From NCBI GenBank assembly GCA_963788335.1, contig CAWBGM010000005.1, positions 45,275 through 109,274 of the forward strand: a stretch of DNA of 64,000 nucleotides, in the 5' to 3' direction. Both the position numbers and the translations under genes were made by a program. The stretch is from Terriglobia bacterium. Lineage in GTDB: Bacteria > Acidobacteriota > Terriglobia > Acidiferrales > UBA7541. The notes below the pieces were generated by a model. It had not been told where the DNA came from, searched no databases, and saw nothing but the letters and a program-made list of their open reading frames with translations. Shown here piece by piece: positions 1 through 64,000 of this stretch (its first letter is position 1; each line of letters starts with the position of its first letter).

Positions 1-1545
1 CAGCGCTTCGCGGAGACGCGGGACGCCGTACAACTCTTCGTCGGGGTCGGCGGCTTCGGTAACTCCATCGCTGAACAGGACCAGCGTGTCTCCCGCCACA
101 AGTTTCATGAAAGAGGTCTTGAATTCAGCGCCGGCGATCAGCCCGACAGGAAAGGAACTTTCCGTCATGGGCTCGACGAAGTCATCGCCGCGAAGAATAA
201 CCGGCGAAGGGTGTCCGGCGTTGATGTATTCGAGGTCGCCATCAGTGCCGAGGATTCCGAAGAACATGGTGGCGTATTTTCCCAGCTCGGCGTGCTCGCA
301 CAAAAAATGATTGACGTGATTGAACAAGCCAGCCGGGTCGACGCCCATCGTCATTCCGGAGAGCGCGCCTTGAAGCATCGTCGTGAGCAACGCCGCGCCC
401 AGGCCTTTGCCGGAAACGTCCGCGATCAGAAACGCGGTACGACGATCCTTCATCGGAAACACGTCAAAGTAGTCGCCGCCAACCGAAAGGCAAGGAATAT
501 TGACGCCGCTGACGGTAAGGTGGGGAAAGTCCTTGAAGCCGCGCGGCAACAGGGCCTGCTGAATGTTGCGCGCGATTTCGAGTTCCTGGTGGAGCCGCTG
601 GCGCTGCCGCTCGTACTCGACCAGGCGGGCGTTGTCCAGAATACTGGCGGCTTCGACGGCGAGGGCATCGAGGATTTGGCGTTCGAGTTTGGAAAAGGCG
701 GCGGGGCGGCGGGAATCCAGATACACAACGCCCAAAAAATGGCCGCGCTCGGATTGAAGCGAAGATTCCATCGGGTTGGCACGAGAAATGGCGTACAGCG
801 GTATTGCGACGACGGTGCGCAGCCGCTGCGCAACGATGCTCTGCGCATCTTGAAATTTGGCGCCTGCCTGAGCGATGTCGTCTGTAATCACAGCGGATTT
901 TTTCTCAAGCGCCTGACGCAGCGCCGTCTGGCTGGGAGTGAGGCCTTCCGAGTCAAGGTGCGCGCCGCCGCTGCGGCGCGCGAGACGAATCTGAAGCGAT
1001 CCGGAGGAATCGGGCTCAAGCAGGATGCCTCGATCCGCATCCGTGATCGATATTGCGTGATCGAGCATCGTGCCGAGCACCGATTCGAGCGGAAGCTGCG
1101 AATGCAAAAGCATCGTGGCTTCGAGAAGCAGATTGAGTTTACCCAGGCCGCCGGGAGCGGAATCGACGGTCGTAATTCTCTGCATGCGGGTGAGGAGATT
1201 CTGAATGGAACTGCCCGCTTGGGCGGCTCGGAAAATAATTTCATGGGATGCCTCGGCACCATAGCCGATGACATCGCCGTCCTTCAATTCGCAACGCGTG
1301 ACCCGTTTACCGCCGACAAAGAGTCCGTTGCGCTGGCCGCGGTCTTCCAGAAAATATCGGCCGCCTTCGGAAACGATGGCGGCCGACTGGCGCGAGACGC
1401 TTCGATCGTCGAGTTGAAGATGGTTTCCGGAGATTCCAGCGCGTCCAATCAAAAAGGGCGATTCGGAAATACAAACAACGCGGCGCGACGCGTCCGGAGC
1501 AATGACATCGAGTCTGGCTCCGTCAGTGGCGGGTGGCTCGGGCAT
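1..1545 (-). CDS. FHA-GAF-PP2C (SpoIIE/RsbU-type) protein phosphatase; C-terminus runs off the window edge
   Basis: Absent from the ORF track because it has no stop codon inside the window. I translated the minus strand from the ATG at 1545. It reads MPEPPATDGARLDVIAPDASRRVVCISESPFLIGR..GRYFLEDRGQRNGLFVGGKRV (FHA), then LLEATMLLHSQLPLESVLGTMLDHAISITDADRGILL (GAF-like). PP2C/SpoIIE motifs follow: IARNIQQALLP, GGDYFDVF, FLIADVSGKGLGAALLTTML, YINAGHPSP, LFSDGVTEA. The frame stays open to base 1 (515 codons). Confidence 0.85.
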   Translation of the reverse strand, partial: MPEPPATDGARLDVIAPDASRRVVCISESPFLIGRAGISGNHLQLDDRSVSRQSAAIVSEGGRYFLEDRGQRNGLFVGGKRVTRCELKDGDVIGYGAEASHEIIFRAAQAGSSIQNLLTRMQRITTVDSAPGGLGKLNLLLEATMLLHSQLPLESVLGTMLDHAISITDADRGILLEPDSSGSLQIRLARRSGGAHLDSEGLTPSQTALRQALEKKSAVITDDIAQAGAKFQDAQSIVAQRLRTVVAIPLYAISRANPMESSLQSERGHFLGVVYLDSRRPAAFSKLERQILDALAVEAASILDNARLVEYERQRQRLHQELEIARNIQQALLPRGFKDFPHLTVSGVNIPCLSVGGDYFDVFPMKDRRTAFLIADVSGKGLGAALLTTMLQGALSGMTMGVDPAGLFNHVNHFLCEHAELGKYATMFFGILGTDGDLEYINAGHPSPVILRGDDFVEPMTESSFPVGLIAGAEFKTSFMKLVAGDTLVLFSDGVTEAADPDEELYGVPRLREAL

Positions 1546-1858
1546 CGGCACGCTCGAAGGGAGGATTGTAACACGCGGTGCGGGGGGAATCGCGAATTGG
1601 CTGCTCTTCGATGACGGCTCAACTTGAAAATTCAATCCTCCCGCCATGCAGAACAGGGTGCCGCATCCTTCACGATTTTTGTGAAGGGTGGGGGTTTTCT
1701 CCCAACATTCAAGTTTCGTCGATCATTCACTCCAAACCCACACCCTGATGACGACATAAGCTTCGCTGTGAGACGGGATTGTCACGGTGCTTTAGAAAAC
1801 AGGATGTCAAATATATTCAATGAGTTATACTTCCCGGGATCCAGATGGACTGGAACCC

Positions 1859-4546
1859 ATGGCGATACCTCCCGGCACGCGTCTTGGCCCCTACGAAATC
1901 CTCTCCGCAATTGGTGCGGGCGGAATGGGCGAGGTCTACCAGGCGCATGACACCAAACTCGGGCGCGACGTCGCGATCAAAGTTTTGCCGGAAGCGTTCG
2001 CGCACGATCGCGAAAGACTTTCTCGATTTCAGCGCGAAGCAAAGGTGCTCGCTTCGCTCAATCATCCCAATATTGCAGCCATTTATGGTCTGGAAGAAAA
2101 TGCCGGCTCCAGTTACCTCGTGCTGGAACTTGTTCCCGGCGACACGCTGGCTGACCGGATCAGGCGTGAAGGCGCGATTCCCGTTGAAGAGACTTTGACG
2201 ATTGCGAAGCAGATGGCCGAAGCGCTGGAAGCAGCGCACGACAAGGGCATCGTTCACCGCGATTTGAAACCAGCCAATGTGAAGGTCACTCCGGATGGCA
2301 AAGTGAAGGTACTGGACTTCGGCCTGGCAAAAGCGCTGGCCGAAGATGACTCGCATCAGGACAGTGCGAACTCCCCGACAATGTCCCACGCCGCCACGAT
2401 GCAAGGGATTATCCTGGGCACGGCCGCGTACATGAGTCCCGAGCAGGCACGCGGCAAGCAAGTGGACAAGCGTGCCGATATTTGGGCCTTCGGCGTTGTG
2501 TTGTACGAGATGCTCACGGGAGAGCAGCTCTTTGCCGGCGAGACGGTGTCGGACACGCTCGCGGCCGTGCTGCGGCACGAACCCGACTGGAGCAAGGTGC
2601 CCGCTCGTATGCAACGGTTGCTGCGTTCGTGCCTGGAAAAAGAACCGAAGAAGCGGCTCCGCGACATTGGGGACATGGACCTGTTGATCCAGGAAGGTCC
2701 TGCCCAAGGGGAAGAACCGCTGAGCTTGGGTTCCGGCCCACGATGGTTGTGGGCTGTTACAGCAGCAGCATGCCTTCTGGCCGCTGGGCTGGCCGTGCTT
2801 CACTTTCGGGTAAAGCCCGCTGCGGCACCGGAAATCGTGCGTTTCCAAATCAGGCTTCCTGACAATGTCGTGTTCACCAGGAGCGCTGCCTTGGCGTTAT
2901 CTCCGGACGGCCACCACGTGGCGTTTCCGGCCATCGGCCCGGAGGGTCACCCAGCGGTCTGGGTTCAGGACCTGGACGCCGATGAGGCGCGGGAACTGCC
3001 CGATACCGCTACACTGACGGACGTCCCGCCGTTGTTCTGGTCTCCCGACAGCCGTTTTGTGGTATTCACCTCCCAAAGCGCCAGGCTTCGGAAGTTCGAC
3101 TTGCAGGTCGCCACGCCTCAGGATATCACTGACTCAGCAACCATCCCGATCGGGGGCTCCTGGAATCCTGACGGCACGATTATTTTTGGATCCTTTTCGA
3201 CGGGCCTTTCGAAGGTTCCCGCTACCGGGGGAACCCCCGTTCCCGTCACCGTCCTGGACGCGTCCAGGCAGGAACACCAGCACGAGCTTCCGGTATTTCT
3301 CCCGGATGGGAGGCACTTCCTCTACCTCAGTCTCTCCAAGATCGCAGAGAATACGGGAATCTATGTCGGCTCGATCGACGATGCGCCGGAACGGCAGAAT
3401 AAAAAACTGCTCCTGGCAACCGGATTTGGAGTTTCCTACGCTCCGACGGATGACAAAAAAGTGGTCCGGCTGCTTTTCCTTCGCGGCGATACGTTGATGG
3501 CGCAGAATCTGGACTTGACCGGGATGGAGCTGACGGGTGAGCCTTCTCCAATTGTCGAGCGGATCGGCACGGCTTTTGAAACCGGGCACTTTTCCGCCAC
3601 TTCGGGAGTCCTGGCATACCGGGGCAAAGCCCCCGGCCAACAATATCAGTTCACATGGTTTGACGATCAGGGCAAGGTGCTCGGAAAGGTGGGAGACCCC
3701 GGCGATGTTGCCGATCCCAGTCTTTCACCCGATGGGTCTCGCCTCGCTTTTGACATGAATGCCCCAAAATCATCGAATGTCGATACCTGGTTGATCGATC
3801 TCGCGAAGGGCACAAGCACGCGCTTCACGTTCGGCCCCGCCCAAAATGGCATCCCGGTCTGGTCTCCCGACGGAAAAGAGATCGTGTTCGCTTCGAATCG
3901 TAGCGGCATTTTTGCCCTGTATCGGAAGCCCGCGGACGGCTCAAAAATAGAGCAATTGCTTTTTCAAACGCATCAGGATGTGTGGCCATCCAGTTGGTCT
4001 CATGATGGCCGATTTCTGATGTACGACTCCAGCCAAAATCACGGACCGGAAGATGCTTGGTTGCTTCCCATGCGAGGAGGCGCAGCGCCCTTCTCCATAC
4101 CCGGCACCATAGCGACCATCGGATACGTAAGTGATCCTCAATTTTCTCCCGATGGGCGGTGGATTGCCTACAGCTCCAACGAAACCGGCCAGCCCGAACT
4201 CTACGTGCGTGAATTTAGCGGCGCGCCGGATCCCAACTCGGCAGCCGGCAAGTGGATTGTCTCCCGGCAGGGCGGCTTATCGCCCCATTGGCGGGCCGAT
4301 GGAAAAGAGATTGTGTATCAGAGTCTCAACCTTACAACTCTGATGTCCGTCAGTGTGGATACAAGCCACTCTTTTCAGGCGGGGACGCCTCGGGTGCTTT
4401 TCGATATGCCCGCTGACCGTGGATCAGGTCATGCTATCGCGGCGACGCCAGACCTGAAACGGTTTCTATTGCCGGTTGCTATCGATCAGAAGCTCACGCA
4501 ATCTTTTACGGTGATCCTGAACTGGACTTCGGGGCTGAAGAAATGA
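1859..4546 (+). CDS. Ser/Thr protein kinase with TM segment and C-terminal TolB-like (PD40) beta-propeller
   Basis: Track ORF 1820..4546. I moved the start to ATG 1859 (MAIPPGTRLGPYEIL) because it aligns with the start of the downstream paralogue. Kinase motifs are GAGGMGEVY, VAIK, HRDLKPANV, DFGLAK and GTAAYMSPEQ. The TM segment is WLWAVTAAACLLAAGLAVL. About 10 [WFL]SPDG-type PD40 repeats follow. Confidence 0.9.
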   Translation: MAIPPGTRLGPYEILSAIGAGGMGEVYQAHDTKLGRDVAIKVLPEAFAHDRERLSRFQREAKVLASLNHPNIAAIYGLEENAGSSYLVLELVPGDTLADRIRREGAIPVEETLTIAKQMAEALEAAHDKGIVHRDLKPANVKVTPDGKVKVLDFGLAKALAEDDSHQDSANSPTMSHAATMQGIILGTAAYMSPEQARGKQVDKRADIWAFGVVLYEMLTGEQLFAGETVSDTLAAVLRHEPDWSKVPARMQRLLRSCLEKEPKKRLRDIGDMDLLIQEGPAQGEEPLSLGSGPRWLWAVTAAACLLAAGLAVLHFRVKPAAAPEIVRFQIRLPDNVVFTRSAALALSPDGHHVAFPAIGPEGHPAVWVQDLDADEARELPDTATLTDVPPLFWSPDSRFVVFTSQSARLRKFDLQVATPQDITDSATIPIGGSWNPDGTIIFGSFSTGLSKVPATGGTPVPVTVLDASRQEHQHELPVFLPDGRHFLYLSLSKIAENTGIYVGSIDDAPERQNKKLLLATGFGVSYAPTDDKKVVRLLFLRGDTLMAQNLDLTGMELTGEPSPIVERIGTAFETGHFSATSGVLAYRGKAPGQQYQFTWFDDQGKVLGKVGDPGDVADPSLSPDGSRLAFDMNAPKSSNVDTWLIDLAKGTSTRFTFGPAQNGIPVWSPDGKEIVFASNRSGIFALYRKPADGSKIEQLLFQTHQDVWPSSWSHDGRFLMYDSSQNHGPEDAWLLPMRGGAAPFSIPGTIATIGYVSDPQFSPDGRWIAYSSNETGQPELYVREFSGAPDPNSAAGKWIVSRQGGLSPHWRADGKEIVYQSLNLTTLMSVSVDTSHSFQAGTPRVLFDMPADRGSGHAIAATPDLKRFLLPVAIDQKLTQSFTVILNWTSGLKK

Positions 4547-7236
4547 CGATCTCCGCCGGCACAAAACTTGGCTCCTACGAGGTCATCGCGATGATCGGCG
4601 CGGGCGGCATGGGCGAAGTGTATCAGGCGCGCGATACAAAGCTGGGGCGCGACGTGGCCATTAAGGTTCTGCCCGCGGCGTTCGCGCACGATTCTGAAAA
4701 ACTTTCACGCTTCGAGCGCGAGGCCAAAGTGCTGGCTTCGCTGAACCATCCCAACATTGCCTCGATCTACGGCCTGGAAGAAAGCGCGGGGCTGACCTGC
4801 CTGGTGATGGAATTGGTGCCAGGCGAAACGCTGGCGGAAAAAATCAAGCGTGAAGGAGCGATTCCTGTCGTCGAGGTTCAGGCCATCGCCAGACAGATAG
4901 CCGAGGCGCTGGAAGCCGCGCACGAAAAAGGCATCGTTCACCGCGATCTGAAGCCAGCCAACGTGAAGGTGACTCCGGACGGAAAAGTGAAGGTGCTGGA
5001 TTTCGGCCTGGCGAAGGCGTTGGCCGACGATGGCACGAATGATGATATCGCCAACTCACCGACGATGAGCCATGCCGCCACGATGCAAGGAATTATCCTC
5101 GGCACGGCCGCGTACATGAGTCCGGAGCAGGCGCGCGGCAAAAAAGTGGACAGGCGCGCTGACATCTGGTCCTTCGGCGTGGTGCTGTACGAAATGCTCA
5201 CTGGGGAGCAACTCTTTGCGGGCGAGACCGTCACCGACACGCTGGCTCATGTCATCACCAGAGAGCCGGATTGGGACCGCGTTCCCGCGCGCATGCAGCG
5301 CGTGCTGCGCTGGTGCCTGGAGAAAGACCCGAAGAAACGGCTGCGGGATGTCGCCGATGGAATGGCGACGATGGACGCAGCGCCGGAGCAAGCACTTGCA
5401 GGGCAAAACGCACCTTCCGCGCCCAAGTGGCTCTGGGCGATTGCCATCGCGGGATGTCTGGCCACGGTTGGGTTCGGAGGGATCGCCGCAATCCACCTCC
5501 GGGAAAAACCCCCGGCGGCTCCGCAAGCCATGCGCTTCCAGGTCAGGCTTCCCGACAAGGTTGTCTTCACCAGAAGCGCTCACGTCGTGCTGTCCCCCGA
5601 CGGGCGTCGAGTGGTCTTTCCCGCGATTGGTTCAGACGGCCACACCGGACTCTGGGTGCAGGACCTGGATGCGGATCAAGCCCGGCAGATTCCCGGCGCC
5701 GATCCGACATTCGACCCGCCACCAGTTTCGTGGTCGCCGGATAGCCGCTTCGTCGTGTATGGCGGCATCGGGAAAATTCGGAGGACCGAGGTGTCAAGTG
5801 GCGCGGCACAGGATATCTGCGATCGACCAAACGGGCGTACACCGATTGGCTTCACGTGGAATAGCGACGGCGTCATCGTAATGGGAACTGAAAGCACCGG
5901 CCTTTGGAAGGTTCCCGCCGCTGGAGGAACAGCGGTTCCACTGACCGTCCTGGACGTGTCCCGGCACGAACGGGAGCACGAGCTTCCCATGTTCCTGCCG
6001 GATGGCCGGCACTTTCTGTACTTTCGAGCCTCGGGCGCACCTGAAAATACCGGCATCTACGTTGGTTCATTGGACGATCCTCCAGAACGCCAGAACGGGA
6101 CGCGAGTACTGGCCGCTGGATTTGGAGCCACGTACGTTCCGACCGATGACGCGAACAGAGTACGTTTGCTCTTTCCGCGTGACGGCACTTTGATGGAGCA
6201 GGGGTTCGACGTCGCCAAGCTTAAACTTGTCGATGAAGAGTTTCCCGTTCTCGAAAACATCAGCACGTCTTTTGAAACGGGACACTTTTCCGCCACTCCA
6301 GATGTCCTCGTTTACAGGGAGAAAGCTCCGGAGGTCGGATATCAACTCACGTGGTTCGACGACCGGGGCAAATTCGTCGGAAAGGCGGGAGACCCCGCCG
6401 GATATTTTACAACGGTCCGAATTTCGCCGGATGGAACTCGAGTGGCCTACGCCAAGGGCGCTGACAATAAATCCAATTTCGACCTTTGGCTGATTGATCT
6501 CGCGCGAAACGCAAGCACGCGGTTCACGTTCGGCTCCGGGTCGAATAGTGCTCCGGTCTGGTCTCCCGATGGGCGTGAGATCGTGTTCAGTTCGAATCGG
6601 GATGGGGCTTACAACCTTTACCGAAAACCAGCGGACGGCTCTCATGCCGAACAACCGTTGCTCCGGACGGGGATCGACAAACGGGCTTTTGACTGGTCTC
6701 GCGACGGACGGTACCTGCTGTACGCCACCGTCCAAAAATCGGGTATCGACCAGCCCTGGGCGCTGCCCATGCGGGGAGAGCCTACTCCCTTCTCTCTTTC
6801 GGATACAACCTTTGATGAAAACCGTTATCAATTTTCCCCCGATGGGCGCTGGATTGTCTATCAGTCCTACGAAACCGGCCAATATGAAATCTACGTGCGC
6901 GATTTTAACGGATCGGGGAATTCGGCTACGACCGGCGGCAAATGGATGATTTCCAAGGATGGCGGTTTCAACCCGAGATGGCGGGCGGATGGAAAACAGA
7001 TCGTATACACGAGTGTGAACCAAACCACAGTGATGTCCGTCAGCGTTGACACGAGCCGCACGTTTCAGGCGGGACCTCCGCAAGTTCTTTTTGATATGCC
7101 GGCGGATCGAGGCGGGACAAGTGTCGCGGCCCCCACGCCCGATCAGAAACGATTTCTGTTTTCTATCCCGGTGGAGCAAGGCATCAGCCAGTCGTTTACG
7201 GTGTTGCTGAATTGGGCTTCGCTGGTGAAGAAATGA
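4543..7236 (+). CDS. Ser/Thr protein kinase with TM segment and TolB-like (PD40) beta-propeller; tandem paralogue
   Basis: 897-aa ORF. Its ATG overlaps the upstream stop (ATGA at 4543-4546). It has the same kinase motifs, the TM segment WLWAIAIAGCLATVGFGGIAAI, and repeated SPDG propeller motifs. Confidence 0.9.
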   Translation: MTISAGTKLGSYEVIAMIGAGGMGEVYQARDTKLGRDVAIKVLPAAFAHDSEKLSRFEREAKVLASLNHPNIASIYGLEESAGLTCLVMELVPGETLAEKIKREGAIPVVEVQAIARQIAEALEAAHEKGIVHRDLKPANVKVTPDGKVKVLDFGLAKALADDGTNDDIANSPTMSHAATMQGIILGTAAYMSPEQARGKKVDRRADIWSFGVVLYEMLTGEQLFAGETVTDTLAHVITREPDWDRVPARMQRVLRWCLEKDPKKRLRDVADGMATMDAAPEQALAGQNAPSAPKWLWAIAIAGCLATVGFGGIAAIHLREKPPAAPQAMRFQVRLPDKVVFTRSAHVVLSPDGRRVVFPAIGSDGHTGLWVQDLDADQARQIPGADPTFDPPPVSWSPDSRFVVYGGIGKIRRTEVSSGAAQDICDRPNGRTPIGFTWNSDGVIVMGTESTGLWKVPAAGGTAVPLTVLDVSRHEREHELPMFLPDGRHFLYFRASGAPENTGIYVGSLDDPPERQNGTRVLAAGFGATYVPTDDANRVRLLFPRDGTLMEQGFDVAKLKLVDEEFPVLENISTSFETGHFSATPDVLVYREKAPEVGYQLTWFDDRGKFVGKAGDPAGYFTTVRISPDGTRVAYAKGADNKSNFDLWLIDLARNASTRFTFGSGSNSAPVWSPDGREIVFSSNRDGAYNLYRKPADGSHAEQPLLRTGIDKRAFDWSRDGRYLLYATVQKSGIDQPWALPMRGEPTPFSLSDTTFDENRYQFSPDGRWIVYQSYETGQYEIYVRDFNGSGNSATTGGKWMISKDGGFNPRWRADGKQIVYTSVNQTTVMSVSVDTSRTFQAGPPQVLFDMPADRGGTSVAAPTPDQKRFLFSIPVEQGISQSFTVLLNWASLVKK

Positions 7237-7528
7237 CGGGCGGTGCGTTTTCTTTAATTGATTTTACAGTTTTCAGAATTCAAAACCCGCGGACAGCCCT
7301 CCCTCTGTCAGGGTAAAAAGCCTGTACGACTTCGAGTTCAACCACAGTTTTGCCCAAGTCGAACGGAAATCGATGCGCCTCCGGTGCGTCAAATTTGTGT
7401 TTCAAATTAGTTGCCCGCAAAGTCGAAGCGGTGTATCTTGCGCCTGCCGGAAGACGATAACGGACATTTTCAGTTATATCCTTAGTCTGTAATCCGTATC
7501 AGCAGAACCAAAATATCCAGCCGAGGAG

Positions 7529-8038
7529 ATGTTCTCAATGGCCGATAAAATCGAAATGATTCCGGAAAAGATGAGATGGGAAGTTGCCACGAAAGAATTG
7601 ACCGGCGCCTTCATGGCGCTTTCGAACATCCTGAAGCAGGCCGTGGGGCAGGCGAAATTCGATGAATTGAACGGGGCGCTCTGGCTCCAGGCGGGAAAGG
7701 GCGCGAAGGATTTTGCGAACAGCCTTGGGTTGCCCACTGAGAAGGCCCCGGAGATTGAGGAAGTTACGCATCTGATGGCCAAGGTAGCCATGGGACCGGA
7801 ATTTGTTTTCGAAATTGTGGAAACCAGCGCCGATCGATGCATCGCGAAGACGACGCAATGTCCCTGGCACAAGCGGTGGAAGGAGCAGGGGCTCTCGTTG
7901 GATCCATGCGGAGCAGGACACCAAAATTGGGGCGAGGGCGCTGTCGAAAGCATGAATCCGAATTTCACGTTCAAGCTGACCAAGAATATGACGCGTGGGG
8001 ATTCGCATTGCGAGTGGGTGGTCGAGCGGAAGAAGTAA
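7529..8038 (+). CDS. Small cytoplasmic Cys-rich protein, ATC-hydrolase-like (L-2-amino-thiazoline-4-carboxylic acid hydrolase family) fold suspected
   Basis: 169-aa ORF. GAGGAG sits directly before the first ATG, so the real start may be the second ATG at 7538. The C-terminal pattern CIAKTTQCPW..PCGAGH..GDSHCEW resembles that family. I recognised it from memory and did not search. Confidence 0.5.
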   Translation: MFSMADKIEMIPEKMRWEVATKELTGAFMALSNILKQAVGQAKFDELNGALWLQAGKGAKDFANSLGLPTEKAPEIEEVTHLMAKVAMGPEFVFEIVETSADRCIAKTTQCPWHKRWKEQGLSLDPCGAGHQNWGEGAVESMNPNFTFKLTKNMTRGDSHCEWVVERKK

Positions 8039-8092
8039 AGTTGGACGATTTGAGTTTTGATTCGTTCTCGGACTCAAAAACCGAACGATTCT

Positions 8093-8167
8093 GTTAGCGC
8101 CGGCGTCTCGCCGACGGGTTTTCCGCTCCTTGTGATTCAAAACCCGCCGGCGAGACGCTGGCGCTAC
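8093..8167. repeat. 75-nt inverted-repeat element (GTAGCGCCGGCGTCTCGCCG-type arms), MITE/BIME-like
   Basis: The left arm is gttagcgccggcgtctcgccgacgggtttt. The reverse complement of the right arm is gtagcgccagcgtctcgccggcgggttttgaat. The arms differ by 2-3 mismatches and the spacer is about 20 nt. The element lies in the intergenic gap after the 7529..8038 gene. Confidence 0.7.
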
Positions 8168-8326
8168 TAAATTCCGCACGCCAATCGTATAATGGACTTG
8201 TCCATAAACGCATCTTCACCCCCCATCCAGTTCTTTTCGAAACTCCCGTCAATCGCAAACCGTCCAAAAGATGATTCGATATGATATAAAAGGGTCACAA
8301 TTCGTTTTAATTCTGGAGAGTGCCGC

Positions 8327-10369
8327 ATGAAGAAGGCGATATTCCTGTTTGCCCTTGGGTGGATTCTTGCCGTTTCATCTGCCCGCGCACAGATGAATTC
8401 ATCCTCGGGGGTCGGCATCACGAAAATCGTGATCACGAAGACCGAGCCGGCGTTTGGCGGCATTTCGTTTCCCAATGTCGGACCCTACGAATTTCTTGTC
8501 GGCACGGCATACGGAGAGCTGGATCCCAAGGATCCGATGAACGCCGGGATCGTCGATCTTCAGAGCGCTCCGGTGAACAGCCGCGGCCATGTCGAATACA
8601 ACCTGGATATCACGTTCCTAAGGCCGGTGGATCTGAGCAAGGCCAACGGCAGGCTGATTTACGATATCGTGAATCGAGGGCACGAGAAAGTGCTTTCGGA
8701 CATGAACCTGAGCGAGTTCAGCTCGATTGGCCCCGATCAGGTAACCGACCCGGCATCGGGTCTGCTGATGAAGGCGGGATACACAATCGCCTGGAGCGGA
8801 TGGGAGGCGGAAGATTCGCACGAGACTGCCCGCCCCGGGTTGCTCAAATCGAGATTTCCCATCGCCATGAAGGATGGCAAGCCGCTGACGGCCATGAGCC
8901 GCGAAGAAATTTCAAACGTTCCTGCCGGGCCGACAATTACCGGATACCTGACCTATGCGGCGGCAACGATGGACCCCTCCGCCGCAACACTCACGGTGCG
9001 TGAACATGAAGAGGATCCCCGGAAGCCGGTTCCCGCCTCCAGTTGGAGCTATACGGATAAGAAGCACATCAAGATCACGCCAGTTCCCGGATATGACCGC
9101 GAGGCCCTCTACGAATTCATTTACCCGGCAACGGATGCGGTGATTGAAGGGATCGCCTTCGCCACGATCCGGGATTTCGTTTTGTTCGCGCGGTATGCCG
9201 AAAAGGATTCGATGGGGACCCCCAATCCGATTCATCCGGCGACTCCGTACAAGGCCGTGCTCGGCGTGGGGGTTTCCGAAAGCGGACGCCTGCTGCGAGA
9301 CATGATTTATCAGGATTTTAATATCGATAGTTCCGGCCGCATCGTTTTCGATGGCGCTTTCGTTTCCGTTGCGGGTTCACGCAAGACGAATGTGAATACG
9401 GAATTCTCGCAGCCGGGGCGCTTTTCCCGGCAGCATGAAGATCATCTTTATCCTGGCGACCAGTTCCCTTTCACGTACACCACCACGCACGATCCGATCA
9501 CCGGAAAGACCGACGGGATTCTGGTGAAGTGCACCAAGTCTCATTCGTGCCCGAAGATTATGCAGCTCGATACGAACACGGACGTGTGGCAGGGGCGCGT
9601 TTCCCTGCTGTTTACCGATCCGAGCGGCAAGGGAATTTCGATGCCGGACAATGTTCGGATGTATGTTCCGACCGGAGTGCCGCACGAATCGAAGGACCTT
9701 CCGCAAAACAATCTGGGAACCGCCGAGCGCGGCATCTGCAAGGAAATCAAAAATCCGCTGAAATACAGGCTCTATGGTCGCGCGCTCTTTTTGGCAATGG
9801 ACAAGTGGGTCACCGAAGGAGTGGCGCCGCCGCCCAGCCGCTATCCGAATTTGAAAGACCATACCTTGATTCCCCTGGAGCAGGCGGAGAAGTTGTGGCC
9901 GACAATTCCCGATTCTCCTTGGAGCCCAAAGCTCAACAAGCTGTTTTTGATGGATTACAGTAAACAACCTCCCGTGGCCTCGGGACCTCAGTATCCTGTG
10001 TACGTGACGATGACCAATGCGGATGGCAATCCCATCGGCGGCATCGTTCCGGCAGAGATCACAGTTCCCATCGGCACTTATTCCGGGCGGAATTTCCGCG
10101 CCGAAGGCTATGGCGAGGGCGATCTGTGCAGTCTGGACGGCAGCTTCATGCCCTTCCCGGCCACCAAGAAGGAGCGCCTGGCAAAGCACGATTCGCGGCT
10201 ATCGCTGGAAGAGCGTTATGCGAGCGAAGCGGAATTTCAAGCCAAACTGAAAAAGGCGACCGACGATCTTGTGAAGCAGGGCTATTTGCTGCAAGAGGAT
10301 GCGACGGAGATCGCGGCGAAACCGTTGCCGAAGATGGCGGCGATGGGCGACGCAAAGACTAAAGAATAA
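8327..10369 (+). CDS. Large secreted protein of unknown function (possibly alpha/beta-hydrolase-domain-containing family)
   Basis: 680-aa ORF with a GGAGAG RBS and the Sec signal MKKAIFLFALGWILAVSSARA. The N-terminal string GPYEFLVGTAYGELDPKDPMNAGIVDLQSAP.NSRGHVEY..ITFLRPVDLSKANGRLIYDIVNRG resembles secreted 'alpha/beta hydrolase domain-containing' hypothetical proteins. I cannot assign a substrate. Confidence 0.55.
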   Translation: MKKAIFLFALGWILAVSSARAQMNSSSGVGITKIVITKTEPAFGGISFPNVGPYEFLVGTAYGELDPKDPMNAGIVDLQSAPVNSRGHVEYNLDITFLRPVDLSKANGRLIYDIVNRGHEKVLSDMNLSEFSSIGPDQVTDPASGLLMKAGYTIAWSGWEAEDSHETARPGLLKSRFPIAMKDGKPLTAMSREEISNVPAGPTITGYLTYAAATMDPSAATLTVREHEEDPRKPVPASSWSYTDKKHIKITPVPGYDREALYEFIYPATDAVIEGIAFATIRDFVLFARYAEKDSMGTPNPIHPATPYKAVLGVGVSESGRLLRDMIYQDFNIDSSGRIVFDGAFVSVAGSRKTNVNTEFSQPGRFSRQHEDHLYPGDQFPFTYTTTHDPITGKTDGILVKCTKSHSCPKIMQLDTNTDVWQGRVSLLFTDPSGKGISMPDNVRMYVPTGVPHESKDLPQNNLGTAERGICKEIKNPLKYRLYGRALFLAMDKWVTEGVAPPPSRYPNLKDHTLIPLEQAEKLWPTIPDSPWSPKLNKLFLMDYSKQPPVASGPQYPVYVTMTNADGNPIGGIVPAEITVPIGTYSGRNFRAEGYGEGDLCSLDGSFMPFPATKKERLAKHDSRLSLEERYASEAEFQAKLKKATDDLVKQGYLLQEDATEIAAKPLPKMAAMGDAKTKE

Positions 10370-10532
10370 TTGGCGGGATTTTCCACGGTATTGCGTCGTG
10401 ATTCTGTAGCGCGGACATTCGCCTCGACGGGTGCCCCGGCTTCCGGTGCACATGTAAAGCAGAGCGTGAAATGTTGCGCGGTTGAATCAGCGCGTTTCGG
10501 CAAACCCGGTTCAAAAACCTGAGGAGTTCAGA

Positions 10533-11069
10533 ATGACTTTTAGAAGAATACTGTTGGCATTGATCGCAGCGGTTGTGGTCTTCGCAAGCGCGAATCTGAC
10601 GGTGGCACAGACTGGCGGCGATATGGGAAAGAAAACCGACGCCACTTTTGTCACTCCCGCTTCCGCGCCTCCGATCATTTACTTTTCGAAGGACTCCGTC
10701 ACCAAGCACTTTGAAGCCGGCGATACGATGTATCAGGACCCCGCCGACGCGCGCGATTATCGGATCGCGGCCAGCCGGCGTGAAAAGCCCGGCACCGCTG
10801 AAATCCACATGAAGTGGACCGACGTCTGCTACATCGTCAAGGGTGAAGCCACACTGGTCACCGGGGGAACCGTGATGAACATCAAGCCAACAAACACTTT
10901 CCCGGACGGCAAGCCCTATCCCCAGGACGAAATCCGCGGCGGCGACATCGTCGGCGGCAAATCGCAGCATCTGAGTGCAGGCGATGTGGTGGTCATCCCC
11001 AACGGTGTGCCGCATTCATTCATCGATGTGAACAGTTCCTTCTGGTATTACAACGTAAAAGTTCGCTAA
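10533..11069 (+). CDS. Secreted cupin-domain protein
   Basis: Start chosen at ATG 10533, which follows GAGGAG and gives the signal peptide MTFRRILLALIAAVVVFASANLTVA. The cupin core is CYIVKGEATLVTGG..SAGDVVVIPNGVPHSF. It is a paralogue of 48638..49151. Confidence 0.75.
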   Translation: MTFRRILLALIAAVVVFASANLTVAQTGGDMGKKTDATFVTPASAPPIIYFSKDSVTKHFEAGDTMYQDPADARDYRIAASRREKPGTAEIHMKWTDVCYIVKGEATLVTGGTVMNIKPTNTFPDGKPYPQDEIRGGDIVGGKSQHLSAGDVVVIPNGVPHSFIDVNSSFWYYNVKVR

Positions 11070-11090
11070 GTTTGAATGGCATTGCTTTTA

Positions 11091-11114
11091 GTGGCACAGG
11101 CTTCAGCCTGTGGC
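11091..11114. repeat. Single palindromic unit of the GTAGCACAGGCTTCAGCCTGTGCTAC repeat family (REP-like hairpin)
   Basis: Reads gtggcacaggc-ttca-gcctgtggc, 22 nt after the cupin stop codon. It could act as a terminator or an RNA-stabilising hairpin. Confidence 0.7.
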
Positions 11115-11167
11115 TTTTGGCGACGTTAAGAAACGCAGCAACATTTTCCCACGTCAAGTTATAGGGG

Positions 11168-12676
11168 ATGCCGGTGAAAAAACAGCTGATCGTGATCTGC
11201 GTGACGCTCGTCCTGGCCGCGACGACTGCAATCGCGCAAAACGCAAGCCCGGACGCAAGCACTGCGATCAGGAACGCGGTGAAAGCAATGGGCGACGTAA
11301 AATCCATCCGCTATTCCGGCTCGGGGAGATGGGGTGTCGTTGGAATGAGTTGGAATCCCACGTCCCCCTGGCACACCACGGTGCTAAATAGCTATACGCG
11401 AACCATTGACTATGCGACGGGGTCTTCGCGTGAGGACACAACGAGGAATCAAGAGAATCCGCCCGTACTTGGCGGCGAAGCCCCTTACGTGGACGAGATC
11501 GTGGAGGGCCATGAGGTCGTCGGAAAATACGCGTGGAATCAACCGGTAAACGCGCACCCCACGCTTCCGCCCGATGTCACCCAACCAGCGCCTGCCGCGG
11601 TCGAGGAACGAAATCTTCAGATCATTCTCACGCCGCACGGATTCCTGAAAGCCGCGCTGGAGAATCACGCCACGGCAAAATCGGCGACAGAAGGCAACGA
11701 GAAGGTCACCTTGCTTACGTACATGGCCGGGAAATACAAAATCGTGGGCACGCTGAATAGCAAATCCATTTTGACGAAAATCGACACATGGATGGACAAC
11801 CCGGTCCTGGGCGACATGCTCGTCGAAACGAAATTTCTGGATTACAAAGATTTCAATGGCGTGAAGTTTCCCACGCACATCGTTCAGGAGCAGGGCGGCT
11901 CGATGACGCTGGACCTGAACGTGAAAGACGTACAGCCCAACGTGGCGAATGCGACGCTGCGAGTCCCTGAAAATGTGCTCAAGGCCACGGTCCGTCCGGA
12001 GACGGCGAAGTCCGAAAAGATGGCCGATGGCGTCTGGTTTATTCACGGGGGGCACAACAGCGTTCTGGTCGAGTTCAAGGATTTCCTGGCGGTTGTGGAT
12101 GCCCCGGTCGATGAAGCGCGATCGGTTGCGGTACTTGCGGAAGTGAAACGGCTCGTGCCGGACAAACCGGTCAAGTACGTGATCAACACGCATCATCATT
12201 TCGATCACTCGGGCGGATTGCGGACGTATGTCGCCGAGGGCGCCACGGTGATCACGCATGAGAACAACAAGCCCTACTATGAAACCGTGTGGAAATACCC
12301 TCACACGATTGCGCCGGACAGGCTTTCGGAACATCCGCGCGAGCCGACGTTCATTACTTTTAAAAATAAGTATGTGCTGACCGATGGAACGCGCAATCTG
12401 GAAGTGCACCTCGACTTTGGCGACATGCACGATCAGTTTTTATCGTTCGCGTGGCTGCCGAAGGAAAAAATCCTGATCGAGGCGGACGATTTTTCTGGCT
12501 GGTATATCACTCCCCTGTCGCTGGCCATGTGGAATAATTTGTACGGCAATCTCCAGCGGTTGGGAATTGAGCCGGAAACCATCGCGCCGTTGCATGGCGA
12601 CCCCACGACAATGGCGATCTGGCTGAAGACGCTGCGAGACAGCATCGATCAAATTACCGATTTCAAGGAGTTTTAG
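11168..12676 (+). CDS. Secreted MBL-fold metallo-hydrolase with ~280-aa N-terminal domain of unknown function
   Basis: 502-aa ORF with the signal MPVKKQLIVICVTLVLAATTAIA. The canonical HxHxDH motif is present in INTHHHFDHSGGLRTY, with later His residues in DFGDMHDQ and APLHGD. It has the same architecture as 23663, 25225 and 26786. Confidence 0.85.
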   Translation: MPVKKQLIVICVTLVLAATTAIAQNASPDASTAIRNAVKAMGDVKSIRYSGSGRWGVVGMSWNPTSPWHTTVLNSYTRTIDYATGSSREDTTRNQENPPVLGGEAPYVDEIVEGHEVVGKYAWNQPVNAHPTLPPDVTQPAPAAVEERNLQIILTPHGFLKAALENHATAKSATEGNEKVTLLTYMAGKYKIVGTLNSKSILTKIDTWMDNPVLGDMLVETKFLDYKDFNGVKFPTHIVQEQGGSMTLDLNVKDVQPNVANATLRVPENVLKATVRPETAKSEKMADGVWFIHGGHNSVLVEFKDFLAVVDAPVDEARSVAVLAEVKRLVPDKPVKYVINTHHHFDHSGGLRTYVAEGATVITHENNKPYYETVWKYPHTIAPDRLSEHPREPTFITFKNKYVLTDGTRNLEVHLDFGDMHDQFLSFAWLPKEKILIEADDFSGWYITPLSLAMWNNLYGNLQRLGIEPETIAPLHGDPTTMAIWLKTLRDSIDQITDFKEF

Positions 12677-12851
12677 AATTTGGGCGAGAATTCCCGGAGC
12701 GTGTTGATCGAGTTGGTCTGCTACAAATGAAAGATGTTTCCCGGTCAAAAGGGAGTGCTATAAATTGGAAGGGTCATAGGATCGCGCTCACGGTCGAAAA
12801 CCAAAAATTTAGCTGCCATTCAACAATGAACGCAAATCGAGAGGGGAAATA

Positions 12852-14618
12852 ATGATGCGCACCACGAAAAATAGTAATTTTCCGCGGCATCTCGCAATGA
12901 CCTGCATGGTCGCTTTGATGCTGGCATGCTTTTCCGTTTCAGCTTCGGCTCAGCAGCCTACTCGCGGCACGATCACCGGAAAGGTGACGGCCGATCAGGG
13001 ACAAGTCGTTGCGTTCCGCGTCGCCGCTCATAATCTTGACTTGCAGCTCTGGTACACGGTGTTCACAAACAAGGGCAACTACATCGTTCCGCAGGCACTG
13101 CCCGGAAATTACGACGTTTTTGTACAGATGGGCGGCTATGACTCCCCGGTCACGAAGGTGTTCCTTGCCGCCGGCGGAAGCCAGACTGCAAATTTTGCAA
13201 TCACCAGAAAAACGGGGCCGCCGACCGGCCCGGATGCAGGCGTGAAGATCGATTACGTCAACAGCATGGACGACATATATCCGCCCGGCCCGGGCCTCAG
13301 CCTGATTCGTGCTAACTGCATCGGCTGCCATGCCGAAAATTTCAATAATTTCGGCCACATGAAGCTTACGCGCGAAAAATACATGGAAGGCATCGAGCAG
13401 ATGACGGAGACCGGTCCCGGCTACAACGCTTTTGTTTTGGCGCTGGGGCGCACTCACTTTACCAAACAGGACAAGGATTTGATGGCCGATTATCTGGCCT
13501 CGCACTTCGGCCCCGGAGTCGTCGAGAAGCGGTTGCGCATCGATCCCATCCAGTGGGATGAGGACGCGGCGTCCAAGGCGATTTACGTCTCGTACGATAT
13601 TCCGAAGGACCTGCCGATTTCTCCCGGGGGAGACGTAATTGGCGCGCCGATGGTGGATGGCGTGATTGCTCAATATAAAGTTCCGAAGGAAGGCACCACG
13701 CACCACATGGGTTCCTCTTTCATTTCACCGCTCGACGGCAACATCTGGTTCAGTTCGCGTACGTCCAGTTCCCTGCTGCGTCTTGACCCGAAGGCGGAGA
13801 GCGCGGACCGCTGGAAGAACTATCCGATCAAGGGCGATGCGTACGTGCACCCCGACGGCGTCGGCGTCAATAAAGAAGGCCATGTATTCTGGGCCGAACT
13901 GAAAACCGGTCGCATGGGCGAACTCGATCCGGTCACCGGAAAACAGATCCGCTACTCATTGCCTGAACAGGCAGGGGCGCTGCATGAAGTGGTCGTCGAT
14001 AAGGACGGCAACGTCGGCTTCGACTTGATCTACGGCGCGCTATTCGGACGCCTGGATGTGAAGACAGGAAAAATTCACATGTACCCGACGCCGACGCCGG
14101 ACAACGGCCTGTACGGAATGGCGATCGATCAATCGGGCAATATGTGGGCCGCCGGATGGCAAAAAGGCACGATCAACAAGTGGGACGTGGAGACCGAATC
14201 GGTGAAGGAATATCCGGTGCCCAATGCCTGGGGACAGATTCGCCGCATCGGCGTGGACTCGAAGGGAGTCGTGTGGGTTTCCGAATACACGTCCGGAATC
14301 CTCGGCAGCCTCGATCCTGGAACCGGCAAGCTCACCGAATACAAAATTCCCTACAACGGCGCGCAACCCTATGACGCCTGGCCGGACAACGACGACAATC
14401 TCTGGATGGGCGATGCAAATCACAACTGCATCATCAAGTTCGACCAGAAGACAAAACAATTCAGCTACTATCCAATGCCGCAACCCGGGCAGAGCATCAA
14501 CAAATTCCATATGGCCGCGGACAACACGATCTGGTTTGGAAGCCGTGCGGTGAAGATCGTGACCGGGGTTCACTTCTATCCGAATGGCTTCAGCGGCGGC
14601 GCTCAGGTAATGCCGTAG
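12852..14618 (+). CDS. Secreted CarboxypepD_reg-like domain + single CXXCH motif + Vgb/NHL-like beta-propeller protein
   Basis: 588-aa ORF with a signal ending ..SVSASA. The Ig-like region is GTITGKVTADQG..GNYDVFVQMGGYDS. The heme-c type motif CIGCH sits at 13317..13331. The C-terminal half has repeated D..GN.W/G..W.. propeller-type segments. It is a paralogue of 52254..53891. Confidence 0.7.
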   Translation: MMRTTKNSNFPRHLAMTCMVALMLACFSVSASAQQPTRGTITGKVTADQGQVVAFRVAAHNLDLQLWYTVFTNKGNYIVPQALPGNYDVFVQMGGYDSPVTKVFLAAGGSQTANFAITRKTGPPTGPDAGVKIDYVNSMDDIYPPGPGLSLIRANCIGCHAENFNNFGHMKLTREKYMEGIEQMTETGPGYNAFVLALGRTHFTKQDKDLMADYLASHFGPGVVEKRLRIDPIQWDEDAASKAIYVSYDIPKDLPISPGGDVIGAPMVDGVIAQYKVPKEGTTHHMGSSFISPLDGNIWFSSRTSSSLLRLDPKAESADRWKNYPIKGDAYVHPDGVGVNKEGHVFWAELKTGRMGELDPVTGKQIRYSLPEQAGALHEVVVDKDGNVGFDLIYGALFGRLDVKTGKIHMYPTPTPDNGLYGMAIDQSGNMWAAGWQKGTINKWDVETESVKEYPVPNAWGQIRRIGVDSKGVVWVSEYTSGILGSLDPGTGKLTEYKIPYNGAQPYDAWPDNDDNLWMGDANHNCIIKFDQKTKQFSYYPMPQPGQSINKFHMAADNTIWFGSRAVKIVTGVHFYPNGFSGGAQVMP

Positions 14619-14648
14619 TTCAACCGTTCGAAGCGGATTTTTTTGGGG

Positions 14649-14689
14649 GCCCCACCTTTGATGCTTTTTCAAGGGTGGGGCTTTTAATT
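14649..14689 (+). terminator. Rho-independent terminator candidate
   Basis: The stem is gccccacc / ggtggggc (8 bp perfect) with a 17-nt loop, followed by ttttaattt. It begins 31 nt after the stop at 14618. Confidence 0.6.
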
Positions 14690-14837
14690 TGAGGTCATGG
14701 TAAGAAGATTTTAACGCACGCGGCAGGCGCTCCCACGACCAATACCACCGTTGATAAATTCAATACGGATTTGAGAGTTCGTAAAGACCCAATCGATATA
14801 TACACACTCGTCCGGTTTGGCGGGACGATGTGTTTTT

Positions 14838-14922
14838 AGCAGCACAGTCTTCAGCCTGTCTTCTTTTGGCTTTCGATAACTCCTGCAAAATTCAAAAACA
14901 AACAGGCTGAAGCCCGTCCTAC
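14838..14922. repeat. Paired (two-arm) degenerate copy of the GTAGCACAGGC repeat family, MITE/BIME-like
   Basis: The left arm is agcagcacagtcttcagcctgtc. The right arm is acaggctgaagcccgtcctac. The spacer contains aaattcaaaaac. Confidence 0.65.
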
Positions 14923-15074
14923 TCGGACGATTCACCGCTCTTGAAGAAGTCCTCAGGATATGGCTTCCGAAAACCGGCGAAAGGGGTATATTGTGCGACT
15001 GGGAACGAGGTTAACCGCGCCGGATATTCGAAGTCGAAGTTTTCGCTTCGCTAAATTGTTACAGGGAGAAACTC

Positions 15075-17606
15075 ATGGTGACCAGAAGAGACATTCTCGC
15101 TTTGGCGGGCTCCGCGCCTGCGCTTTTTTTGGGAGCGCGAGCGGACGCTCAACAAGAGGCGCCGGCGGAGCAGGAACTACACGAGTTTGTTGCGGCGATT
15201 TCTTCATTTGAAAAAACGGGCGCGGGCGTTGTGTTTCACTGCGCGACAAGCCGGGGGACAAATGTCGAAGTCGCGCTGACGGTGTGCACGCCCGAGATCC
15301 TTCGCGTGCGGATGTGCGCCGATCGGGAATTGAAAAATGTGGATGGGTTGCTGGAGATCAAGCAGGATTGGCCTCCCTGCGCCTTCCAAGTCACCGACAA
15401 ACCGGAAGGGGTGACGATTGAGACGGCGGCTCTCCGCATCGAATTCCAAAAGAAGCCGTGGAAGTATGTAGTCTATGACAAACAAGGACAGGTCATCGTT
15501 CAGGAACACGTGAAGGACGTGGACACGCAGGGAAATTTTCGCGGCTTGCCCATGGGGTTTACCAGCGTGGCGGGAAAGCCCTGCCGGTCGAATGAAACAT
15601 TTGCTCTTCCCGAAGATGAAAGCTTCTATGGATTGGGCGAAAGATTCACCAAGCTGAATAAAGTCGGGCTGCGAGTGGACGGATGGCTGGTGAATCCGTG
15701 GGGTTCCGGGACCGACGAGTCCCATAAGACAATTCCCTTTGTGATGAGCACCGGCGGCTACGGGATTTTTGTCAACACGACGTTTCGCAACCGTTGGGAC
15801 ATGGGCAGCCGTTCGGTGGTCTCTTATTCATTTCTCATCGACGACCCACGCCTCGATTTTTTTATTATTTACGGGCCGACACTGAAGCAAGTGTTGGCCC
15901 GGTATGAAGAAATTACGGGATGGCCGGCGTTTCCACCGAAAGAATCGTTCGGCGTCTGGTTTACGGCGGGGAACGGCAATCGTGACAAGACCGATCCCGT
16001 GGAAATTGCGAGAAAGTTTAGAACGATGGATCTTCCCGTGGATTACTTCACTTCCGTGGTCAGCATTCAAGCCGATAACATGCCGGCGGTGCTGGCCTAT
16101 ACCAGAGAAATTTCCGCGGCACTTCGCAAGGTGGGCATCAAGATCGGCATGCGTGTGGACCCGTTTCTCAGGCCGAACACCGACATCGAGCGAGAGGCGC
16201 GGGCGGGAGGATACCTCGTGGTCCGGAAGGACGGCTCGGTGTATGAAGATATTCTCCAACCGTCGCTGAATCACGTGAATAAGATCGAGGAGTCATTGGT
16301 GGCGGTCGAGCGGGACGACGCGTGGAGGTCGCGATTCTACGCAGCAAATCGAGGCATCGGCGTGATTCCCGACTTCACCAATCCCGCCACGGTGAAATGG
16401 TGGAAAGACAAAGTGAAAGCGCTGCTTGACGCCGGCTGCTTCGGCATTGGGATGTCCGACTACGGCGAGGACACTCCCGCAGACGGCTATTATTACAATA
16501 AACGCACCGGCCTTGAGATGCACAATCTCTACACGAATCTCTATCACAAGGCGACATTCGAGGCGGTGGCCGAATATTCGGGACACCGGGGACTGGTGAA
16601 CGCGCGTTCGGGAACGGCGGGCATACAACGCTATCCGATCTGCTGGTCGGGAGACCCGGAATGCAATTGGGACGAGATGGCGACTACACTGCGCAGCGGT
16701 TTGAGCGTTGGACTTTCCGGTGTCCCCTTCTGGAGCAACGACACAGGAGGCTATGAACCTTCGGTCGGAAATCTAACGCCGGAGTTGTTTATCCGATGGA
16801 CGCAGATGGCCATGTTTCAGTCGCACATCCGCTTCAATGGAGCGCCTCCCAGGTGGCCGTGGTCGTTCGGTGATCGCTCTGTCGAAAATTACAGGAAGTA
16901 CGGCAAGTTACGGTATCGCCTGATGCCCTATCTTTATTCCCATGCCTATAACGCCACAAAAACCGGACTGCCAATCATGCGCGCGATGGTGCTCGAATTC
17001 CAGGACGATCCCAGTACGCACAACCTTCAGGACCAGTACATGTTCGGCGATGCCTTGCTGGTAGCTCCCGTGTACAAGCCGGTCAACATACGGAATGTAT
17101 ATCTGCCTGCCGGAACGTGGTACGAGTACGAAACGGGAAAGGAATTCGCCGGCCCAACGACTTTGCAGATCGAGCCTCCGCTGGAAGTTCTGCCTCTCTA
17201 CATAAGAGAAAATTCAATTATCCCCATGGGACCTGAGATCGACTACATCGGCGAGAAACCATTTAGCCCTATCACTCTCGATATCTGGCTTTCGACGGAA
17301 GCGGAGTGCACGCTTTACGACGATGACGAACGCGCGCATACCGAGGAAATCGTAAAATGCCACGCCAGCAAAAGAGGAAACCAGACCAAGCTGAATGTGG
17401 GAGCATCCGGCAAGACCTATATCGCGAAATTCAATAAAACGAGCCGTCCCAAACACGCGACTCTGAACGCGAAGGACTTGCCGCACGTCGCTTCATTATC
17501 GGATCTGGAGAAGGCTGATATGGGCTGGTACTTCGATCCTTCCTCCGTGGTGTATGCGAAGTTTCAGCCGGCCGGGAACGGCAGCGAACTCGTGCTTCGC
17601 TGGTAG
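15075..17606 (+). CDS. TAT-exported glycoside hydrolase family 31 (alpha-glucosidase/alpha-xylosidase-like)
   Basis: 843-aa ORF with the twin-arginine signal MVTRRDILALAGSAPALFLGARADA. GH31-type strings are GFGVWF.., DFTNPATVKWWKD, GIGMSDYGED, CWSGD and FWSNDTGGY. Confidence 0.85.
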   Translation: MVTRRDILALAGSAPALFLGARADAQQEAPAEQELHEFVAAISSFEKTGAGVVFHCATSRGTNVEVALTVCTPEILRVRMCADRELKNVDGLLEIKQDWPPCAFQVTDKPEGVTIETAALRIEFQKKPWKYVVYDKQGQVIVQEHVKDVDTQGNFRGLPMGFTSVAGKPCRSNETFALPEDESFYGLGERFTKLNKVGLRVDGWLVNPWGSGTDESHKTIPFVMSTGGYGIFVNTTFRNRWDMGSRSVVSYSFLIDDPRLDFFIIYGPTLKQVLARYEEITGWPAFPPKESFGVWFTAGNGNRDKTDPVEIARKFRTMDLPVDYFTSVVSIQADNMPAVLAYTREISAALRKVGIKIGMRVDPFLRPNTDIEREARAGGYLVVRKDGSVYEDILQPSLNHVNKIEESLVAVERDDAWRSRFYAANRGIGVIPDFTNPATVKWWKDKVKALLDAGCFGIGMSDYGEDTPADGYYYNKRTGLEMHNLYTNLYHKATFEAVAEYSGHRGLVNARSGTAGIQRYPICWSGDPECNWDEMATTLRSGLSVGLSGVPFWSNDTGGYEPSVGNLTPELFIRWTQMAMFQSHIRFNGAPPRWPWSFGDRSVENYRKYGKLRYRLMPYLYSHAYNATKTGLPIMRAMVLEFQDDPSTHNLQDQYMFGDALLVAPVYKPVNIRNVYLPAGTWYEYETGKEFAGPTTLQIEPPLEVLPLYIRENSIIPMGPEIDYIGEKPFSPITLDIWLSTEAECTLYDDDERAHTEEIVKCHASKRGNQTKLNVGASGKTYIAKFNKTSRPKHATLNAKDLPHVASLSDLEKADMGWYFDPSSVVYAKFQPAGNGSELVLRW

Positions 17607-17678
17607 GCTGAATTTCTTTTTAAAAATATCCGCGATGGATGTTGACGCGCCGCCTACCAACTTGGGTCCGACGAAAAT

Positions 17679-17730
17679 AAACTCCCCGAACTGGAAAACC
17701 CATCCAGTGCGGGGAGTTTTGATTTGATGT
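17679..17730. terminator. Bidirectional terminator candidate between convergent genes
   Basis: A perfect 10-bp stem aaactccccg / cggggagttt encloses a nested ctgga/tccag hairpin. It is flanked by aaaataaa on the left and ttttgatttg on the right. It lies between the stops at 17606 (+) and 17753 (-). Confidence 0.65.
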
Positions 17731-17752
17731 TCAGACGCCGGTGATCTCTACG

Positions 17753-20700
17753 CTAGAAAAGAACCTTCAGGCCGAACTGAATAATGCGAGGTCCGACGCT
17801 GGTGTTGGAGATCGTTCCCGAGCTGGAATTGGAGACGTCGACCAGCGAAGCCTGCGGCCCGCAGCAACCGCCTTGGCCGATGGAACCGAATTGCGGGTGA
17901 TTCCACACGTTGAAAAATTCCGTGCGGAATTGCACGGCGAAACGCTCGTTCACCTTTGTTTCTTTCAGGATCGAAGCATCGAAGTTGAATTGGCCGGGAC
18001 CAAGGAGAATCCCGATTCCCGTATTCCCGAACAGGGTGGCGCAGGTTGGGCACGCCGTCTGGGTTGTAACTGTGACGCCGTCCGGCATAATTGCCGGCGC
18101 GGCGCAGAAGGCTTTCGGGTTAAAGAAACCGGGACCGCCGCTGGCTCCTCCGAGGCGCTGTGAGATGCCGCCGGAAGACGCGATATTTGCGTAGGTCATA
18201 CCGGGACAGAGCTGCGCGCGGCCGTTGTTTCCGGTACCATTGCCCTGAGTGCCATAGGCCGAGCCAGCGTTGCTGTCCACGAAAGTAATGGGATTGCCGC
18301 TTTGAATCGTAGTCACGCCGGAAACGCTCCATCCGCCGAGCACTTTGTCCATGTAGCCCGTGTGCTTGCCGAATGGAAGATTCCAGTTGTAATTGATGAC
18401 AAACCGCTGGGGACGGCTGAAGTAAGTCGGTCCGTACTGTTGCGCGAGATTGCCCGCCACGTTGCTGTCAGCCCGATCTGAAATTGTATCCGACAAGTTC
18501 TTGCTCCAAGTGTAGGCGCCCTGAAGCGACAGCCCGTGGGTGAACTGCTTTCGCACAGTCATCTGCAAGCTGTTGTAACTCGATCGTGCGTTAAACTCCG
18601 TGACCGCCACACCGGTGGGTTGATAGCCGAGGTAAGGCACGCGGAACGCCACATTTGCCGAGGTCGTTGAAGTAATTCCGTTCACAGGATTGCTTGCGCT
18701 GGCAATGGACGCGGTGTTCAAGTTGTGCTGGTTGTCCGTGAGGTTGATGCCGCTCGAACCCACATAGGCCGCCTCCAGCACCCAGCCATGGGCGAATTCG
18801 TACTGCAGGTTCAAGTTGTATTCCCTGACGAGCGGTGTATGAAGAATTGGGGTCACGCCCAGGACAGACAGATTCGACGAAGTGCACCCGGCGGGTAGGG
18901 GATTGCCGTTACAAGTCGCGGGGGCGCTGGAAAAGCGCTGGGGAAAGGTTCCGGCCGCATACGTGGGAAAAGGCTGCTGAAGCGTGAATGAACCGGCACT
19001 GGATGGGCCATAGTCCAGCGTTCCCGCATACGGGTAATTCTGTTCAATTCCCATGAAATACGTGCCTGCGGGGACTCTATCATAGAAGAGTCCGAAGCCT
19101 GCGCGAGCCACGAGCTTGTTCGTGAGTTTGTAGGCAAGACCGAGGCGCGGAGCGAAGTTGGTCAATGGCGGCCGCTTTTGCAGCGGGCCCGTTCCGGAGG
19201 AATTGACGAGAACGCCGGCGGGAGGCGCCGAATAAAAGTTCAAGTAATTGGGGGCAACGACGGTCCCTTGATAATTGGCAGGCAGATTGGCCGCCGAAGT
19301 AGGAACCTGGGAATTGGGAGCAAGCAGGCTCGGCCAGACGTTGGTCAAGTTGCCGTAGCGGTCGGAAAAAATCCCGTTGTATTCCCACCGTACTCCGGCA
19401 TTGACGGTCAACTTCGAGTTCACCTTCCAGTCGTCCTGGACAAAGCTGTCAAGGTTAGTTGCACGGTAACCGTGGATGATTCCGCCTGAATTAAAATTCG
19501 AGCCGGAAACGCAAACGACGCACTGGAAAATATTTCCGGGCACATTGGCATCCAGAAAGTTGCTGAAGCTGCCAAAGAAGAGCCACCCGCGCTCAAGGCC
19601 TGGGAATTTGAAATTCCACTGTCCTTTTTCAAGTTCAAATCCGGCGCGTATCGTGTGCTTTCCGTGGGACCAAGAAATTTGATCTGCAAATTGCATCTGG
19701 TTGGTTGGACTTTCTTCAAAATCCAGGAATCCGCCCACGCTGAACCCATTCATGAGGAAAGAAATAATCGGGGCATATGCCACGCTGGGAACAATGGGCG
19801 TGATGCCCAGGTTCGAGGGGGTGTAGCCGGTGGGGAGCCCGTCCACCTGATGCGAATACAGACGTTGAAACGAGACGCGTGCCTCGTTGACAAAATTATT
19901 CGTGACGGTGGTGGTCAGCTTGAGGACCGCGTTTGAATTTGTGAATTGGCTGATCTGGGGGGCTCCCGGAGGCGCTCCGCAGACTCCGCAGATGAATGCC
20001 TGCGTGCGCGGACTTCTGTCGTATAGAAACCGCATCGCAACGGTATTTTTCGAGTTCACGATCCAGTCGCCGTTCGCGATGACCTGCTTCTCGTTGAAGA
20101 TCGCGGGAACGGCGAAGGCGAGCGTGCTGCCGAAACCACCGGCGTTGGTCGAGACCGGATTGGTCGGGAAGTAGTAGCTGCCGTCGGCGTTGGTCAATTG
20201 TAAGTATTTCAGAGCGACCGGGCTGACGGTGGTGTTCGAACACGGTAGACCGGGTCCGAACGCCGGCTGGCCGCAATTGGCAGCGATGAGTGCCGTTTGG
20301 AATGCCGGTGTGTTGCGCGACCCAGCGGGAATCACGGGATACGCAGAAATCGAGGAGAAACCGTCCGGGTCAACGCCGTTCTTCTGGTCCGTTCCCTCAT
20401 AGCTGCCGAAGATGAAGAGCTTGTTTTTCTTGATCGGTCCACCAATCGTGCCTCCGTATTGGTTCTGGCTAAGCACCTGCTTGGGACAGGACTTGCCTGC
20501 GTAGGTGGTGCCGCAGGTATCGCGGTTGTAAAAGAAGCCATTCGCATCGAGGACCCCGTTTCGGAGGAACTCAAATCCCGTACCGTGCCAGTTATTGGTT
20601 CCCGACTTGGAGACGACGTTCACGTTCGCGCCCGGGTTGCGACCAAAGCTTGCGTCATACGTGGAAGTCTGAATCTTGAATTCTTCGATCGCGTCGGGGT

Positions 20701-21382
20701 TGATCACCGGAATGCCGACGAAAACGCCGTTGTCGTCTTCCCTTCCCGACGTGCCCATGCTTCCGATGGACACGCCGTCCATCTGAAAATTATTCTGCAA
20801 ATTCGAGTTTCCATTCACATAGATATCAACGGTGGATTTACCGAACGAGGTGGCATTGTTGACTCCGACATTCCCGCCTGCCGAAAGGCCGATAAACTGA
20901 GTGTAATTGCGATTGGCGAGGGGCAATTCGGTCAGGTTTCCCGAGGTCACCGTGGTACCCAGCGTGGAGCTTGACGTCTGTAGGGTTTCTGACTCGCCTT
21001 CGACAGTAATGGATTCGGACTGCGAACCGATTTCCAGGCTGCGATTCAACGCAAAAGTTTCCGTCACGGAAAGCGTGACATCCGACACTTCCGATGTCTT
21101 GAATCCATTCGCCGAGAATTGCACTCGATACACGCCCGGGGGCAACAACGAAAAACGGTAGACGCCATCAGGGCCCGTTGTGACCGTTCGGGCCTGGCCG
21201 GTATCGGCGCTGGTCAAACTCACAGTGACGTTGGCTACGGTTGCATTGGAAGGATCGGTGACGATTCCAGTGAGTCCGGATGTTCCGGCAGATTGCGCCA
21301 GAAGCTTGCTACCACCAACCATGATCAGGAACATACCCAGCACAAGAAAAAGGCACACGCGTAGCGACCTGTTTCGATTCAT
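17753..21382 (-). CDS. TonB-dependent outer-membrane receptor with N-terminal CarboxypepD_reg-like domain (Oar-like)
   Basis: Track ORF 17753..21508. I moved the start to ATG 21382 (MNRNRSLRVCLFLVLGMFLIMVGGSKLLA), which follows AGGAGGAA. The N-terminal region is GLTGIVTDPSNATVANVTVSLT..GVYRVQFSANGFK. A plug-like region follows, then a long Gly/Asn/Tyr-rich beta-barrel ending in ..IQFGLKVLF with a terminal Phe. Confidence 0.85.
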   Translation of the reverse strand: MNRNRSLRVCLFLVLGMFLIMVGGSKLLAQSAGTSGLTGIVTDPSNATVANVTVSLTSADTGQARTVTTGPDGVYRFSLLPPGVYRVQFSANGFKTSEVSDVTLSVTETFALNRSLEIGSQSESITVEGESETLQTSSSTLGTTVTSGNLTELPLANRNYTQFIGLSAGGNVGVNNATSFGKSTVDIYVNGNSNLQNNFQMDGVSIGSMGTSGREDDNGVFVGIPVINPDAIEEFKIQTSTYDASFGRNPGANVNVVSKSGTNNWHGTGFEFLRNGVLDANGFFYNRDTCGTTYAGKSCPKQVLSQNQYGGTIGGPIKKNKLFIFGSYEGTDQKNGVDPDGFSSISAYPVIPAGSRNTPAFQTALIAANCGQPAFGPGLPCSNTTVSPVALKYLQLTNADGSYYFPTNPVSTNAGGFGSTLAFAVPAIFNEKQVIANGDWIVNSKNTVAMRFLYDRSPRTQAFICGVCGAPPGAPQISQFTNSNAVLKLTTTVTNNFVNEARVSFQRLYSHQVDGLPTGYTPSNLGITPIVPSVAYAPIISFLMNGFSVGGFLDFEESPTNQMQFADQISWSHGKHTIRAGFELEKGQWNFKFPGLERGWLFFGSFSNFLDANVPGNIFQCVVCVSGSNFNSGGIIHGYRATNLDSFVQDDWKVNSKLTVNAGVRWEYNGIFSDRYGNLTNVWPSLLAPNSQVPTSAANLPANYQGTVVAPNYLNFYSAPPAGVLVNSSGTGPLQKRPPLTNFAPRLGLAYKLTNKLVARAGFGLFYDRVPAGTYFMGIEQNYPYAGTLDYGPSSAGSFTLQQPFPTYAAGTFPQRFSSAPATCNGNPLPAGCTSSNLSVLGVTPILHTPLVREYNLNLQYEFAHGWVLEAAYVGSSGINLTDNQHNLNTASIASASNPVNGITSTTSANVAFRVPYLGYQPTGVAVTEFNARSSYNSLQMTVRKQFTHGLSLQGAYTWSKNLSDTISDRADSNVAGNLAQQYGPTYFSRPQRFVINYNWNLPFGKHTGYMDKVLGGWSVSGVTTIQSGNPITFVDSNAGSAYGTQGNGTGNNGRAQLCPGMTYANIASSGGISQRLGGASGGPGFFNPKAFCAAPAIMPDGVTVTTQTACPTCATLFGNTGIGILLGPGQFNFDASILKETKVNERFAVQFRTEFFNVWNHPQFGSIGQGGCCGPQASLVDVSNSSSGTISNTSVGPRIIQFGLKVLF

Positions 21383-21994
21383 TATTTCCTCCTGTTGGGC
21401 GACCTCGAACACCCGTGCGGATGTTGAAGCGCCGTACATTCGCGTAAATATCTGAATCTGGACTGGGCCGACTTGATGGTGGGTGGTTTTTATTCCGATC
21501 GGATTCATTTGTCAAGTGAAATAACATGCTCTCCTTCATATTTATTCACGTGTATATATCGAGGTCTGGAGAATTTCCTCATCGCTTGAAGACGCAAATC
21601 CGCAAGAAAACGCACCTTTTCATCTACTCAATGCCCCGCCATCGTGGAAGACTGCCTGCGGAAATGCGTATGCTCTGAGATATCATTGCGGGCTGGGCGC
21701 ACGGTTCGTGCAGATTCCGCGAGGCACGAAAGACGACCCGCGCAATTCTAAAACAAGAGGTACGAATACCAGAGAAGCCGAAACGTCACGCCCCATCGCT
21801 TACACGATGGACTCGTGGCGGAAATGAAGGCGGAAGGAAACCTGCTCACTGTGTTATTTAGATCCTCGACAGGAAACGATGTCGATTGGGCAGTGTTTTT
21901 TTGACCCAGCGCTTTTTTTGTTGTCGAGCGGCGAATGCGCGCCGTTCACGTTTTTTTTGACGGGTAGTGGTTATCTCCAAAGTTAAGTTCCGTG

Positions 21995-22041
21995 GAAAAT
22001 AAACTCTAAACCCGCACCCTGGTAAGACCGCAAGGGTGCGG
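21995..22041 (-). terminator. Rho-independent terminator candidate for 22107..23294
   Basis: On the minus strand it reads ccgcaccct-(12-nt loop)-agggtgcgg followed by gtttagagtttatttt. It starts about 65 nt after the stop codon. Confidence 0.5.
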
Positions 22042-22106
22042 CACCCGGCGCTATTGGTAAAGTCATTACGTGGTTTTGAGGTTTTGATTTCTTAATTCGC
22101 GGCGGT

Positions 22107-23294
22107 TCAGCGAACCAGGCCAACGCCGAACTGATCGACGGTGCGGACCGGCTTGCCATCGGCGAAGAGGATTTCGATAATTTTTTCGCTTTCCACCTGC
22201 CGGCCGAGTTCATCCCTGAGGCCTGTCACAACTTGCTTGGTCGAAGCGTCGATCACGTCGCCGGACGATGGATATGCGTATTTGCCATCGAGGCCGAACG
22301 TGATCCACGAAGGATTGCTGCGGGTGCGGATGCTCTTCATCTGCTTCGGCGGCATCACGGTGTTGTCGAAGATGTGGATGTAGCCGTTCGCCAGGTCTGC
22401 GAGCCAGAGTTCCTTCTCATCGGGAGACAGCGCAATTCCGTGGCTTGGGGTGCTGTGCTCGATGACTCGTTCCTTGGACCACCCGTAGCCGTTCACTTCC
22501 ACGTGTTGGATCACTTCGCCGGTCTTCACATCAGCCATCTCGAAACCCAGCAGGCCGTTGACGTCGGCATAGATCGTCGTGGCCTTTCCATTGATCACAA
22601 ACGGACGGACGTTGTTGCCAAATTTGATGGTCTGCACAATTTCATTCGTTTTCGTGTCGGCGACAACGAGGAGCGGGCCGGAGAGAAACACGCGCGAGCC
22701 GTCGAGGCTGAAGATCGTATTGTGAGGACTCGTCTGGGCTGGCGTTTCGATTCTCTTGATCATCTTTCCCGTCATGGCGTCGGCAACGTAGTAGGCGTGA
22801 GCCACCAGCGCGGGGATGTAAAGAACTTTGCCGTCCGGTGAAACGCCGGGCCGGTCGCAGCAATCGCCATCATAGGTTTGTTCCCAGACCATTTTTTCAG
22901 TCTTGAGATCCATGGCGGCCATTCGGTAATTGGTGCTGAGGTAGAGCATTCCAGTGATTGGGCTCGCGGCAATGCCCTTGATCATTTCGGGATCCTGGCT
23001 GGCGGGAAAATCCCAGGTCGGAATTCGCTTCACGAACTGAAAGTGTCTCCCGACATCGAATACGAGGACTCCTATGCCGCCGTACTGAAGATAGTTGCGT
23101 CTGCCGGGAGTCGCCACGTACAGCAAGTCCCGCTTAACGTTGGCGGGGCGGCGCTGAAATGGCTCGACCTGCTCGGGGCGGTCCATCGAGTTTTGCTGGG
23201 CGCCATTTGCTACTCGCTGGCCCTGCCACAGGATGCCGGCGAAAATCACAACTGGTAAAAATATTGCGAAAATAATCGTCTTGATTCTGTTCAT
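22107..23294 (-). CDS. Secreted/anchored YncE/YVTN-like beta-propeller protein
   Basis: Start moved to ATG 23294 (MNRIKTIIFAIFLPVVIFAGILW, a signal or anchor). The rest has repeated ..SPDGK.LY.., ..D..T.K.. blade-like segments. I saw no catalytic motif. Confidence 0.6.
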   Translation of the reverse strand: MNRIKTIIFAIFLPVVIFAGILWQGQRVANGAQQNSMDRPEQVEPFQRRPANVKRDLLYVATPGRRNYLQYGGIGVLVFDVGRHFQFVKRIPTWDFPASQDPEMIKGIAASPITGMLYLSTNYRMAAMDLKTEKMVWEQTYDGDCCDRPGVSPDGKVLYIPALVAHAYYVADAMTGKMIKRIETPAQTSPHNTIFSLDGSRVFLSGPLLVVADTKTNEIVQTIKFGNNVRPFVINGKATTIYADVNGLLGFEMADVKTGEVIQHVEVNGYGWSKERVIEHSTPSHGIALSPDEKELWLADLANGYIHIFDNTVMPPKQMKSIRTRSNPSWITFGLDGKYAYPSSGDVIDASTKQVVTGLRDELGRQVESEKIIEILFADGKPVRTVDQFGVGLVR

Positions 23295-23662
23295 TGTCTG
23301 CCTTCGCGGTATTGACCGCTGAAAACGAGTCTCGCCGGGCGAGTCCCGGAGAACTTCGCCCAATCCCATTCCGGATTCCTGATTATAAGAAATTCGATTC
23401 GTGGGCCAGCATACAGCCGGGTGGTTCAGAATACAATCTCGCGGCGAAGGCCCGCCACGAAGGCTGTAGCACAGGCACCCGTCGCGGCGAATGCCTCTGC
23501 GACTAAATCGTTGTGACAAATCCGGTCCCAGCGTATGATGCCAAACCGAGAAATCAAAATCAGGCATTACCGATATTCACTCCGTCAATTTAACACTTGC
23601 CGGACAGAGCAATCGAAACGCAATTGATCGACGAAGAGTCATATATCTTGGGAGGAAGTTTC

Positions 23663-25171
23663 ATGCGCAAATGGGTAACCCTCGCACTTTTCGCGGCGCT
23701 GGCAACACCCCTGGCCGCGGCCGATAACAAACCAGGCACGCTGGAAGCGGCGACCGAAGCGCTCGGCGCCGATCACATCCGCTCTGTTGAATTTTCAGGG
23801 ACGGGATATTGGTACCAATTCGGCCAGGAGCCGGACCCGAATGCTCCGCCGCCGCAATTTGCGGTGACCAGTTACACAGCCTCGATGGACTACAACTCGG
23901 CGACTTCCCACATCCAGAGAGTCGCGCATCAATTGCTCGACCCCACGCGATGGCGTCCCGTGCCGCTTGTGGCGCCGGGAAATGGGGGAGGCGATGGGAA
24001 TCAGGAGTTCGTGGCCGGAGGCATTGCATGGATTCTCGGCGCGCCCGGGGGGCCGGCGACTGGATTGGCGGCAACCGCCATTACGGACGCTAAAAATGCC
24101 GAGGAACGCACGATGGAAATCTGGGCGACGCCGCAAGGTTTCCTGCGAGCCGCCGCAGTGAATCATGCCACCACTAAACCCATCAATGGTGGCGGCACCG
24201 AAGTAACTTTCCTAATGGGCAAGCATAAAGTCATCGGGAAAATTAATGCGAGGAACGAAGTGTATCTGGTGTCCTACTGGATTGATAACCCCGTACTGGG
24301 CGATATGTTGTGCCAGGCCGGGTTCACCGAATACCGCGACTTCGGCGGCATCGTATTCCCTGCTCACCTGGTCCGCGTGATGGGCAACAAAGTACGGCTC
24401 GACCTCAACATCTCGTCCGTGAAACCCAACGCGCCTGTCGTCATTCCTGTGCCTGAGGGAATGCGCGAAGCCCAGACCGCCCCTGTGAAGGTCACCGCGG
24501 ATAAACTCGCGGATGGGATTTACTGGCTCAAGGGATTTCAGTGGCACAGCGTCGCCGTGGAACAGGGCGATCACATCGTGATGATCGATGCCCCACTCGA
24601 TGAAGATCGCTCGCTCGCCGTCATTGCAAAGACCAAGGAGTTGATCCCGAACAAGCCGATCACCTACCTGATCAACACTCACGCGCACTTCGATCACGCG
24701 GGCGGCGTGCGAACCTATGCCGCTCAAGGCGCGACCATTGTTGCCCATCCAATAGCGCAGGCGTTTTACGAGCGGGTGTGGCGCAATCCGCACACGCTGA
24801 ACCCGGACCTGATGGAGACTTCGAAGAAGACCGCCAAATTTCTGACCGTCACCAACGGCAAGCTCGTGCTGAACGATCCCAAGCGCCCCGTGGAAATTTA
24901 TGAACAATTGAATATGGGGCACAGCGATAGCATGGTCTTTGTGTATTTGCCGGTGGAAAAGTTCCTGGTTCAGGCGGATTCGTGGAACACGGAAGCCCTT
25001 AGCGCTCCCAGGCTGGACACCATCGGCGGAGAATACGTGAACCCGTACAACGTGAATCTGTACGACAACATCGTGCGTTTGGGTCTGGATATGCGCCTGA
25101 TGATTCCATTGCACGGACCTCGCACGACGACGATGCAGGAACTGAAGGACGTCATTCTGCTGCCGCAATGA
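23663..25171 (+). CDS. Secreted MBL-fold metallo-hydrolase, tandem copy 1
   Basis: The start context is gggaggaagtttcATGcgc, and the signal is MRKWVTLALFAALATPLAAA. The metal motif is INTHAHFDHAGGVRTY, with a later His in PLHGPRTT. Confidence 0.85.
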   Translation: MRKWVTLALFAALATPLAAADNKPGTLEAATEALGADHIRSVEFSGTGYWYQFGQEPDPNAPPPQFAVTSYTASMDYNSATSHIQRVAHQLLDPTRWRPVPLVAPGNGGGDGNQEFVAGGIAWILGAPGGPATGLAATAITDAKNAEERTMEIWATPQGFLRAAAVNHATTKPINGGGTEVTFLMGKHKVIGKINARNEVYLVSYWIDNPVLGDMLCQAGFTEYRDFGGIVFPAHLVRVMGNKVRLDLNISSVKPNAPVVIPVPEGMREAQTAPVKVTADKLADGIYWLKGFQWHSVAVEQGDHIVMIDAPLDEDRSLAVIAKTKELIPNKPITYLINTHAHFDHAGGVRTYAAQGATIVAHPIAQAFYERVWRNPHTLNPDLMETSKKTAKFLTVTNGKLVLNDPKRPVEIYEQLNMGHSDSMVFVYLPVEKFLVQADSWNTEALSAPRLDTIGGEYVNPYNVNLYDNIVRLGLDMRLMIPLHGPRTTTMQELKDVILLPQ

Positions 25172-25224
25172 ACCCGCAACGACCGGCAATACATCATGGC
25201 GTCAAACATGGATTGGAGCGTTTC

Positions 25225-26730
25225 ATGCGCACGTGGATAGCTCTTCTGATTTTGGCGGCCGCGGCCACGACACTCGCGGCGGCCGCCAAGCAATCGGGAA
25301 CCCTTGAGGCTGCCACCGAGGCGCTCGGCGCCGATCACATCCGCTCGATCGAATTTTCCGGCACCGGAAAGTGGTATCTGTTCGGCCAGGAACCCAATCC
25401 GTATGCCCCACCGCCGGAATATGAAGTGACCAGCTATACGGCCTCGATGGACTTCAACTCAGCCACCTCGCACGTCCAGCGTGCCGCGAGAGAGTTGACC
25501 GATCCCACGCGATGGCATCCGGTGCCCCAGGTGGCTCCGGGAAATCCGGGGGGTGCGGGGAGCCAGGAGTTCGTGGCGGGAGGAGTCGCGTGGACTCTCG
25601 GTTCGCCGGGAGGAAATGCAACCGGATTGCCTTCGACAGCCATCTCGGATGCAAAAAATGCCGAGGAACACACGATGGAGATTTGGGCGACCCCGCAAGG
25701 ATTCCTGAGGGCTGCGGCGGCCAACCATGCCACGACGAAGCCGATCAACGGAGGCGGGAGCGAAGTCACGTTTCTGATGGGAAAGCACAAAGTCATCGGG
25801 AAAATCAACTCGAGGAACGAAGTCTATCTCGTGTCCTACTGGATCGATAATCCGGTGATGGGCGATATGTTGTGTCAAGCCGGGTTCACCGAATACCGGG
25901 ACTTTGGCGGGATCGTGCTCCCGAGCCACATTGTCCGTGTGCAGGGCGGAAAAGTGCGCTTGGATCTGAACGTGTCATCGGCAAAAGCCAATCCGCCTGT
26001 GGTGATCACAGTGCCCGAAGGGATGCGTGAAGCCATGACCGCGCCTGTAAAGGTCACGGTGGACAAGCTGGCGGACGGCGTTTACTGGCTTCGCGGATTT
26101 CAATGGCACAGCGTTGCAGTCGAACAGGGCGATCACATTGTGATGATCGATGCTCCGCTGGATGAGGCGCGCTCGCTGGCCGTGATTGCCAAGACCAAAG
26201 AAACAATCCCGGGCAAGCCGATCACCTATCTGATCAACACACATGCGCACTTCGATCATGCCGGTGGCGTGAGAACCTATGCGGCGCAGGGAGCGACGAT
26301 CGTTACGCTTCCGATGAACCAGGCGTTTTATGAACGCGTGTGGCGCAATCCGCATACACTGAATCCGGACCTGCTGGAGACATCGAAGAAGACCGCGAAA
26401 TTTTTGCCCGTCACCAACGGCAAACTCGTACTGAGCGATAGCAAACGGCCCGTCGAGGTGTATCAGCAAGTCGGAACAGCGCACAATGACGCCATGGTCT
26501 TTGCGTGGCTGCCGGCCGAGAAAATTCTTGTTCAGGCCGACGCGTGGAACACCGAAGCGCTGACTGCGCCGCGCCTGGATACGATCGGCGGCGAATACGT
26601 GAACCCCTACAACGTGAATCTGTACGACAACATCGTGCGACTCGGCCTGGATATGCGCTTGATGGTTCCCCTGCACGGACCGCGCACCACAACGATGGAT
26701 GAACTGAAAAACGTGATTCTGCTGCCGTAG
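25225..26730 (+). CDS. Secreted MBL-fold metallo-hydrolase, tandem copy 2
   Basis: The start context is ggagcgtttcATGcgc, and the signal is MRTWIALLILAAAATTLAAAA. It has the same INTHAHFDHAGGVRTY motif and is collinear with copy 1 at high identity. Confidence 0.85.
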   Translation: MRTWIALLILAAAATTLAAAAKQSGTLEAATEALGADHIRSIEFSGTGKWYLFGQEPNPYAPPPEYEVTSYTASMDFNSATSHVQRAARELTDPTRWHPVPQVAPGNPGGAGSQEFVAGGVAWTLGSPGGNATGLPSTAISDAKNAEEHTMEIWATPQGFLRAAAANHATTKPINGGGSEVTFLMGKHKVIGKINSRNEVYLVSYWIDNPVMGDMLCQAGFTEYRDFGGIVLPSHIVRVQGGKVRLDLNVSSAKANPPVVITVPEGMREAMTAPVKVTVDKLADGVYWLRGFQWHSVAVEQGDHIVMIDAPLDEARSLAVIAKTKETIPGKPITYLINTHAHFDHAGGVRTYAAQGATIVTLPMNQAFYERVWRNPHTLNPDLLETSKKTAKFLPVTNGKLVLSDSKRPVEVYQQVGTAHNDAMVFAWLPAEKILVQADAWNTEALTAPRLDTIGGEYVNPYNVNLYDNIVRLGLDMRLMVPLHGPRTTTMDELKNVILLP

Positions 26731-26785
26731 TACAGTTGGTGCAAAAAAGAACTGCTCGGACCTCTTACACATGTTGGAGCGTTTC

Positions 26786-28289
26786 ATGCGCATCTGGATA
26801 GCATTTTTGTTGTTCGTGACTTCGACCGCCGCGCTCGCCGCCGCCGATCCGCAAACGGGAACTCTGCAATCGGCAACCGCAGCTCTTGGCGCCGATCAAA
26901 TCCGTTCCCTTGAATTTAAAGCAACTGGAAAGTGGTTTCGATTCGGCCAGGAACCGAATCCAAATGTTCTGGCGCCGGAGTACGAAGTCACCGACTACGC
27001 GGCAACGATTGACTACGACAATGCCGCGATGCGCGTCCACCGGGTGAGCCAGCCGGTGATCGATCCCGCCCGCTGGCGCCGTGTCCCCGAATCCGTTGGA
27101 AATGTGGACTCCGAGGGAGAGGCCAACGAGTTTGTGGCTGATGGAGTCGGCTGGATTCTCGGTCGGCCCGGCGGACCGGGAACCGGCTTGCCTGTGGCGG
27201 CCATTCCGGACGCAGGAAACGCCGAAGAGCGCATGATGGAAATCTGGGCGACGCCGCAGGGATTTTTACGGGCGGCCGCAGCGAACCACGCGACTTCGAA
27301 ACCCATCCTCGGCGGCAGCGAAGTCAGCTTCCTGATGGGAAAACATAAATTGATCGGCAAGATCAACGCGCGGAATCAGGTTTACATGGTTGATTACTGG
27401 ATCGATAACCCGGTGCTCGGGGACACGCTCTGCGAAGCCGGCTTCTACCAATATCGCGACTTCGGCGGCGTAATGTTTCCGGCGCACATTGTGCGTGTGG
27501 TGGCCGGGAAAATCCGGCTGGAGCTTAACGTTTCGGCAGTAACGGCCAATCCTCGCGTCGATATTCCGGTTCCGAATGGAATGCGCGAGGCGATGACGGC
27601 GCCCGTCACGGCGACGGCGGAAAAGTTAGCCGACGGGGTGTATTGGATTCGAGGCTGGCAGTACCACAGTGTCGCCGTCGATCAAGGCGACCACATCGTT
27701 GTCATCGACGCCCCGTTGAACGAAGCGCGTTCGCTGGCCGTAATTGCGAAGGTTAAGGAAACAATTCCGAACAAGCCGATTCGATTCCTGATCAACACGC
27801 ATGCGCATTATGACCACTCAGGCGGCCTCCGCACTTACGTGGACGAAGGCGCGACGATCGTAACAATGCCCGTAAATCAGGAATTCTACGAGGATGTGTG
27901 GCGTACCCCGCACTCACTGAATCCGGACCGGCTGGAGATCTCCAGGAAAACTGCTAAGTTCCTTCCGGTGGTCGATGGCAAACTCGTGTTGAAGGATAGC
28001 AAGCGTCCCGATTGAAATTTATCATCAGGTGGGCACCGCGCACTGCGACGCCATCGTCATGGTCTATCTACCGGTGGAGAAAATCCTTGTGGAAGTGGAT
28101 GCGTTTAATACAGAGGCGTTGACCGCGCCGAGAATCGACAGCATTGCCGGCGATTTTGTCAGCCAGTACATCATGAATCTGAACCGGAACATCCTGCGCT
28201 ATAAACTGGACGTCGCCCGGATCGTTCCCTTGCATGGCCCGCGCACGACGACAATGGCGGAACTACGCAAGGCGATCCTCTCGGAGTGA
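26786..28289 (+). pseudogene. MBL-fold metallo-hydrolase, tandem copy 3, interrupted by a +1 frameshift at ~28010 (pseudogene or sequencing indel)
   Basis: ORF 26771..28015 ends ..KLVLKDSKRPD*. ORF 28029..28289 continues the homology in the next frame. Reading aag cgt ccc [g] att gaa att tat cat cag gtg ggc restores KRPIEIYHQVGTAH, against KRPVEVYQQVGTAH in copy 2. The metal motif INTHAHYDHSGGLRTY is intact. Confidence 0.8.
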
Positions 28290-28340
28290 GCAATCTATTT
28301 TCGTTCCGACGTGTTGTTGCAGGGTCGCATCCGGTTTTCA

Positions 28341-28411
28341 GTAGCCCAGGCTTCAGCCTGTGGAGTTTCCTTGCCTCGAATCTGAACCCAACAGGCTGAT
28401 GCCTGTGCTAC
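28341..28411. repeat. Paired copy of the GTAGCACAGGC repeat family, MITE/BIME-like
   Basis: The left arm is gtagcccaggcttcagcctgtgg. The right arm is acaggctgatgcctgtgctac. The spacer is about 28 nt. It lies between convergent genes. Confidence 0.7.
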
Positions 28412-28474
28412 CGAAAACCAACGGTGCATCGCTATCTGGGCACATCTTAGACGATTCTTATTTCCTGACGAAAA

Positions 28475-29695
28475 TCACTGCTTCGCGACAAAAAGAATGC
28501 AACTCGGCTCCGGGACATCCGTGAGAATTTTCCCCGTCGGTGTCAGCATCCCGGTTTTCGGATCAATCGAGAAGACGGCAATGTTCCCGCCATATTCATT
28601 CCCCACAAACATGTATCTATCGGAAGGATCGAGCGCGAAGTTGCGCGGCGTGTCTCCCAGCGACGAAACGTGCTGCACCGGAGTGAGCTTTCCCGTTGCG
28701 GCATCCACGGAAAATATATTAATGGTCCCCGCCGTGTGCGAAGCGCTCAACGTCGCGCCCACGCCGCGGCTCGACGTGTACACGAACCTGCCCGTCCGAT
28801 CCACTTGAATCTCGGAACCCGCGCTCGGCCCGGATTCGCCTTCCGCAACCGGCGCCGTCTGGATTTCTTTGAGCGTGCCTTTTGCTGCATCATATGCAGC
28901 GGTCGTCACTTCCATCGAGCTACTGATCATCGAAACGTATTTCCCATTGGGGTGAAACACCAGGTGGCGCGGCCGCCATCCAATTTCGGGATGCGAAAAT
29001 GGCTCGCCATTCTGTTCCAGAGTCCCGGTCGCGTGATTGATCCGATACACAAATATTTTCCCCAGGCCAATATTGCAGACCAGCAGAAAACGGCCGTCGG
29101 GCGAAAACATGACGCAGTGATTGTGCGGATCGGTCGGGCTTAGTCCATTTTCATCCGGAGCAATCTGGGGACCCGCCGCCGTCCCGTGATGTTCGACGAA
29201 GCCAGCCGCTTCACCCAGCGACCCGTCCGGATGAATCGGAAATGTGGCCACGCTTCCACTGCCGAAATTTGCAGCTGCCAGTATCTTCCCTTCTTTGTCG
29301 ATCGAAAGATGAGCAGGCCCTTTTCCCTTGGTCGAAACTTTATTCAGAAAAGTGAGTTTGCCGGTCGTTCTATCCATCGCATACGCGGTGACGGTATTTC
29401 CCGGATCGGTTTTGCTTGCGTGCTCATTGGCGGCATACAGAAAGCGATGATTCGGGTGCTCGGCGAGCCACGAGGGATTGTTGGCCTCCTGAATCAGCCC
29501 AAGCGGAACCAGGTTTCCGGTTGACGGCGTGAAGCGATATCCATAAATGCCCTTGCTCGCGACGCGCGTGTAGGTTCCGAGATAAACGATGTAGCTCTTC
29601 GCGCCGGAGTCAGCCGCAATTCCAAGTAAGGGGAGAATCCCTGCGGCAGCCAGCACAACAATTGCAACACGTCGAGTTCGCTCGCTCCACATCAT
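28475..29695 (-). CDS. Secreted 7-bladed beta-propeller lactonase family protein (Pgl/YbhE-like)
   Basis: 406-aa ORF with a signal ..VVLAAAGILPLLGIAADS. It then reads YIVYLGTYTR..SKGIYGYRF.., with further strings ..HPNHRFLYAAN.. and ..GKGPAHLSID.., typical of the Lactonase (PF10282-type) family. Its ATG overlaps the stop of the upstream gene (ATGA). Confidence 0.75.
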   Translation of the reverse strand: MMWSERTRRVAIVVLAAAGILPLLGIAADSGAKSYIVYLGTYTRVASKGIYGYRFTPSTGNLVPLGLIQEANNPSWLAEHPNHRFLYAANEHASKTDPGNTVTAYAMDRTTGKLTFLNKVSTKGKGPAHLSIDKEGKILAAANFGSGSVATFPIHPDGSLGEAAGFVEHHGTAAGPQIAPDENGLSPTDPHNHCVMFSPDGRFLLVCNIGLGKIFVYRINHATGTLEQNGEPFSHPEIGWRPRHLVFHPNGKYVSMISSSMEVTTAAYDAAKGTLKEIQTAPVAEGESGPSAGSEIQVDRTGRFVYTSSRGVGATLSASHTAGTINIFSVDAATGKLTPVQHVSSLGDTPRNFALDPSDRYMFVGNEYGGNIAVFSIDPKTGMLTPTGKILTDVPEPSCILFVAKQ

Positions 29696-31857
29696 TCACC
29701 TCGCACGTTGTGGCCGGGCATTTCCGGCATTCTATCAGGCGCACCCGCCGGTTCATTCGCCGCGGGCGCCGCAGGCCCCGATCCCCGCTCGACAACTGTG
29801 GGAGGCGCGGAGTCGATTCCCGTTCCCGTCACGACAATCTGACCGATCATGAAGGAGTGAGGCAGACACGCATAAGAATACGTTCCCGGCCGATTGAATG
29901 TGATCGAGGCCGACTGGCCGCCGCGGAGCATTCCGGTATCCCATCCGCCGCCATCGGCGGAAGACGCGTTGTGAATCTGCTTGCCGTCGTTTGTGAACGT
30001 CACTTTCGTTCCGGCGGGCACCGTGATGCGGCCCGGCGTGAAGGAATAATCGGCGAGTTTCACGGCGTTCGTCGGTACCAGCGGCCCCTCGACTTCAACA
30101 ACCGTCGCCGGCGGTTTCGGCGCTTCAAATGGATGCAACCGGTTGCCGGGCGATCCCCTCAGCGAAAAAACCCACACCATGTCGCCTTTGGCTGAGTTCG
30201 TCTGGATGGAGACGCCGCCGGCGGCGATGGCTACGTATTGAGTGCCATCGATTTCATAGGCGATCGCGGGAGCGTCCGCACCCGCGCCGGTTTGCCATTG
30301 CCACAGCAGTTCTCCGGTCTTGCCGTCGTACGCCTGAAAATTTCCATCCGGCTCGCCGTGGAAGACCAGGCCGCTGGCCGTTGCCAACGCTCCGCTGCCC
30401 TGCCCGACGGAGTAGGGCATTTTTTTCTGCCATACAATTTTGTTCGTGCGGGAATTGATCGCGGTAAATGTACCTGAGTAGTGCGCGCCGATCGGCGGGC
30501 CCAGATTCAATCCGATTCCACGAGTGATTCGAGGTGACGGGCGAATCGCGGCGGTCGCATAAAAATAGCCGGTCTTGGGACTGTACGCCATCGGCGCCCA
30601 ATTCGTTCCGCCGTTTCCGCCCGGCGCGATCAAAATCGGGTGATCGTAAAATGCGGCGAAGATGCATTTCGTCACCCATCCGGCCAGCGGATCGGGACAC
30701 TGCGGCATTAGTGCGTCGCCGCGCGGAATGGGCTGTGTTGGAGAAAATGCAACATGCGGATCCTGCTCGACCGGCTTCTCGTCAATGCCGATCAGTGGCT
30801 TGCCGTTGGTGCGGTCGAGCATATAAATCCATCCCGTCTTGCACGCTTCGGCAATTCCCTTGCGCTTTACTCCGTCGTACGTCTGATCGAAAAGAACGAC
30901 GGGGCTTGGGCAATCGAAGTCCCACATGTCGTGATGCACCACCTGGAAATGCCACGCGTAGGTGCCGTCCAGATGCAGCGCCATGATCGACGAGCTGAAT
31001 AAATTATTTCCGGGGCGATTGTCGGTGGCCCCGCTGGGCAGAACGGGATTGCCTGTGCTGAAATAAATAAGTCCAAGGTCGGGATCGATCGCCGGAGTTT
31101 GCCAGACGCTCGCGCCGCCGTGCAGGTAGGCGCCAGCGCGATTCGGATCGGAGTCTGTCGGCGCGGGCCATGTATCGCCGCCAAGTTCTCCGGGGCCAGC
31201 CGCCGTCCAGAAATGCCACAGTTCTTTCCCAGATTTCCCATCGAGCGCCGTGACCTTGCCGCGCGCGCCCATGTCGCCGCCGGAGACGCCGGTGTACACG
31301 ACGCCGTTGTAGTAGAGCGGCGCGGAAGTGATCGTGTAGCCGTCTTGCCAATTGCCGATGCGCGTTTGCCAGATCAGTTTCCCGGTCTCAGCATCCAGCG
31401 CGACGAATGTGCCGTCGAGATAACCAAGAAAAACTTTTCCTTCGCCGAGCGCGACACCGCGATTGTCCCACCCGCAGCAGACCGTGTTGATCCCCTGATC
31501 GATGTTGGACCGATGCTCCCAGATAATCGCTCCGGTTTTTGCATCGAGCGCGTAAACGTCGTCGTTCCCGCTGGCCAGATACATTACGCCGTCTTTCACC
31601 AGGGGCGTTGCTTCGAGGGAATATTTGCTGCCCAGGCCGGAGCCCAGATGCGTCACCCAAACGCCTTTGAGGTCTTTCACATTGGCGGGAGTGATCTGCT
31701 CCAGCGCAGAATAGCGTGAATTATTCCAGTCGCCGCCGATGGTCGTCCATTCCCTCCCCGCGTCCGGGCGTGAATTCGATTGAGACTGCGCATTCACTCC
31801 GGGGATCAGACCTAAAAAACCAAACGCAACGACAGCTGCCACGTTTTGTGAACGCAT
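29692..31857 (-). CDS. PQQ-dependent (quinoprotein) alcohol-dehydrogenase-family 8-bladed propeller fused to a C-terminal type-1 copper cupredoxin domain
   Basis: 721-aa ORF with the signal MRSQNVAAVVAFGFLGLIPGVNA. Quinoprotein strings are W..GGDWNNSRYS, the vicinal Cys pair NTVCCGW, STGNP and HHDMWDFDC, plus repeated A.D..TG...W W-motifs. The C-terminal part reads TVPAGTKVTFTNDGKQIHN...GTYSYACLPHSFM, giving ligands H, C-x2-H-x2-M. Confidence 0.85.
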   Translation of the reverse strand: MRSQNVAAVVAFGFLGLIPGVNAQSQSNSRPDAGREWTTIGGDWNNSRYSALEQITPANVKDLKGVWVTHLGSGLGSKYSLEATPLVKDGVMYLASGNDDVYALDAKTGAIIWEHRSNIDQGINTVCCGWDNRGVALGEGKVFLGYLDGTFVALDAETGKLIWQTRIGNWQDGYTITSAPLYYNGVVYTGVSGGDMGARGKVTALDGKSGKELWHFWTAAGPGELGGDTWPAPTDSDPNRAGAYLHGGASVWQTPAIDPDLGLIYFSTGNPVLPSGATDNRPGNNLFSSSIMALHLDGTYAWHFQVVHHDMWDFDCPSPVVLFDQTYDGVKRKGIAEACKTGWIYMLDRTNGKPLIGIDEKPVEQDPHVAFSPTQPIPRGDALMPQCPDPLAGWVTKCIFAAFYDHPILIAPGGNGGTNWAPMAYSPKTGYFYATAAIRPSPRITRGIGLNLGPPIGAHYSGTFTAINSRTNKIVWQKKMPYSVGQGSGALATASGLVFHGEPDGNFQAYDGKTGELLWQWQTGAGADAPAIAYEIDGTQYVAIAAGGVSIQTNSAKGDMVWVFSLRGSPGNRLHPFEAPKPPATVVEVEGPLVPTNAVKLADYSFTPGRITVPAGTKVTFTNDGKQIHNASSADGGGWDTGMLRGGQSASITFNRPGTYSYACLPHSFMIGQIVVTGTGIDSAPPTVVERGSGPAAPAANEPAGAPDRMPEMPGHNVRGE

Positions 31858-32030
31858 GTTCTTCCCTCTCGCACCATTCTAATTTGGTTGCGCCTCCGAA
31901 CAGATCCGATTAATCAAGAGTTTACTAAATCTGAAGGAAGCATTCATAATTTCCATTCTATGTATCGAGCCATGGTCCGGAATTATCTCAGATTCCATCC
32001 CACTCGGACAAAACCAGAAAATGACATCCA

Positions 32031-32112
32031 GTGGCACAGGCCTCAGCCTGTCGATTTTGATTTCTCCAAATACATAGTAAATTCAATCCCCACAGGCTGA
32101 AGCCTGTGCCAC
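32031..32112. repeat. Paired copy of the GTAGCACAGGC repeat family, MITE/BIME-like
   Basis: The left arm is gtggcacaggcctcagcctgtc. The right arm is cacaggctgaagcctgtgccac. The spacer is about 40 nt and contains aaattcaat. Confidence 0.7.
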
Positions 32113-32293
32113 GTAAACCACGCAGGGATACCGGGAGTACGCTCATTTTGCGTTTAGCTAAACTGAGTCGCTGTCCATGCTCCCGAGATGTTCCCGAAAT
32201 GTTGAAAACGGCGGCCGCCGCGTATAAGGTAGCAATCCTAATGTAATGCCGTTAAAAGGATAAAAAGATACTGGCCACGCGGAGCCGCGCAAA

Positions 32294-34069
32294 ATGGCAA
32301 GCGACACCCACCCGAACCCGCTCTTCCTTTTCGCGAAGATGGTGCTCGCCCCGGCGCTATTTTTTCTGGCGTTCTTTTTTATTCTAACTTATCCCGCGTT
32401 GTTGAAATTCAAGACGCATTTTTACGCGGACCAGGGCGATGGCTTGCAGAACGTCTGGAATCTCTGGTGGGTTGAAAAAGCGGTTACCCAATTCCATCAA
32501 TCGCCGTGGCACACCACGTACCTGCACTTCCCCTATGGAACGACGCTGATCGGGCACACGATGAACTCGTTTAATGGGTTCGTAGCGATCGTGCTGTCTC
32601 AATTCCTGTCCCAGGTGCCCGTTCACAATGTGATTGTGACGTTTTCCTTCGTAGCAGGAGGTGTTACGGCATTTCTGCTGGCCCACCATTTTACGCACTC
32701 GTACTGGCCAAGCATCATCGCGGGTTATATCTTCACGTTCTCGAATTTTCATTTTGCTCACGCGGAAGGCCATCTGCAGATCGTGTCTCTGGAATGGATT
32801 CCTCTCTTCGTGCTCCTCTGGCTGAAGTTGCTGGCAAAACCTACGATTGCCTTGGGCGCAGCCGCGGCGGGAGTTCTGTTTCTGGTAATCCTCTGCGACT
32901 ATTACTATTTCTTTTATTGTGTTTTGACGGGACTGATCGCCGCCTTATGGTTTCATCGCAATGAGGAAGGCCCTTTTTCATTCTCCAACAAGGAATATTG
33001 GGGCCCCCTCGGTGTTTTTGCCGGCCTGTCGCTTATGACATCGGGTATTCTCGCGGGCTCGCTCGTTTGGGTAACGCTGACAGACGGGCTGGTCGGCAAT
33101 GCCAACCCTGTGGATTATTCCCTGGACCTTCTTGCGCCATTCATCTACGGAGGGCACTGGAGGTTTGCCGCTCTCACGAGATCTTTCTGGTCACGCGAAA
33201 CCGGAAACATCCACGAAAATAGTGTTCATCTGGGTCTGTCCGTCGTATTTCTTTTGGTCCTTGTCTGGCGAATGAGAAACTTTTCCGATTTTAGCGAGGT
33301 TAAGATTTTTTTCGTTCTCAATGCCTTCTTTGCCGTAATTGCAGTGGGACCGATCTTACACATCGCGGGCCAACAGATCCTACCGTGGTTGCCGTGGCCG
33401 TATGCATGGATGATGATCGTTTTTCCTCCCATGAGGGTGGCCAGCGACCCGATCCGGATGATGGTTATGGTTTTTCTGTGCGCCGCGGTAATTAGCGCCT
33501 TCGGATTTCGATTTTTGTTTCGCGGGACACGCAGGCAGAAAGTGTTCGCGTCAGTTCTTGTTGCGATCCTCTTCGTGGAATATCTACCAAAGGCGATCCC
33601 GACGTCGCTGGTTCCCGTTCCTGAATATGTCCAGGTATTGAAGAACCTTCCCGGGAGTGACGGGGTATTGGACCTGGTTGCAAATCCGGCGCTGAACCGG
33701 TTTTATGACGCAGCCCCGTCGTTGAATCTCTTTTATCAGACGGTTCACGAAAAGCCACTGGCGTTCGGTTACCTGGCGAGAATACCGAAGAGCGTCGAAA
33801 AAAAAGACCGTGACCTTGCAGAGGTCATTCAGAATGAGAATTTCTCCCGTTTGTGGCCCGATTATCACTTCCGGTACATCGTGAGCGGGGATCGATCTCG
33901 CGTTCTAAGGTCGTTGCCCGGCGTTGAAGTTGTCTGGACCGATGGACAAATCTCACTATTTGATACCTCCCGCTCGGAATCGCACCTCGCCGAAAGTCGC
34001 AGTATCACATCTGGATTAGACCCGAATTGTCAGGGGGATTGCGCACCCCCGCAGTCGGGTATAAATTAG
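32294..34069 (+). CDS. Polytopic membrane protein, GT-C-like glycosyltransferase suspected
   Basis: 591-aa ORF with at least 10 hydrophobic segments, for example LAPALFFLAFFFILTYP, GFVAIVLSQFL and VTAFLLAHHF. An early loop reads FYADQGDGLQNVWNLWW. I did not recognise a named family. Confidence 0.5.
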   Translation: MASDTHPNPLFLFAKMVLAPALFFLAFFFILTYPALLKFKTHFYADQGDGLQNVWNLWWVEKAVTQFHQSPWHTTYLHFPYGTTLIGHTMNSFNGFVAIVLSQFLSQVPVHNVIVTFSFVAGGVTAFLLAHHFTHSYWPSIIAGYIFTFSNFHFAHAEGHLQIVSLEWIPLFVLLWLKLLAKPTIALGAAAAGVLFLVILCDYYYFFYCVLTGLIAALWFHRNEEGPFSFSNKEYWGPLGVFAGLSLMTSGILAGSLVWVTLTDGLVGNANPVDYSLDLLAPFIYGGHWRFAALTRSFWSRETGNIHENSVHLGLSVVFLLVLVWRMRNFSDFSEVKIFFVLNAFFAVIAVGPILHIAGQQILPWLPWPYAWMMIVFPPMRVASDPIRMMVMVFLCAAVISAFGFRFLFRGTRRQKVFASVLVAILFVEYLPKAIPTSLVPVPEYVQVLKNLPGSDGVLDLVANPALNRFYDAAPSLNLFYQTVHEKPLAFGYLARIPKSVEKKDRDLAEVIQNENFSRLWPDYHFRYIVSGDRSRVLRSLPGVEVVWTDGQISLFDTSRSESHLAESRSITSGLDPNCQGDCAPPQSGIN

Positions 34070-34129
34070 CGGCCGGCTGTGGGAATAAACAACGAAGACA
34101 CCGCGTTGCCGTTTGAACGTTCGCACGAT

Positions 34130-35779
34130 ATGTCCACCGCACATTTGACCAGCGAGAGGACAACGTCCCCCGAACAACCTGCCGGGCCGACTTTCCTCTC
34201 AACCCTTTGGTGGATCTCGATCACGGCGACTACCCTTGCAGCTCTTTTATTGAAGCTGCTGTTGGCGGTAAAAACCTACGGCACGAACGACGTCTATCGT
34301 TATGAAGCTTTCATGGCGGCTTCCCGTTACCTGGGTGTCCTTATTTACCGCGCATTGCCGGACTTCAATCATCCTCCCTCCATGATTCACTTTCTCGGCA
34401 TCATCGGCCGGCTTTCAAGAATGTCGGGACTTCCCTTTCCTTTCTGGCTGCGGCTTCCGGGAATTCTTGCGGATGCGGGAAGCGTTCTTGTTGTCTGGAA
34501 GATTCTGGGGCCGCGCGTTCAGGAACTATCGATCCGTTGGTCCTTGCTTCTGTTCGCGGCCGCTCCACCGTTGATTGTGATCTCCGGTTTTCACGGCAAC
34601 ACCGATTCCGTCATGATTTTCTTTCTGCTCCTTTCCGTTTACTGGAATGAGAAGGGCAACCACATTTGGCTCGCGGGAGCGATGTTTGGCCTTTCGATGT
34701 GCTTCAAGATCACGCCCGTCATTGTCGCGCCCGCGATGTATTTCTATCTGCGGGATATGAAACAGCGTGTCGCATTCTTCGGCGCCGCCGGGGGAATTCT
34801 GCTCGTTGCCTGGTCGCCTTATTTATTTCAGGATCCGATATTCATCCTCCGGCAGATTTTCGGTTATCGCAGCCTTTACGGCCACTGGGGACTTTCTTAT
34901 TTTTCAAGTCGCCTTGCAAATCGTTTCCCCGCATTGGGATGGGTGAACGATGCGTTTCAATTTGCCGGAAGTTACGCCCTGCTTGGTGGAATTGCTATTT
35001 TCTCGTGGTGGATGAATCGGAGGAAGCCTCGGCCGCGCCTGTACTCCCAGGTTGGCATTGTGTTTCTCCTGTTCCTTTCGCTCACCAACGGGTTCGGCGT
35101 CCAGTACCTTGCATGGTTGGTTCCGTGGGTGGTGGGACTGGGAGCGCTGCCCGCGGCGATCTATTTCGCGGCCTCGGGAGTTTTTTTATTTCTCGTATAC
35201 AACTATTGGTCGCAGGGAATTCCGTGGTACATGGCCGATAGCTATCGGCTACCCGACTATCAGGGGCATCTCGATTACTACCAGATTGCCTCTTGGCTCT
35301 CTATTCTGGTGGCACTGACGGCAGCCTTGGAACAGCTGCGAGCTTCTGATTTCTTGCCCGGCGCATTGCACAAGCGTTTCCAGAATCGGACCGTTCATGT
35401 GTGCACCCTGCTGGCCGCTCTTGTGCTCTTGATCTATCCCGCGCAGCGCCAGGCGCGCCGCGACAATCGAAACATTCCCTGGGCGACGCGCCAAAGTCTC
35501 GCGCTGATTGTGCGCTCGGTCCAATATACGGATCTTTCTAACCGACTGTATCGGATGGGCAGGGATCGCGATGCAGTCGATGCAGCACAGCAGGCGTCCG
35601 ACCTTCATCCCGATTCCGCGGATGCGTATCTGAATCTCGCAGCTTCCTGCGCAGCGGTGGGTAAGTGGGACGAGGCCATCCAGTATTCAGAAGAGGCTGT
35701 GCGGTTACGGCCCGATTGGCCGCTTGCGAAGAGCAACCTGGACTGGACGATCCAGGAAAAGAAAAAGGCGAGCAAGTGA
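34130..35779 (+). CDS. Polytopic membrane protein (GT-C-like) with C-terminal TPR repeats
   Basis: Track ORF 34079 starts on GTG. The ATG at 34130 (MSTAHLTSE) is the more likely start. There are many TM segments. The first loop reads YGTNDVYRYE, which is Asp-containing as in GT-C enzymes. The C-terminal TPR region is AAQQASDLHPDSADAYLNLAASCAAVGKWDEAIQYSEEAVRLRPDW. Confidence 0.55.
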   Translation: MSTAHLTSERTTSPEQPAGPTFLSTLWWISITATTLAALLLKLLLAVKTYGTNDVYRYEAFMAASRYLGVLIYRALPDFNHPPSMIHFLGIIGRLSRMSGLPFPFWLRLPGILADAGSVLVVWKILGPRVQELSIRWSLLLFAAAPPLIVISGFHGNTDSVMIFFLLLSVYWNEKGNHIWLAGAMFGLSMCFKITPVIVAPAMYFYLRDMKQRVAFFGAAGGILLVAWSPYLFQDPIFILRQIFGYRSLYGHWGLSYFSSRLANRFPALGWVNDAFQFAGSYALLGGIAIFSWWMNRRKPRPRLYSQVGIVFLLFLSLTNGFGVQYLAWLVPWVVGLGALPAAIYFAASGVFLFLVYNYWSQGIPWYMADSYRLPDYQGHLDYYQIASWLSILVALTAALEQLRASDFLPGALHKRFQNRTVHVCTLLAALVLLIYPAQRQARRDNRNIPWATRQSLALIVRSVQYTDLSNRLYRMGRDRDAVDAAQQASDLHPDSADAYLNLAASCAAVGKWDEAIQYSEEAVRLRPDWPLAKSNLDWTIQEKKKASK

Positions 35780-35811
35780 ACTTCGAAGAAGATGTCTATG
35801 CAGAGCGCGGA

Positions 35812-37222
35812 ATGATAACAACCCCCGTTCACCCCCCTCTTGACCAGGATCGCGCGGCCCTGGCCCTGGGTATGACGTTCTGCGCGCTGCTCGTGGAGCT
35901 GTCGATCAACGTCTATCAGGGCGCCTATCATCCACAAGCGCTGTTCTGGTTAACTATCGCGATCATTTCTTCCTTTTCCGCCGTGAGCTTCCGACTGGGT
36001 CGCCCTGCGGAACAACTTCTGCGTCGAGTGTTCCCGGCCGTCCTCGCGGTTGCGATACTGATTCCCGCCTGCATCCTGCTGATTCGAACCCACAATGACG
36101 TTCCCATCAGCCTTTCAGTGTTGGTCCTGTCGACCCTGGGATTTTTGCAATTTGCCGACCTAGGCCCCCGGAGAATTCCGTTTCTCGTGGTCACCGTTAT
36201 CGGCTTTTGTATCGTCTCGGCCGTTACGATTATTTCGCCTCAACGCTCAAAGGACCCTCAGATTGATGTGTTCCTTTTTCAACAAAGCGCGGCGGAGGCC
36301 CTGCGGCACGGCCAGAATCCTTACACGACGCGCGTCCCGAATATGTACAGCGGGAATGATTCGCAATCGTTTGAAAATCCGCACAGATTCGGACCCGGGC
36401 GCAATTGCATATGGACAGGGCGTAGTGACCAAAGATGGTTGGCTCACGTACAGCTTTCCATATCCGCCCCTTAGCCTGCTGATGGTCATGCCCGCATATC
36501 TGCTCGGGGGCGATTGTCGTTTTGCCGCCATCGTCGCATTGGGGTTTTCCGTATTGTTGATGGCTACGGCGCGCCCGGGCAGGTGGGGAGCGCTGATGGC
36601 GTTGCTGTTCCTGGTCGATCCGAAAGGATTCTTCGTGATCGATCTGTCCTGGACCGAACCGTTACTGGTCTTCACTTTTTCGCTGGCGATGTTTTGCGCT
36701 TGTCGATGGCGCAAGGGCCTGCCATGGGCTCTCGGCTTGATGTTTGCCACGAAGCAATACACGGTGTTAATGCTGCCCGCAGTAATTCTATTGGTGGAAG
36801 GCCCAAATCCGTTGAGGCAATTGCGGGATCTAGTAATGAAGGCGGGTCTAGTCGTCGCTGCAATTACCTTGCCGTTTTTCGCATGGAATCCCCGTGAATT
36901 CATCCGCAACGTTGTCCAATGGCAGTTCGTGCAGCCCTTCCGAACCGACGCGCTCAGCTATCTGGTCTGGCTCTATAAACACAATGGCGGCCATTGGGCG
37001 CCCATCTGGACGCCATTCCTGATCGTTATCCCTGCCATACTTCTGGCGATCTGGCGCTGCCCGCGTAGTCCGGCGGGATTTGCTGCCGCCATCGCGTTCA
37101 TCTGCCTGACTTTTTTCGCTTTCAATAAACAGGCTTTCTGCAATTACTATTATTTCGTGATCGCCGCCGCCTGCTGGTCGGTTGCCGCGTCGTGGCCACA
37201 AAAGGATGAGGGTTCCGCGTAG
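35812..37222 (+). pseudogene. GT87/DUF2029-like membrane glycosyltransferase split by a frameshift between ~36325 and ~36455 (pseudogene or sequencing indel)
   Basis: ORF 35665..36474 (frame 1) carries TM segments and the string DVFLFQQSAAEALRHGQNPY. ORF 36263..37222 (frame 2) continues with WLTYSFPYPPLSLLMVMPAYLL and 8 or more further TM segments. Together they give the D..Y..A...G.NPY...F.YPP signature of GT87. A GTG at 35776 that overlaps the upstream stop is an alternative start. Confidence 0.65.
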
Positions 37223-37246
37223 TGTGCCGCTTCCACGGAGCGTTTC

Positions 37247-38164
37247 TCAGCAAGCTTGAATTCGGTTTCGCAGCATTCCAATCCCTTCAACTTCGGCTTC
37301 CACTACATCGCCGTCATTCAGATACTCAGGCGGGGTCCGGCCAAGACCGACGCCTTCGGGCGTACCCGTCGCGATGATGTCCCCCGGTTCAATCGTCATT
37401 CCCTTCGACAGCCACTCGATGATGGTGTCCACGGGAAAAATCATGTCGGCTGTCGTCGCGTTCTGCCTTTGCTCGCCATTGACGCGCAAGGATATGCGCT
37501 TCGCCTGCGGGTCGCCGAACTCGTCTGCCGTGACAATCGCGGGGCCCATGGGACAGAAGCCATCGAGGCTTTTTCCCTTGAACCACTGCAGGTGGGCAAA
37601 TTGCACGTCGCGCGCGGAGACGTCATTGATGATTGTGTAGCCAAAAATATGACGGGGTGCCTCCGATCGGGGAATATTTATTCCACCGACACCGATAATC
37701 ACGCCAAGCTCGGCCTCGTAGTCCACCTGCTGAGTCACCTGGGGATCCCATGGGACCGGATCGAATGGACCGTTCACCGAAGTGGGAGACTTGGTGAAGA
37801 ATACGGGAACCTGGGGAATTCTGGCTTCCCGGCCTCGAGCTGCGGACGACTCCTTCAAGTGGGCCATGTAATTCAGCCCGAGACAAAAAATGTTCTTCGT
37901 CGACCTGGGGATTGGGGCACACCACCGTATCGAGTCGAGCGCGCGGGTCGCACCGGTGGGCTTGGAGGCCAGAGATTCGGCGGCCAAATCCCGCATCCGT
38001 TTCCAGCAATCCGGTCCCGCTTGAATCAATTCGAGAAGTGATGACGGAAAGGCCGCAGGCCATTTGCCGGCCGCGGCAATTTCCAAATCGATCGCGCACT
38101 CCTCCGAGATGGCGCCAATGCGCGGCCTGGCCGAATCGCGTTCGCAAAACGTGATATATTTCAT
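37247..38164 (-). CDS. Fumarylacetoacetate hydrolase (FAH) family protein
   Basis: 305-aa ORF with no signal peptide. FAH-family strings are IFCLGLNYMAHLKE, YEAELGVIIG, GYTIINDVSARD, KGKSLDGFCPMGP and GDIIATGTPEGVG. Confidence 0.85.
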   Translation of the reverse strand: MKYITFCERDSARPRIGAISEECAIDLEIAAAGKWPAAFPSSLLELIQAGPDCWKRMRDLAAESLASKPTGATRALDSIRWCAPIPRSTKNIFCLGLNYMAHLKESSAARGREARIPQVPVFFTKSPTSVNGPFDPVPWDPQVTQQVDYEAELGVIIGVGGINIPRSEAPRHIFGYTIINDVSARDVQFAHLQWFKGKSLDGFCPMGPAIVTADEFGDPQAKRISLRVNGEQRQNATTADMIFPVDTIIEWLSKGMTIEPGDIIATGTPEGVGLGRTPPEYLNDGDVVEAEVEGIGMLRNRIQAC

Positions 38165-38575
38165 TTTCTATAATTCTCCCCATCGAAATCGCGGCTACAG
38201 TAGCGCAGCCATGGGAGGATTACAATGGCGGCCGGGACTCTTGATTTTCTGGAGCTGCGACGGATTCCAATGCCAAAATAGATTTGACTTCGCATGTCGG
38301 CATTTGTAAAAATCACAATAAGAAACCTGTGTACAAGCAGCTAAAGCAAGCAGTTAAAGATTGTGAGCTTCCCGATCCCTGAAAGCTGCCGAAGGGCGAG
38401 CGATCATCGCCCGACTGGACCATCGAGCGGAAAAACCGGCGCTTACGTCGATTTTTCGATACCGATGAATCGTTTTTGTGAGCGCACGCGTTTAATGATT
38501 GGGCTTTCGAGCGAGCATGAGATTGTTCCAGGAAGTTCTGAAAGCTCGATCTGGCAAACGCGAGGAGATTTTGAG

Positions 38576-39520
38576 ATGAGATTTCGACGCCCCTGCTACC
38601 TGGCGCTTCTGTTTGCGATTGTCGCGGCCTCGCCGCTCTTGCACGCGCAGACCCCACAGGGCCCTCCTCCCCCGCCGAAACCCAGCGTTACCGCGAATTT
38701 GCCCTTTGACCCTCATGATTTGAATGGGAACTGGATCGGTGACAATCAGGACTCCGCTCATGGGAGAAGGAATTGGGGCAGCTACGACCAGAGGATTCCC
38801 GAACCGCCTTTGACGGATTGGGCCAAGCAGCACTTGTTGATGAAATCGATTTCACACGATCCAATTTATGGAAAGCCTCTGCCCTTTCGTCCCGAGCATT
38901 ACCGTATCGCTCCCTGCCCATACAATCAGGACCCTTGCTACTCCACGGACCCGAACGGCGTCCCCGCCAATGTTCCCGATGGCGAGTATCCCGGCAAGGA
39001 TTGCGAACCGATGGCCGCGCCCGCGATGTACGACTACCCAAGCCTTGGGTTGCTTACATTTTTTGAGTCGCCGGAACGAATTGTCCAGTTGAACAATTAT
39101 CACCGCGAGTGGCGGATCTTCTGGATGAACCGCGAGCATCCGAAGGAAATGGACCCCACGTTCGAGGGGGACTCCACAGCGAAGTGGGAGGGAAACACGC
39201 TGGTCGTGGATACGGTCGGCTTCAATGGCAGGACACAGATCACTCAGAACCTGGGCCAGTGGAAGAGCGATGCATTCCACCTTGTGGAGCGCTACACGCG
39301 AGTGGATCACGATCACCTGGTGCTGGACATGACATATTCCGATCCGAAAGCGTGGGGCGACGCCTCCTGGCCGGGGTTCGTAAGGTATTACCATCAGGTT
39401 TCTCCCGAGAAGCTTCATGACAATACGTACCAGTACGACCAATATACGGAGTGGATCTGCAGCCCCGAGGACAACAAGAATTTCGACCAGAGAGTCACCG
39501 ATCGTTATCAGAAAAAATAA
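38576..39520 (+). CDS. Secreted protein, unnamed family 'X' (tandem copy A)
   Basis: Start at ATG 38576 after GAGGAG, with the signal MRFRRPCYLALLFAIVAASPLLHA. Shared motifs are ANLPFDPHDLNGNW, PEPPLTDWAKQ, YPGKDCEP, REWRIFWMNREHPKEMDPTFEGDS, WEGNTLVVDTVGFNGRT, SDAFHLVERYTRVDHD, DPKAWGD and TEWICSPEDNKNFD. Confidence 0.75.
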   Translation: MRFRRPCYLALLFAIVAASPLLHAQTPQGPPPPPKPSVTANLPFDPHDLNGNWIGDNQDSAHGRRNWGSYDQRIPEPPLTDWAKQHLLMKSISHDPIYGKPLPFRPEHYRIAPCPYNQDPCYSTDPNGVPANVPDGEYPGKDCEPMAAPAMYDYPSLGLLTFFESPERIVQLNNYHREWRIFWMNREHPKEMDPTFEGDSTAKWEGNTLVVDTVGFNGRTQITQNLGQWKSDAFHLVERYTRVDHDHLVLDMTYSDPKAWGDASWPGFVRYYHQVSPEKLHDNTYQYDQYTEWICSPEDNKNFDQRVTDRYQKK

Positions 39521-39547
39521 GTGGAAACGACCAAAGGAAGGTATGCG

Positions 39548-39949
39548 ATGAGATTGCTGAAACGTGGCGGCCTGTTCGTTGAATGGATTGTTCTCGTGTT
39601 GATTGCAACGCCTGTCTTCGCCCATCATGGCTATGCGGCGTACGACATGACGACCACACTCTCCGTGAAAGCGACGATCGTGAGTATTGTGATGGAAAAC
39701 CCCCACTCGACCATTTCCTTCGACGTAAAGGACGACAAAGGGAATATCCAACACTGGTTTTCAGAAAGCGGTAATCCGCGGAACATGAGGCAAGATGGCT
39801 ACACCCAGGACAACCTGAAGCCGGGCGACGAGGTGACGGTGTACTACCACCCGTCCAGGAACGGCGAACACGTGGTCGTTTTGACAAAGGTTGAATTTCC
39901 CGACGGCCATTCGCTGCCCAAGAAACATACCGACGATAGCGCACAGTGA
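39548..39949 (+). CDS. Small secreted DUF6152-like protein (mature N-terminus His-His)
   Basis: ATG 39548 lies 6 nt after AAGGAAGG. The signal MRLLKRGGLFVEWIVLVLIATPVFA is followed by HHGYAAYD. The strings ..NPHSTISFDV.D..G... and GDEVTVYYHPSRNG match my memory of DUF6152 proteins (AHHS..FD...NPH...). Confidence 0.6.
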   Translation: MRLLKRGGLFVEWIVLVLIATPVFAHHGYAAYDMTTTLSVKATIVSIVMENPHSTISFDVKDDKGNIQHWFSESGNPRNMRQDGYTQDNLKPGDEVTVYYHPSRNGEHVVVLTKVEFPDGHSLPKKHTDDSAQ

Positions 39950-39980
39950 TTTGCAGATTTAAACGGGCCGGACAGGATCA

Positions 39981-40934
39981 TTGAGAAATTTTAAATTGCG
40001 AACGCGCGTTGCGGGTTCGATATTTGCATTGGCAACGGTGCTGTTGTCCGCGCCGCACCCGTCCGGTTTCGCGCAGAGCCAGCCAGCCTCCCCGTACATC
40101 GACAAGACCGGTCCGAGGCCGGCGGGAACTGCGAATCTCCCTTTTGATCCTCACGACTTCACGGGAGACTGGTACGGGGACCGTGTCCCCCGAAACAGCC
40201 GTTGGGCGAATAAAACTCCCGAACCTCCCTTGACCGAATGGGCCAAGGAACACCTGCTTTACAAATCGATCTCGCATGACGTTCTGGCCGGCACGCTCAG
40301 AGACCCCAAGAACCCTCCCAACGAAAGTCTCGACGACTCAGCACGGGCCTTCTACTCGACGGACCTCTACGGCGTGATCGCCAACGACCCATTCGGGATG
40401 TATCCGGGCAAGGACTGTGAACCCCATGCCGCGCCCGCAATGTATGACGTTCCCTATCTGGGTGTGCTGACGTTTTTTATGTCGCCGGAGCGAATCGTTC
40501 AACTGAACAATCATCAACGCGAATGGCGGATCTTCTGGCTCAACCAGAATCACCCGAAGGAAATGGACCCGACATTCGAAGGCGACTCGGTTGCTCATTG
40601 GGAGGGCAACACGCTGGTTGTGGATACGATCGGGTATAACGGGCGGAGCATGATCACCGGCGTCGTGGGCCACTCCATGAGCGATGCGTTCCGTCTCGTC
40701 GAGCGTTATACGCGCGTGGATCATGACAACCTGACGATCGATATGACGTACTACGATCCGAAGGCCTGGGGCGACAAAGCATGGACCGGATTTCATCGAT
40801 ATTACCGCCTTGTTCCCATCCAACAGGTTCGCGATCTGAACTATAAGTCCGACTCGTTCACCGAATGGATTTGCAGCCCCGAAGACAATCTAAAATTCGA
40901 TCAGAAGTTGATCGAGCGATATAAGAAGCAATGA
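39981..40934 (+). CDS. Secreted protein, unnamed family 'X' (tandem copy B)
   Basis: TTG start in the track, with the signal MRNFKLRTRVAGSIFALATVLLSAP. It has the same motif set, including ANLPFDPHDFTGDW, REWRIFWLNQNHPKEMDPTFEGDS and WEGNTLVVDTIGYNGRS. Confidence 0.7.
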   Translation: MRNFKLRTRVAGSIFALATVLLSAPHPSGFAQSQPASPYIDKTGPRPAGTANLPFDPHDFTGDWYGDRVPRNSRWANKTPEPPLTEWAKEHLLYKSISHDVLAGTLRDPKNPPNESLDDSARAFYSTDLYGVIANDPFGMYPGKDCEPHAAPAMYDVPYLGVLTFFMSPERIVQLNNHQREWRIFWLNQNHPKEMDPTFEGDSVAHWEGNTLVVDTIGYNGRSMITGVVGHSMSDAFRLVERYTRVDHDNLTIDMTYYDPKAWGDKAWTGFHRYYRLVPIQQVRDLNYKSDSFTEWICSPEDNLKFDQKLIERYKKQ

Positions 40935-40987
40935 ACGCCGCCGTTCGAGCGACAGGCGGAGTTCTTGCCGGAGAGCTGAAGATCGCC

Positions 40988-41914
40988 ATGCGAAAGCACT
41001 TTACAGGTTCAACCCTTGCGCTGACCGTCGTGGCGCTGCTGGCCTCGTCTTTCCCGCTTTTCGCGCAGGGCGCGCCTCAAAAGGTTCCAAAAACCTCCGA
41101 CGCCGCGAACTCATCCTTCGATCCGCACGACCTGTCGGGAGACTGGATCGGCGAAAACACCGCTGAAAACAGCCGTTGGGCGAATCGGACTCCGGAACCT
41201 CCCTTGACCGAATGGGGCAAGCAGCATTTGCTTTATAAATCGATCACGCACGATGCGTTGTCCGGCACATTGCGCGATCCGGAGAAACCGCCCAACGATA
41301 ACGGCAGCATAAGCGGCGGCGACAGAAACTTCTACGCGGCCGATCCGAACGGCGTCCCGGCCAACGACCCGGCGGGCATGTATCCGGGCAAGAATTGCGA
41401 ACCGCTGGCCGCCCCGGCCATGTTCGACATTCCTTTTTTGACATTATTGACTATCTTCGAAACAAAAGAGCAGATTTACTTGCTGAATAATTTTCAACGC
41501 GAATGGCGAATCTTCTGGCTCAATCGAGAACACCCGAAAGACATCGATCCGACGTTCGAGGGAGATTCGGTCGGCCACTGGGAAGGAAACACACTGGTCG
41601 TGGATACGATCGGATTTAACGGCAGGACCGCGATCAGTGGCGAAGTGGGCCACGCCAAGAGCGATGCCTTCCATCTTGTCGAGCGTTTCACGCGCGTCGA
41701 TCATGACGACCTGATGATCGATATGACGTATGCCGATCCGAAAGCGTGGGGCGATAAAGTCTGGACTGGATTTCACAAACATTACAAGTATGTGCCGATC
41801 GAAAAAGTTCACGATATGACTTACAAGTCCGACTACTTTACCGAATGGATCTGCAGTCCCCAGGACAACAAGGCTTTCGATCAGAGGGTAACCGATCTGG
41901 CCACGAAGCATTGA
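40988..41914 (+). CDS. Secreted protein, unnamed family 'X' (tandem copy C)
   Basis: Start moved to ATG 40988 (MRKHFTGSTLALTVVALLASSFPLFA). It has the same motif set, including SSFDPHDLSGDW, YPGKNCEP, REWRIFWLNREHPKDIDPTFEGDS and WEGNTLVVDTIGFNGRT. Confidence 0.75.
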   Translation: MRKHFTGSTLALTVVALLASSFPLFAQGAPQKVPKTSDAANSSFDPHDLSGDWIGENTAENSRWANRTPEPPLTEWGKQHLLYKSITHDALSGTLRDPEKPPNDNGSISGGDRNFYAADPNGVPANDPAGMYPGKNCEPLAAPAMFDIPFLTLLTIFETKEQIYLLNNFQREWRIFWLNREHPKDIDPTFEGDSVGHWEGNTLVVDTIGFNGRTAISGEVGHAKSDAFHLVERFTRVDHDDLMIDMTYADPKAWGDKVWTGFHKHYKYVPIEKVHDMTYKSDYFTEWICSPQDNKAFDQRVTDLATKH

Positions 41915-41958
41915 AAGGCTTCCCTTCGGGGACAAATTTGTATAGATTTTAATCTCAA

Positions 41959-42882
41959 ATGCGAAAACAATTTACAGCTTCAATCATTGCAATGGCGATA
42001 GCGCTGGTCTTTGAGCCTTTTCTCCCGGCATTCGCGCAGACCGCTGCCCAGACTGCTCCAAGGCCCTCTGCGACCGCGAATCTTCCTTTCGATCCGCACG
42101 ATCTGTCAGGCGATTGGACCGGCGAAAAAAGTAAACGAAACAACCGCTGGGCCAACAAGACGCCGGAACCACCCCTGACGGACTGGGCGAAGCAGAATTT
42201 GCTCTACAAATCGCTCTCTCACGACTCCTACTCCGGCACTCTGCGGGATCCCAAGATCACTCCCAATGACGCGGTGCCCGACGACGCACGGTCCTTCTTC
42301 GCAACAGACCTGTATGGCGTCCCGGTCAACGATCCGAACGGCATGTATCCGGGCAAGGATTGCGAGCCGATGTCCACACCGGCGATGTACGACGTACCCT
42401 ATTTAGGCTTGCTGACGTTCTTCATCACTCCGGATGCGATCTATGAGTTGAACAATCACCACCGCGAATGGCGCATTTTTTGGCTGAACCGGGAACACCC
42501 CAAGGAGATGGACCCCACGTTTGAGGGTGACTCGATCGCTCATTGGGAAGGCAACACGCTGGTCGTGGATACCACCGGCTATAACGGTAGAACAATGGTA
42601 AGTGGAGCCGTGAGCCACTCGAAGAGCGACGCGTTCCACATGGTCGAGCGATTCACACGCACAGATCACGACACAATTCAGATCGATATGACGCTATCCG
42701 ATCCGAAAGCGTGGGGCGACAAGTCCTGGCCTGGATTCCACAAGTATTACCACCTGGTACCCATAGAAAAAGTTCATGACCTGGTTTACAAGTCCGATTA
42801 CTTTACCGAATGGATCTGCAGCCCGGAAGACAACAAAAACTTCGACAAGAAGGTCATCGAGCTTCAACAGAAGCAAAAATAA
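41959..42882 (+). CDS. Secreted protein, unnamed family 'X' (tandem copy D)
   Basis: 307-aa ORF with the signal MRKQFTASIIAMAIALVFEPFLPAFA. It has the same motif set. Confidence 0.75.
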   Translation: MRKQFTASIIAMAIALVFEPFLPAFAQTAAQTAPRPSATANLPFDPHDLSGDWTGEKSKRNNRWANKTPEPPLTDWAKQNLLYKSLSHDSYSGTLRDPKITPNDAVPDDARSFFATDLYGVPVNDPNGMYPGKDCEPMSTPAMYDVPYLGLLTFFITPDAIYELNNHHREWRIFWLNREHPKEMDPTFEGDSIAHWEGNTLVVDTTGYNGRTMVSGAVSHSKSDAFHMVERFTRTDHDTIQIDMTLSDPKAWGDKSWPGFHKYYHLVPIEKVHDLVYKSDYFTEWICSPEDNKNFDKKVIELQQKQK

Positions 42883-42918
42883 AGGCTCAAGATTTGCGGC
42901 CGACCATATCTTCGTTGC

Positions 42919-44106
42919 TCAGAGGCGAAGCAACCTGGCCGCGTTTTCACCCAGGATCGCTCTCTGATCGGCGGCGTTTAATCCTGAACTCAGCACGAAA
43001 TCGGCTTCGCGGTCTTCGCCCCAGAGCGGTTGCTGAACGTATTCATTCCCTGCCGCGTCGCGCTGCGATCGATCGTTCGCGGATACCGGCTCATTCACGG
43101 CCGCCGGGAAATCGGTGCCAAAGACAACATGATTGGCGCCGACTTCCGCGACCAGATGCCTCAAATTCTCCGCGGTGAACACGACCGAGTCCACGTAGAT
43201 CTGTTCCTTGAAATAATCACCGGGCAATTTCTTGATCGGCCTGCAGCTCGTCGGAATCTTTTCCGCGCAGTGATTCGAGCGTCCCAGGTAGGACGGCAGA
43301 TACCCGCCGCCGTGCGCCGCGACAATTTTTACTCCGGGATAGCGGTCCAGTGTTCCGTCAAAGATCAGGTGAGAGAGAGCGACGGTCGTCTCCAGCGGAT
43401 TGCCGATCACATTTCCCAGGCTGCCATTCCCCTGAAAACGTTTCTCGCCTTCTTCGAAACCGACGGGATGAGTGAATATCACGATTCCTAATTCCTCGGC
43501 TTTGGCCCAGAACGGATCGAATTTGCGCGCGGACAGCTCTTCTCCATTCACGCTCCCACCGATTACAAATCCCCGGAAATTATATTTCTTCACGCCTTCG
43601 TCCATCTGCTCAACCGCAAGGTCGGGATGTTGTATCGAGACCGCACCCAAGCCGACAAAACGGTCCGGGTGAGCGGTACACAAATCGGCGAGCTGCTCAT
43701 TCTGGCGTTGGGCAAGGCGGCCGGCCAGGTCACGGTCCGCCCAGTAGTTGTAGCCGGAAAACAGGCTCACCGCCTGTACATCAATTCCGCGTTCATCCAT
43801 GCTCTGCAAACGATCCGCGATCTTGGCCGGCTCCAGCATGGTGAAACGCCGCTTGGGATTGAGGAACCCGGAGTCTTCTTTGGTATTTTGCTCATACCCT
43901 TTCAACAGATCGCGGATGTCGGGGAAACAGTGACAGTGGAAGTCGACTGTCTTCAGGCGGCGTCCGCCTACGGAAATCTCGCGGCGTTTCATCGAAGCTG
44001 CGGTCTGCGTGGGATTGGCAGCCGCATTCATCAGCCCTGAGCCGCCCAGTAAAGCTCCGGCCATGGCGCCCGCCACGTTCCTAAGGAATTCTCTGCGATC
44101 GGACAT
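42919..44106 (-). CDS. TAT-exported amidohydrolase-2 family (ACMSD-like metal-dependent hydrolase/decarboxylase) protein
   Basis: Start moved to ATG 44106, giving the twin-arginine signal MSDRREFLRNVAGAMAGALLGG. Other features are VDFHCHCFPD (HxH metal motif), AHGGGYLPSY and FGTDFP. Confidence 0.8.
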   Translation of the reverse strand: MSDRREFLRNVAGAMAGALLGGSGLMNAAANPTQTAASMKRREISVGGRRLKTVDFHCHCFPDIRDLLKGYEQNTKEDSGFLNPKRRFTMLEPAKIADRLQSMDERGIDVQAVSLFSGYNYWADRDLAGRLAQRQNEQLADLCTAHPDRFVGLGAVSIQHPDLAVEQMDEGVKKYNFRGFVIGGSVNGEELSARKFDPFWAKAEELGIVIFTHPVGFEEGEKRFQGNGSLGNVIGNPLETTVALSHLIFDGTLDRYPGVKIVAAHGGGYLPSYLGRSNHCAEKIPTSCRPIKKLPGDYFKEQIYVDSVVFTAENLRHLVAEVGANHVVFGTDFPAAVNEPVSANDRSQRDAAGNEYVQQPLWGEDREADFVLSSGLNAADQRAILGENAARLLRL

Positions 44107-44280
44107 TCCGAGCCTCCATGAGAAACTCCAGACACATGACAATCACAAACCGATGGAAAACAAAATAAGACGGTGGCCGGAGTTCTTGAGGAGTCCCAAT
44201 CGATCTACTCCAGGATTCCTCTAATTGACGTCATTTCACACCCGCTCATTATTCAAGTCAAGCCTTCTTCGGATAGTCCT

Positions 44281-44367
44281 CCAGTAGCACAGGCTCCCGC
44301 CTGTGGGTTTTGAATTCTGTCAACTCAAAGGAAAGAAAAAGCCGCAGGCTGAAGCCTGTGCTACTGG
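44281..44367. repeat. Best-preserved paired copy of the GTAGCACAGGC repeat family, MITE/BIME-like
   Basis: Reads ccagtagcacaggctcccgcctgtgggttttgaattc...(spacer)...ccgcaggctgaagcctgtgctactgg. The outer 10 nt are perfectly complementary, and each arm is itself a hairpin. Confidence 0.75.
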
Positions 44368-44397
44368 AGGCCGATCACCATCCGGGGAGGATCTTCC

Positions 44398-44868
44398 CTA
44401 CTTTCCGCCGTTGGCCCACTTGGCCATGGCCTGCCAGTCCGGATCGTCTTTGGTTTCAAACTGCCGACCGCCGCTGTGTTCTACGGTCAAGTCGCCGCCA
44501 GCCAGTGGCGAGAGCGGGCGAAGAAGCAATTTGCTGTTCATCGGGTCGTCGCCGTTGACGAGTTTTGAAACATTCTCGAAAATCTGACGGGATTGCTCCT
44601 CGGTCCACGTCTTGCTCCCGGTCGAAAGCGGCACCAGGTATTGAGGACCATTTCCCGACCCGTGGCACGAGTAGCACCGTGCATGGCCCGGCCGGTCCTT
44701 CAGAAAAATGGGCTCGATGCGCGCCTTGAAAACTTCATAATCAAGATTCGGCGCTGCTTTGGCCGGCGCTTGCCTTGCGGGCGCGCCGCTCGACAGGGCT
44801 GCGCTGAACACAATTCCCGCAAAAACAAAAAGAGCGGCAACTTGTCTGGCATAAAGTCTGGATATCAC
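44398..44868 (-). CDS. Small secreted CXXCH protein (c-type cytochrome-like, Planctomycete-cytochrome-C-like motif)
   Basis: 156-aa ORF with a signal ..FVFAGIVFSAALSSGA. The string IEPIFLKDRPGHARCYSCHG places CYSCH at 44662..44676. A later string is LLLRPLSPLAGGDLTVEHSGG. Confidence 0.6.
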   Translation of the reverse strand: MISRLYARQVAALFVFAGIVFSAALSSGAPARQAPAKAAPNLDYEVFKARIEPIFLKDRPGHARCYSCHGSGNGPQYLVPLSTGSKTWTEEQSRQIFENVSKLVNGDDPMNSKLLLRPLSPLAGGDLTVEHSGGRQFETKDDPDWQAMAKWANGGK

Positions 44869-44942
44869 GAATAGCCTCCGATGGCGTAGCTTTCAACTTC
44901 AGTTTGGTGAAAGGAACGAATTCCCGCATGCGACTTGCAATT

Positions 44943-45998
44943 TCAATGCACCGCTACCGCAGCCATCCGTCCCGCTTCTTCCCCGACCGGGATGCGCGTC
45001 GTGATCTTTAAGGTTGTTGTATCGACAACCGACACAGACCTGTCCGCAGCGTTTGAAATGTAGGCCATCTTGCCGTCGGGAGTAAACGTGATCCAGTTCG
45101 GCGAGCCGGAAATCGGATCGTGTCCCGGCGGCATGAGCGCAGGCGTATGGACACGTCCCACATACTTAAGATCGGGAAGTGAATAAATAAACGCAGCATT
45201 GTATGCCTTGCAGTTCACCCAGATACTTTTGCCGTCGGGAGAGATTGTCAAACCATGTCCCGACTGTGAGGTCCCAACAATGGGCTCGTCATCCGGAAGC
45301 GTAACTCTTGCAACTTCCTGGTGGGTCGCAAAATCCAGCACAGCGAATCCGCGCAGGCGCGCCACTTGCACATACACCCGGCGGGCTGAACCATCAGGAT
45401 TGGAATCGAGTTGGACGACCTGCGTTCCAGCCTCGAATTTATGATCCCAGGCAATCGTCTGTGACTGAAGATCGAACACCTCGATGAAACCCGCGCCCTC
45501 CGTCGTGGCGATTGCGAACTTGCTGTCAGGCGTCACAACCACGTCGTGCAGTTTCACCTTGCTGGGGATGCTTTTCACCAGTTGCAGCGTGGCCGCATCG
45601 ATGATGTCCAGCGCGCCGGGAGTTTCAGTGTTGCAGACCAATATCCATTTCCCGTCCCTGGTCACAGCAACATCGGCCGCATGACCGCTGACCGGCACTT
45701 CCTTGATCTTCTTTCCCGACTTCCGGTCCACCACCGTGAGAATCTTTTCGGTAAACTGCGTGATGTAAACACGCTTCCCGTCCGGAGAAATCGCGACTGA
45801 CTCGGGCACCTGAATGTCTTTGATCTCCTGCACGACTTTGTTCTTCCCCGTGTCAATGACAGACACCGTGGTTCCAGCCGTGTTCGCCACGTAAATGCGC
45901 GTCGAACCCGCCGCCAGGGGCATGGTGAGGAGTAAACAGGAAATCCCCAGATGTGTAGTCCTGGATATACATCGCTTGCTAAGAATATTTAATTTCAT
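44943..45998 (-). CDS. Secreted YVTN-family beta-propeller repeat protein
   Basis: Start moved to ATG 45998 (MKLNILSKRCISRTTHLGISCLLLTMPLAAG). It has repeated units such as YVANTAGTTVSVIDTGKNKVV, ISPDGKRVYIT, VTRDGKWILV, VTPDSKFAIAT and ISPDGKSIWV. Confidence 0.75.
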   Translation of the reverse strand: MKLNILSKRCISRTTHLGISCLLLTMPLAAGSTRIYVANTAGTTVSVIDTGKNKVVQEIKDIQVPESVAISPDGKRVYITQFTEKILTVVDRKSGKKIKEVPVSGHAADVAVTRDGKWILVCNTETPGALDIIDAATLQLVKSIPSKVKLHDVVVTPDSKFAIATTEGAGFIEVFDLQSQTIAWDHKFEAGTQVVQLDSNPDGSARRVYVQVARLRGFAVLDFATHQEVARVTLPDDEPIVGTSQSGHGLTISPDGKSIWVNCKAYNAAFIYSLPDLKYVGRVHTPALMPPGHDPISGSPNWITFTPDGKMAYISNAADRSVSVVDTTTLKITTRIPVGEEAGRMAAVAVH

Positions 45999-46613
45999 AT
46001 GGCTGGAATCGCTCCTTATCTGCCGGTGCGGAGATTGCAAACTCCGCAGTCTTACTGTCAAGTGAATAGACACGTTTCCATTCAGACGTCCAAATAAATT
46101 TTCCTTCAGAGTAAACTAAACCACCCGCCCATAACAATAGTTTACTCCACGTAGCCTCTCTGGAAGACGACAAATTACGCCTCCGGGCGGTAGTAAAGGG
46201 CGTAGAACACAGTGTCAGGGCGGTGCGCCTGATAAGCAAGGACCGTTCGGAACGGCCCGCACGCCGCCGGAAACCGGCCGTAGCGGCTATAGACGTATTC
46301 ACAATACGCGATCGTCGGTCGAAACTACGGGCTTGGGCTCAATCTCATCGCGAATCATGCGGATTCTCCCTTTACCGTATTCGGAACGCCGACCAATACC
46401 CCGCGCACAGGGGCGAGGCAAACCATGGGAAATTGTACCAAGACTCATCCAGGAGTTATCTTCTGTCGTATTTAAGTTTGCATCTTTGCCCCGGATGAAC
46501 TGGCTCCCTATCCGTACACCTGCATGTGGGCTTGCATTGAACGAAATAGTTGTGTTTTGATAACTGGGCATCGCGAGCCTTTGTTCTGACGCGGGCCCCC
46601 GGAGAGACAATTT

Positions 46614-46913
46614 ATGAGCGGTAAGATCGTCCAGGTCGTTGCTCGAGTGACAGCGAAATCGGAGAAGGCCTCCGAAGTCGCATCCATTTTGCGTGAACTT
46701 GTCGGGCCAACGCGGAAAGAAACCGGCTGTGTGAGTTACCGGCTGTTTCAAAACAACTCCGACCCAGCCGACTTTGTCTTCATCGAGGAATGGGCGAGCG
46801 ATGCCGCGATCGACGCTCATTTGGGAATGGCTCACCTGCACGCTGCCATCGGCAAGGCCATGCCGCATCTCACAAAGGCCCCGGATATTTGCCGCTTTTC
46901 CCTTCTGGAATAG
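46614..46913 (+). CDS. Antibiotic-biosynthesis-monooxygenase (ABM) domain protein
   Basis: 99-aa ORF after GGAGAG. The pattern VVARVTAKSEKASEV..L..LV.PTRKE.GCVSYRLFQN..DPADFVFIEEWASDAAIDAH is the classic ABM ferredoxin-like fold. The 210-aa minus-strand ORF covering it is an antisense shadow. Confidence 0.8.
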   Translation: MSGKIVQVVARVTAKSEKASEVASILRELVGPTRKETGCVSYRLFQNNSDPADFVFIEEWASDAAIDAHLGMAHLHAAIGKAMPHLTKAPDICRFSLLE

Positions 46914-46973
46914 AAAGTGTTGAACGATCATTTCGCAAATTCAAATTCACGACTCCGAAGGAGCGAACTTTTT

Positions 46974-48341
46974 ATGAGCGATCACAACGCGACTCCAACG
47001 GCCAAAGCGCAATCGAAAGAATCCCGAATTTTCCAGGGCATCATTGAAAACGAAGGACGCGCCTTCAGCAACTGGGGGCTGAGCCGCTCGACGAAACCCG
47101 CTGTTTACGTCGAGCCGGTGAGTTACGCCGATGTGCAGGCCGTCGTCCGCGACGCAAAATCTTTTCCCACTCCTGTGCATCCGGTCGGGGCGCTGCTATC
47201 GGTCACTTCAACGATCGTGAATGACGGCGGGACGTTGTTGTGCACGAGAAAGCTGGATGAGGTTCTGGGGCTGGAACAAGACGCCACGGGCCGACGGATT
47301 GTCCGCGTCCAGGCGGGATGCCGCCTGAAAAAACTCAATCTGTGGCTGCAATCGCATGACGTCGAGATCCCCTTTCAAGCGGAGATTGGAGAAGCAACCG
47401 TCGGCTCGGTTGCCGTGGGCGACACGAAAGAATCCTCGCTCGACGGCCCCGGTTATTTCTCGTCGCACGTTGTGGCAATAACATATGTGGACGCAGCGGG
47501 AGAATTGCGCACCCTCTCCGACCATCAGGACGGACCGGCCTTCTATGAGTTCAAATGTTCGTTCGGCCTTTCCGGTATTGTGGTGGAGTGCGCGCTCGAA
47601 GTGCGCCCGGCGACGCTGTGCAAGTCCGATACTTCGATCGTCGCGTTCGATACGCCGGAAAAGCTTGCCGCGGAGTTGCTCCGCTTGCGCGAGGAATGCG
47701 ATGCTCTCCTGGGCATCGTGTTCTTGCATCAACTCGCAAGCTTCTGCGATCAGCGCTACAGAGCAGGCCTGGGCTCCGTCACCCCCGACTCTTCGCAGCC
47801 CGCCTGCGAAGAGTTTCGCCTGGCCAAGCGGCTCGCGATCCAGCATGGATTCGATGGCGTCGCTGTCCCGCAGCCTCGGGGCATCGTTTACTCGCGCGCG
47901 GATTTCGTGAACGAATACTGGCGTCCCTCAGCCGGCGAGCGCCGCCTCGATTTCCAATACTACGAACACGATATCGCTCAGTTCACGCGCGTGTTCGCCG
48001 AATCCTACAAGTTCACGAAAGAGTTCGAGCAAAAAACCGGATTTGCGCCCAAGGGATGGGCGACCTATTTTGTGAATCGTCCGGAGAAAACAAAAAAACC
48101 TTTTGGCCTCTATTCAGGCGGGCCAGGAGTCTCGTTTTCGTTCGATCCGTTTCATTCCGACCCGACCGAGGCGAAATGGCATCAATTCTCAAAGGAATAT
48201 AACAAGCTCGCGATTCACACGCTTGGTGGAAACGCCTCGCCCATCCAAACGCAATGGCTGGGGCCTGGCGACGTGAGAATTCCCAGAGGACTGGCGCACC
48301 CGCGATTTACAACAAAATATTACGAACAACTACTTGGCTAG
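46974..48341 (+). CDS. FAD-binding (PCMH/FAD_binding_4-type) oxidoreductase-like protein
   Basis: Start at ATG 46974 after AAGGAG. The string VYVEPVSYADVQAVVRDAK....VHPVGA..S......DGGTLL.TRKLDEVLG......IVRVQAGCRLKKLNLWL follows the FAD_binding_4 topology. The usual GGGHS motif is degenerate here (VGALLS). Confidence 0.55.
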   Translation: MSDHNATPTAKAQSKESRIFQGIIENEGRAFSNWGLSRSTKPAVYVEPVSYADVQAVVRDAKSFPTPVHPVGALLSVTSTIVNDGGTLLCTRKLDEVLGLEQDATGRRIVRVQAGCRLKKLNLWLQSHDVEIPFQAEIGEATVGSVAVGDTKESSLDGPGYFSSHVVAITYVDAAGELRTLSDHQDGPAFYEFKCSFGLSGIVVECALEVRPATLCKSDTSIVAFDTPEKLAAELLRLREECDALLGIVFLHQLASFCDQRYRAGLGSVTPDSSQPACEEFRLAKRLAIQHGFDGVAVPQPRGIVYSRADFVNEYWRPSAGERRLDFQYYEHDIAQFTRVFAESYKFTKEFEQKTGFAPKGWATYFVNRPEKTKKPFGLYSGGPGVSFSFDPFHSDPTEAKWHQFSKEYNKLAIHTLGGNASPIQTQWLGPGDVRIPRGLAHPRFTTKYYEQLLG

Positions 48342-48346
48342 GTTTG

Positions 48347-48373
48347 CGGGCGGGGGCCCGTTTCGTTTTTGTT
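48347..48373 (+). terminator. Weak terminator candidate
   Basis: Reads cgggc-gggg-gcccg (5-bp GC stem) followed by tttcgtttttgtt, directly after the stop at 48341. Confidence 0.35.
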
Positions 48374-48637
48374 CACGTCGTAAATTCTCGTACAGCCTCA
48401 GGCATTCAACGTCCGACACTTCAGTGGCGCACCAATTCGTCCGATTTTCGATGGTCACGACTGCGGCTTCAATAGGCCGGTGTTTCGCCTGCGGACTTTG
48501 CGCCGCCATCCGCGCAAAACCCGCAGGCGAGACACCGGCGCTGACGGCGCTCTTATTTGATTGACTGGCGTCATCCGTCGGCAATACATTGCTCGCATCG
48601 CAAAATCGAAACGATTTCAATCCATCCAGGAGGAAGA

Positions 48638-49151
48638 ATGACACGTGCGATCCTGAAACTTTTTGCCGCTCTACTGATGTTTTCCGCCACCGCGCTGGCG
48701 CAAACGAACGACGCGGCCGTTATTATTCCCAACTCTGAGGTCCAGTCAACCACCGCTTCGATCCAGTCGAAGGATAAAGGCGCGACGTTGCGCACAGTGG
48801 ATGTTGGAAACGCAAATGTTGGCGTGGCGATCCGCCACCGGCCCAAGGGGACGCCGGACGGCCCGGTGATTCATCTTAAAGTGAGCGAAGTTTATTTCAT
48901 TACAGCTGGTTCAGCCACACTGCGCGACGGGCGGAACGATGGAAGATCAAAAACCGATGGCTGGTGGTGGTGACAATACCGGGCCGAGCGTCCGAGGGGC
49001 GGTGGCGAAACCGAACGATGTTCGTCCGGTCAAAGTGGGAGACGTGATTATTATTCCGAAAGGAATGCCGCACTGGTTCACCGAAATCACGGAGGATTTG
49101 ACATACACGGTCGTGCGAGTCGATCCGGAAAAATCGATGGCGTTGAAGTAA
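48638..49151 (+). pseudogene. Secreted cupin-domain protein interrupted by a 1-nt frameshift at ~48923 (pseudogene or sequencing indel)
   Basis: ATG 48638 follows AGGAGG, with the signal MTRAILKLFAALLMFSATALA. Frame A reads ..VYFITAGSATL, then shifts out of frame and terminates at 48973. Frame B continues ATGGTMEDQKP...VGDVIIIPKGMPHWF. The joined product aligns with the intact cupin at 10533 (YIVKGEATLVTGGTVMNIKP...GDVVVIPNGVPHSF). Confidence 0.75.
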
Positions 49152-49193
49152 GCGAACACGATCATGTGTGCAGATTCATCCTGCGAGGTTTAT

Positions 49194-49219
49194 GTAGCAC
49201 AGGCTTCAGCCTGTGCTAC
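49194..49219. repeat. Perfect single unit of the repeat family: gtagcacaggc-ttca-gcctgtgctac (REP-like hairpin / bidirectional terminator candidate)
   Basis: It has an 11-bp perfect stem and a 4-nt loop. It sits between the convergent stops at 49151 (+) and 49225 (-). Confidence 0.8.
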
Positions 49220-49224
49220 TCAAG

Positions 49225-50091
49225 CTACTGGCTCTCGTTCGGTCCCGCCCGCCCCATCACCGTGCGCATCTGCATCGGCCAAAGCGGCTGGCAAGGTGAT
49301 GGATCCCATTTCGAGCCGTCCTGCTCGCGCTTGAACTCGCTACTCTGGTAGAACTTTTCCGTCAGGAATGCCGGATCGTCCACAATCGATTTCAATATCA
49401 GATAATCCGTGCCGTTATAATTGATCATCCGAAAGCGTTCGTTCAGCACCGTATTCCCGCTGTACGGAATTCCGTTTTTCTCCAGATATCCAGGCTTCAT
49501 ATGCGTGGTAACCACATGAAGGTTGCCGCCCTTGCCCGGTTCCGGTCCTCCAAACGGATAACTGGTCGGTCGCCTTTGCGCGAGCTTCTCCCAGGTGGCG
49601 ACGGAATCTCCCTGCAACTGGGGTTGGCCGCCTTTCCACTTCGATCCATCAAAATGGAAGAGCCGCTTCTGCGTCCCCGCGTCGATCTCCACTTGCAGCG
49701 TATTGTCGTCCACCCAGGTGATGTGCAGGCGTTCCGGCAAACGCATGACATTGCCGGCGCCGTAGGCCCTGCACTCGTTCCCTTCCTTCTTGTCTTTCTC
49801 CGGATCCCAGGCTTTCGTAAGTTTCTTGCCCTCGGCATTCAGCGGGACATCCGTGTAATCTCCCTTGGCGGGCGTAACCATCCGCCACATCCAATCTTCA
49901 TCGACAATGGAGACCCAGTATCCCGTCACATCAATAAGAGCAGCGTCCTTCGGTGATAAAGAAGGCGCTCCCTTCGCAGCGCCCTGCTGTTGCGCGCGGG
50001 TCTGGCCGGGAACGCCTAGCAGGAAAAACAAAATACCGAAAGCGGCGCGAATTTTCCCAATTTGAATCATCGTTGCGAGTCTTCTCCGCAT
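49225..50091 (-). CDS. Secreted protein, distant member of unnamed family 'X'
   Basis: 288-aa ORF. Its ATG at 50091 directly abuts the upstream stop (TAAATG), and the signal is ..AAFGILFFLLGVPGQTRA. The architecture is IDVTGYW.., ..GNECRAYG.., LQGDSVATWE..NLHVVTTHMKPGYLEKNGIPYS....ERF......L.L.S.VDDPAFLTE. Confidence 0.65.
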   Translation of the reverse strand: MRRRLATMIQIGKIRAAFGILFFLLGVPGQTRAQQQGAAKGAPSLSPKDAALIDVTGYWVSIVDEDWMWRMVTPAKGDYTDVPLNAEGKKLTKAWDPEKDKKEGNECRAYGAGNVMRLPERLHITWVDDNTLQVEIDAGTQKRLFHFDGSKWKGGQPQLQGDSVATWEKLAQRRPTSYPFGGPEPGKGGNLHVVTTHMKPGYLEKNGIPYSGNTVLNERFRMINYNGTDYLILKSIVDDPAFLTEKFYQSSEFKREQDGSKWDPSPCQPLWPMQMRTVMGRAGPNESQ

Positions 50092-51114
50092 TTATTTTGT
50101 TGCCGGTTGCGGCGCGCCCTTCATGATGTCGTGATAAACAGCCTCGGTGAATTTGAGTCCGCTTTCGGCGCCGTAAACGCCGTCGTAATCCAATGTCGGC
50201 TTCGCCGCCTTCACCTGTTCGAACGTCATTCCGTTCCTCACCATCTTCTCAATCCGGCTGCGAACGATGGTCACCATGTCCCGATAGTTGACGACATCGG
50301 CGCGGTCGGAAAGATGTCCGTGTCCGGGAATCACATACGTGCCGCCCTCCTCGCCATATTCCGGCACGAGCAGCACGATCAGGTCGTTCAATGCGTCGAG
50401 ATAGCCATCGATGGTCCCGCCGTTCTCCCTGTCAATTACAGGAAAACTTGTCGTCGAAAACAGTTCGCCGGCGCTCAACACATCCGACCCGCGAAACAAA
50501 ACCACCGAGTCGCCTTCGGTATGCGCCCGCCCCATGTTGTACCAGATCACCGGCTCATTGTTGTAAAGCTTGAATCCTTCTTTCCCAAAAGTGATGGAGG
50601 AATTTTTTCCCGTCTGGTCCTCGGTCCGTCCCGAAACGCTCAGGCTGGTCACAATCGTGGTTCCGGTCAGCAGTTTCAAGCGGCTGCGATCCTTTTCTTC
50701 CTCGCGGGCAAACCCTCGAGTCGCGTTCGGTAACGCCCATCCCGCGCGGAAAAGTATCGTGTTCCCTCCGGTATGGTCCGCGTCGGAAGTCGTGTTTCCG
50801 AGAAACATAATCGGAAGCGTCGTCAGGTTCCGGATTGTCGTGACAACCTCGTCCGCAAACTGAGGCAATCCCGAATCGACAACGATGACATATTCCTTGC
50901 CCACCTCGACGGTAATATTGCAACCCGCGCCGGCCAGCATGTACACGTTGCCGCGCACGTGGAGCACATGGATATTCTTCGTGCCCGCCGTCTTCACTTC
51001 CTCCAGGCCGCGCTGCCCGGCCAACGCCACTCCCGCGGTGGCGATCACAATCGTGGCGGCCAGCGCCATTCGCAAAGCCAAACGAGACGCCCGGCTCAAC
51101 CAGCGAGGATTCAT
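50092..51114 (-). CDS. Secreted MBL-fold protein with degenerate metal motif (TSDADH in place of HxHxDH)
   Basis: 340-aa ORF. Its ATG overlaps the upstream stop (ATGA at 51111-51114), and the signal is ..LAATIVIATAGVALA. The MBL topology is VYMLAGAG.NITVEVGKEYVIVVDSG, FLGNTTSDADHTGGN, RAHTEGDS and IPGHGH. Confidence 0.7.
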   Translation of the reverse strand: MNPRWLSRASRLALRMALAATIVIATAGVALAGQRGLEEVKTAGTKNIHVLHVRGNVYMLAGAGCNITVEVGKEYVIVVDSGLPQFADEVVTTIRNLTTLPIMFLGNTTSDADHTGGNTILFRAGWALPNATRGFAREEEKDRSRLKLLTGTTIVTSLSVSGRTEDQTGKNSSITFGKEGFKLYNNEPVIWYNMGRAHTEGDSVVLFRGSDVLSAGELFSTTSFPVIDRENGGTIDGYLDALNDLIVLLVPEYGEEGGTYVIPGHGHLSDRADVVNYRDMVTIVRSRIEKMVRNGMTFEQVKAAKPTLDYDGVYGAESGLKFTEAVYHDIMKGAPQPATK

Positions 51115-52025
51115 CGTCCGTGCTCCGCGGCATAAGTCCCCAGTTTTTCCGGCGGGGGCAATGTCGCCAGTTTCTTCTGATACTCGGGATACATGGTCTC
51201 CGCTCCGCCGCGCGTCGCTTCAAACGGGATGCCTGTTCTTTCCGAAAACTCATGAATCCACGGATTCTCTCCCGGCAAATGGAATGCCACCCATCCTTTT
51301 GGATGATCGATCTCCACACTCGAAATGCAGAAATTCGGCGAGAGCTGACGCGCGATGTCGAGGGTCCAGTCCGTCGTCCAAACCACGGGCTCGGTCAAAT
51401 AAACCGGGTCGTCAATAATGCTGACCAGCGTCAACTCGTTCTCGTCGCGAAACAAATATTCGGTCATCGTCGCTTTTTCGCTGCGCGCCACACCATTGCG
51501 CCGAAAATAACCCTCTTTCAGATGAGTGGTCGTAATCTTCAACATATCGCCAACCCACTCGCCAGTTGAAAATCCCTGCCAGGTATGAGGCCACCATTCC
51601 GGCGGGTGCGGACGTCCATCCATGTAAATCGTCCGCTCGGGAAGCATGTACTCGATGATCGTGTGGTAGGCAAGAATTCCCTGCGTCAGCGGATCGACGT
51701 CGGTCCAGATGCGCATCTGCGATGGCCCGCGTGGCGCATACTCGGCCGGATGCGCGTGGCACAAATGCTCGACCATCACCCATTGTTCCGCATCCCACGT
51801 GTCGCCCCGCATCCGCGTCGCATCGTTGATGGGCAGGCTCAGGTAATTCGCGATGGCGATGTCCCCACGGATCGGCGAATCTTCCTGGCCCAGCTGAGCC
51901 CACTCGCCCGTCAAATCGACTTGAGCGTGTGCCGGGATGGCTGTAAGAGCTACGAAGAATCCGAGCGTGGCGAGCAGACAATCCACTCGACGGCCGAAAT
52001 ACTTTGGGCAATTCATAAAGCGCAT
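51111..52025 (-). CDS. Secreted protein, distant member of unnamed family 'X'
   Basis: 304-aa ORF with the signal ..LLATLGFFVALTAIPAHA. The strings VDLTGEW.., ..EHLCHAHPAEY.. and RTIYMDGRPHPPE...WQGFSTGEWVGDMLKITTTHLKEGYFRRNG...S....EY........L.L.SIIDDPVYLTEP give the same architecture as 49225 and 38576. Confidence 0.65.
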   Translation of the reverse strand: MRFMNCPKYFGRRVDCLLATLGFFVALTAIPAHAQVDLTGEWAQLGQEDSPIRGDIAIANYLSLPINDATRMRGDTWDAEQWVMVEHLCHAHPAEYAPRGPSQMRIWTDVDPLTQGILAYHTIIEYMLPERTIYMDGRPHPPEWWPHTWQGFSTGEWVGDMLKITTTHLKEGYFRRNGVARSEKATMTEYLFRDENELTLVSIIDDPVYLTEPVVWTTDWTLDIARQLSPNFCISSVEIDHPKGWVAFHLPGENPWIHEFSERTGIPFEATRGGAETMYPEYQKKLATLPPPEKLGTYAAEHGR

Positions 52026-52253
52026 TGTTTCACTTCCCTGAATTATCCGAGTGCTAACTATATTTCTATCTGAAATTTATTCCGTTCCCTCAAAATGATT
52101 CGAACGCCCCTTCTATCGCAGGGAAAACACACTGTCAAGGATCAACTCCAGTTGGGAGAAGCAGCTTTTGTAACACAGCCACTCCTGGATGTGTGCTTTT
52201 CGCCATCCGAGCGATTCTGAAATCCATACAGCCAAAAGTGGACATTCAAATGG

Positions 52254-53891
52254 TTAATCCAGCGTCTCCACCTTCGCAATTTTCGCCTCATGATTTTCCC
52301 CAACCCACAGAACCGGACGCGCACCCGTGTTATCGACTTCCACCCTGCGCACATTTACTCCTAATCGCGGCAAAAGGTACTTTCTGAATTCTCCCGTTTT
52401 CGGATCGAGTCGCACGATCAACTCGCTGGTCATTCCGCCGGCCCACACATTGCCCTGCTTATCTGCAACCACATCGTAGGGCCCGTACCACGGAACCGGA
52501 ATTGGCCACTCCTGAAATTTCTCGGTCTTCGGATCGAACACGGCAATCGTCTTGGCGTAGTACTCCCCGATCCATACCCGATTCTCGCTGTCCAAATGCA
52601 TTCTTCTCGGCCCTGAATTCGGAGTGGGCGGCGTAAACCGCGAGACCTTTCCGGTTGCGCCCTCCACACGATACAAATCGCCTCCGGAAATATCCGCCTC
52701 GTACAGGTTGCCGTTGGAGTCCGCCGTGATTCCATAGGGGTGATGGCGCGGCCCCTCGTACTTTTTATTCATGAACTCATCGGGCAGCTGATTAAACTTC
52801 GTCGGTTCTCCAGTCATCGGATCGATTCTGTAATCAAAATCGCTGGCGGTGTCTTTGACCCATACCGTTCCATCGCGGCCAACACTTATGAAATCGGCTC
52901 TACCGGAAGGAATATTGAAATCGGTGAAACGTTCCGCTTTCACGTCGAACTTGGCGATGCCATTCCAGTTGTGTCTTCCAACCCAAAGGTTTCCCTGCGG
53001 GTCCCATTCGAGACATTGAAACGCGGATGGATACCCTGCTTTGGTGACCGGGTCTTGCCATTCTTTCACTTCGCCGGTTGCCGCATTCAATCGCCCAATA
53101 ATCCCTTCCAGGAAATCCGAATACCAGATCCTCCCCGATTTGTCCGGCGACACATCGTGCGGCTCGGCGTCATGCCTGGGCAAATCGTATTCCGTCACGA
53201 TAACTTTCGTGTCAGCGCCGCGAGGCCTCGGCAGCGTTTTCAATTCAAAATTGTTTGTCGCATGCGCGCTCAGATTGATCGAACTCAGATATTCGGCGAA
53301 TTCCTTGTTTCCCAGCATGCCGCCGCCCCGGCGATCCGGGTTTTTCACGGGCTTATCGATTTTGCTGATTTGGTCCCATGTATTCATCCGAGTAAGCGTA
53401 ACCATCCAACCGGCGGCGTCATACGTGCTCTTCATGACCGGGGCCAAGGTGTGGCACTGGGAGCAGGTCAAAAAAAGATATTCCTTCTGTTGCTCGGTTC
53501 CCGGAACGCTCATCAACCACTCGACATCGCTGAGCTGGGAAGCGAGAGCCTGCGTTTTGTGAAGCTTTAAATTTTTCTCCCTCTTCCCTTTTCCAACCGC
53601 TACCGGAATATTCTCTTCCGCGGCTTCATAGCCGATGGCGCGGATCGACAAGAGATATTTTCCAGGGGCGAGGCGGCCCGGCGGGAATGTGAATCGCCCC
53701 TTCGAATCGCTCACCACGGTAACGGTAATCGTTCCGGGGGACTGCTTGGCGCTCACCAACACGCCTTCCATTGGACCCTCCGCGTCCGACGTCACAATGC
53801 CGGCCAATTGGCCCGCCGTCGCATTGGCCGCGCGCGTTGCGCCCGACAAACTGGCGATTGCCAATACGAGCAATAAAAATCGTCTCACCAT
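52254..53891 (-). CDS. Secreted CarboxypepD_reg-like domain + single CXXCH + Vgb/NHL-like beta-propeller protein
   Basis: 545-aa ORF with the signal MVRRFLLLVLAIASLSGATRA. The N-terminal domain is GQLAGIVTSDAEGPMEGVLVSA..GKYLLSIRAIGYE. CSQCH sits at 53451..53465. The propeller has repeated D..GN.W segments. It is a paralogue of 12852..14618. Confidence 0.7.
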   Translation of the reverse strand: MVRRFLLLVLAIASLSGATRAANATAGQLAGIVTSDAEGPMEGVLVSAKQSPGTITVTVVSDSKGRFTFPPGRLAPGKYLLSIRAIGYEAAEENIPVAVGKGKREKNLKLHKTQALASQLSDVEWLMSVPGTEQQKEYLFLTCSQCHTLAPVMKSTYDAAGWMVTLTRMNTWDQISKIDKPVKNPDRRGGGMLGNKEFAEYLSSINLSAHATNNFELKTLPRPRGADTKVIVTEYDLPRHDAEPHDVSPDKSGRIWYSDFLEGIIGRLNAATGEVKEWQDPVTKAGYPSAFQCLEWDPQGNLWVGRHNWNGIAKFDVKAERFTDFNIPSGRADFISVGRDGTVWVKDTASDFDYRIDPMTGEPTKFNQLPDEFMNKKYEGPRHHPYGITADSNGNLYEADISGGDLYRVEGATGKVSRFTPPTPNSGPRRMHLDSENRVWIGEYYAKTIAVFDPKTEKFQEWPIPVPWYGPYDVVADKQGNVWAGGMTSELIVRLDPKTGEFRKYLLPRLGVNVRRVEVDNTGARPVLWVGENHEAKIAKVETLD

Positions 53892-53917
53892 CCCAACGAC
53901 CTCCGAATGCGTTGCAT

Positions 53918-54631
53918 CTATCGAGCGGGAAGCATAGCCTTTTTTCCATCGGGCAACTGCACGTCTACCGTTTCATCCAGGATCGAAATCGCATTAAAAA
54001 CGCCCATCAGGGATGCCAACTCCACGGTGCCGCGCGAGCCGAAGAGACGGTAAATCTTCGCGAATGTGTCGGGGGAAACTTTTTTCTGCCGAAACAGTTC
54101 GCGCCCGTACGTAATAATCGCAGTTTCCTTTTCGCCAAGATCCGCCGCCGGCTTGCCGTACTTGATGATATCGATGATGGCCGCTTCGACTCCTGCGCGC
54201 TGCGCAATCGGTTCGTGGTTGGCCCAGATATACTGGTCGTCCATTTCGCGCGCCTCCACAAGGATTGCGATCTCCGTCAACCGGTGGCTCATTGCCGTCC
54301 CGTTGCGGAGATATTGCGAGACATCTTCCAGATCGTCGGCGACTTTCGGGCTGTAGAGACGTACCCCGGCCGGCGTCTGAAGATGGCTCACGGAATCGGC
54401 AGGGTCTTTGATGAATTTGTCATAAGCCTTTTTGCTCTCGTCATCCATGTCTTCGCGTTTCGGCAAAGGGAGACGATTTTTCGATACCGGGTCGATATCC
54501 TTCGGCATCGGCGCCGGCGTGGAACCCGAATCCGGGCCGTGTGTTGCGTATTGCGCCTGAACATTTCCACTCATTGCGAAGCCCGCCGCAAGAAGCGCCA
54601 GCGCAACCAAGGATCGTCTCATCTCATTCAT
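53918..54631 (-). CDS. Secreted carboxymuconolactone decarboxylase (CMD/AhpD-like) family protein
   Basis: 237-aa ORF with the signal MNEMRRSLVALALLAAGFAMSGNVQA. The helical region reads LTEIAILVEAREMDDQYIWANHEPIAQRAG...I..I....., with a second half ..LFGSRGTVELASLMGVFN typical of CMD-family proteins. Confidence 0.65.
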   Translation of the reverse strand: MNEMRRSLVALALLAAGFAMSGNVQAQYATHGPDSGSTPAPMPKDIDPVSKNRLPLPKREDMDDESKKAYDKFIKDPADSVSHLQTPAGVRLYSPKVADDLEDVSQYLRNGTAMSHRLTEIAILVEAREMDDQYIWANHEPIAQRAGVEAAIIDIIKYGKPAADLGEKETAIITYGRELFRQKKVSPDTFAKIYRLFGSRGTVELASLMGVFNAISILDETVDVQLPDGKKAMLPAR

Positions 54632-54655
54632 CTCCCGCTCAGCAGTTTGCTGATT

Positions 54656-55816
54656 CTAGACCGTCGCCATTTCATCGATTCGAGAAAGCGGAATGATCTC
54701 GCTCATTTTCTTCGCGCCGGCCTTGATCTGGTTGTATTCGATTGTCGCCTCGCGCACGGCCGCCGTGTTGTAATCGGGCGTGAGCGTGTCGTCCCACTCC
54801 TCGTAGTAGCGAACAACGTTGGGCAGAAGATGCTCAGGGCTGATCCAGTTATCGAAACGGCCGAGATGAATCTCTGCGGCGGCGGCTCCGGGCGTCATCT
54901 TCGCGTCATAGCGCTTGCGCGTCTCGACTCCAAGCACGCGAAAATATTCAACCATCTCGGCAAGCTCTTTCTTTCCGCCGATCGGACCATGTCCCGGCAC
55001 AATCACATCCACATCCCAGCCCAGAATTCTGTTGGCTGACTCGACCCACTTGCTGATGTAGCTGTTGTTGGCGAGCGGCGCGACCCAGAAGAACCCCACA
55101 TCGCCGGAAAATAAAATTTTTTGCTTCGGCAGATACGCCATCACATCGCCCCAAGTGTGCGCGGGGCCCGCGAATTTGAACTGCACTTCCGTGTCGCCGA
55201 TAAAATATGTGAGATCGTCCTTGAACGTCACCGTGGGCGGCGCGAGTTTGCGTTCCTCCGCGACATCTTCAACTCCAGGCGCGGGAATCCACATCTTTGG
55301 CGTCGTCGGAATCGCTTTCAGGATTTCATTGCGGCAATACGGGTGGCTGACAATTTCCGCGTGTGTGAAGAACTGATTGCCGCCGACATGGTCGCCGTGA
55401 TGATGCGTATCGAGCAATCGCCCGAAATCCTTTCCGGTTGCCTGCTTTGCCGCGGAGATAAACGCTTTGGCCGGGATGGGCGCCTGCAAGGCGTCGATGG
55501 AGAGCAGGTATTCGTCTCCGGCAATTATCCCGGCATTGGAGATGCCGCGAAACCGCGTGTTCGGCGCTCCGCCCTGCGTGTATGCATAAACATTGGGAGC
55601 GAGCTGTCGCAGTTCCCTCTTCCAGCTCAAAGGCATCGGATATCGCGAATCGGTCGGCGGCAAAGGATTCGGCTCTACTGCGTCTTGCGCGCTCAATTGA
55701 ACCGCTTCAACTCCTCCCAACAGCATCGCAGCTGCGCCGAGCAGCGTCCCGGCGCCCATCCGAATCGCTTCCCTGCGGTTCAATTCCACACGACCGCCAT
55801 GTTTTAAATTTTTCAT
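54656..55816 (-). CDS. TAT-exported MBL-fold metallo-hydrolase
   Basis: 386-aa ORF with the twin-arginine signal ..ELNRREAIRMGAGTLLGAAAMLLGG. The canonical motif is LLDTHHHGDHVGGNQFF, with later metal residues in GPAHTWGD and VPGHGP. Confidence 0.85.
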   Translation of the reverse strand: MKNLKHGGRVELNRREAIRMGAGTLLGAAAMLLGGVEAVQLSAQDAVEPNPLPPTDSRYPMPLSWKRELRQLAPNVYAYTQGGAPNTRFRGISNAGIIAGDEYLLSIDALQAPIPAKAFISAAKQATGKDFGRLLDTHHHGDHVGGNQFFTHAEIVSHPYCRNEILKAIPTTPKMWIPAPGVEDVAEERKLAPPTVTFKDDLTYFIGDTEVQFKFAGPAHTWGDVMAYLPKQKILFSGDVGFFWVAPLANNSYISKWVESANRILGWDVDVIVPGHGPIGGKKELAEMVEYFRVLGVETRKRYDAKMTPGAAAAEIHLGRFDNWISPEHLLPNVVRYYEEWDDTLTPDYNTAAVREATIEYNQIKAGAKKMSEIIPLSRIDEMATV

Positions 55817-55890
55817 AAGGATTATCGAAAGATACTTGAGTAGAGTCTCTCACTTTGTACAAGAAGCCATCTCATGAATAATCTTTGTGG

Positions 55891-55910
55891 GTCACGGCTT
55901 CAGCCGTGAC
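55891..55910. repeat. Short variant hairpin of the repeat family (gtcacggc-ttca-gccgtgac)
   Basis: It has an 8-bp perfect stem with the same ttca loop. It lies in the 163-nt gap between two co-directional genes (55980 end, 55816 start). Confidence 0.6.
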
Positions 55911-55979
55911 AGAAAGGTTGCAGAATCAGTACCGCTTTAGCCGCTGGCCAGCGGGATTTCATTCTGCCACACAGGCGCT

Positions 55980-57422
55980 TCAGCGCCCGGTGGCGTCGCT
56001 CCAATGATCACGTATTGCCGCGCGATCGATGGCCTGCCCATCCACATAAACGGCAAAAATCTTGCGCGTGTTCTTGATGTCGTCGAGCGGATTCGCATTG
56101 AGCACGATAAAATCCGCGCGCTTGCCGGCCACAAGGCTGTCCATATCGCGCAGGCCGAGCGCATCGGCGGAAACCTGTGTGCCGTCGCGAATCACCTGCA
56201 TCGGCGCGATCCCCGCCTCCGCCAGCGACTGCATCTCCAAATGTTCCATGTAGCCGGGGAAGCGGCCCTCGCCCCCACTGGTATCTCCGCTGATCACCAT
56301 TCGAATGCCCGCATCGCTTTCTTTTTTCGCAGTGATCAACATCAGCGCATACCCGCGCGGCGGCCCATGCGGATCGGGCGCCGGCGCTGCCTTCATGGCC
56401 TTCATATAATTCAGATAGGAGGCAGGCACGGTGTCGGCAAGTTCCGGTTCATCGAGCCATGAACGGTCCAGCATGGCGGATGCCATGGTCGAGCATTGAA
56501 ACACGTTGTGCTGCTTCATCAGCTGGATGAATTCGTCGTCCACCACCAGGTCGTGCGGTGAGTGCGCCAGCCCGTCGACCCCGGCGCTGGCCACCGTCTT
56601 TGCATCGGCCAGCGTCACGACGTGCGCGATCGCCGCCAAATGTTGCTTGTGCGCCTCGTCGATGATCGCCGCGATGATCTCAGGACTCATCAGCGGCCGC
56701 GTGTGATTGCGGTCGTCCACCCAAAATTTGATCGCGTCGACTTTTTTCGCCGCTTCCCGGCGCACGAATTCGCGCGCATCCTCGGGCGAGCGCGCTTCAT
56801 GCACCACGTCGTGGGCGAAGGCCGGCCCGCCGTTTTCATCTCCATTGTTGTAGGCAACGATTCCGTCGTCCGCTGTATAAAGCATCGCCAGCGTCGGGTC
56901 CTTCAGTTTTCCGGACCGCTGCTCGTTGCGAATCTCCAACTCCAGATCGCCGCGGTCGGTGCCGAGGCTCTGAATTGCGCCGATGCCGTAATACCGGTAG
57001 CGCCGCAACTCGTCGATAATGTTTTCGCGGGAATAATACTCCTTGCTGATGTGGCCGCCCATCACCCCCGCGCCATCCTTCACGTTTGGATCGGTCGCGC
57101 CGTTCTTCATGTAGCCGATGTGGGCGTGAAGCCCTTCGATCATCGGCATCACGGTCTTCCCCGAAATATCCACACGCATCGCGCTTTTCGGCAATTTCAC
57201 CGAATCTGCCGCGCCGATCTGTACTATCTTTCCCGCGCGGACAACGATCGTCGCATTCTCGATCGCTGCGTTTCCATTTCCCGGAATCACGCGCGCGCCC
57301 ACGAACGCCGCCACCGGCGCGCTTTGGGCCGGTGCAATTTCAGGCGCGAACGATATCCAAACCGTCGCGCACAAAAGCATGATGGCCCGATTTGCGCCAC
57401 GAAAAATCACTTTTGCCCCCAC
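55980..57422 (-). CDS. Secreted amidohydrolase-1 family (metal-dependent hydrolase) protein
   Basis: 480-aa ORF with a GTG start in the track. An internal ATG at Met15 is also compatible with the signal ..MLLCATVWISFAPEIAPA. The N-terminal beta-sandwich is FVGARVIPGNGNAAIENATIVVRAGKIVQIG. Further strings are EGLHAHIGY (HxH), AIAHV and VISGDTSG.. Confidence 0.8.
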   Translation of the reverse strand: MGAKVIFRGANRAIMLLCATVWISFAPEIAPAQSAPVAAFVGARVIPGNGNAAIENATIVVRAGKIVQIGAADSVKLPKSAMRVDISGKTVMPMIEGLHAHIGYMKNGATDPNVKDGAGVMGGHISKEYYSRENIIDELRRYRYYGIGAIQSLGTDRGDLELEIRNEQRSGKLKDPTLAMLYTADDGIVAYNNGDENGGPAFAHDVVHEARSPEDAREFVRREAAKKVDAIKFWVDDRNHTRPLMSPEIIAAIIDEAHKQHLAAIAHVVTLADAKTVASAGVDGLAHSPHDLVVDDEFIQLMKQHNVFQCSTMASAMLDRSWLDEPELADTVPASYLNYMKAMKAAPAPDPHGPPRGYALMLITAKKESDAGIRMVISGDTSGGEGRFPGYMEHLEMQSLAEAGIAPMQVIRDGTQVSADALGLRDMDSLVAGKRADFIVLNANPLDDIKNTRKIFAVYVDGQAIDRAAIRDHWSDATGR

Positions 57423-57466
57423 TCAGACGAACTCGTGAAACCTCAAACGGATCGACTCAATGCAAT

Positions 57467-59746
57467 CTATTTGGCCAGCGGATCGGGTCGAATCTGGAAA
57501 TGCACGACGTACGGCAATCTATCCTTTTCGAATCTGCCGCCCTCGGACTGCCACGGCTCGCGTGTTTCGTTCGCTCCCCACAATCCGCGCCCTTTCCATC
57601 CGCCTTTCGGATCGTCGATGCGGCCTTCCAGACTGCGCATGAAAAGCCCCATCGGATAAGGCACGCGCAGCCGAACCCACTGTTTGGTTCCCGGCACAAA
57701 CGCAATCAGCGAATCGTCGTCCGTGCCGCAAATCACCGAAAGATTCTCGCCCAATCCGAATGTGTTGTAGCGGTCCACCCAACTGTTGTACGAAAAATCC
57801 GTGAGCACATCGGTCCCCGTAAATTTCGGCCCTGGAATTTCGTACATTGTCCAGCCTTCGGGACATTGCTGCCCGGTAGCCGTCGGGCCATTCAGCACTT
57901 TGCACTTTCTGCGATCGAAACTGGCCAGGTGACCGCTCCCTGCCAGCGCCGTCCACACCACGCCGTTGCTGTCGATATCGACGCCTTCCGGCGAATAGTA
58001 TTGTTGCTTCGAAACGTCGGTGAAACTAAACGGCGGCGCATAGACTTCCGTCGTGCACGTTTCCGGCGGGTTATCTCCCTTCACCATTCGCATGATGCTT
58101 CCCGGGGGCGTCAGCAGACTTTGCCATACACTCTCATCCGTCGGACTCACAGCGATGATGTAACCGGTGCCCCCGCCGATGTAATGATCGAGCTTCGGAT
58201 CGATCGGATCGCCAGGCCCATTGAAGGGACCTGTTTTTCCGTCGCCGTTTGTATCGATCACAGCAGGACACCAGCCCTGCGATTTCTCCGAGTCGTGCGT
58301 CTCGTCCCACATGCGCGTATTGATCCAGCCGAGCCCGTTCATGCGCCGCGGAGTGATATAAAGCGTCTCGTCCTTATCGTAGCCAAACGCTGTGTGCCCT
58401 CCGCCGAAACACATATCGAGAATTCCAAACATGCCGGATTTCGGATCGTAATAATCCACGCCCGCGATTTGAGCGCGAATCAGGTTCGGGTTTGTAATAT
58501 CCGTGATCGGAAAATTTTTCGCGAAAATATTGTCCGAGCCTTTTTTACAGTAGGAAGCAATGTCGAGCCGGGTCTGCACGGTGAACCACACGCGTCCCTT
58601 GTGATCCATCATCGACGGCCCTGGATTCAAAATGTCGTCGCGGACCAGATCCATGCCCCAGTATGGCGATGGATATTTCACCTTCTGCGCGGACCAGGTC
58701 GGAAATTGCTTTCGAATGCTTTCATCGCGCAACGGAACGCGAATCTGAAATTTTTCGTTCGAAGCGGGGTCGAGCGCCGCCAGCGCATCGCCCGACCAAT
58801 CGGGGGAATAAATTGGGCCAAAGGCATTGGTGGAAGGGCTGCTTCGAACGGTCGTGGTCGTGTCGTGCGGGAATCCGGTGGGAATCGAGAAATCCCACTG
58901 CGTCAGGACGATATTGCGCTCCATTCCCTGAGGACGCGACGGAGCCGGCGGCAATTCGCCCTTGGCGAGCCGGTCGGTCCAGTCCGCAAACATCGCGAGA
59001 CCGCGATTGCGCCCAAAGCCGTCGATCCCGTCGTGTTCGTCGGCAATTTGTCCCGATTGCAGAAAGTGTGCCCACGCCTCCGAGCTGGAATCGACTTTTC
59101 CGATGCTCGCGGGAATCTCGCGCGTCGATTTGTCCCCCAGCTGATGGCACCTTTCGCAGATGCCTTTCAACTGCCAGACATATTGCGCCTGTGCCTTGAT
59201 CGATTGCGGAACAGGCCGCCGGGGATTCACGGGAGCCACATTGCCTTGATCGAGAAGTGACAATGGAAAATCCGTCTTGGCGGGAATGTGCAAGAGCGAA
59301 AACCAGTAATCGGGCGGATAATATTTCGCCGCAGCCCTTGCATCGGGCGCCACGACGGCGGTCAACGCCAACGTATCGCCAGGAGCCCCCTGCGCAGGTT
59401 CCGAATCCACAAGGCCGTATCCCCTGACCCAAACTTTATATTTTGCTTTCGGCAAATCCGGAACCAGATAGCGCCCCTGATCGTCAGTGACCACGATCTT
59501 TCGAAACGTATTCCCCACATCCGTAGTTTCCGCGATCACCCAAACGCCCGCTTCCGGCCCCTTGGAACTTTTCACCGTGCCGCTGATGTATCCGGCCGAG
59601 GGCGGCATGTGTCCCGGTCCAGCGATCCGCGCAGCCGAATTAGACTGTGCGCGAACCGGCGCCACTGCAGTTCCCGCAAGAGCAGCCCAGAAGATGCAGC
59701 CCACAATGATTGCAATCATTTTGCCGCGTTCGATCCTTTTTCGCAT
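57467..59746 (-). CDS. Large secreted CarboxypepD_reg-like + single CXXCH protein (paralogue pair, copy 2)
   Basis: Track ORF runs to 59917. I moved the start to ATG 59746 (MRKRIERGKMIAIIVGCIFWAALAGTAVAPVRA), which follows GAAGGAGAG. The N-terminal domain is ISGTVKSSKGPEAGVWVIAETTD..KYKVWVRGYGLVDS. CERCH sits at 59144..59158. A ~480-aa beta-rich C-terminal region follows. Confidence 0.7.
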   Translation of the reverse strand: MRKRIERGKMIAIIVGCIFWAALAGTAVAPVRAQSNSAARIAGPGHMPPSAGYISGTVKSSKGPEAGVWVIAETTDVGNTFRKIVVTDDQGRYLVPDLPKAKYKVWVRGYGLVDSEPAQGAPGDTLALTAVVAPDARAAAKYYPPDYWFSLLHIPAKTDFPLSLLDQGNVAPVNPRRPVPQSIKAQAQYVWQLKGICERCHQLGDKSTREIPASIGKVDSSSEAWAHFLQSGQIADEHDGIDGFGRNRGLAMFADWTDRLAKGELPPAPSRPQGMERNIVLTQWDFSIPTGFPHDTTTTVRSSPSTNAFGPIYSPDWSGDALAALDPASNEKFQIRVPLRDESIRKQFPTWSAQKVKYPSPYWGMDLVRDDILNPGPSMMDHKGRVWFTVQTRLDIASYCKKGSDNIFAKNFPITDITNPNLIRAQIAGVDYYDPKSGMFGILDMCFGGGHTAFGYDKDETLYITPRRMNGLGWINTRMWDETHDSEKSQGWCPAVIDTNGDGKTGPFNGPGDPIDPKLDHYIGGGTGYIIAVSPTDESVWQSLLTPPGSIMRMVKGDNPPETCTTEVYAPPFSFTDVSKQQYYSPEGVDIDSNGVVWTALAGSGHLASFDRRKCKVLNGPTATGQQCPEGWTMYEIPGPKFTGTDVLTDFSYNSWVDRYNTFGLGENLSVICGTDDDSLIAFVPGTKQWVRLRVPYPMGLFMRSLEGRIDDPKGGWKGRGLWGANETREPWQSEGGRFEKDRLPYVVHFQIRPDPLAK

Positions 59747-59765
59747 GGAACTCTCCTTCAAACCA

Positions 59766-62051
59766 TTATCTGGCGAGCGGGTCGGGACGAATCTGGAAAT
59801 GAACGAGCTGGCTCGGAGTTCCCGCTCCACCTTCGATATGCCATGTCGTGCGCGTATCGTTGTCCGCCCAGACGCCCCTTCCCTTCCAGCCGGCGCTCGG
59901 GTCGTCGATGCGTCCATTCAAATCGCGGGAGTAAAATCCCAACGGATACGGCACCCGCATCACCGTCCAGGTTTTTGTCGGAGGCTGAAACACCAGCAAA
60001 GAGTCGGAACCCGTTCCCGTTAACACCACCGAGTTTTTCCCCAAACCTAAAATATTAAACCGGTCGACCCAGACGAAGTACACCCAATCCGCCTTCGCTT
60101 CGGTCTCGCCCTTAAACGTAGGCCCCGGCACGGGATACAATGTCCAGCCCTCGGGGCAATGCTGCCCGGTGGCGGTCGGCCCGTTCAGAACTTTGCATTT
60201 GCTGCGGTCGAAGCTGGCAAGCTGGCCGCTGCCGCCCAGATTCGTCCAGGCCAGGCCGTTCGTATCGAAATTGACGGCGCGCGGGATGTAGCCCAATTTT
60301 TCTCCGGGCTTCGGGTCGTTCGTAAACGGCGGTTCGTAAATTTCGGTTTTGCATGTCGAAGGCGGGTTGGACCCACGGTCGAAGCGCAGAATCTTTCCGG
60401 GAATCGGCTTCATGATCGCAACCCATACGCTTCCATCGACAGGATTCACGGAAATTCCGTAGCCCCGCGTCCCATCGACAAACCGGTCGAGTTTCGGATC
60501 GAATGGTTGCGGCGCGCGCGTGTAAGCCCCGGTTTTTCCATCGCCGTTGTAATCGATCACCGGCGGACACCAGCCTTCGGCTTTTTCGGCGTCGTGCGTT
60601 TCGTCCCAAATTCTCGAGTTCACCCAGCCGACTCCGCCAATCTGGCCGATTTTCAGCGCGAAGTAGACGGTTTCATCCTTGTCGTACGCCATCTTCAAAT
60701 GGTGAATCGAGAAACAGAGATCGACGGCATCGAACTTCCCCGTCTTCGGATCGTAAATATCGACGCCCCAGCCTTCCGTGGGTTGTCCGATCCGGCTAAG
60801 TGTGGGCGGCTCCCAGTTTTTCGCAAATGGGTTGTTCGAAGACGCCTTGCAGAAATTGGGTGGATCGGACTTGCGATTCTCCATTCCAACCCAGATGCGT
60901 CCCTTGCTGTCCATCTGATCGTAGGCCGCGTTTACCGAATCCTCTTCCCAGACAATCTTGTCTCCCCAGTAAGGCGAAGGCATGGCGTTCGATTGAATCG
61001 AGCCAAACGCCATTGCTTTTCGCTCTTCCTCGTGACGAAGTGGAATCCTCTTCGAAATGGCGGTGTTTTCCCTCGGGTCGACAATGTGCAGTTCCCCGCG
61101 CTCCCAGTCGGTGCTGTAGACCGGCCCGTACCCGTTGAGCGTCGGATTCCGATCGTCACTTGCCGATATGCCATGGAGAAAAGAGTTCCACGATCCCTGA
61201 TCCCACAACGTGAGAACGATGTTGCGTTCCATTCCCTGCGGGCGTGGCGGAGACGGGGGCACTTCACCCTTGGCGATTCGCTCCGTCCAGTCCGCGAACA
61301 TCGCGAATCCCCGTTCATGCCCGAACGTCGTATTAAACGTGGAAGTCATTTCGGTGCCGAATTGCCCGGACATCAGGCGCCGTTCCCAGGCTTGCGCGTG
61401 TGTGTCAAACTTTCCCAGGCTTGCTGGAAATTCGCGCGTCGCCTTATCGCCGATCTGATGACACATCTCGCATCCGGAATGCAACCCGTCAACAATATAG
61501 GACTGCGATGGCTGGATCCCGGGCGCGTGCAACGCAGAACCCGCCTCGGAAAATAAAGCCCCCGAAGTTTTGATGGGGAAATCGCTCTTGGGAGGAATTT
61601 CCATTAGCGAATACCAGTAGCTCGCCGGATAATACTGCGCCGCAGCCCGCGCGTCAGGAGCAACCACCGCCGCAAGATTCAAATTTTCCCCTGGCGCGGA
61701 CACGACAGGCGTCGAATCAACCAATCCGTAGCCGCGCACCCACACCTTGTAGTTGGCCTTCGGCAATTCGGGCAACAGGTACCGCCCTTGTTCGTCGGTC
61801 ACCACGATCTTGCGCAGCTTGGTCTGGAACTCGGTAGTTTCTGCGATCACCCAGACGCCGGCTTCCGGGCCCTTCGAACTGGTAACCACGCCTCCGATGT
61901 TGTCGGCGCCGACGCTCACGCCGTTCACCTGGGGCGTTGCAGCGGCCGCGCCGCTGCGCGGACCGGCTTCGATTCGAACCATCGCCGCCGTCAGCAGGAA
62001 GCAACAGACCAACAGTCCATATCCCGCGGACCGTCTCATATGGATTCTCAT
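59766..62051 (-). CDS. Large secreted CarboxypepD_reg-like + single CXXCH protein (paralogue pair, copy 1)
   Basis: Start taken as ATG 62051 (MRIHMRRSAGYGLLVCCFLLTAAMV), which follows GGGAG. The N-terminal domain is GGVVTSSKGPEAGVWVIAETTE..NYKVWVRGYGLVDS. CEMCH sits at 61458..61472. It is collinear with 57467..59746 to the C-terminus (..VHFQIRPDPLA in both). Confidence 0.7.
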   Translation of the reverse strand: MRIHMRRSAGYGLLVCCFLLTAAMVRIEAGPRSGAAAATPQVNGVSVGADNIGGVVTSSKGPEAGVWVIAETTEFQTKLRKIVVTDEQGRYLLPELPKANYKVWVRGYGLVDSTPVVSAPGENLNLAAVVAPDARAAAQYYPASYWYSLMEIPPKSDFPIKTSGALFSEAGSALHAPGIQPSQSYIVDGLHSGCEMCHQIGDKATREFPASLGKFDTHAQAWERRLMSGQFGTEMTSTFNTTFGHERGFAMFADWTERIAKGEVPPSPPRPQGMERNIVLTLWDQGSWNSFLHGISASDDRNPTLNGYGPVYSTDWERGELHIVDPRENTAISKRIPLRHEEERKAMAFGSIQSNAMPSPYWGDKIVWEEDSVNAAYDQMDSKGRIWVGMENRKSDPPNFCKASSNNPFAKNWEPPTLSRIGQPTEGWGVDIYDPKTGKFDAVDLCFSIHHLKMAYDKDETVYFALKIGQIGGVGWVNSRIWDETHDAEKAEGWCPPVIDYNGDGKTGAYTRAPQPFDPKLDRFVDGTRGYGISVNPVDGSVWVAIMKPIPGKILRFDRGSNPPSTCKTEIYEPPFTNDPKPGEKLGYIPRAVNFDTNGLAWTNLGGSGQLASFDRSKCKVLNGPTATGQHCPEGWTLYPVPGPTFKGETEAKADWVYFVWVDRFNILGLGKNSVVLTGTGSDSLLVFQPPTKTWTVMRVPYPLGFYSRDLNGRIDDPSAGWKGRGVWADNDTRTTWHIEGGAGTPSQLVHFQIRPDPLAR

Positions 62052-62269
62052 CGCGAATCTCCCGGGGTAGATTGCAGGACTATATAACAAATTCAGAAGC
62101 TATAGGAATAAGGACTGTTCCCGTCCGCTAGAATCCGCGGATAGCGATTTCCATAGAACGCCGCCGGCTGGGGCCCGTTCTGTCACGACTTTGCCCTTGA
62201 GAAGCATCTCATGCTTATTTATAAGTAATGTTAATTATGTTGATCGTCTAATTCAATCTCGCGGACGGC

Positions 62270-62701
62270 TCACTTCTTCTTCGTGGTCCGTCGAGCTCGC
62301 GCCGCGGAGTTCGCCGCCGCTGCGGCGCGAATGAGCTGCTTAAAAGCAGCTTCGTCGATCTTCTCCCCTTCGCGGAGGTCGATCGCGCGCCGCATGTTCC
62401 CTTCCAGGCTGGAATTGAAGAGCTTCTTGGGATCTTTGAGGGAAGCTCCGCGAGCGAAGGTCAGCTTCACGACCTGCTTGTACGATTCCCCTGTGCACAC
62501 AATTCCATCATGAAACCACACGGGCGTTCCCGGGCTCCTCGGCTTCACCCATTTCCATTCCTCCACGATATCCGGGTCGGCTTCGTGGATAAGCTGGCGG
62601 ACATGCGAGAGAGTCTTCCCCCTCCAATCGCCCAGCTCCTCTATTCGCCCGGTAATGTTCGCCGAAGCGGCATCGCTATCCGGACGTCTTGTCGCCTTCA
62701 T
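62270..62701 (-). CDS. DUF1801 (YdhG-like) domain protein
   Basis: Start at ATG 62701 after GGAGAG. The string I..LGDWRGKTLSHVRQLIHEADPDIVEEWKW......P.W.HDGIVCTGE.YK..VKLTFA.GA.L.DP is the typical DUF1801 pattern. There is no signal peptide. Confidence 0.7.
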   Translation of the reverse strand: MKATRRPDSDAASANITGRIEELGDWRGKTLSHVRQLIHEADPDIVEEWKWVKPRSPGTPVWFHDGIVCTGESYKQVVKLTFARGASLKDPKKLFNSSLEGNMRRAIDLREGEKIDEAAFKQLIRAAAAANSAARARRTTKKK

Positions 62702-62825
62702 GTTCTCTCCGATCCTTCGTTTCACGGGCCGCGAAAGTATCGCGCGCCCGAAGATTCAAGACCGCTAAAAGCGTGCTCCCCCAGCGAAGATTGCCACTCG
62801 CTGCCTCGGAGTATACAATCCCCCG

Positions 62826-63680
62826 ATGCGATCCCTTACATTGCACATGAAATGTTTTTTTTCGGTTAGCCTTGCGCTTGTTCTTGCTGTGACACTCCTC
62901 GCGGGACAAAACTCGACTGCACCATCGCCAAAAGAGCAGTGGTTTGCCGGACCGGGAAAGCCGGTGCCGGGCGTTCGGGGCTTCACCGTTCTCTACGAGA
63001 ATGACCAGCTGATCGTCGATCCGCCTCAGCCGTACCCTGGCGCCGGTGATCCCTCAACCGATCTTCCCAGCCTTTGCGCGACATTGCCTCCGCAGGACAG
63101 GGCACGGTGCGCCGAGCCCGGCCACAACTGGCACAACCACAAATTGAGTCGCGTATTGATTTACTTCCGCACAGGCGGCGAGCGGCTCACCTACCTGGAC
63201 GGCTCCATCGAGGACTTGATGTGGGAGCCCGGCACAGTCAACTGGAGCTCGCCGATCGGATTTCACTATTCGGGCCCCTTGCCCACTCCCCGCGTCGATC
63301 CACGTCCAAGCGGCCCCAGCGGCGTGATCATTGCGATCAAGAAGTGGGGCTATCCCGGCAAGGTGGTCGGCACCGCTCTCGACCCGTTGACGGTCGCTCC
63401 CAACAACTTCACCCTGATCTTCGAGAACCCCCAGGTTCGAGCTCTCCGCTTAAAAATCGGTCCGCACCAGAGCGTCCCGATGCACGAGTATACTCTAAGC
63501 CACCTGTCCGTTTGCATGACGGATCTGAACGCGCGCATCACTTCCCCTGGTGGAGAAGCCGAAGCCGCGCAACACAAGCTGGGCGATTTCAGTTGGAGCG
63601 GCCCCTCCCAACAGAAAATCGAGAACCTCTCGGACAATCCGCTGGAAACTGTCATTCTGGAGCTGAAGACGATTTACTGA
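62826..63680 (+). CDS. Secreted hypothetical protein
   Basis: 284-aa ORF with the signal MKCFFSVSLALVLAVTLLAG (or starting from the upstream Met). I did not recognise any family. The product is beta-rich and Pro-rich. Confidence 0.5.
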   Translation: MRSLTLHMKCFFSVSLALVLAVTLLAGQNSTAPSPKEQWFAGPGKPVPGVRGFTVLYENDQLIVDPPQPYPGAGDPSTDLPSLCATLPPQDRARCAEPGHNWHNHKLSRVLIYFRTGGERLTYLDGSIEDLMWEPGTVNWSSPIGFHYSGPLPTPRVDPRPSGPSGVIIAIKKWGYPGKVVGTALDPLTVAPNNFTLIFENPQVRALRLKIGPHQSVPMHEYTLSHLSVCMTDLNARITSPGGEAEAAQHKLGDFSWSGPSQQKIENLSDNPLETVILELKTIY

Positions 63681-64000
63681 TGGCGGATGGCCCTCCTCCA
63701 AAATGAAAAACAAAACCTCCGGCCCTTTCAAAAACCCGAAAGGGTCGGCCACCCGAAAATTCAAAACGGCTCAAAGGATGCGCCGCCCTCCTGATTTGGC
63801 ATAGTCCCGGCAGGGACGGCAGATCGTAGCCCACCACGGAAGGTCGGAACGAAGGACACGGAAGGAAAGAGCCCCGGAGGGGCGGCACTCCGCCGGATTC
63901 AATAATGGATTTCGAGCGACCATGAAACGACGCGGCGTGGATCAGTCGATCAAGATGTCGAAATCGTGATAAAACCTGATCATGGGCGAAGCGACACAGC

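Follow-up and report, generated by a model that had tools for sequence, protein, structure and literature searches.

It is often unclear which protein takes up the electrons of a PQQ dehydrogenase, and the answer must be sought for each enzyme in turn; where nature has fused the dehydrogenase to a redox domain, the fusion would point directly to the acceptor. The locus described here raises the question of whether a PQQ dehydrogenase may carry its own acceptor. In the window (the whole 64-kb stretch of DNA that was analysed), one open reading frame encodes a PQQ-dehydrogenase propeller and, behind it, a type-1 copper cupredoxin domain. The gene and the parts of its product are as follows.

29692..31857, minus strand: complete PQQ-dehydrogenase/cupredoxin fusion gene, 721 aa (ORF list and translation; Pfam PQQ and Copper-bind/Cupredoxin_1)
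31789..31857, minus strand: probable Sec signal peptide, residues 1-23 (MRSQNVAAVVAFGFLGLIPGVNA, followed by QS; read from the sequence)
30160..31752, minus strand: PQQ-dehydrogenase beta-propeller, about residues 36-566 (PF01011, TIGR03075, PedH alignment, Foldseek)
30070..30159, minus strand: Pro-rich interdomain linker, residues 567-596 (LRGSPGNRLHPFEAPKPPATVVEVEGPLVPTNAV region; strands of the model and conservation)
29827..30069, minus strand: type-1 copper cupredoxin domain, residues 597-677, reading KLADYSFTPGRITVPAGTKVTFTNDGKQIHNASS...RPGTYSYACLPHSFMIGQIVV (PF00127, PF13473, TIGR02657, domain model, ligand conservation)
29785..29826, minus strand: conserved extension of the cupredoxin domain, residues 678-691 (GTGIDSAPPTVVER; extra predicted beta-strand at 687-691)
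29695..29784, minus strand: disordered Ala/Pro/Gly tail, residues 692-721, with a Met/His motif at its end (...DRMPEMPGHNVRGE; pLDDT)

Architecture of the fusion protein and its copper domain

The reading frame closes with a TGA stop codon at 29692-29694. The N-terminus of its product, in which a short polar N-region, a hydrophobic core and V-N-A before the likely cleavage site can be read, is a probable Sec signal peptide, and the protein is probably secreted; residues 1-29 have low pLDDT in the structure model. In the same model, the linker is bounded by the last propeller strand (residues 560-565) and the first cupredoxin strand (residues 598-602), and F577, P580, P582 and P583 within it are invariant or nearly so in the family alignment. 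The extra strand of the extension is predicted in both the whole-protein and the domain-only models and includes V688 and V689, which are nearly invariant in the family, and the tail has pLDDT below 50 over residues 695-721. Residue conservation was counted over 121 family sequences, the tails of which contain 9.4% His and 5.1% Met, with His within the last 12 residues in 107 of the 121. The pTM of the whole-protein model is 0.82, a value that does not prove the placement of the domains. No CxxCH haem motif occurs in the fusion ORF, so that there is no haem c alternative.

The copper domain contains four predicted ligands, each of which is kept in 119-121 of the 121 family sequences.

29971-29973, minus strand: copper ligand H629, codon cac
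29866-29868, minus strand: copper ligand C664, codon tgt
29857-29859, minus strand: copper ligand H667, codon cac
29848-29850, minus strand: copper ligand M670, codon atg

Residues 596-676 are matched by both Copper-bind (PF00127; E 1.7e-10, 41.6 bits, gathering score 21.2) and Cupredoxin_1 (PF13473; E 4.1e-9, 36.9 bits, gathering score 27). When a profile of the domain was compared with the PDB, the best match was amicyanin 1id2 (E 1.9e-13), with H629, C664, H667 and M670 aligned with the amicyanin ligands. The ligand loop of the family consensus, CTPHPFM, is that of amicyanin, and the short C-x2-H-x2-M spacing is shared; the amicyanin equivalog TIGR02657 scores 46.8 bits over the domain, below its cut-off of 110.2. 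Judged by these profiles, the copper domain of the fusion is amicyanin-like, not an amicyanin orthologue. The domain-only structure model (pLDDT 92.7) has as its best Foldseek match the C-terminal cupredoxin of 9cck (TM 0.74, rmsd 1.5 A, 30% identity), and its matches to 9cck, amicyanin and plastocyanin all have a probability of 1.00. A conserved H/C/H/M set with amicyanin loop spacing is typical of electron-transfer cupredoxins, and the domain would be expected to hold copper.

The preliminary description of this DNA had proposed, from the letters and a list of reading frames, that a PQQ dehydrogenase is fused to a cupredoxin domain of about 80 aa at 29827-30069, with the ligands His629 and Cys664-x2-His667-x2-Met670, a Cys codon at 29866-29868 and a Pro/Ala-rich tail. 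This description stands in full: Pfam PQQ and Copper-bind/Cupredoxin_1 lie together in 721 aa, residues 597-677 map exactly to that interval with the sequence as quoted, the ligand codons are confirmed (with tgt read directly at the Cys position), and the tail is present at residues 692-721. That the domain is a cupredoxin is borne out by the two Pfam families, both above their gathering scores, and by the match of the domain model to solved cupredoxins.

The PQQ and metal site of the propeller

PF01011 (Pfam PQQ) matches the propeller with 306 bits, above its gathering score of 26.7. The score with TIGR03075, the PQQ methanol/ethanol family, is 402.9 bits against a curated cut-off of 480, and on these profile scores the fusion protein is a divergent member of the PQQ methanol/ethanol superfamily that falls outside the curated TIGR03075 subfamily. 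The best sequence match of the propeller is PedH (6zcv; E 4e-79), with which it was aligned residue by residue, and the top Foldseek matches of the whole model are the type II quinohaemoprotein alcohol dehydrogenases (ADHs) 1kv9, 1kb0 and 1yiq, together with 6zcv. The following positions of the cofactor site were located.

31474-31479, minus strand: vicinal Cys-Cys, C127-C128; invariant (121/121)
31273-31275, minus strand: D195, at the position of the PedH Glu metal ligand; Asp in 121/121
31102-31104, minus strand: PQQ-stacking W252; invariant (121/121)
31048-31050, minus strand: N270, at the position of the Asn metal ligand; 77 N and 44 Q of 121
30919-30921, minus strand: catalytic Asp, D313; invariant (121/121)
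30913-30915, minus strand: second Asp, D315; invariant (121/121)
30838-30840, minus strand: K340, basic residue at the position of MxaF Arg331; invariant (121/121)

C127-C128, W252, D313 and K340 align with their counterparts in PedH and the quinohaemoprotein ADHs, and PedH E199, N281, D323 and D325 map to D195, N270, D313 and D315; the propeller would be expected to bind PQQ. The canonical pair of Glu and Asn metal ligands is not present as such: because Glu is replaced by Asp in every family sequence and Gln stands for N270 in 44 of the 121, the metal site is non-canonical, and the side chains of D195 and N270 (or Gln) could still bind a metal. The D-x-D motif (D313-F-D315) is aligned with D323-F-D325 of PedH and is invariant in the family. 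Since D-x-D serves as a lanthanide indicator (PMC11996626), its presence makes a lanthanide the probable active-site metal; the scanned ORFs of the window included no recognisable lanthanide-uptake genes. The fusion protein thus resembles the lanthanide-dependent enzymes PedH (6zcv/6zcw), ExaF and XoxF in having a catalytic Asp and an additional Asp two residues on. By contrast, those enzymes are single-domain proteins with a separate cytochrome c, whereas the fusion has Asp195 in place of Glu (E199 in PedH), has Gln for Asn in 36% of its sequences, and lies under the TIGR03075 cut-off.

A different reading of the propeller is suggested by the “empty quinoproteins” that have been proposed for some Acidobacteria (the TIGR04528 model). 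If the fusion protein belonged with these, the propeller would hold no cofactor, or one other than PQQ, and would serve for docking or binding, while copper would be the sole redox centre of an electron carrier or metal handler. TIGR04528 (acido-empty-quinoprotein group A) is the second-best NCBIfam match of the protein; however, its 339.3 bits lie far under the cut-off of 650, and the protein is not a member. Although the protein also scores below the threshold of the genuine PQQ ADH family, has Asp for the Glu metal ligand and lies in a 64-kb window whose scanned ORFs showed no pqq biosynthesis genes, the residues that serve PQQ chemistry only (the Cys-Cys pair, Trp252, Asp313, Asp315 and Lys340) are invariant in all 121 sequences. 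Moreover, about half of the fusion family, as judged from the MAG loci described below, belongs to the Alphaproteobacteria, which have been described as common PQQ producers, and PQQ may also be scavenged from the environment (PMC12124388). We therefore regard an empty propeller as very unlikely and proceed with the reading in which the propeller works with PQQ.

Distribution and genomic context of the fusion

Fusion is the rule in this family. It is present in 119 of the 120 closest protein clusters (64-86% identity, about 1,330 member sequences), which were drawn from NCBI, JGI, ENA and Logan assemblies, as well as in 31 MAG loci of Acidobacteriota and Alphaproteobacteria (two phyla) from peat and soil and in ~45 metagenome contigs. 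An independent metagenome contig (L084) carries the same fusion gene at 98% DNA identity. The preliminary description had raised the concern that an assembly artefact might join two genes, and a stand-alone secreted cupredoxin that is 56% identical to the domain of the fusion (P0223) does exist, as would be expected if assembly or gene calling had run the genes for a PQQ dehydrogenase and a separate cupredoxin together. However, the reading frame is continuous, the linker is conserved, and the 119 of 120 clusters, the 31 loci and the 98%-identical contig exclude an artefact, the probability of which is negligible in the face of so many independent assemblies. The fusion is a large, widely conserved and uncharacterised family of soil bacteria, not a one-off; its sequences are plentiful in metagenomes of peat and soil and come only from uncultured Acidobacteriota and Alphaproteobacteria.

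The automated names given to the family, “quinohemoprotein ethanol dehydrogenase” and “alcohol dehydrogenase (cytochrome c),” are wrong in their “quinohemoprotein” and “(cytochrome c)” parts because the haem motif is absent. No description of a PQQ-cupredoxin fusion was found in the full-text literature searched, which included papers on lanthanide and PQQ diversity, with the classification of Keltjens et al. (2014) lying outside the search; if the reading preferred here is true, the family would have gone unnoticed owing to these names. When the copper domain was searched against representatives clustered at 50% identity, poly-cupredoxin repeat proteins made up most of the best matches.

The gene next to the fusion was also considered.

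28475..29695, minus strand: gene for a secreted lactonase-family 7-bladed propeller, downstream of the fusion gene (PF10282, 309 bits)

Its ATG overlaps the TGA of the fusion gene (ATGA, read from the sequence), and the two genes are therefore probably co-transcribed. The same arrangement is found in contig L084. The lactonase is missing from all 31 other fused loci; since L084 alone shares it, its use as a family-level clue to a sugar to lactone to acid pathway was rejected, and the neighbour is a lineage-specific hint. Clustering of the flanking ORFs revealed a divergent MFS transporter of the aromatic-acid/H+ symporter type near the fusion in 13 of the 31 loci and a secreted SnoaL_3/DUF4440 protein in 6 loci, and the same clustering found no conserved downstream acceptor gene among the fused loci. 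These partial patterns define neither substrate nor acceptor. With regard to other candidates, a small cytochrome c candidate in the window (44398-44868) has no Pfam match and is unrelated to the cytochrome near one of the other fused genes (locus L009). A split-gene reading by way of P0223 gains no support from adjacency: in a scan of metagenomes, no PQQ propeller lay within 6 kb of the stand-alone cupredoxin at its loci L052-L054.

Several of these observations bear on the question of whether the copper domain is the acceptor of an active PQQ dehydrogenase. Alternatively, the domain might bind or buffer copper, act as a sensor, or have a structural or docking role, and a separate cytochrome c would take the electrons. 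In several Acidobacteriota loci, a gene for a small c-type cytochrome does lie ~2.5 kb downstream of the fusion, but not next to it, and the family as a whole does not conserve it. Metal handling is suggested by the His/Met-rich tails. One distant fused clade (L113) has lost the Cys and Met ligands, so that the copper domain can persist without a type-1 site; other more distant fused clades, with 55-58% propeller identity, retain H, C, H and M. Against this, in the family itself the full H/C/H/M set with amicyanin loop spacing is kept in at least 119 of the 121 sequences, and in position the domain corresponds to the haem domain of quinohaemoproteins. In L031, the closest relative that is not fused (45% identity), a small c-type cytochrome gene follows immediately, which fits a cupredoxin that has replaced a separate acceptor. 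On this evidence, a copper domain that is not the acceptor seems unlikely, and the tethered copper is preferred as the acceptor.

Proposed electron path and comparison with known systems

The closest architectural counterparts of the fusion are the type II quinohaemoprotein ADHs, namely ADH IIB and IIG of Pseudomonas putida HK5 and qhEDH of Comamonas testosteroni (1kv9, 1yiq and 1kb0). In both groups, a soluble periplasmic PQQ propeller is joined by a linker to a small one-electron redox domain at the C-terminus; the vicinal Cys-Cys is also shared, as is a Lys where MxaF has Arg331. The fusion differs in carrying a type-1 copper cupredoxin, not haem c, with no CxxCH, and in having D-x-D and Asp for the Glu ligand; moreover, the identity is only ~30%. 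By its architecture, the fusion protein would work like a quinohaemoprotein but is not one. The type II enzymes themselves have been reported to pass electrons to the cupredoxin azurin (PMC8348568).

A feasible model, which we consider quite probable, is that the fusion is a periplasmic quinoprotein dehydrogenase of the PQQ-ADH superfamily with a primary electron acceptor built in, and that electrons flow from PQQH2 to the tethered type-1 copper and on to the respiratory chain. A substrate that is probably an alcohol, aldehyde or cyclic hemiacetal would be oxidised at PQQ in the propeller, where the active-site metal would probably be a lanthanide with Asp in place of the usual Glu ligand. The two electrons of PQQH2 would then pass singly to the type-1 copper of the C-terminal amicyanin-like domain, which the Pro-rich linker would hold over the propeller, where type II quinohaemoprotein ADHs hold their haem c domain. 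The next acceptor after the copper domain may be a soluble cytochrome c, or the reduced domain may pass its electrons straight to a terminal oxidase. It is also tempting to go further, and we lean towards the broader view that this is the first natural “quino-cupro-protein,” that is, a probably lanthanide-dependent PQQ dehydrogenase in which a tethered amicyanin-like type-1 copper replaces haem c as the built-in acceptor, and one that occurs widely among the Acidobacteriota and Alphaproteobacteria of acidic peat and soil. If this is true, a single polypeptide would carry three cofactors (PQQ, Ln3+ or Ca2+, and Cu).

Such a self-contained PQQ-to-Cu system would allow intramolecular electron transfer to be followed via the 600 nm band. 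The family may account for part of the periplasmic oxidation of alcohols, aldehydes or sugars in acidic soils and may couple such oxidation to the availability of lanthanides and copper. Furthermore, direct-electron-transfer biosensors and biofuel cells call for enzymes that bring their own mediator (PMC6472588, PMC8348568). With copper as the mediator, a PQQ enzyme of this kind would extend the known haem-mediated set towards higher potential.

Electron transfer from a protein quinone cofactor to type-1 copper has a precedent in amicyanin (1mda, 1aac and 1id2), which shares the C-T-P-H-P-F-M loop with the fusion and is the electron acceptor in the solved complex with the quinoprotein methylamine dehydrogenase (1mda); 1mda is listed among the structure matches of the fusion protein. 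Amicyanin, however, is not tethered, and the enzyme on which it docks contains TTQ, not PQQ. The Nitrosopumilus maritimus multicopper oxidase/NirK-like protein (9cck) is an example of a redox enzyme that carries its electron-transfer partner, a cupredoxin, at its own C-terminus. In that protein, copper also serves in the catalytic partner, and the tethered domain is regarded as an electron donor, whereas in the fusion the partner is a quinoprotein, from which the cupredoxin would accept electrons.

The fused protein and its domains

The minus-strand ORF 29692..31857 encodes a protein of 721 aa, in which a PQQ-dehydrogenase propeller (PF01011, 306 bits) is followed by a type-1 copper cupredoxin. 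The fusion is confirmed, with domain matches far above chance level. Residues 596-676 match both Copper-bind (PF00127; E 1.7e-10, 41.6 bits against a gathering score of 21.2) and Cupredoxin_1 (PF13473; 36.9 bits against 27), the two Pfam families that the preliminary description, made from the sequence alone, had proposed for checking. The segment flagged there as a cupredoxin, 29827-30069, translates exactly to residues 597-677 with the quoted sequence. Its Cys codon (29866-29868) was correctly placed, the codons of all four blue-copper ligands were located on the reverse strand within an H/C/H/M region that matches the cupredoxin models, and the Pro/Ala-rich tail is present as a disordered segment.

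Features of the fused protein
residues 1-23, minus strand: Sec signal peptide-like segment (by inspection only)
residues ~36-566, minus strand: PQQ propeller
residues 567-596, minus strand: Pro-rich linker (F577, P580, P582 and P583 invariant or nearly so)
residues 597-677, minus strand: cupredoxin
29973-29971, minus strand: codon of copper ligand His629
29868-29866, minus strand: codon of copper ligand Cys664
29859-29857, minus strand: codon of copper ligand His667
29850-29848, minus strand: codon of copper ligand Met670
residues 678-691, minus strand: conserved extra strand (V688, V689)
residues 692-721 (29695-29784), minus strand: disordered Ala/Pro/Gly tail with the final motif MPEMPGHNVRGE

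The copper domain is similar to amicyanin but is not amicyanin itself: amicyanin is its top small-domain match in NCBIfam, with 46.8 bits against an equivalog cut-off of 110, and the domain profile matches amicyanin 1id2 with an E of 1.9e-13. The family consensus of the ligand loop, C-T-P-H-P-F-M, is that of amicyanin, unlike the C-L-P-H-S-F-M of the window protein. A model of the cupredoxin only (pLDDT 92.7) is nearest to 9cck, a tethered C-terminal cupredoxin of a Nitrosopumilus multicopper oxidase (TM 0.74, rmsd 1.5 A), followed by amicyanin and plastocyanin. The tail ends in the Met/His motif MPEMPGH; a His lies within the last 12 residues in 107 of 121 family members, often as H-x-H at the extreme end, and some tails repeat M-P-x-M-P. 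These motifs resemble periplasmic copper-binding motifs, and it is tempting to speculate that the tail might assist loading of the type-1 site.

Distribution of the fusion

When 5.8 billion clustered proteins were searched, 119 of the 120 clusters listed (64-86% identity) combined PF01011 with PF00127/PF13473; the listed cluster sizes add up to about 1,330 sequences from NCBI, JGI, ENA and Logan assemblies. Where a source names a member, the name is "alcohol dehydrogenase (cytochrome c)," "quinohemoprotein ethanol dehydrogenase" or "PQQ-binding-like beta-propeller repeat protein." The survey of fusion frequency suggested in the preliminary description was extended to one-genome-per-species contigs, where the fused form occurs at 31 loci, all in MAGs, of Acidobacteriota (Ca. 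Acidiferrales from SPRUCE peat, Acidobacteriaceae, Danish soil bins) and Alphaproteobacteria (Micropepsaceae, Beijerinckiaceae, Xanthobacteraceae), and to a metagenome scan, which added about 45 contigs. One of these contigs, L084, matches window 23799-32560 at 98.0% DNA identity and carries the fused gene with the same neighbours. Because this independent contig and other assemblies contain the fused gene, an assembly chimera is excluded, and the chance that the fusion is artefactual is negligible.

More distant fusions were also found. L098 (1274-3346, plus strand) and L101 (692-2758, plus strand), with propellers 55-58% identical, keep H/C/H/M and have no tail. In L113 (4180-6219, plus strand; propeller 44% identical), Asp stands at the Cys position and Ser at the Met position, and the type-1 site is thus apparently lost, being degenerate or altered.

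No description of a PQQ-cupredoxin architecture was found in searches of open full-text literature or in recent papers on PQQ/lanthanide diversity, which report haem-domain fusions only. Since precomputed Pfam annotations already display it, the fusion is undescribed rather than undetectable. The family is relevant to the quinoprotein, lanthanide and bioelectrochemistry fields. Membership of the "acido-empty-quinoprotein" family was rejected (339 against 650 bits).

Two other groups of cupredoxins were observed. P0223 is a stand-alone secreted protein (122 aa) that shares 56% identity with the fused domain, post-domain strand included; its soil-metagenome loci (L052 6001-6363, plus strand; L053; L054) have no PQQ gene within 6 kb, and the genes around it include one for an ABC peptide transporter and one resembling 2-hydroxyacid dehydrogenase genes. 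P0121 (1064 aa), P0123 (1154 aa) and P0125 (3670 aa), the closest relatives of the domain by summed score in a 50%-identity library, contain 5-12 tandem cupredoxin domains each, and one adds PKD domains.

Active site and proposed electron transfer

In a HMMER alignment to the lanthanide-dependent PedH (6zcv chain numbering), E199, N281, D323 and D325 correspond to D195, N270, D313 and D315 of the window protein.

Active-site residues in the 121-sequence alignment
C127-C128: 121/121
D195: 121/121
W252: 121/121
N270: 77 N, 44 Q
D313-F-D315: 121/121
K340: 121/121; counterpart of the Lys in quinohaemoprotein ADHs (alignment to 1kv9)

Judged from this conservation of PQQ-site residues, the fused family has kept the PQQ-dehydrogenase catalytic machinery. 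An empty propeller that does not use PQQ is very unlikely, given that these residues of PQQ chemistry are invariant and that the family also occurs in Alphaproteobacteria, a class described as commonly PQQ-producing (PMC12124388). The conserved set includes the second Asp (D315), two residues past the catalytic Asp, which recent surveys treat as a marker for lanthanide dependence (PMC11996626, citing Good et al. 2020). The fused protein thus bears the signature of lanthanide-type PQQ ADHs, but it scores below the curated family threshold and its metal site is non-canonical, with Asp always replacing the Glu ligand and Gln often replacing the Asn ligand. C316 (30910-30912, minus strand), adjoining the Asp313/Asp315 strand, and C339 (30841-30843, minus strand), adjoining Lys340, co-vary perfectly (112 C/C, nine with neither), a pattern suggestive of an additional disulfide at the active site that is not noted for the characterised PQQ ADHs; the invariant C387 and C398 probably form another.

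The best-supported reading is that the fused enzyme would be an analogue of the quinohaemoprotein design. Substrate would be oxidised at the PQQ/metal of the propeller, PQQH2 would be re-oxidised by the tethered type-1 copper in two one-electron steps, and a cytochrome c or oxidase would then take the electrons from the copper domain. Type-1 copper sites have potentials of about +250 to +350 mV and PQQ/PQQH2 one of about +90 mV, a wide gap that makes this direction thermodynamically favourable. Several observations argue for the quinohaemoprotein-like reading. The whole-protein AlphaFold2 model (pLDDT 80.3, pTM 0.82; cupredoxin blocks 84-97) has as its top Foldseek matches the type II quinohaemoprotein ADHs 1kv9, 1kb0 and 1yiq, then PedH, and the cupredoxin is located where the former have their haem domain. 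An ORF scan found no CxxCH motif in the fused protein; it may work like a type II quinohaemoprotein ADH, yet the absence of a haem domain places it outside that group. The nearest unfused relative, L031 (Bryobacterales, 616 aa, 45% identity), which lacks the Cys-Cys pair, is directly followed by a small c-type cytochrome gene. Type II enzymes are reported to deliver electrons to the cupredoxin azurin (PMC8348568), and the quinone cofactor of methylamine dehydrogenase passes them to amicyanin (complex 1mda), which among solved proteins is the domain's closest relative. An active enzyme for which the cupredoxin is not the acceptor is unlikely, in view of the position of the domain and its strictly conserved, classic electron-transfer ligand set.

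Genomic neighbourhood

The fused gene and the gene for a secreted 7-bladed propeller of the lactonase family (PF10282, 309 bits) overlap by ATGA and are translationally coupled, a pairing seen outside the window only in L084 and at none of 31 other fused loci. A divergently transcribed MFS transporter neighbours the fused gene in 13/31 loci; its best likeness is to aromatic-acid/H+ symporters, although at 213 bits it stays under the TIGR00895 cut-off. A secreted SnoaL_3/DUF4440 protein is encoded nearby at six loci, and some Acidobacteriota loci encode a small cytochrome c some 2.5 kb downstream. These neighbours would be compatible with an alcohol, aldehyde or hemiacetal being oxidised to an acid or lactone that is afterwards hydrolysed or imported; they are hints and do not specify a substrate. 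Secreted hydrolases (GH31, an alpha/beta hydrolase, several MBL-fold proteins, an amidohydrolase) are abundant in the surrounding window, which also encodes an Acidobacteria-type TonB-dependent receptor.

Three tandem paralogous secreted proteins of ~500-520 aa (23597-28289, plus strand) adjoin the lactonase/PQQ operon; each ends in a metallo-beta-lactamase domain, and its N-terminal half of ~300 aa has no annotation. A fourth metallo-beta-lactamase paralogue lies 11 kb upstream (11168-12676, plus strand). One MBL-fold gene is split between frames into ORFs of 414 aa (26771-28015, plus strand) and 86 aa (28029-28289, plus strand). Since it is unbroken in L084 (505 aa; contig 98% identical), the window copy is frameshifted, either as a pseudogene or by sequencing error. 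Paralogous secreted proteins at 12852-14618 (plus strand) and 52254-53891 (minus strand) combine CarboxypepD_reg with a Vgb-lyase/SGL-like propeller and have one CxxCH each; in locus L002, the gene immediately downstream of the fused one (10328-12079, minus strand) encodes a homologue. Two overlapping tandem genes (1820-4546 and 4543-7236, plus strand) encode proteins of ~900 aa with near-identical Ser/Thr-kinase-like N-termini (…GAGGMGEVYQA…), and a similar 904-aa gene adjoins the fused gene in locus L001.

Follow-up and report, generated by a model that had tools for sequence, protein, structure and literature searches.

Small exported proteins that have a conserved, processed N-terminal histidine and are encoded next to a gene for a small polytopic membrane protein are known from the CopC/CopD and YcnI/YcnJ systems, where CopC and YcnI bind copper through that histidine, and the periplasmic OB-fold proteins CusF and CcmE are cofactor chaperones. 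The DUF6152 protein encoded in the 64-kb stretch of DNA analyzed herein (the window) is reminiscent of both groups, in that DUF6152-DUF6644 gene pairs have the same arrangement as CopC/CopD and YcnI/YcnJ, and DUF6152 itself is predicted to share the OB-fold of CusF and CcmE, a comparison that draws on general knowledge of those two folds. However, DUF6152 has no sequence similarity to CopC, YcnI, CusF or CcmE, it lacks the Met, His and Trp ligands used by CusF, and a search of DUF6644 for CopD gave no match, with only a weak match to DUF2214. As in the His-brace and N-terminal-His copper proteins (CopC, YcnI, LPMO), a histidine appears to be the first processed residue of DUF6152, judging from the putative cleavage site, but because CopC and YcnI are Ig/cupredoxin-like and DUF6152 is a predicted OB-fold protein, we do not classify it with these copper proteins and regard the likeness as an analogy only.

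Six paralogues in the window belong to a superfamily that we term FAM, and for these the nearest likeness is to the FABP/lipocalin proteins. The predicted core of FAM would likewise be an up-and-down antiparallel barrel, its first strand carries an invariant G-x-W, and FAM proteins are small, soluble and non-enzymatic in appearance. They differ in that FAM has no sequence relationship to FABP/lipocalin proteins and is marginal in structural comparison (Foldseek E about 4e-3, TM about 0.5), and in that FAM proteins are 2-3 times longer, contain 55-95 additional residues inserted behind strand 1, possess a C-terminal helix as well as a conserved Cys pair, and are exported, their genes lying with those for DUF6152 or MBL-fold partners or being fused to them. 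The putative MBL-fold protein of the window, like the MBL domain of the fusion protein P0196, has its best matches, all of them below threshold, to the SoxH-related 'quinoprotein relay system' zinc metallohydrolases (TIGR04558/TIGR04559) and class B beta-lactamases. It resembles the SoxH-related enzymes in being exported, and a PQQ dehydrogenase is encoded in the window, but its match to NCBIfam SoxH_rel_PQQ_2 (E 2.8e-16) reaches 59.8 bits, far below the cut-off of 280, and TSDADH takes the place of the HxHxDH metal-binding motif, which is absent (other F-adjacent MBLs with a recognizable motif have TTIDEDH or TSADEDH).

Gene Organization

The genes of interest form two modules, A-DUF6152-B-C-D and F-MBL-E, both of which are real and undescribed (Table 1). 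The first-pass annotation had reported four tandem same-strand paralogues with signal peptides at 38576-42882, and this is confirmed by the ORFs, their translations and global pairwise identities of 59-68% among copies A-D. The stop of copy B and the start of copy C overlap by 4 bp; an alternative ATG at 40988 would give a copy C of 308 aa, and other gene callers give 326-327 aa. On manual reading, all four N-termini have a basic start followed by a hydrophobic stretch that leads to an A-x-A-like site in front of Gln, which supports the export that had been claimed, and since the host is diderm, exported means periplasmic and not necessarily 'secreted'. Seven of the eight motif blocks that had been listed as shared match by regular expression, five of them in all four copies, with the first block failing in copy C (ANSSFDPHD) and the second in copy A (IPEPPLT), but the fourth as originally written matches no copy, since the actual spacing is N-x2-HPK, one residue shorter than the N-x3-HPK given. 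The two invariant Cys that had been noted are the only ones in B, C and D, but copy A has C114 and C121 in the lid insert as well. Most of the subfamily likewise has four Cys, the ancestral state that copy A retains.

Table 1. Genes of the two FAM modules and their recurrent neighbors in the window.
Feature	Position	Strand	Description
FAM copy A	38576..39520	+	ORF, 314 aa; family profile E 3.6e-72
DUF6152 gene	39548..39949	+	133 aa from ATG; ORF opens at GTG 39521; Pfam match
FAM copy B	39981..40934	+	ORF, 317 aa, TTG start; family profile E 2.2e-70
FAM copy C	40931..41914	+	ORF, 327 aa; family profile E 2.6e-76
FAM copy D	41959..42882	+	ORF, 307 aa; copy used for AF2 model
Amidohydrolase_2	42919..44142	-	Twin-arginine-like leader; convergent on copy D; Pfam E 3.3e-39
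FAM divergent member E	49225..50091	-	288 aa; family profile E 1.7e-13; directly downstream of MBL gene
Exported putative MBL-fold protein	50092..51114	-	TSDADH in place of HxHxDH; sub-threshold NCBIfam/Pfam matches
FAM divergent member F	51111..52025	-	304 aa; family profile E 6.1e-18
CarboxypepD_reg + CXXCH + Vgb_lyase-like propeller protein	52254..53891	-	Pfam

The FAM Family and Its Predicted Fold

FAM is a real, very large and unannotated family of exported proteins. There are 1,500 matches in a database clustered at 90% identity, and the family profile retrieves 7,290 clusters (50% identity) at E<=1e-3 and 2,182 at E<=1e-10. Neither the window proteins nor canonical relatives match anything in Pfam-A, NCBIfam or the PDB sequences; the six window proteins have no Pfam match even at E<=1, and ten relatives have none at E<=0.01 except for the partner domains of two fusion proteins. 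Every source annotation of a homologue reads 'hypothetical protein'. The earlier view that the family cannot be placed therefore stands, and no functionally characterized family was matched with confidence, the marginal likeness to FABP-type barrels being the only structural one. The count of six members in 64 kb is also correct, because a profile built from 100 distant representatives, none of them from this window, detected members E and F and nothing beyond the six among the 335 window ORFs. By BLASTP, E and F are barely detectable with copy D (E 0.003), and they are related to each other at E 4e-15.

The AF2 model of copy D (pLDDT 85.9, pTM 0.79) has one N-terminal strand carrying G51-x-W53, followed by eight long antiparallel strands. 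In a Foldseek search of the PDB, all of the top 50 matches are small ligand-binding barrels, almost all of them FABP/CRABP (E 3.8e-3 to 2e-2, TM(target) 0.42-0.54, rmsd 4-6 A), with none at E<=1e-3 and with the TM of about 0.5 extending across about 125 of the 307 residues. The model thus points, marginally, to a FABP/lipocalin-like up-and-down beta-barrel as the FAM core, which would consist of an N-terminal D-x-x-G-x-W strand, a 'lid' insertion of roughly 55-95 residues, about 95 in the model, and the barrel proper. The Cys pair, complete in 214 of the 225 single-domain members and wholly missing from three, plausibly forms a disulfide linking the lid and the C-terminal tail.

The residues that are invariant across phyla, in addition to the Cys pair, are D48, G51, W53, R172, G190, S192, W196, E230 and P249, with G51 and W53 of the D-x-x-G-x-W signature, which lie on model strand 51-55, invariant both within the subfamily and between phyla. 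R231 is conserved as is R172, and there are no conserved His or Cys ligands besides the Cys pair. The invariant polar residues D48, R172, S192 and E230 could equally be catalytic.

An artefactual origin of the similarity, from chance ORFs, low complexity or mis-called genes, is ruled out by the thousands of homologues (E down to 1e-213) and by the recurrence of the identical gene order of the window on independent contigs, and the confident AF2 model and the conservation of synteny in two phyla likewise leave it with essentially no probability.

DUF6152 as the Partner of FAM

The gene between copies A and B had been described as a DUF6152-like interruption of the array. It is a true DUF6152 gene (PF19649, 82.9 bits, well above the cut-off of 27; E 1.8e-23; match over positions 2-94 of the 98-position profile), but it is the conserved partner of FAM and not an interruption, and the array is built around it. 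In the 61 acidobacterial genome loci, DUF6152 lies <=400 bp from a FAM gene in 39, and 56 of the 60 DUF6152 ORFs abut FAM, compared with a mean of 16.9 and a maximum of 27 on random placement (n=1,000); 42 of these abutting ORFs are upstream and on the same strand. For the broader family, DUF6152 is present in 35 of 80 metagenome loci, and the pair also occurs in cultured sphingomonads (Croceibacterium, Sphingobium, Novosphingobium). DUF6152-FAM fusion proteins are known (P0214, P0468 and P0258), each on several contigs. A protein identical to the window DUF6152 (P0269) recurs between the same neighboring genes on other contigs, and orthologues of copy A (77% identical) in three further loci are each followed by DUF6152 and then by a convergent Amidohydro_2 gene. 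These adjacency statistics and fusions make the co-occurrence of FAM with DUF6152 and MBL genes stronger than had been proposed. FAM does not strictly require DUF6152, as 22 of the 61 loci have FAM and no DUF6152 nearby, and a search for residues specific to FAMs that are adjacent to DUF6152 gave no sharp distinction from the remaining FAMs.

A literature search on DUF6152 found no described function, and what is new here is that an OB-fold is predicted for it, that its putatively processed N-terminus is an invariant His-His and that its gene is linked to those for FAM and DUF6644. The AF2 model (pLDDT 84.4) of this exported protein, which has a predicted mature N-terminus of His-His, has OB-fold matches, the best being SSB, PriB and the LysRS N-domain. 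The residues A|HH, D33, P52-H53 and W70 do not vary between Acidobacteriota and Alphaproteobacteria; A|HH is invariant in 50 acidobacterial and eight further sequences, where position -1 of the putative cleavage site is Ala and position -3 is small or aliphatic. Together, the predicted N-terminal His-His and the conserved Asp and Pro-His look like a metal or cofactor site. Where FAM is absent, the partner of DUF6152 is the membrane protein DUF6644, whose gene follows that of DUF6152 in Paracoccus denitrificans PD1222, Sinorhizobium meliloti, Cupriavidus, Azospirillum and Phyllobacterium, and DUF6644-DUF6644-DUF6152-FAM-FAM operons are present in Acidobacteria. No DUF6644 gene lies within the window.

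We propose, with a probability of roughly one in three, that FAM acts in the periplasm as a subunit that binds a ligand and passes this cargo to DUF6152 or to a hydrolase. FAM would confer specificity in a complex with its partner protein, and in the first module this partner would be the predicted OB-fold protein DUF6152. Given that DUF6152 is coupled to the small inner-membrane DUF6644 in other lineages, cargo might pass from FAM by way of DUF6152 to the membrane. The tandem duplication that gave copies B, C and D and the common FAM-FAM fusions (14 of the 19 long proteins of >=340 aa among the top 150 representatives, with dozens more seen) suggest homo- or heterodimers of diversified specificity. 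Candidate cargoes would be a metal, a metallophore, heme or a hydrophobic organic compound. In a more speculative extension, which we consider improbable as a whole, DUF6152, FAM and DUF6644 would constitute a previously unrecognized periplasm-to-inner-membrane trafficking system extending from Acidobacteriota to Alpha- and Betaproteobacteria, in which the DUF6152 His-His binds a metal or metallo-cofactor and the FAM barrels are interchangeable cargo or specificity subunits, dozens per acidobacterial genome, that are also recruited by a variant metallo-hydrolase.

The F-MBL-E Module

Members E and F flank the MBL gene with start/stop overlaps, that between the F stop and the MBL start being 4 bp. 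Orthologues of F (53-59% identity) were found in five loci, each time next to an MBL gene; in four loci the two genes have the order of the window and overlap or are separated by <=6 bp, and the complete F-MBL-E order also occurs in one of these loci (L047). The window MBL groups with canonical MBLs by BLAST and scores 18.0 bits with Pfam Lactamase_B, under the 22.7 cut-off (E 0.003). The F-linked MBLs examined have T-x-x-D-x-D-H or T-x-D-x-D-H in the position of HxHxDH, with neither of its first two His retained, while related MBLs elsewhere in the F-orthologue loci have TSSDPDH or HSDSDH, the MBL-FAM fusion P0196 has HSDADH, and the four other MBL-domain proteins of the window have the canonical HxHxDH. 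If FAM is a ligand-binding subunit, the two divergent FAMs would bracket this variant MBL-fold hydrolase and present or hold its substrate.

The same arrangement could be taken to mean that FAM proteins inhibit exported metallo-hydrolases in the periplasm or serve them as chaperones. AprI and Inh, which are serralysin inhibitors of the calycin type, are encoded beside their target enzyme and, from what is generally known of their structures, have the barrel fold class predicted for FAM; in addition, the F-MBL-E operon is conserved and translationally coupled, and amidohydrolase and MBL genes are enriched beside FAM. However, the covalent MBL-FAM fusion would be odd for an inhibitor, most FAM genes are paired with DUF6152 and not with a hydrolase, the AprI and Inh structures are absent from the top 50 fold matches, and DUF6644 and the FAM-FAM fusions are left unexplained, all of which makes such a function very unlikely.

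Recurrent Neighbors

The genes most enriched beside FAM/DUF6152 blocks are those for CXXCH CarboxypepD_reg-propeller proteins (18/36) and multiheme-like cytochromes c (11/15), against a background of 24%; the genomes compared are related acidobacterial ones, so that part of the enrichment may be due to synteny that they share. The cluster that includes the propeller protein of the window is represented in 24 loci, and 9 of its 32 genes lie immediately next to such blocks; it is a recurrent neighbor, which does not imply membership of the module. The window also holds a small CXXCH protein and a PQQ dehydrogenase-cupredoxin fusion. This context is what favors a redox or cofactor accessory function, in which the DUF6152 His-His would hold copper or heme and FAM a porphyrin- or quinone-like cofactor, both serving the neighboring c-type cytochromes or propeller dehydrogenases, with DUF6644 as the membrane acceptor of electrons or cofactor; nitrobindin-type barrels and the OB-fold CcmE do bind heme. 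Nevertheless, there is no heme-binding motif in FAM or DUF6152, each DUF6644 subunit has just a single His that is clearly conserved (in six seed sequences), the proteobacterial DUF6152-DUF6644 pairs are not beside cytochromes, and the enrichment is subject to the synteny effect, hence we regard this explanation as distinctly unlikely. TonB-type outer-membrane proteins are not enriched beside FAM in Acidobacteria (5/43 against the 24% background), so that an uptake pathway is suggested only by two sphingomonad loci.

FAM neighborhoods are also rich in exported hydrolases and oxidoreductases, including Amidohydro_1/2, MBL, DLH, PTE, PQQ dehydrogenase and propeller-cytochrome c proteins. Some lipocalin-like proteins are enzymes, and the FAM proteins might themselves be periplasmic enzymes, such as a barrel hydrolase, isomerase or cyclase, with paralogues that span different substrates and with DUF6152 and MBL carrying out other steps of the same catabolic pathways and not acting as physical partners. 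The abundance of these exported enzymes, the invariance across phyla of the polar residues D48, R172, S192, E197 and E230-R231, and the high copy number (at least 11-13 loci in single MAGs), which is typical of catabolic families, are in line with such a role. On the other hand, FAM has no sequence similarity to any enzyme family, its nearest folds are non-catalytic binders, its most conserved positions are mainly structural Gly, Trp, Pro and Cys, and the DUF6152 and MBL fusions together with translational coupling point to physical association, so an enzymatic function for FAM is, in our view, improbable. The Amidohydrolase_2 of the window belongs to a cluster of which 8 of 14 members abut FAM/DUF6152 blocks in other genomes, and it is a recurrent neighbor of the A-DUF6152 pair.

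Membership and Distribution of the Family

FAM, our working name for a superfamily with six exported proteins encoded in the window, is an undescribed family whose fold class is loosely familiar, and its genes form a conserved network with those of DUF6152 and DUF6644 (a small inner-membrane protein family), both likewise domains of unknown function. The first-pass annotation had counted four paralogues in tandem (copies A to D) and two more divergent members (E and F), and this count is correct because a profile made from 100 distant representatives, with the window proteins excluded, matches A to D (E-values ∼1e-70 to 1e-76), E (1.7e-13) and F (6.1e-18) and none of the remaining ORFs among the 335 scanned in the window. 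By direct comparison E and F are related to each other (E-value 4e-15) and are marginal matches to copy D by BLASTP (E-value 0.003). That the similarity is an artefact is refuted and is given practically no weight; the finding is real and its earlier interpretation was essentially right.

The window proteins and their canonical relatives, searched as single proteins and as the profiles A2 and A5, have no match in Pfam-A, NCBIfam or the PDB sequences, and the source names of the relatives are "hypothetical protein" throughout. There are 1,500 matches in a database clustered at 90% identity, and a HMMER scan of 1.84 billion cluster representatives at 50% identity gave 7,290 with E ≤ 1e-3, of which 2,182 reach E ≤ 1e-10. 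Members are typically 260–290 residues long with the consensus DlsGvW..pp.tpwa..C.P.G.P..R.i..dGR.hP..G.S.G.WeGdTLVVdt.Gfn..G.phS..ER.rR.d..DP...E..C, and the subfamily of A to D has ∼40 additional residues in the insert following strand 1. Searching with the subfamily patterns PEPPLT[DE]W[AG] and AWGD[KA]xW[PT]G retrieved 61 genome loci. All are in Acidobacteriota, two of them in Vicinamibacteria and most of the others in Candidatus Acidiferrales, Terriglobales and Acidobacteriaceae. A single MAG of soil Acidobacteria holds at least 11–13 loci, and the wider superfamily is also found in the cultured Sphingomonadales Novosphingobium, Sphingobium and Croceibacterium.

The Tandem Array

The intergenic gaps in the five-gene run at 38576–42882 are only 0–44 bp, which is why A-DUF6152-B-C-D is likely to be one operon; predicted promoter and terminator sites in 38000–43100 were no commoner than in shuffled sequence. 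Copies A to D are 59–68% identical in global alignment, and each has a basic N-terminus, then a hydrophobic segment and, ahead of a Gln, a site of the A-x-A type. Eight shared motif blocks had been described for them, and seven were recovered as regular expressions, five in all four copies, with no match for block 1 in C or for block 2 in A, while block 4 as written matched no copy, its spacing being off by one.

Orthologues of copy A, 77% identical to it, lie in three other loci (L012–L014), where two DUF6644-like genes, A and DUF6152 are followed by a convergent Amidohydro_2 gene. The closest relatives of B, C and D are one another, and all three share a single homologue (67–70% identical) in another locus, L007, outside any tandem array. 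From this mutual relatedness, the lone homologue and the synteny of the copy A loci, B-C-D is, as judged by sequence comparison, a triplication specific to this lineage that was inserted between the DUF6152 gene and that of the amidohydrolase. An extra Cys pair in the lid insert (C114 and C121, C-x6-C) is kept by copy A, as in most of the subfamily, and has been lost jointly in B, C and D.

Features of the window and of related loci (L-numbers)
Feature	Position	Strand	Basis or remark
Copy A	38576-39520	+	ORF
DUF6152 gene, 133-142 aa	39521/39548-39949	+	Pfam DUF6152, E 1.8e-23
Copy B	39981-40934	+	ORF
Copy C	40931-41914	+	ORF; ATG overlaps B stop; alternative ATG 40988
Copy D	41959-42882	+	ORF
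E	49225-50091	-	
F	51111-52025	-	
F-adjacent variant MBLs	50092-51114; L047:1561-2580; L009:12957-14135	- (window)	Motif comparison
∼290-aa N-region + MBL proteins	11168-12676, 23597-25171, 25168-26730, 26771-28015	+	Three in tandem
CarboxypepD_reg-CXXCH-propeller	12852-14618 (+), 52254-53891 (-), 57470-59917 (-), 59769-62090 (-); L001:8985-11093		
PQQ dehydrogenase-cupredoxin	29692-31857	-	
CYSCH protein	44398-44868	-	
YVTN/cytochrome-d1-like propeller	44943-46073	-	
∼900-aa paralogues	1820-4546, 4543-7236	+	Overlapping, tandem
DUF6152 then DUF6644, no FAM	L156 (Paracoccus denitrificans PD1222 plasmid 1), 311088-311948		Five genera: L156, L157 (S. meliloti), L158, L159, L161

DUF6152 as the Partner of FAM

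The DUF6152 gene had been described as interrupting the array; adjacency counts and fusion proteins instead mark it as the partner of FAM. In 39 of the 61 genome loci a DUF6152 gene lies no more than 400 bp from a FAM gene. Of the 60 DUF6152 ORFs in the 61 loci, 56 abut FAM; 1,000 random placements inside the same loci averaged 16.9 and never exceeded 27. The commonest order, found 42 times, is DUF6152 followed by FAM on one strand, and in metagenome loci of the broad family, scanned with alignment A5, DUF6152 is present in 35 of 80, nearly always abutting FAM. The arrangement extends to Croceibacterium atlanticum (DUF6152-DUF6152-FAM-TonB receptor-MarR, the first four being WP_053833713.1, WP_046903031.1, WP_053833712.1 and WP_046905303.1), to Sphingobium (FAM-DUF6152-FAM-DUF6152, adjoining two DUF6644 genes and a TonB receptor) and to Novosphingobium humi, in which GH39-like-FAM-DUF6152-TetR is divergent from two DUF6644 genes. 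Fusions of DUF6152 to FAM (P0214, P0468, and P0258) occur on several independent contigs, as do numerous FAM-FAM proteins. The latter are very common (P0133, P0137, P0140, P0159 and dozens of 510–540-aa matches, some from Bryobacteraceae) and, together with the tandem genes, suggest that single-domain FAM proteins may work as dimers. A comparison of FAMs adjacent to DUF6152 (95) with others (67) gave no sharp distinguishing position, only small differences confounded by phylogeny.

In five proteobacterial genera without FAM, DUF6644 directly follows DUF6152: these are represented by P. denitrificans PD1222 (WP_011751034.1/WP_011751035.1), S. meliloti, Cupriavidus, Azospirillum and Phyllobacterium. 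The two genes together are apparently the core of the system, and model organisms carry them. DUF6644 is present in about 19 of ∼150 FAM loci, for example as DUF6644-DUF6644-DUF6152-FAM-FAM in L038, and there is no DUF6644 gene within the window. Membership of DUF6644 in the CopD family is unsupported, the only further match of note being a weak one to DUF2214. In the literature, DUF6152 and DUF6644 appear in no paper, DUF2214 only in lists and "Acidiferrales" only in MAG announcements.

The AlphaFold2 model of DUF6152 (pLDDT 84.4) is an OB-fold, with SSB, PriB and the LysRS N-domain as its best matches (E ∼2e-3). The predicted signal peptide ends with a conserved Ala that is followed by an invariant His-His and then by conserved (Y/F)D, N/x-P-H, a Trp and three Gly, a pattern shared by Acidobacteriota and Alphaproteobacteria. 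Several Cu and Ni sites are marked by a processed N-terminal His, and CusF and CcmE are periplasmic chaperones with an OB-fold. Purely by analogy, DUF6152 might carry a metal or cofactor site; its predicted OB-fold differs from the folds of CopC and YcnI.

The F-MBL-E Module

E and F bracket a gene for a metallo-beta-lactamase-fold (MBL) protein with start/stop overlaps. F-type orthologues (53–59% identical) adjoin an MBL gene in five of five loci, four of them in the order of the window, the genes being ≤6 bp apart or overlapping, and in L047 an E-type gene is also present after the MBL. The usual HxHxDH is replaced by TSDADH in the window's F-linked MBL and by TTIDEDH and TSADEDH in the F-adjacent orthologues with a readable motif; TSSDPDH and HSDSDH occur in related MBLs elsewhere in F-type loci, and HSDADH in the MBL-FAM fusion P0196, found on several independent contigs. 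The motif is canonical in the other four MBL-domain proteins of the window, and the F-linked form has the look of a metal-site variant that has been conserved, as opposed to a single copy in decay. We also weighed a role for FAM in inhibiting hydrolases or chaperoning them, and find this improbable. The four canonical MBL proteins (414–524 aa) each begin with an unannotated N-terminal region of ∼290 residues.

Fold and Proposed Function

In the AlphaFold2 model of copy D (56 sequences; pLDDT 85.9, pTM 0.79) the invariant G-x-W lies on a short first strand (51–55), followed by a long, mostly non-regular and confidently modeled insert (56–150), eight long antiparallel strands (151–266) and two C-terminal helices. 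The best 50 PDB fold matches are all small ligand-binding barrels, nearly all fatty-acid- or retinoic-acid-binding proteins, and because they are marginal (E 4e-3 to 2e-2, TM ∼0.5 over ∼125 residues) the predicted FABP/lipocalin-like fold is kept as a lead, with no membership claimed. A Foldseek search of BFVD added nothing of substance; its avidin-family match (E 0.13) does no more than echo the barrel class. A disulfide between two invariant Cys residues had also been suggested, and their conservation is compatible with it: both are present in 214 of 225 single-domain members, both are missing in three and one is missing in seven (two substitutions and five alignment gaps), and the disulfide remains putative.

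We propose, with a probability of about one in three, that FAM acts in the periplasm, within a complex, as a subunit that binds ligand or confers specificity. FAM and DUF6152, and through DUF6152 also DUF6644, would form a hand-off chain, FAM would be the substrate-presenting partner of the variant MBL, and the FAM subunits would dimerize. That the barrel is instead an enzyme is the next reading to be weighed, and it is unlikely. Rfam families were absent from the whole window, hence there is no riboswitch clue to the ligand.

With a background of 24%, four kinds of gene lie directly next to FAM/DUF6152 blocks at a higher rate than expected, namely 11/15 of the cytochromes c, 8/14 of Amidohydro_2, 10/20 of the MBLs and 18/36 of the CarboxypepD_reg-CXXCH-propeller proteins of ∼700 aa, all counted in related genomes and so inflated by shared synteny; TonB-type outer-membrane proteins next to FAM in Acidobacteria are not enriched (5/43). 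On a further reading the module would serve the neighboring cytochromes as an accessory for redox or cofactor handling, which we judge somewhat less likely again than an enzyme; the probability left over goes to explanations of some other kind.

Should the module bind organic substrates, it would bear on carbon-compound capture by Acidobacteria; should it traffic a metal or cofactor, it would be a new way of handling such cargo in the periplasm. FAM, which counts ∼7,300 clusters at 50% identity and yet goes unseen by Pfam, NCBIfam and the PDB, is a sizeable share of the uncharacterized exported proteome in one of the most abundant soil phyla, given the size of the family and its many loci per genome. 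Adjacency statistics and fusions join three functionally uncharacterized families (the barrel family, DUF6152, and DUF6644) in one genomic network, and the value of the finding is that it makes the mechanism testable. The invariant processed His-His N-terminus on a predicted OB-fold is a concrete testable feature, and the modules occur in tractable cultured bacteria, so that function is directly testable: DUF6152-DUF6644 in P. denitrificans PD1222 and Sinorhizobium meliloti, and DUF6152-FAM in C. atlanticum, Novosphingobium and Sphingobium.

Other Proteins of the Window

The ∼700-aa neighbor reads as a signal peptide, a CarboxypepD_reg domain, CXXCH and propeller-like repeats. A TonB-type outer-membrane barrel was ruled out, there being no similarity to the window's TBDT-like protein, and this form has a Pfam match to its N-terminal domain only. 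Exported proteins that combine CarboxypepD_reg, a CXXCH haem-c motif and propeller-like repeats are one family or two related ones, the shorter form being Vgb_lyase-like. Elsewhere there are a PQQ-dependent dehydrogenase propeller fused to a C-terminal plastocyanin/azurin-like cupredoxin domain, and a small exported protein that carries a CYSCH motif and matches no family, adjoined by a YVTN/cytochrome-d1-like beta-propeller. The CYSCH protein, the propeller, the SoxH-like MBL and the PQQ dehydrogenase of the window recall components of the NCBIfam "quinoprotein relay system". Two overlapping tandem genes encode ∼900-aa mutual paralogues that recur in four other loci.
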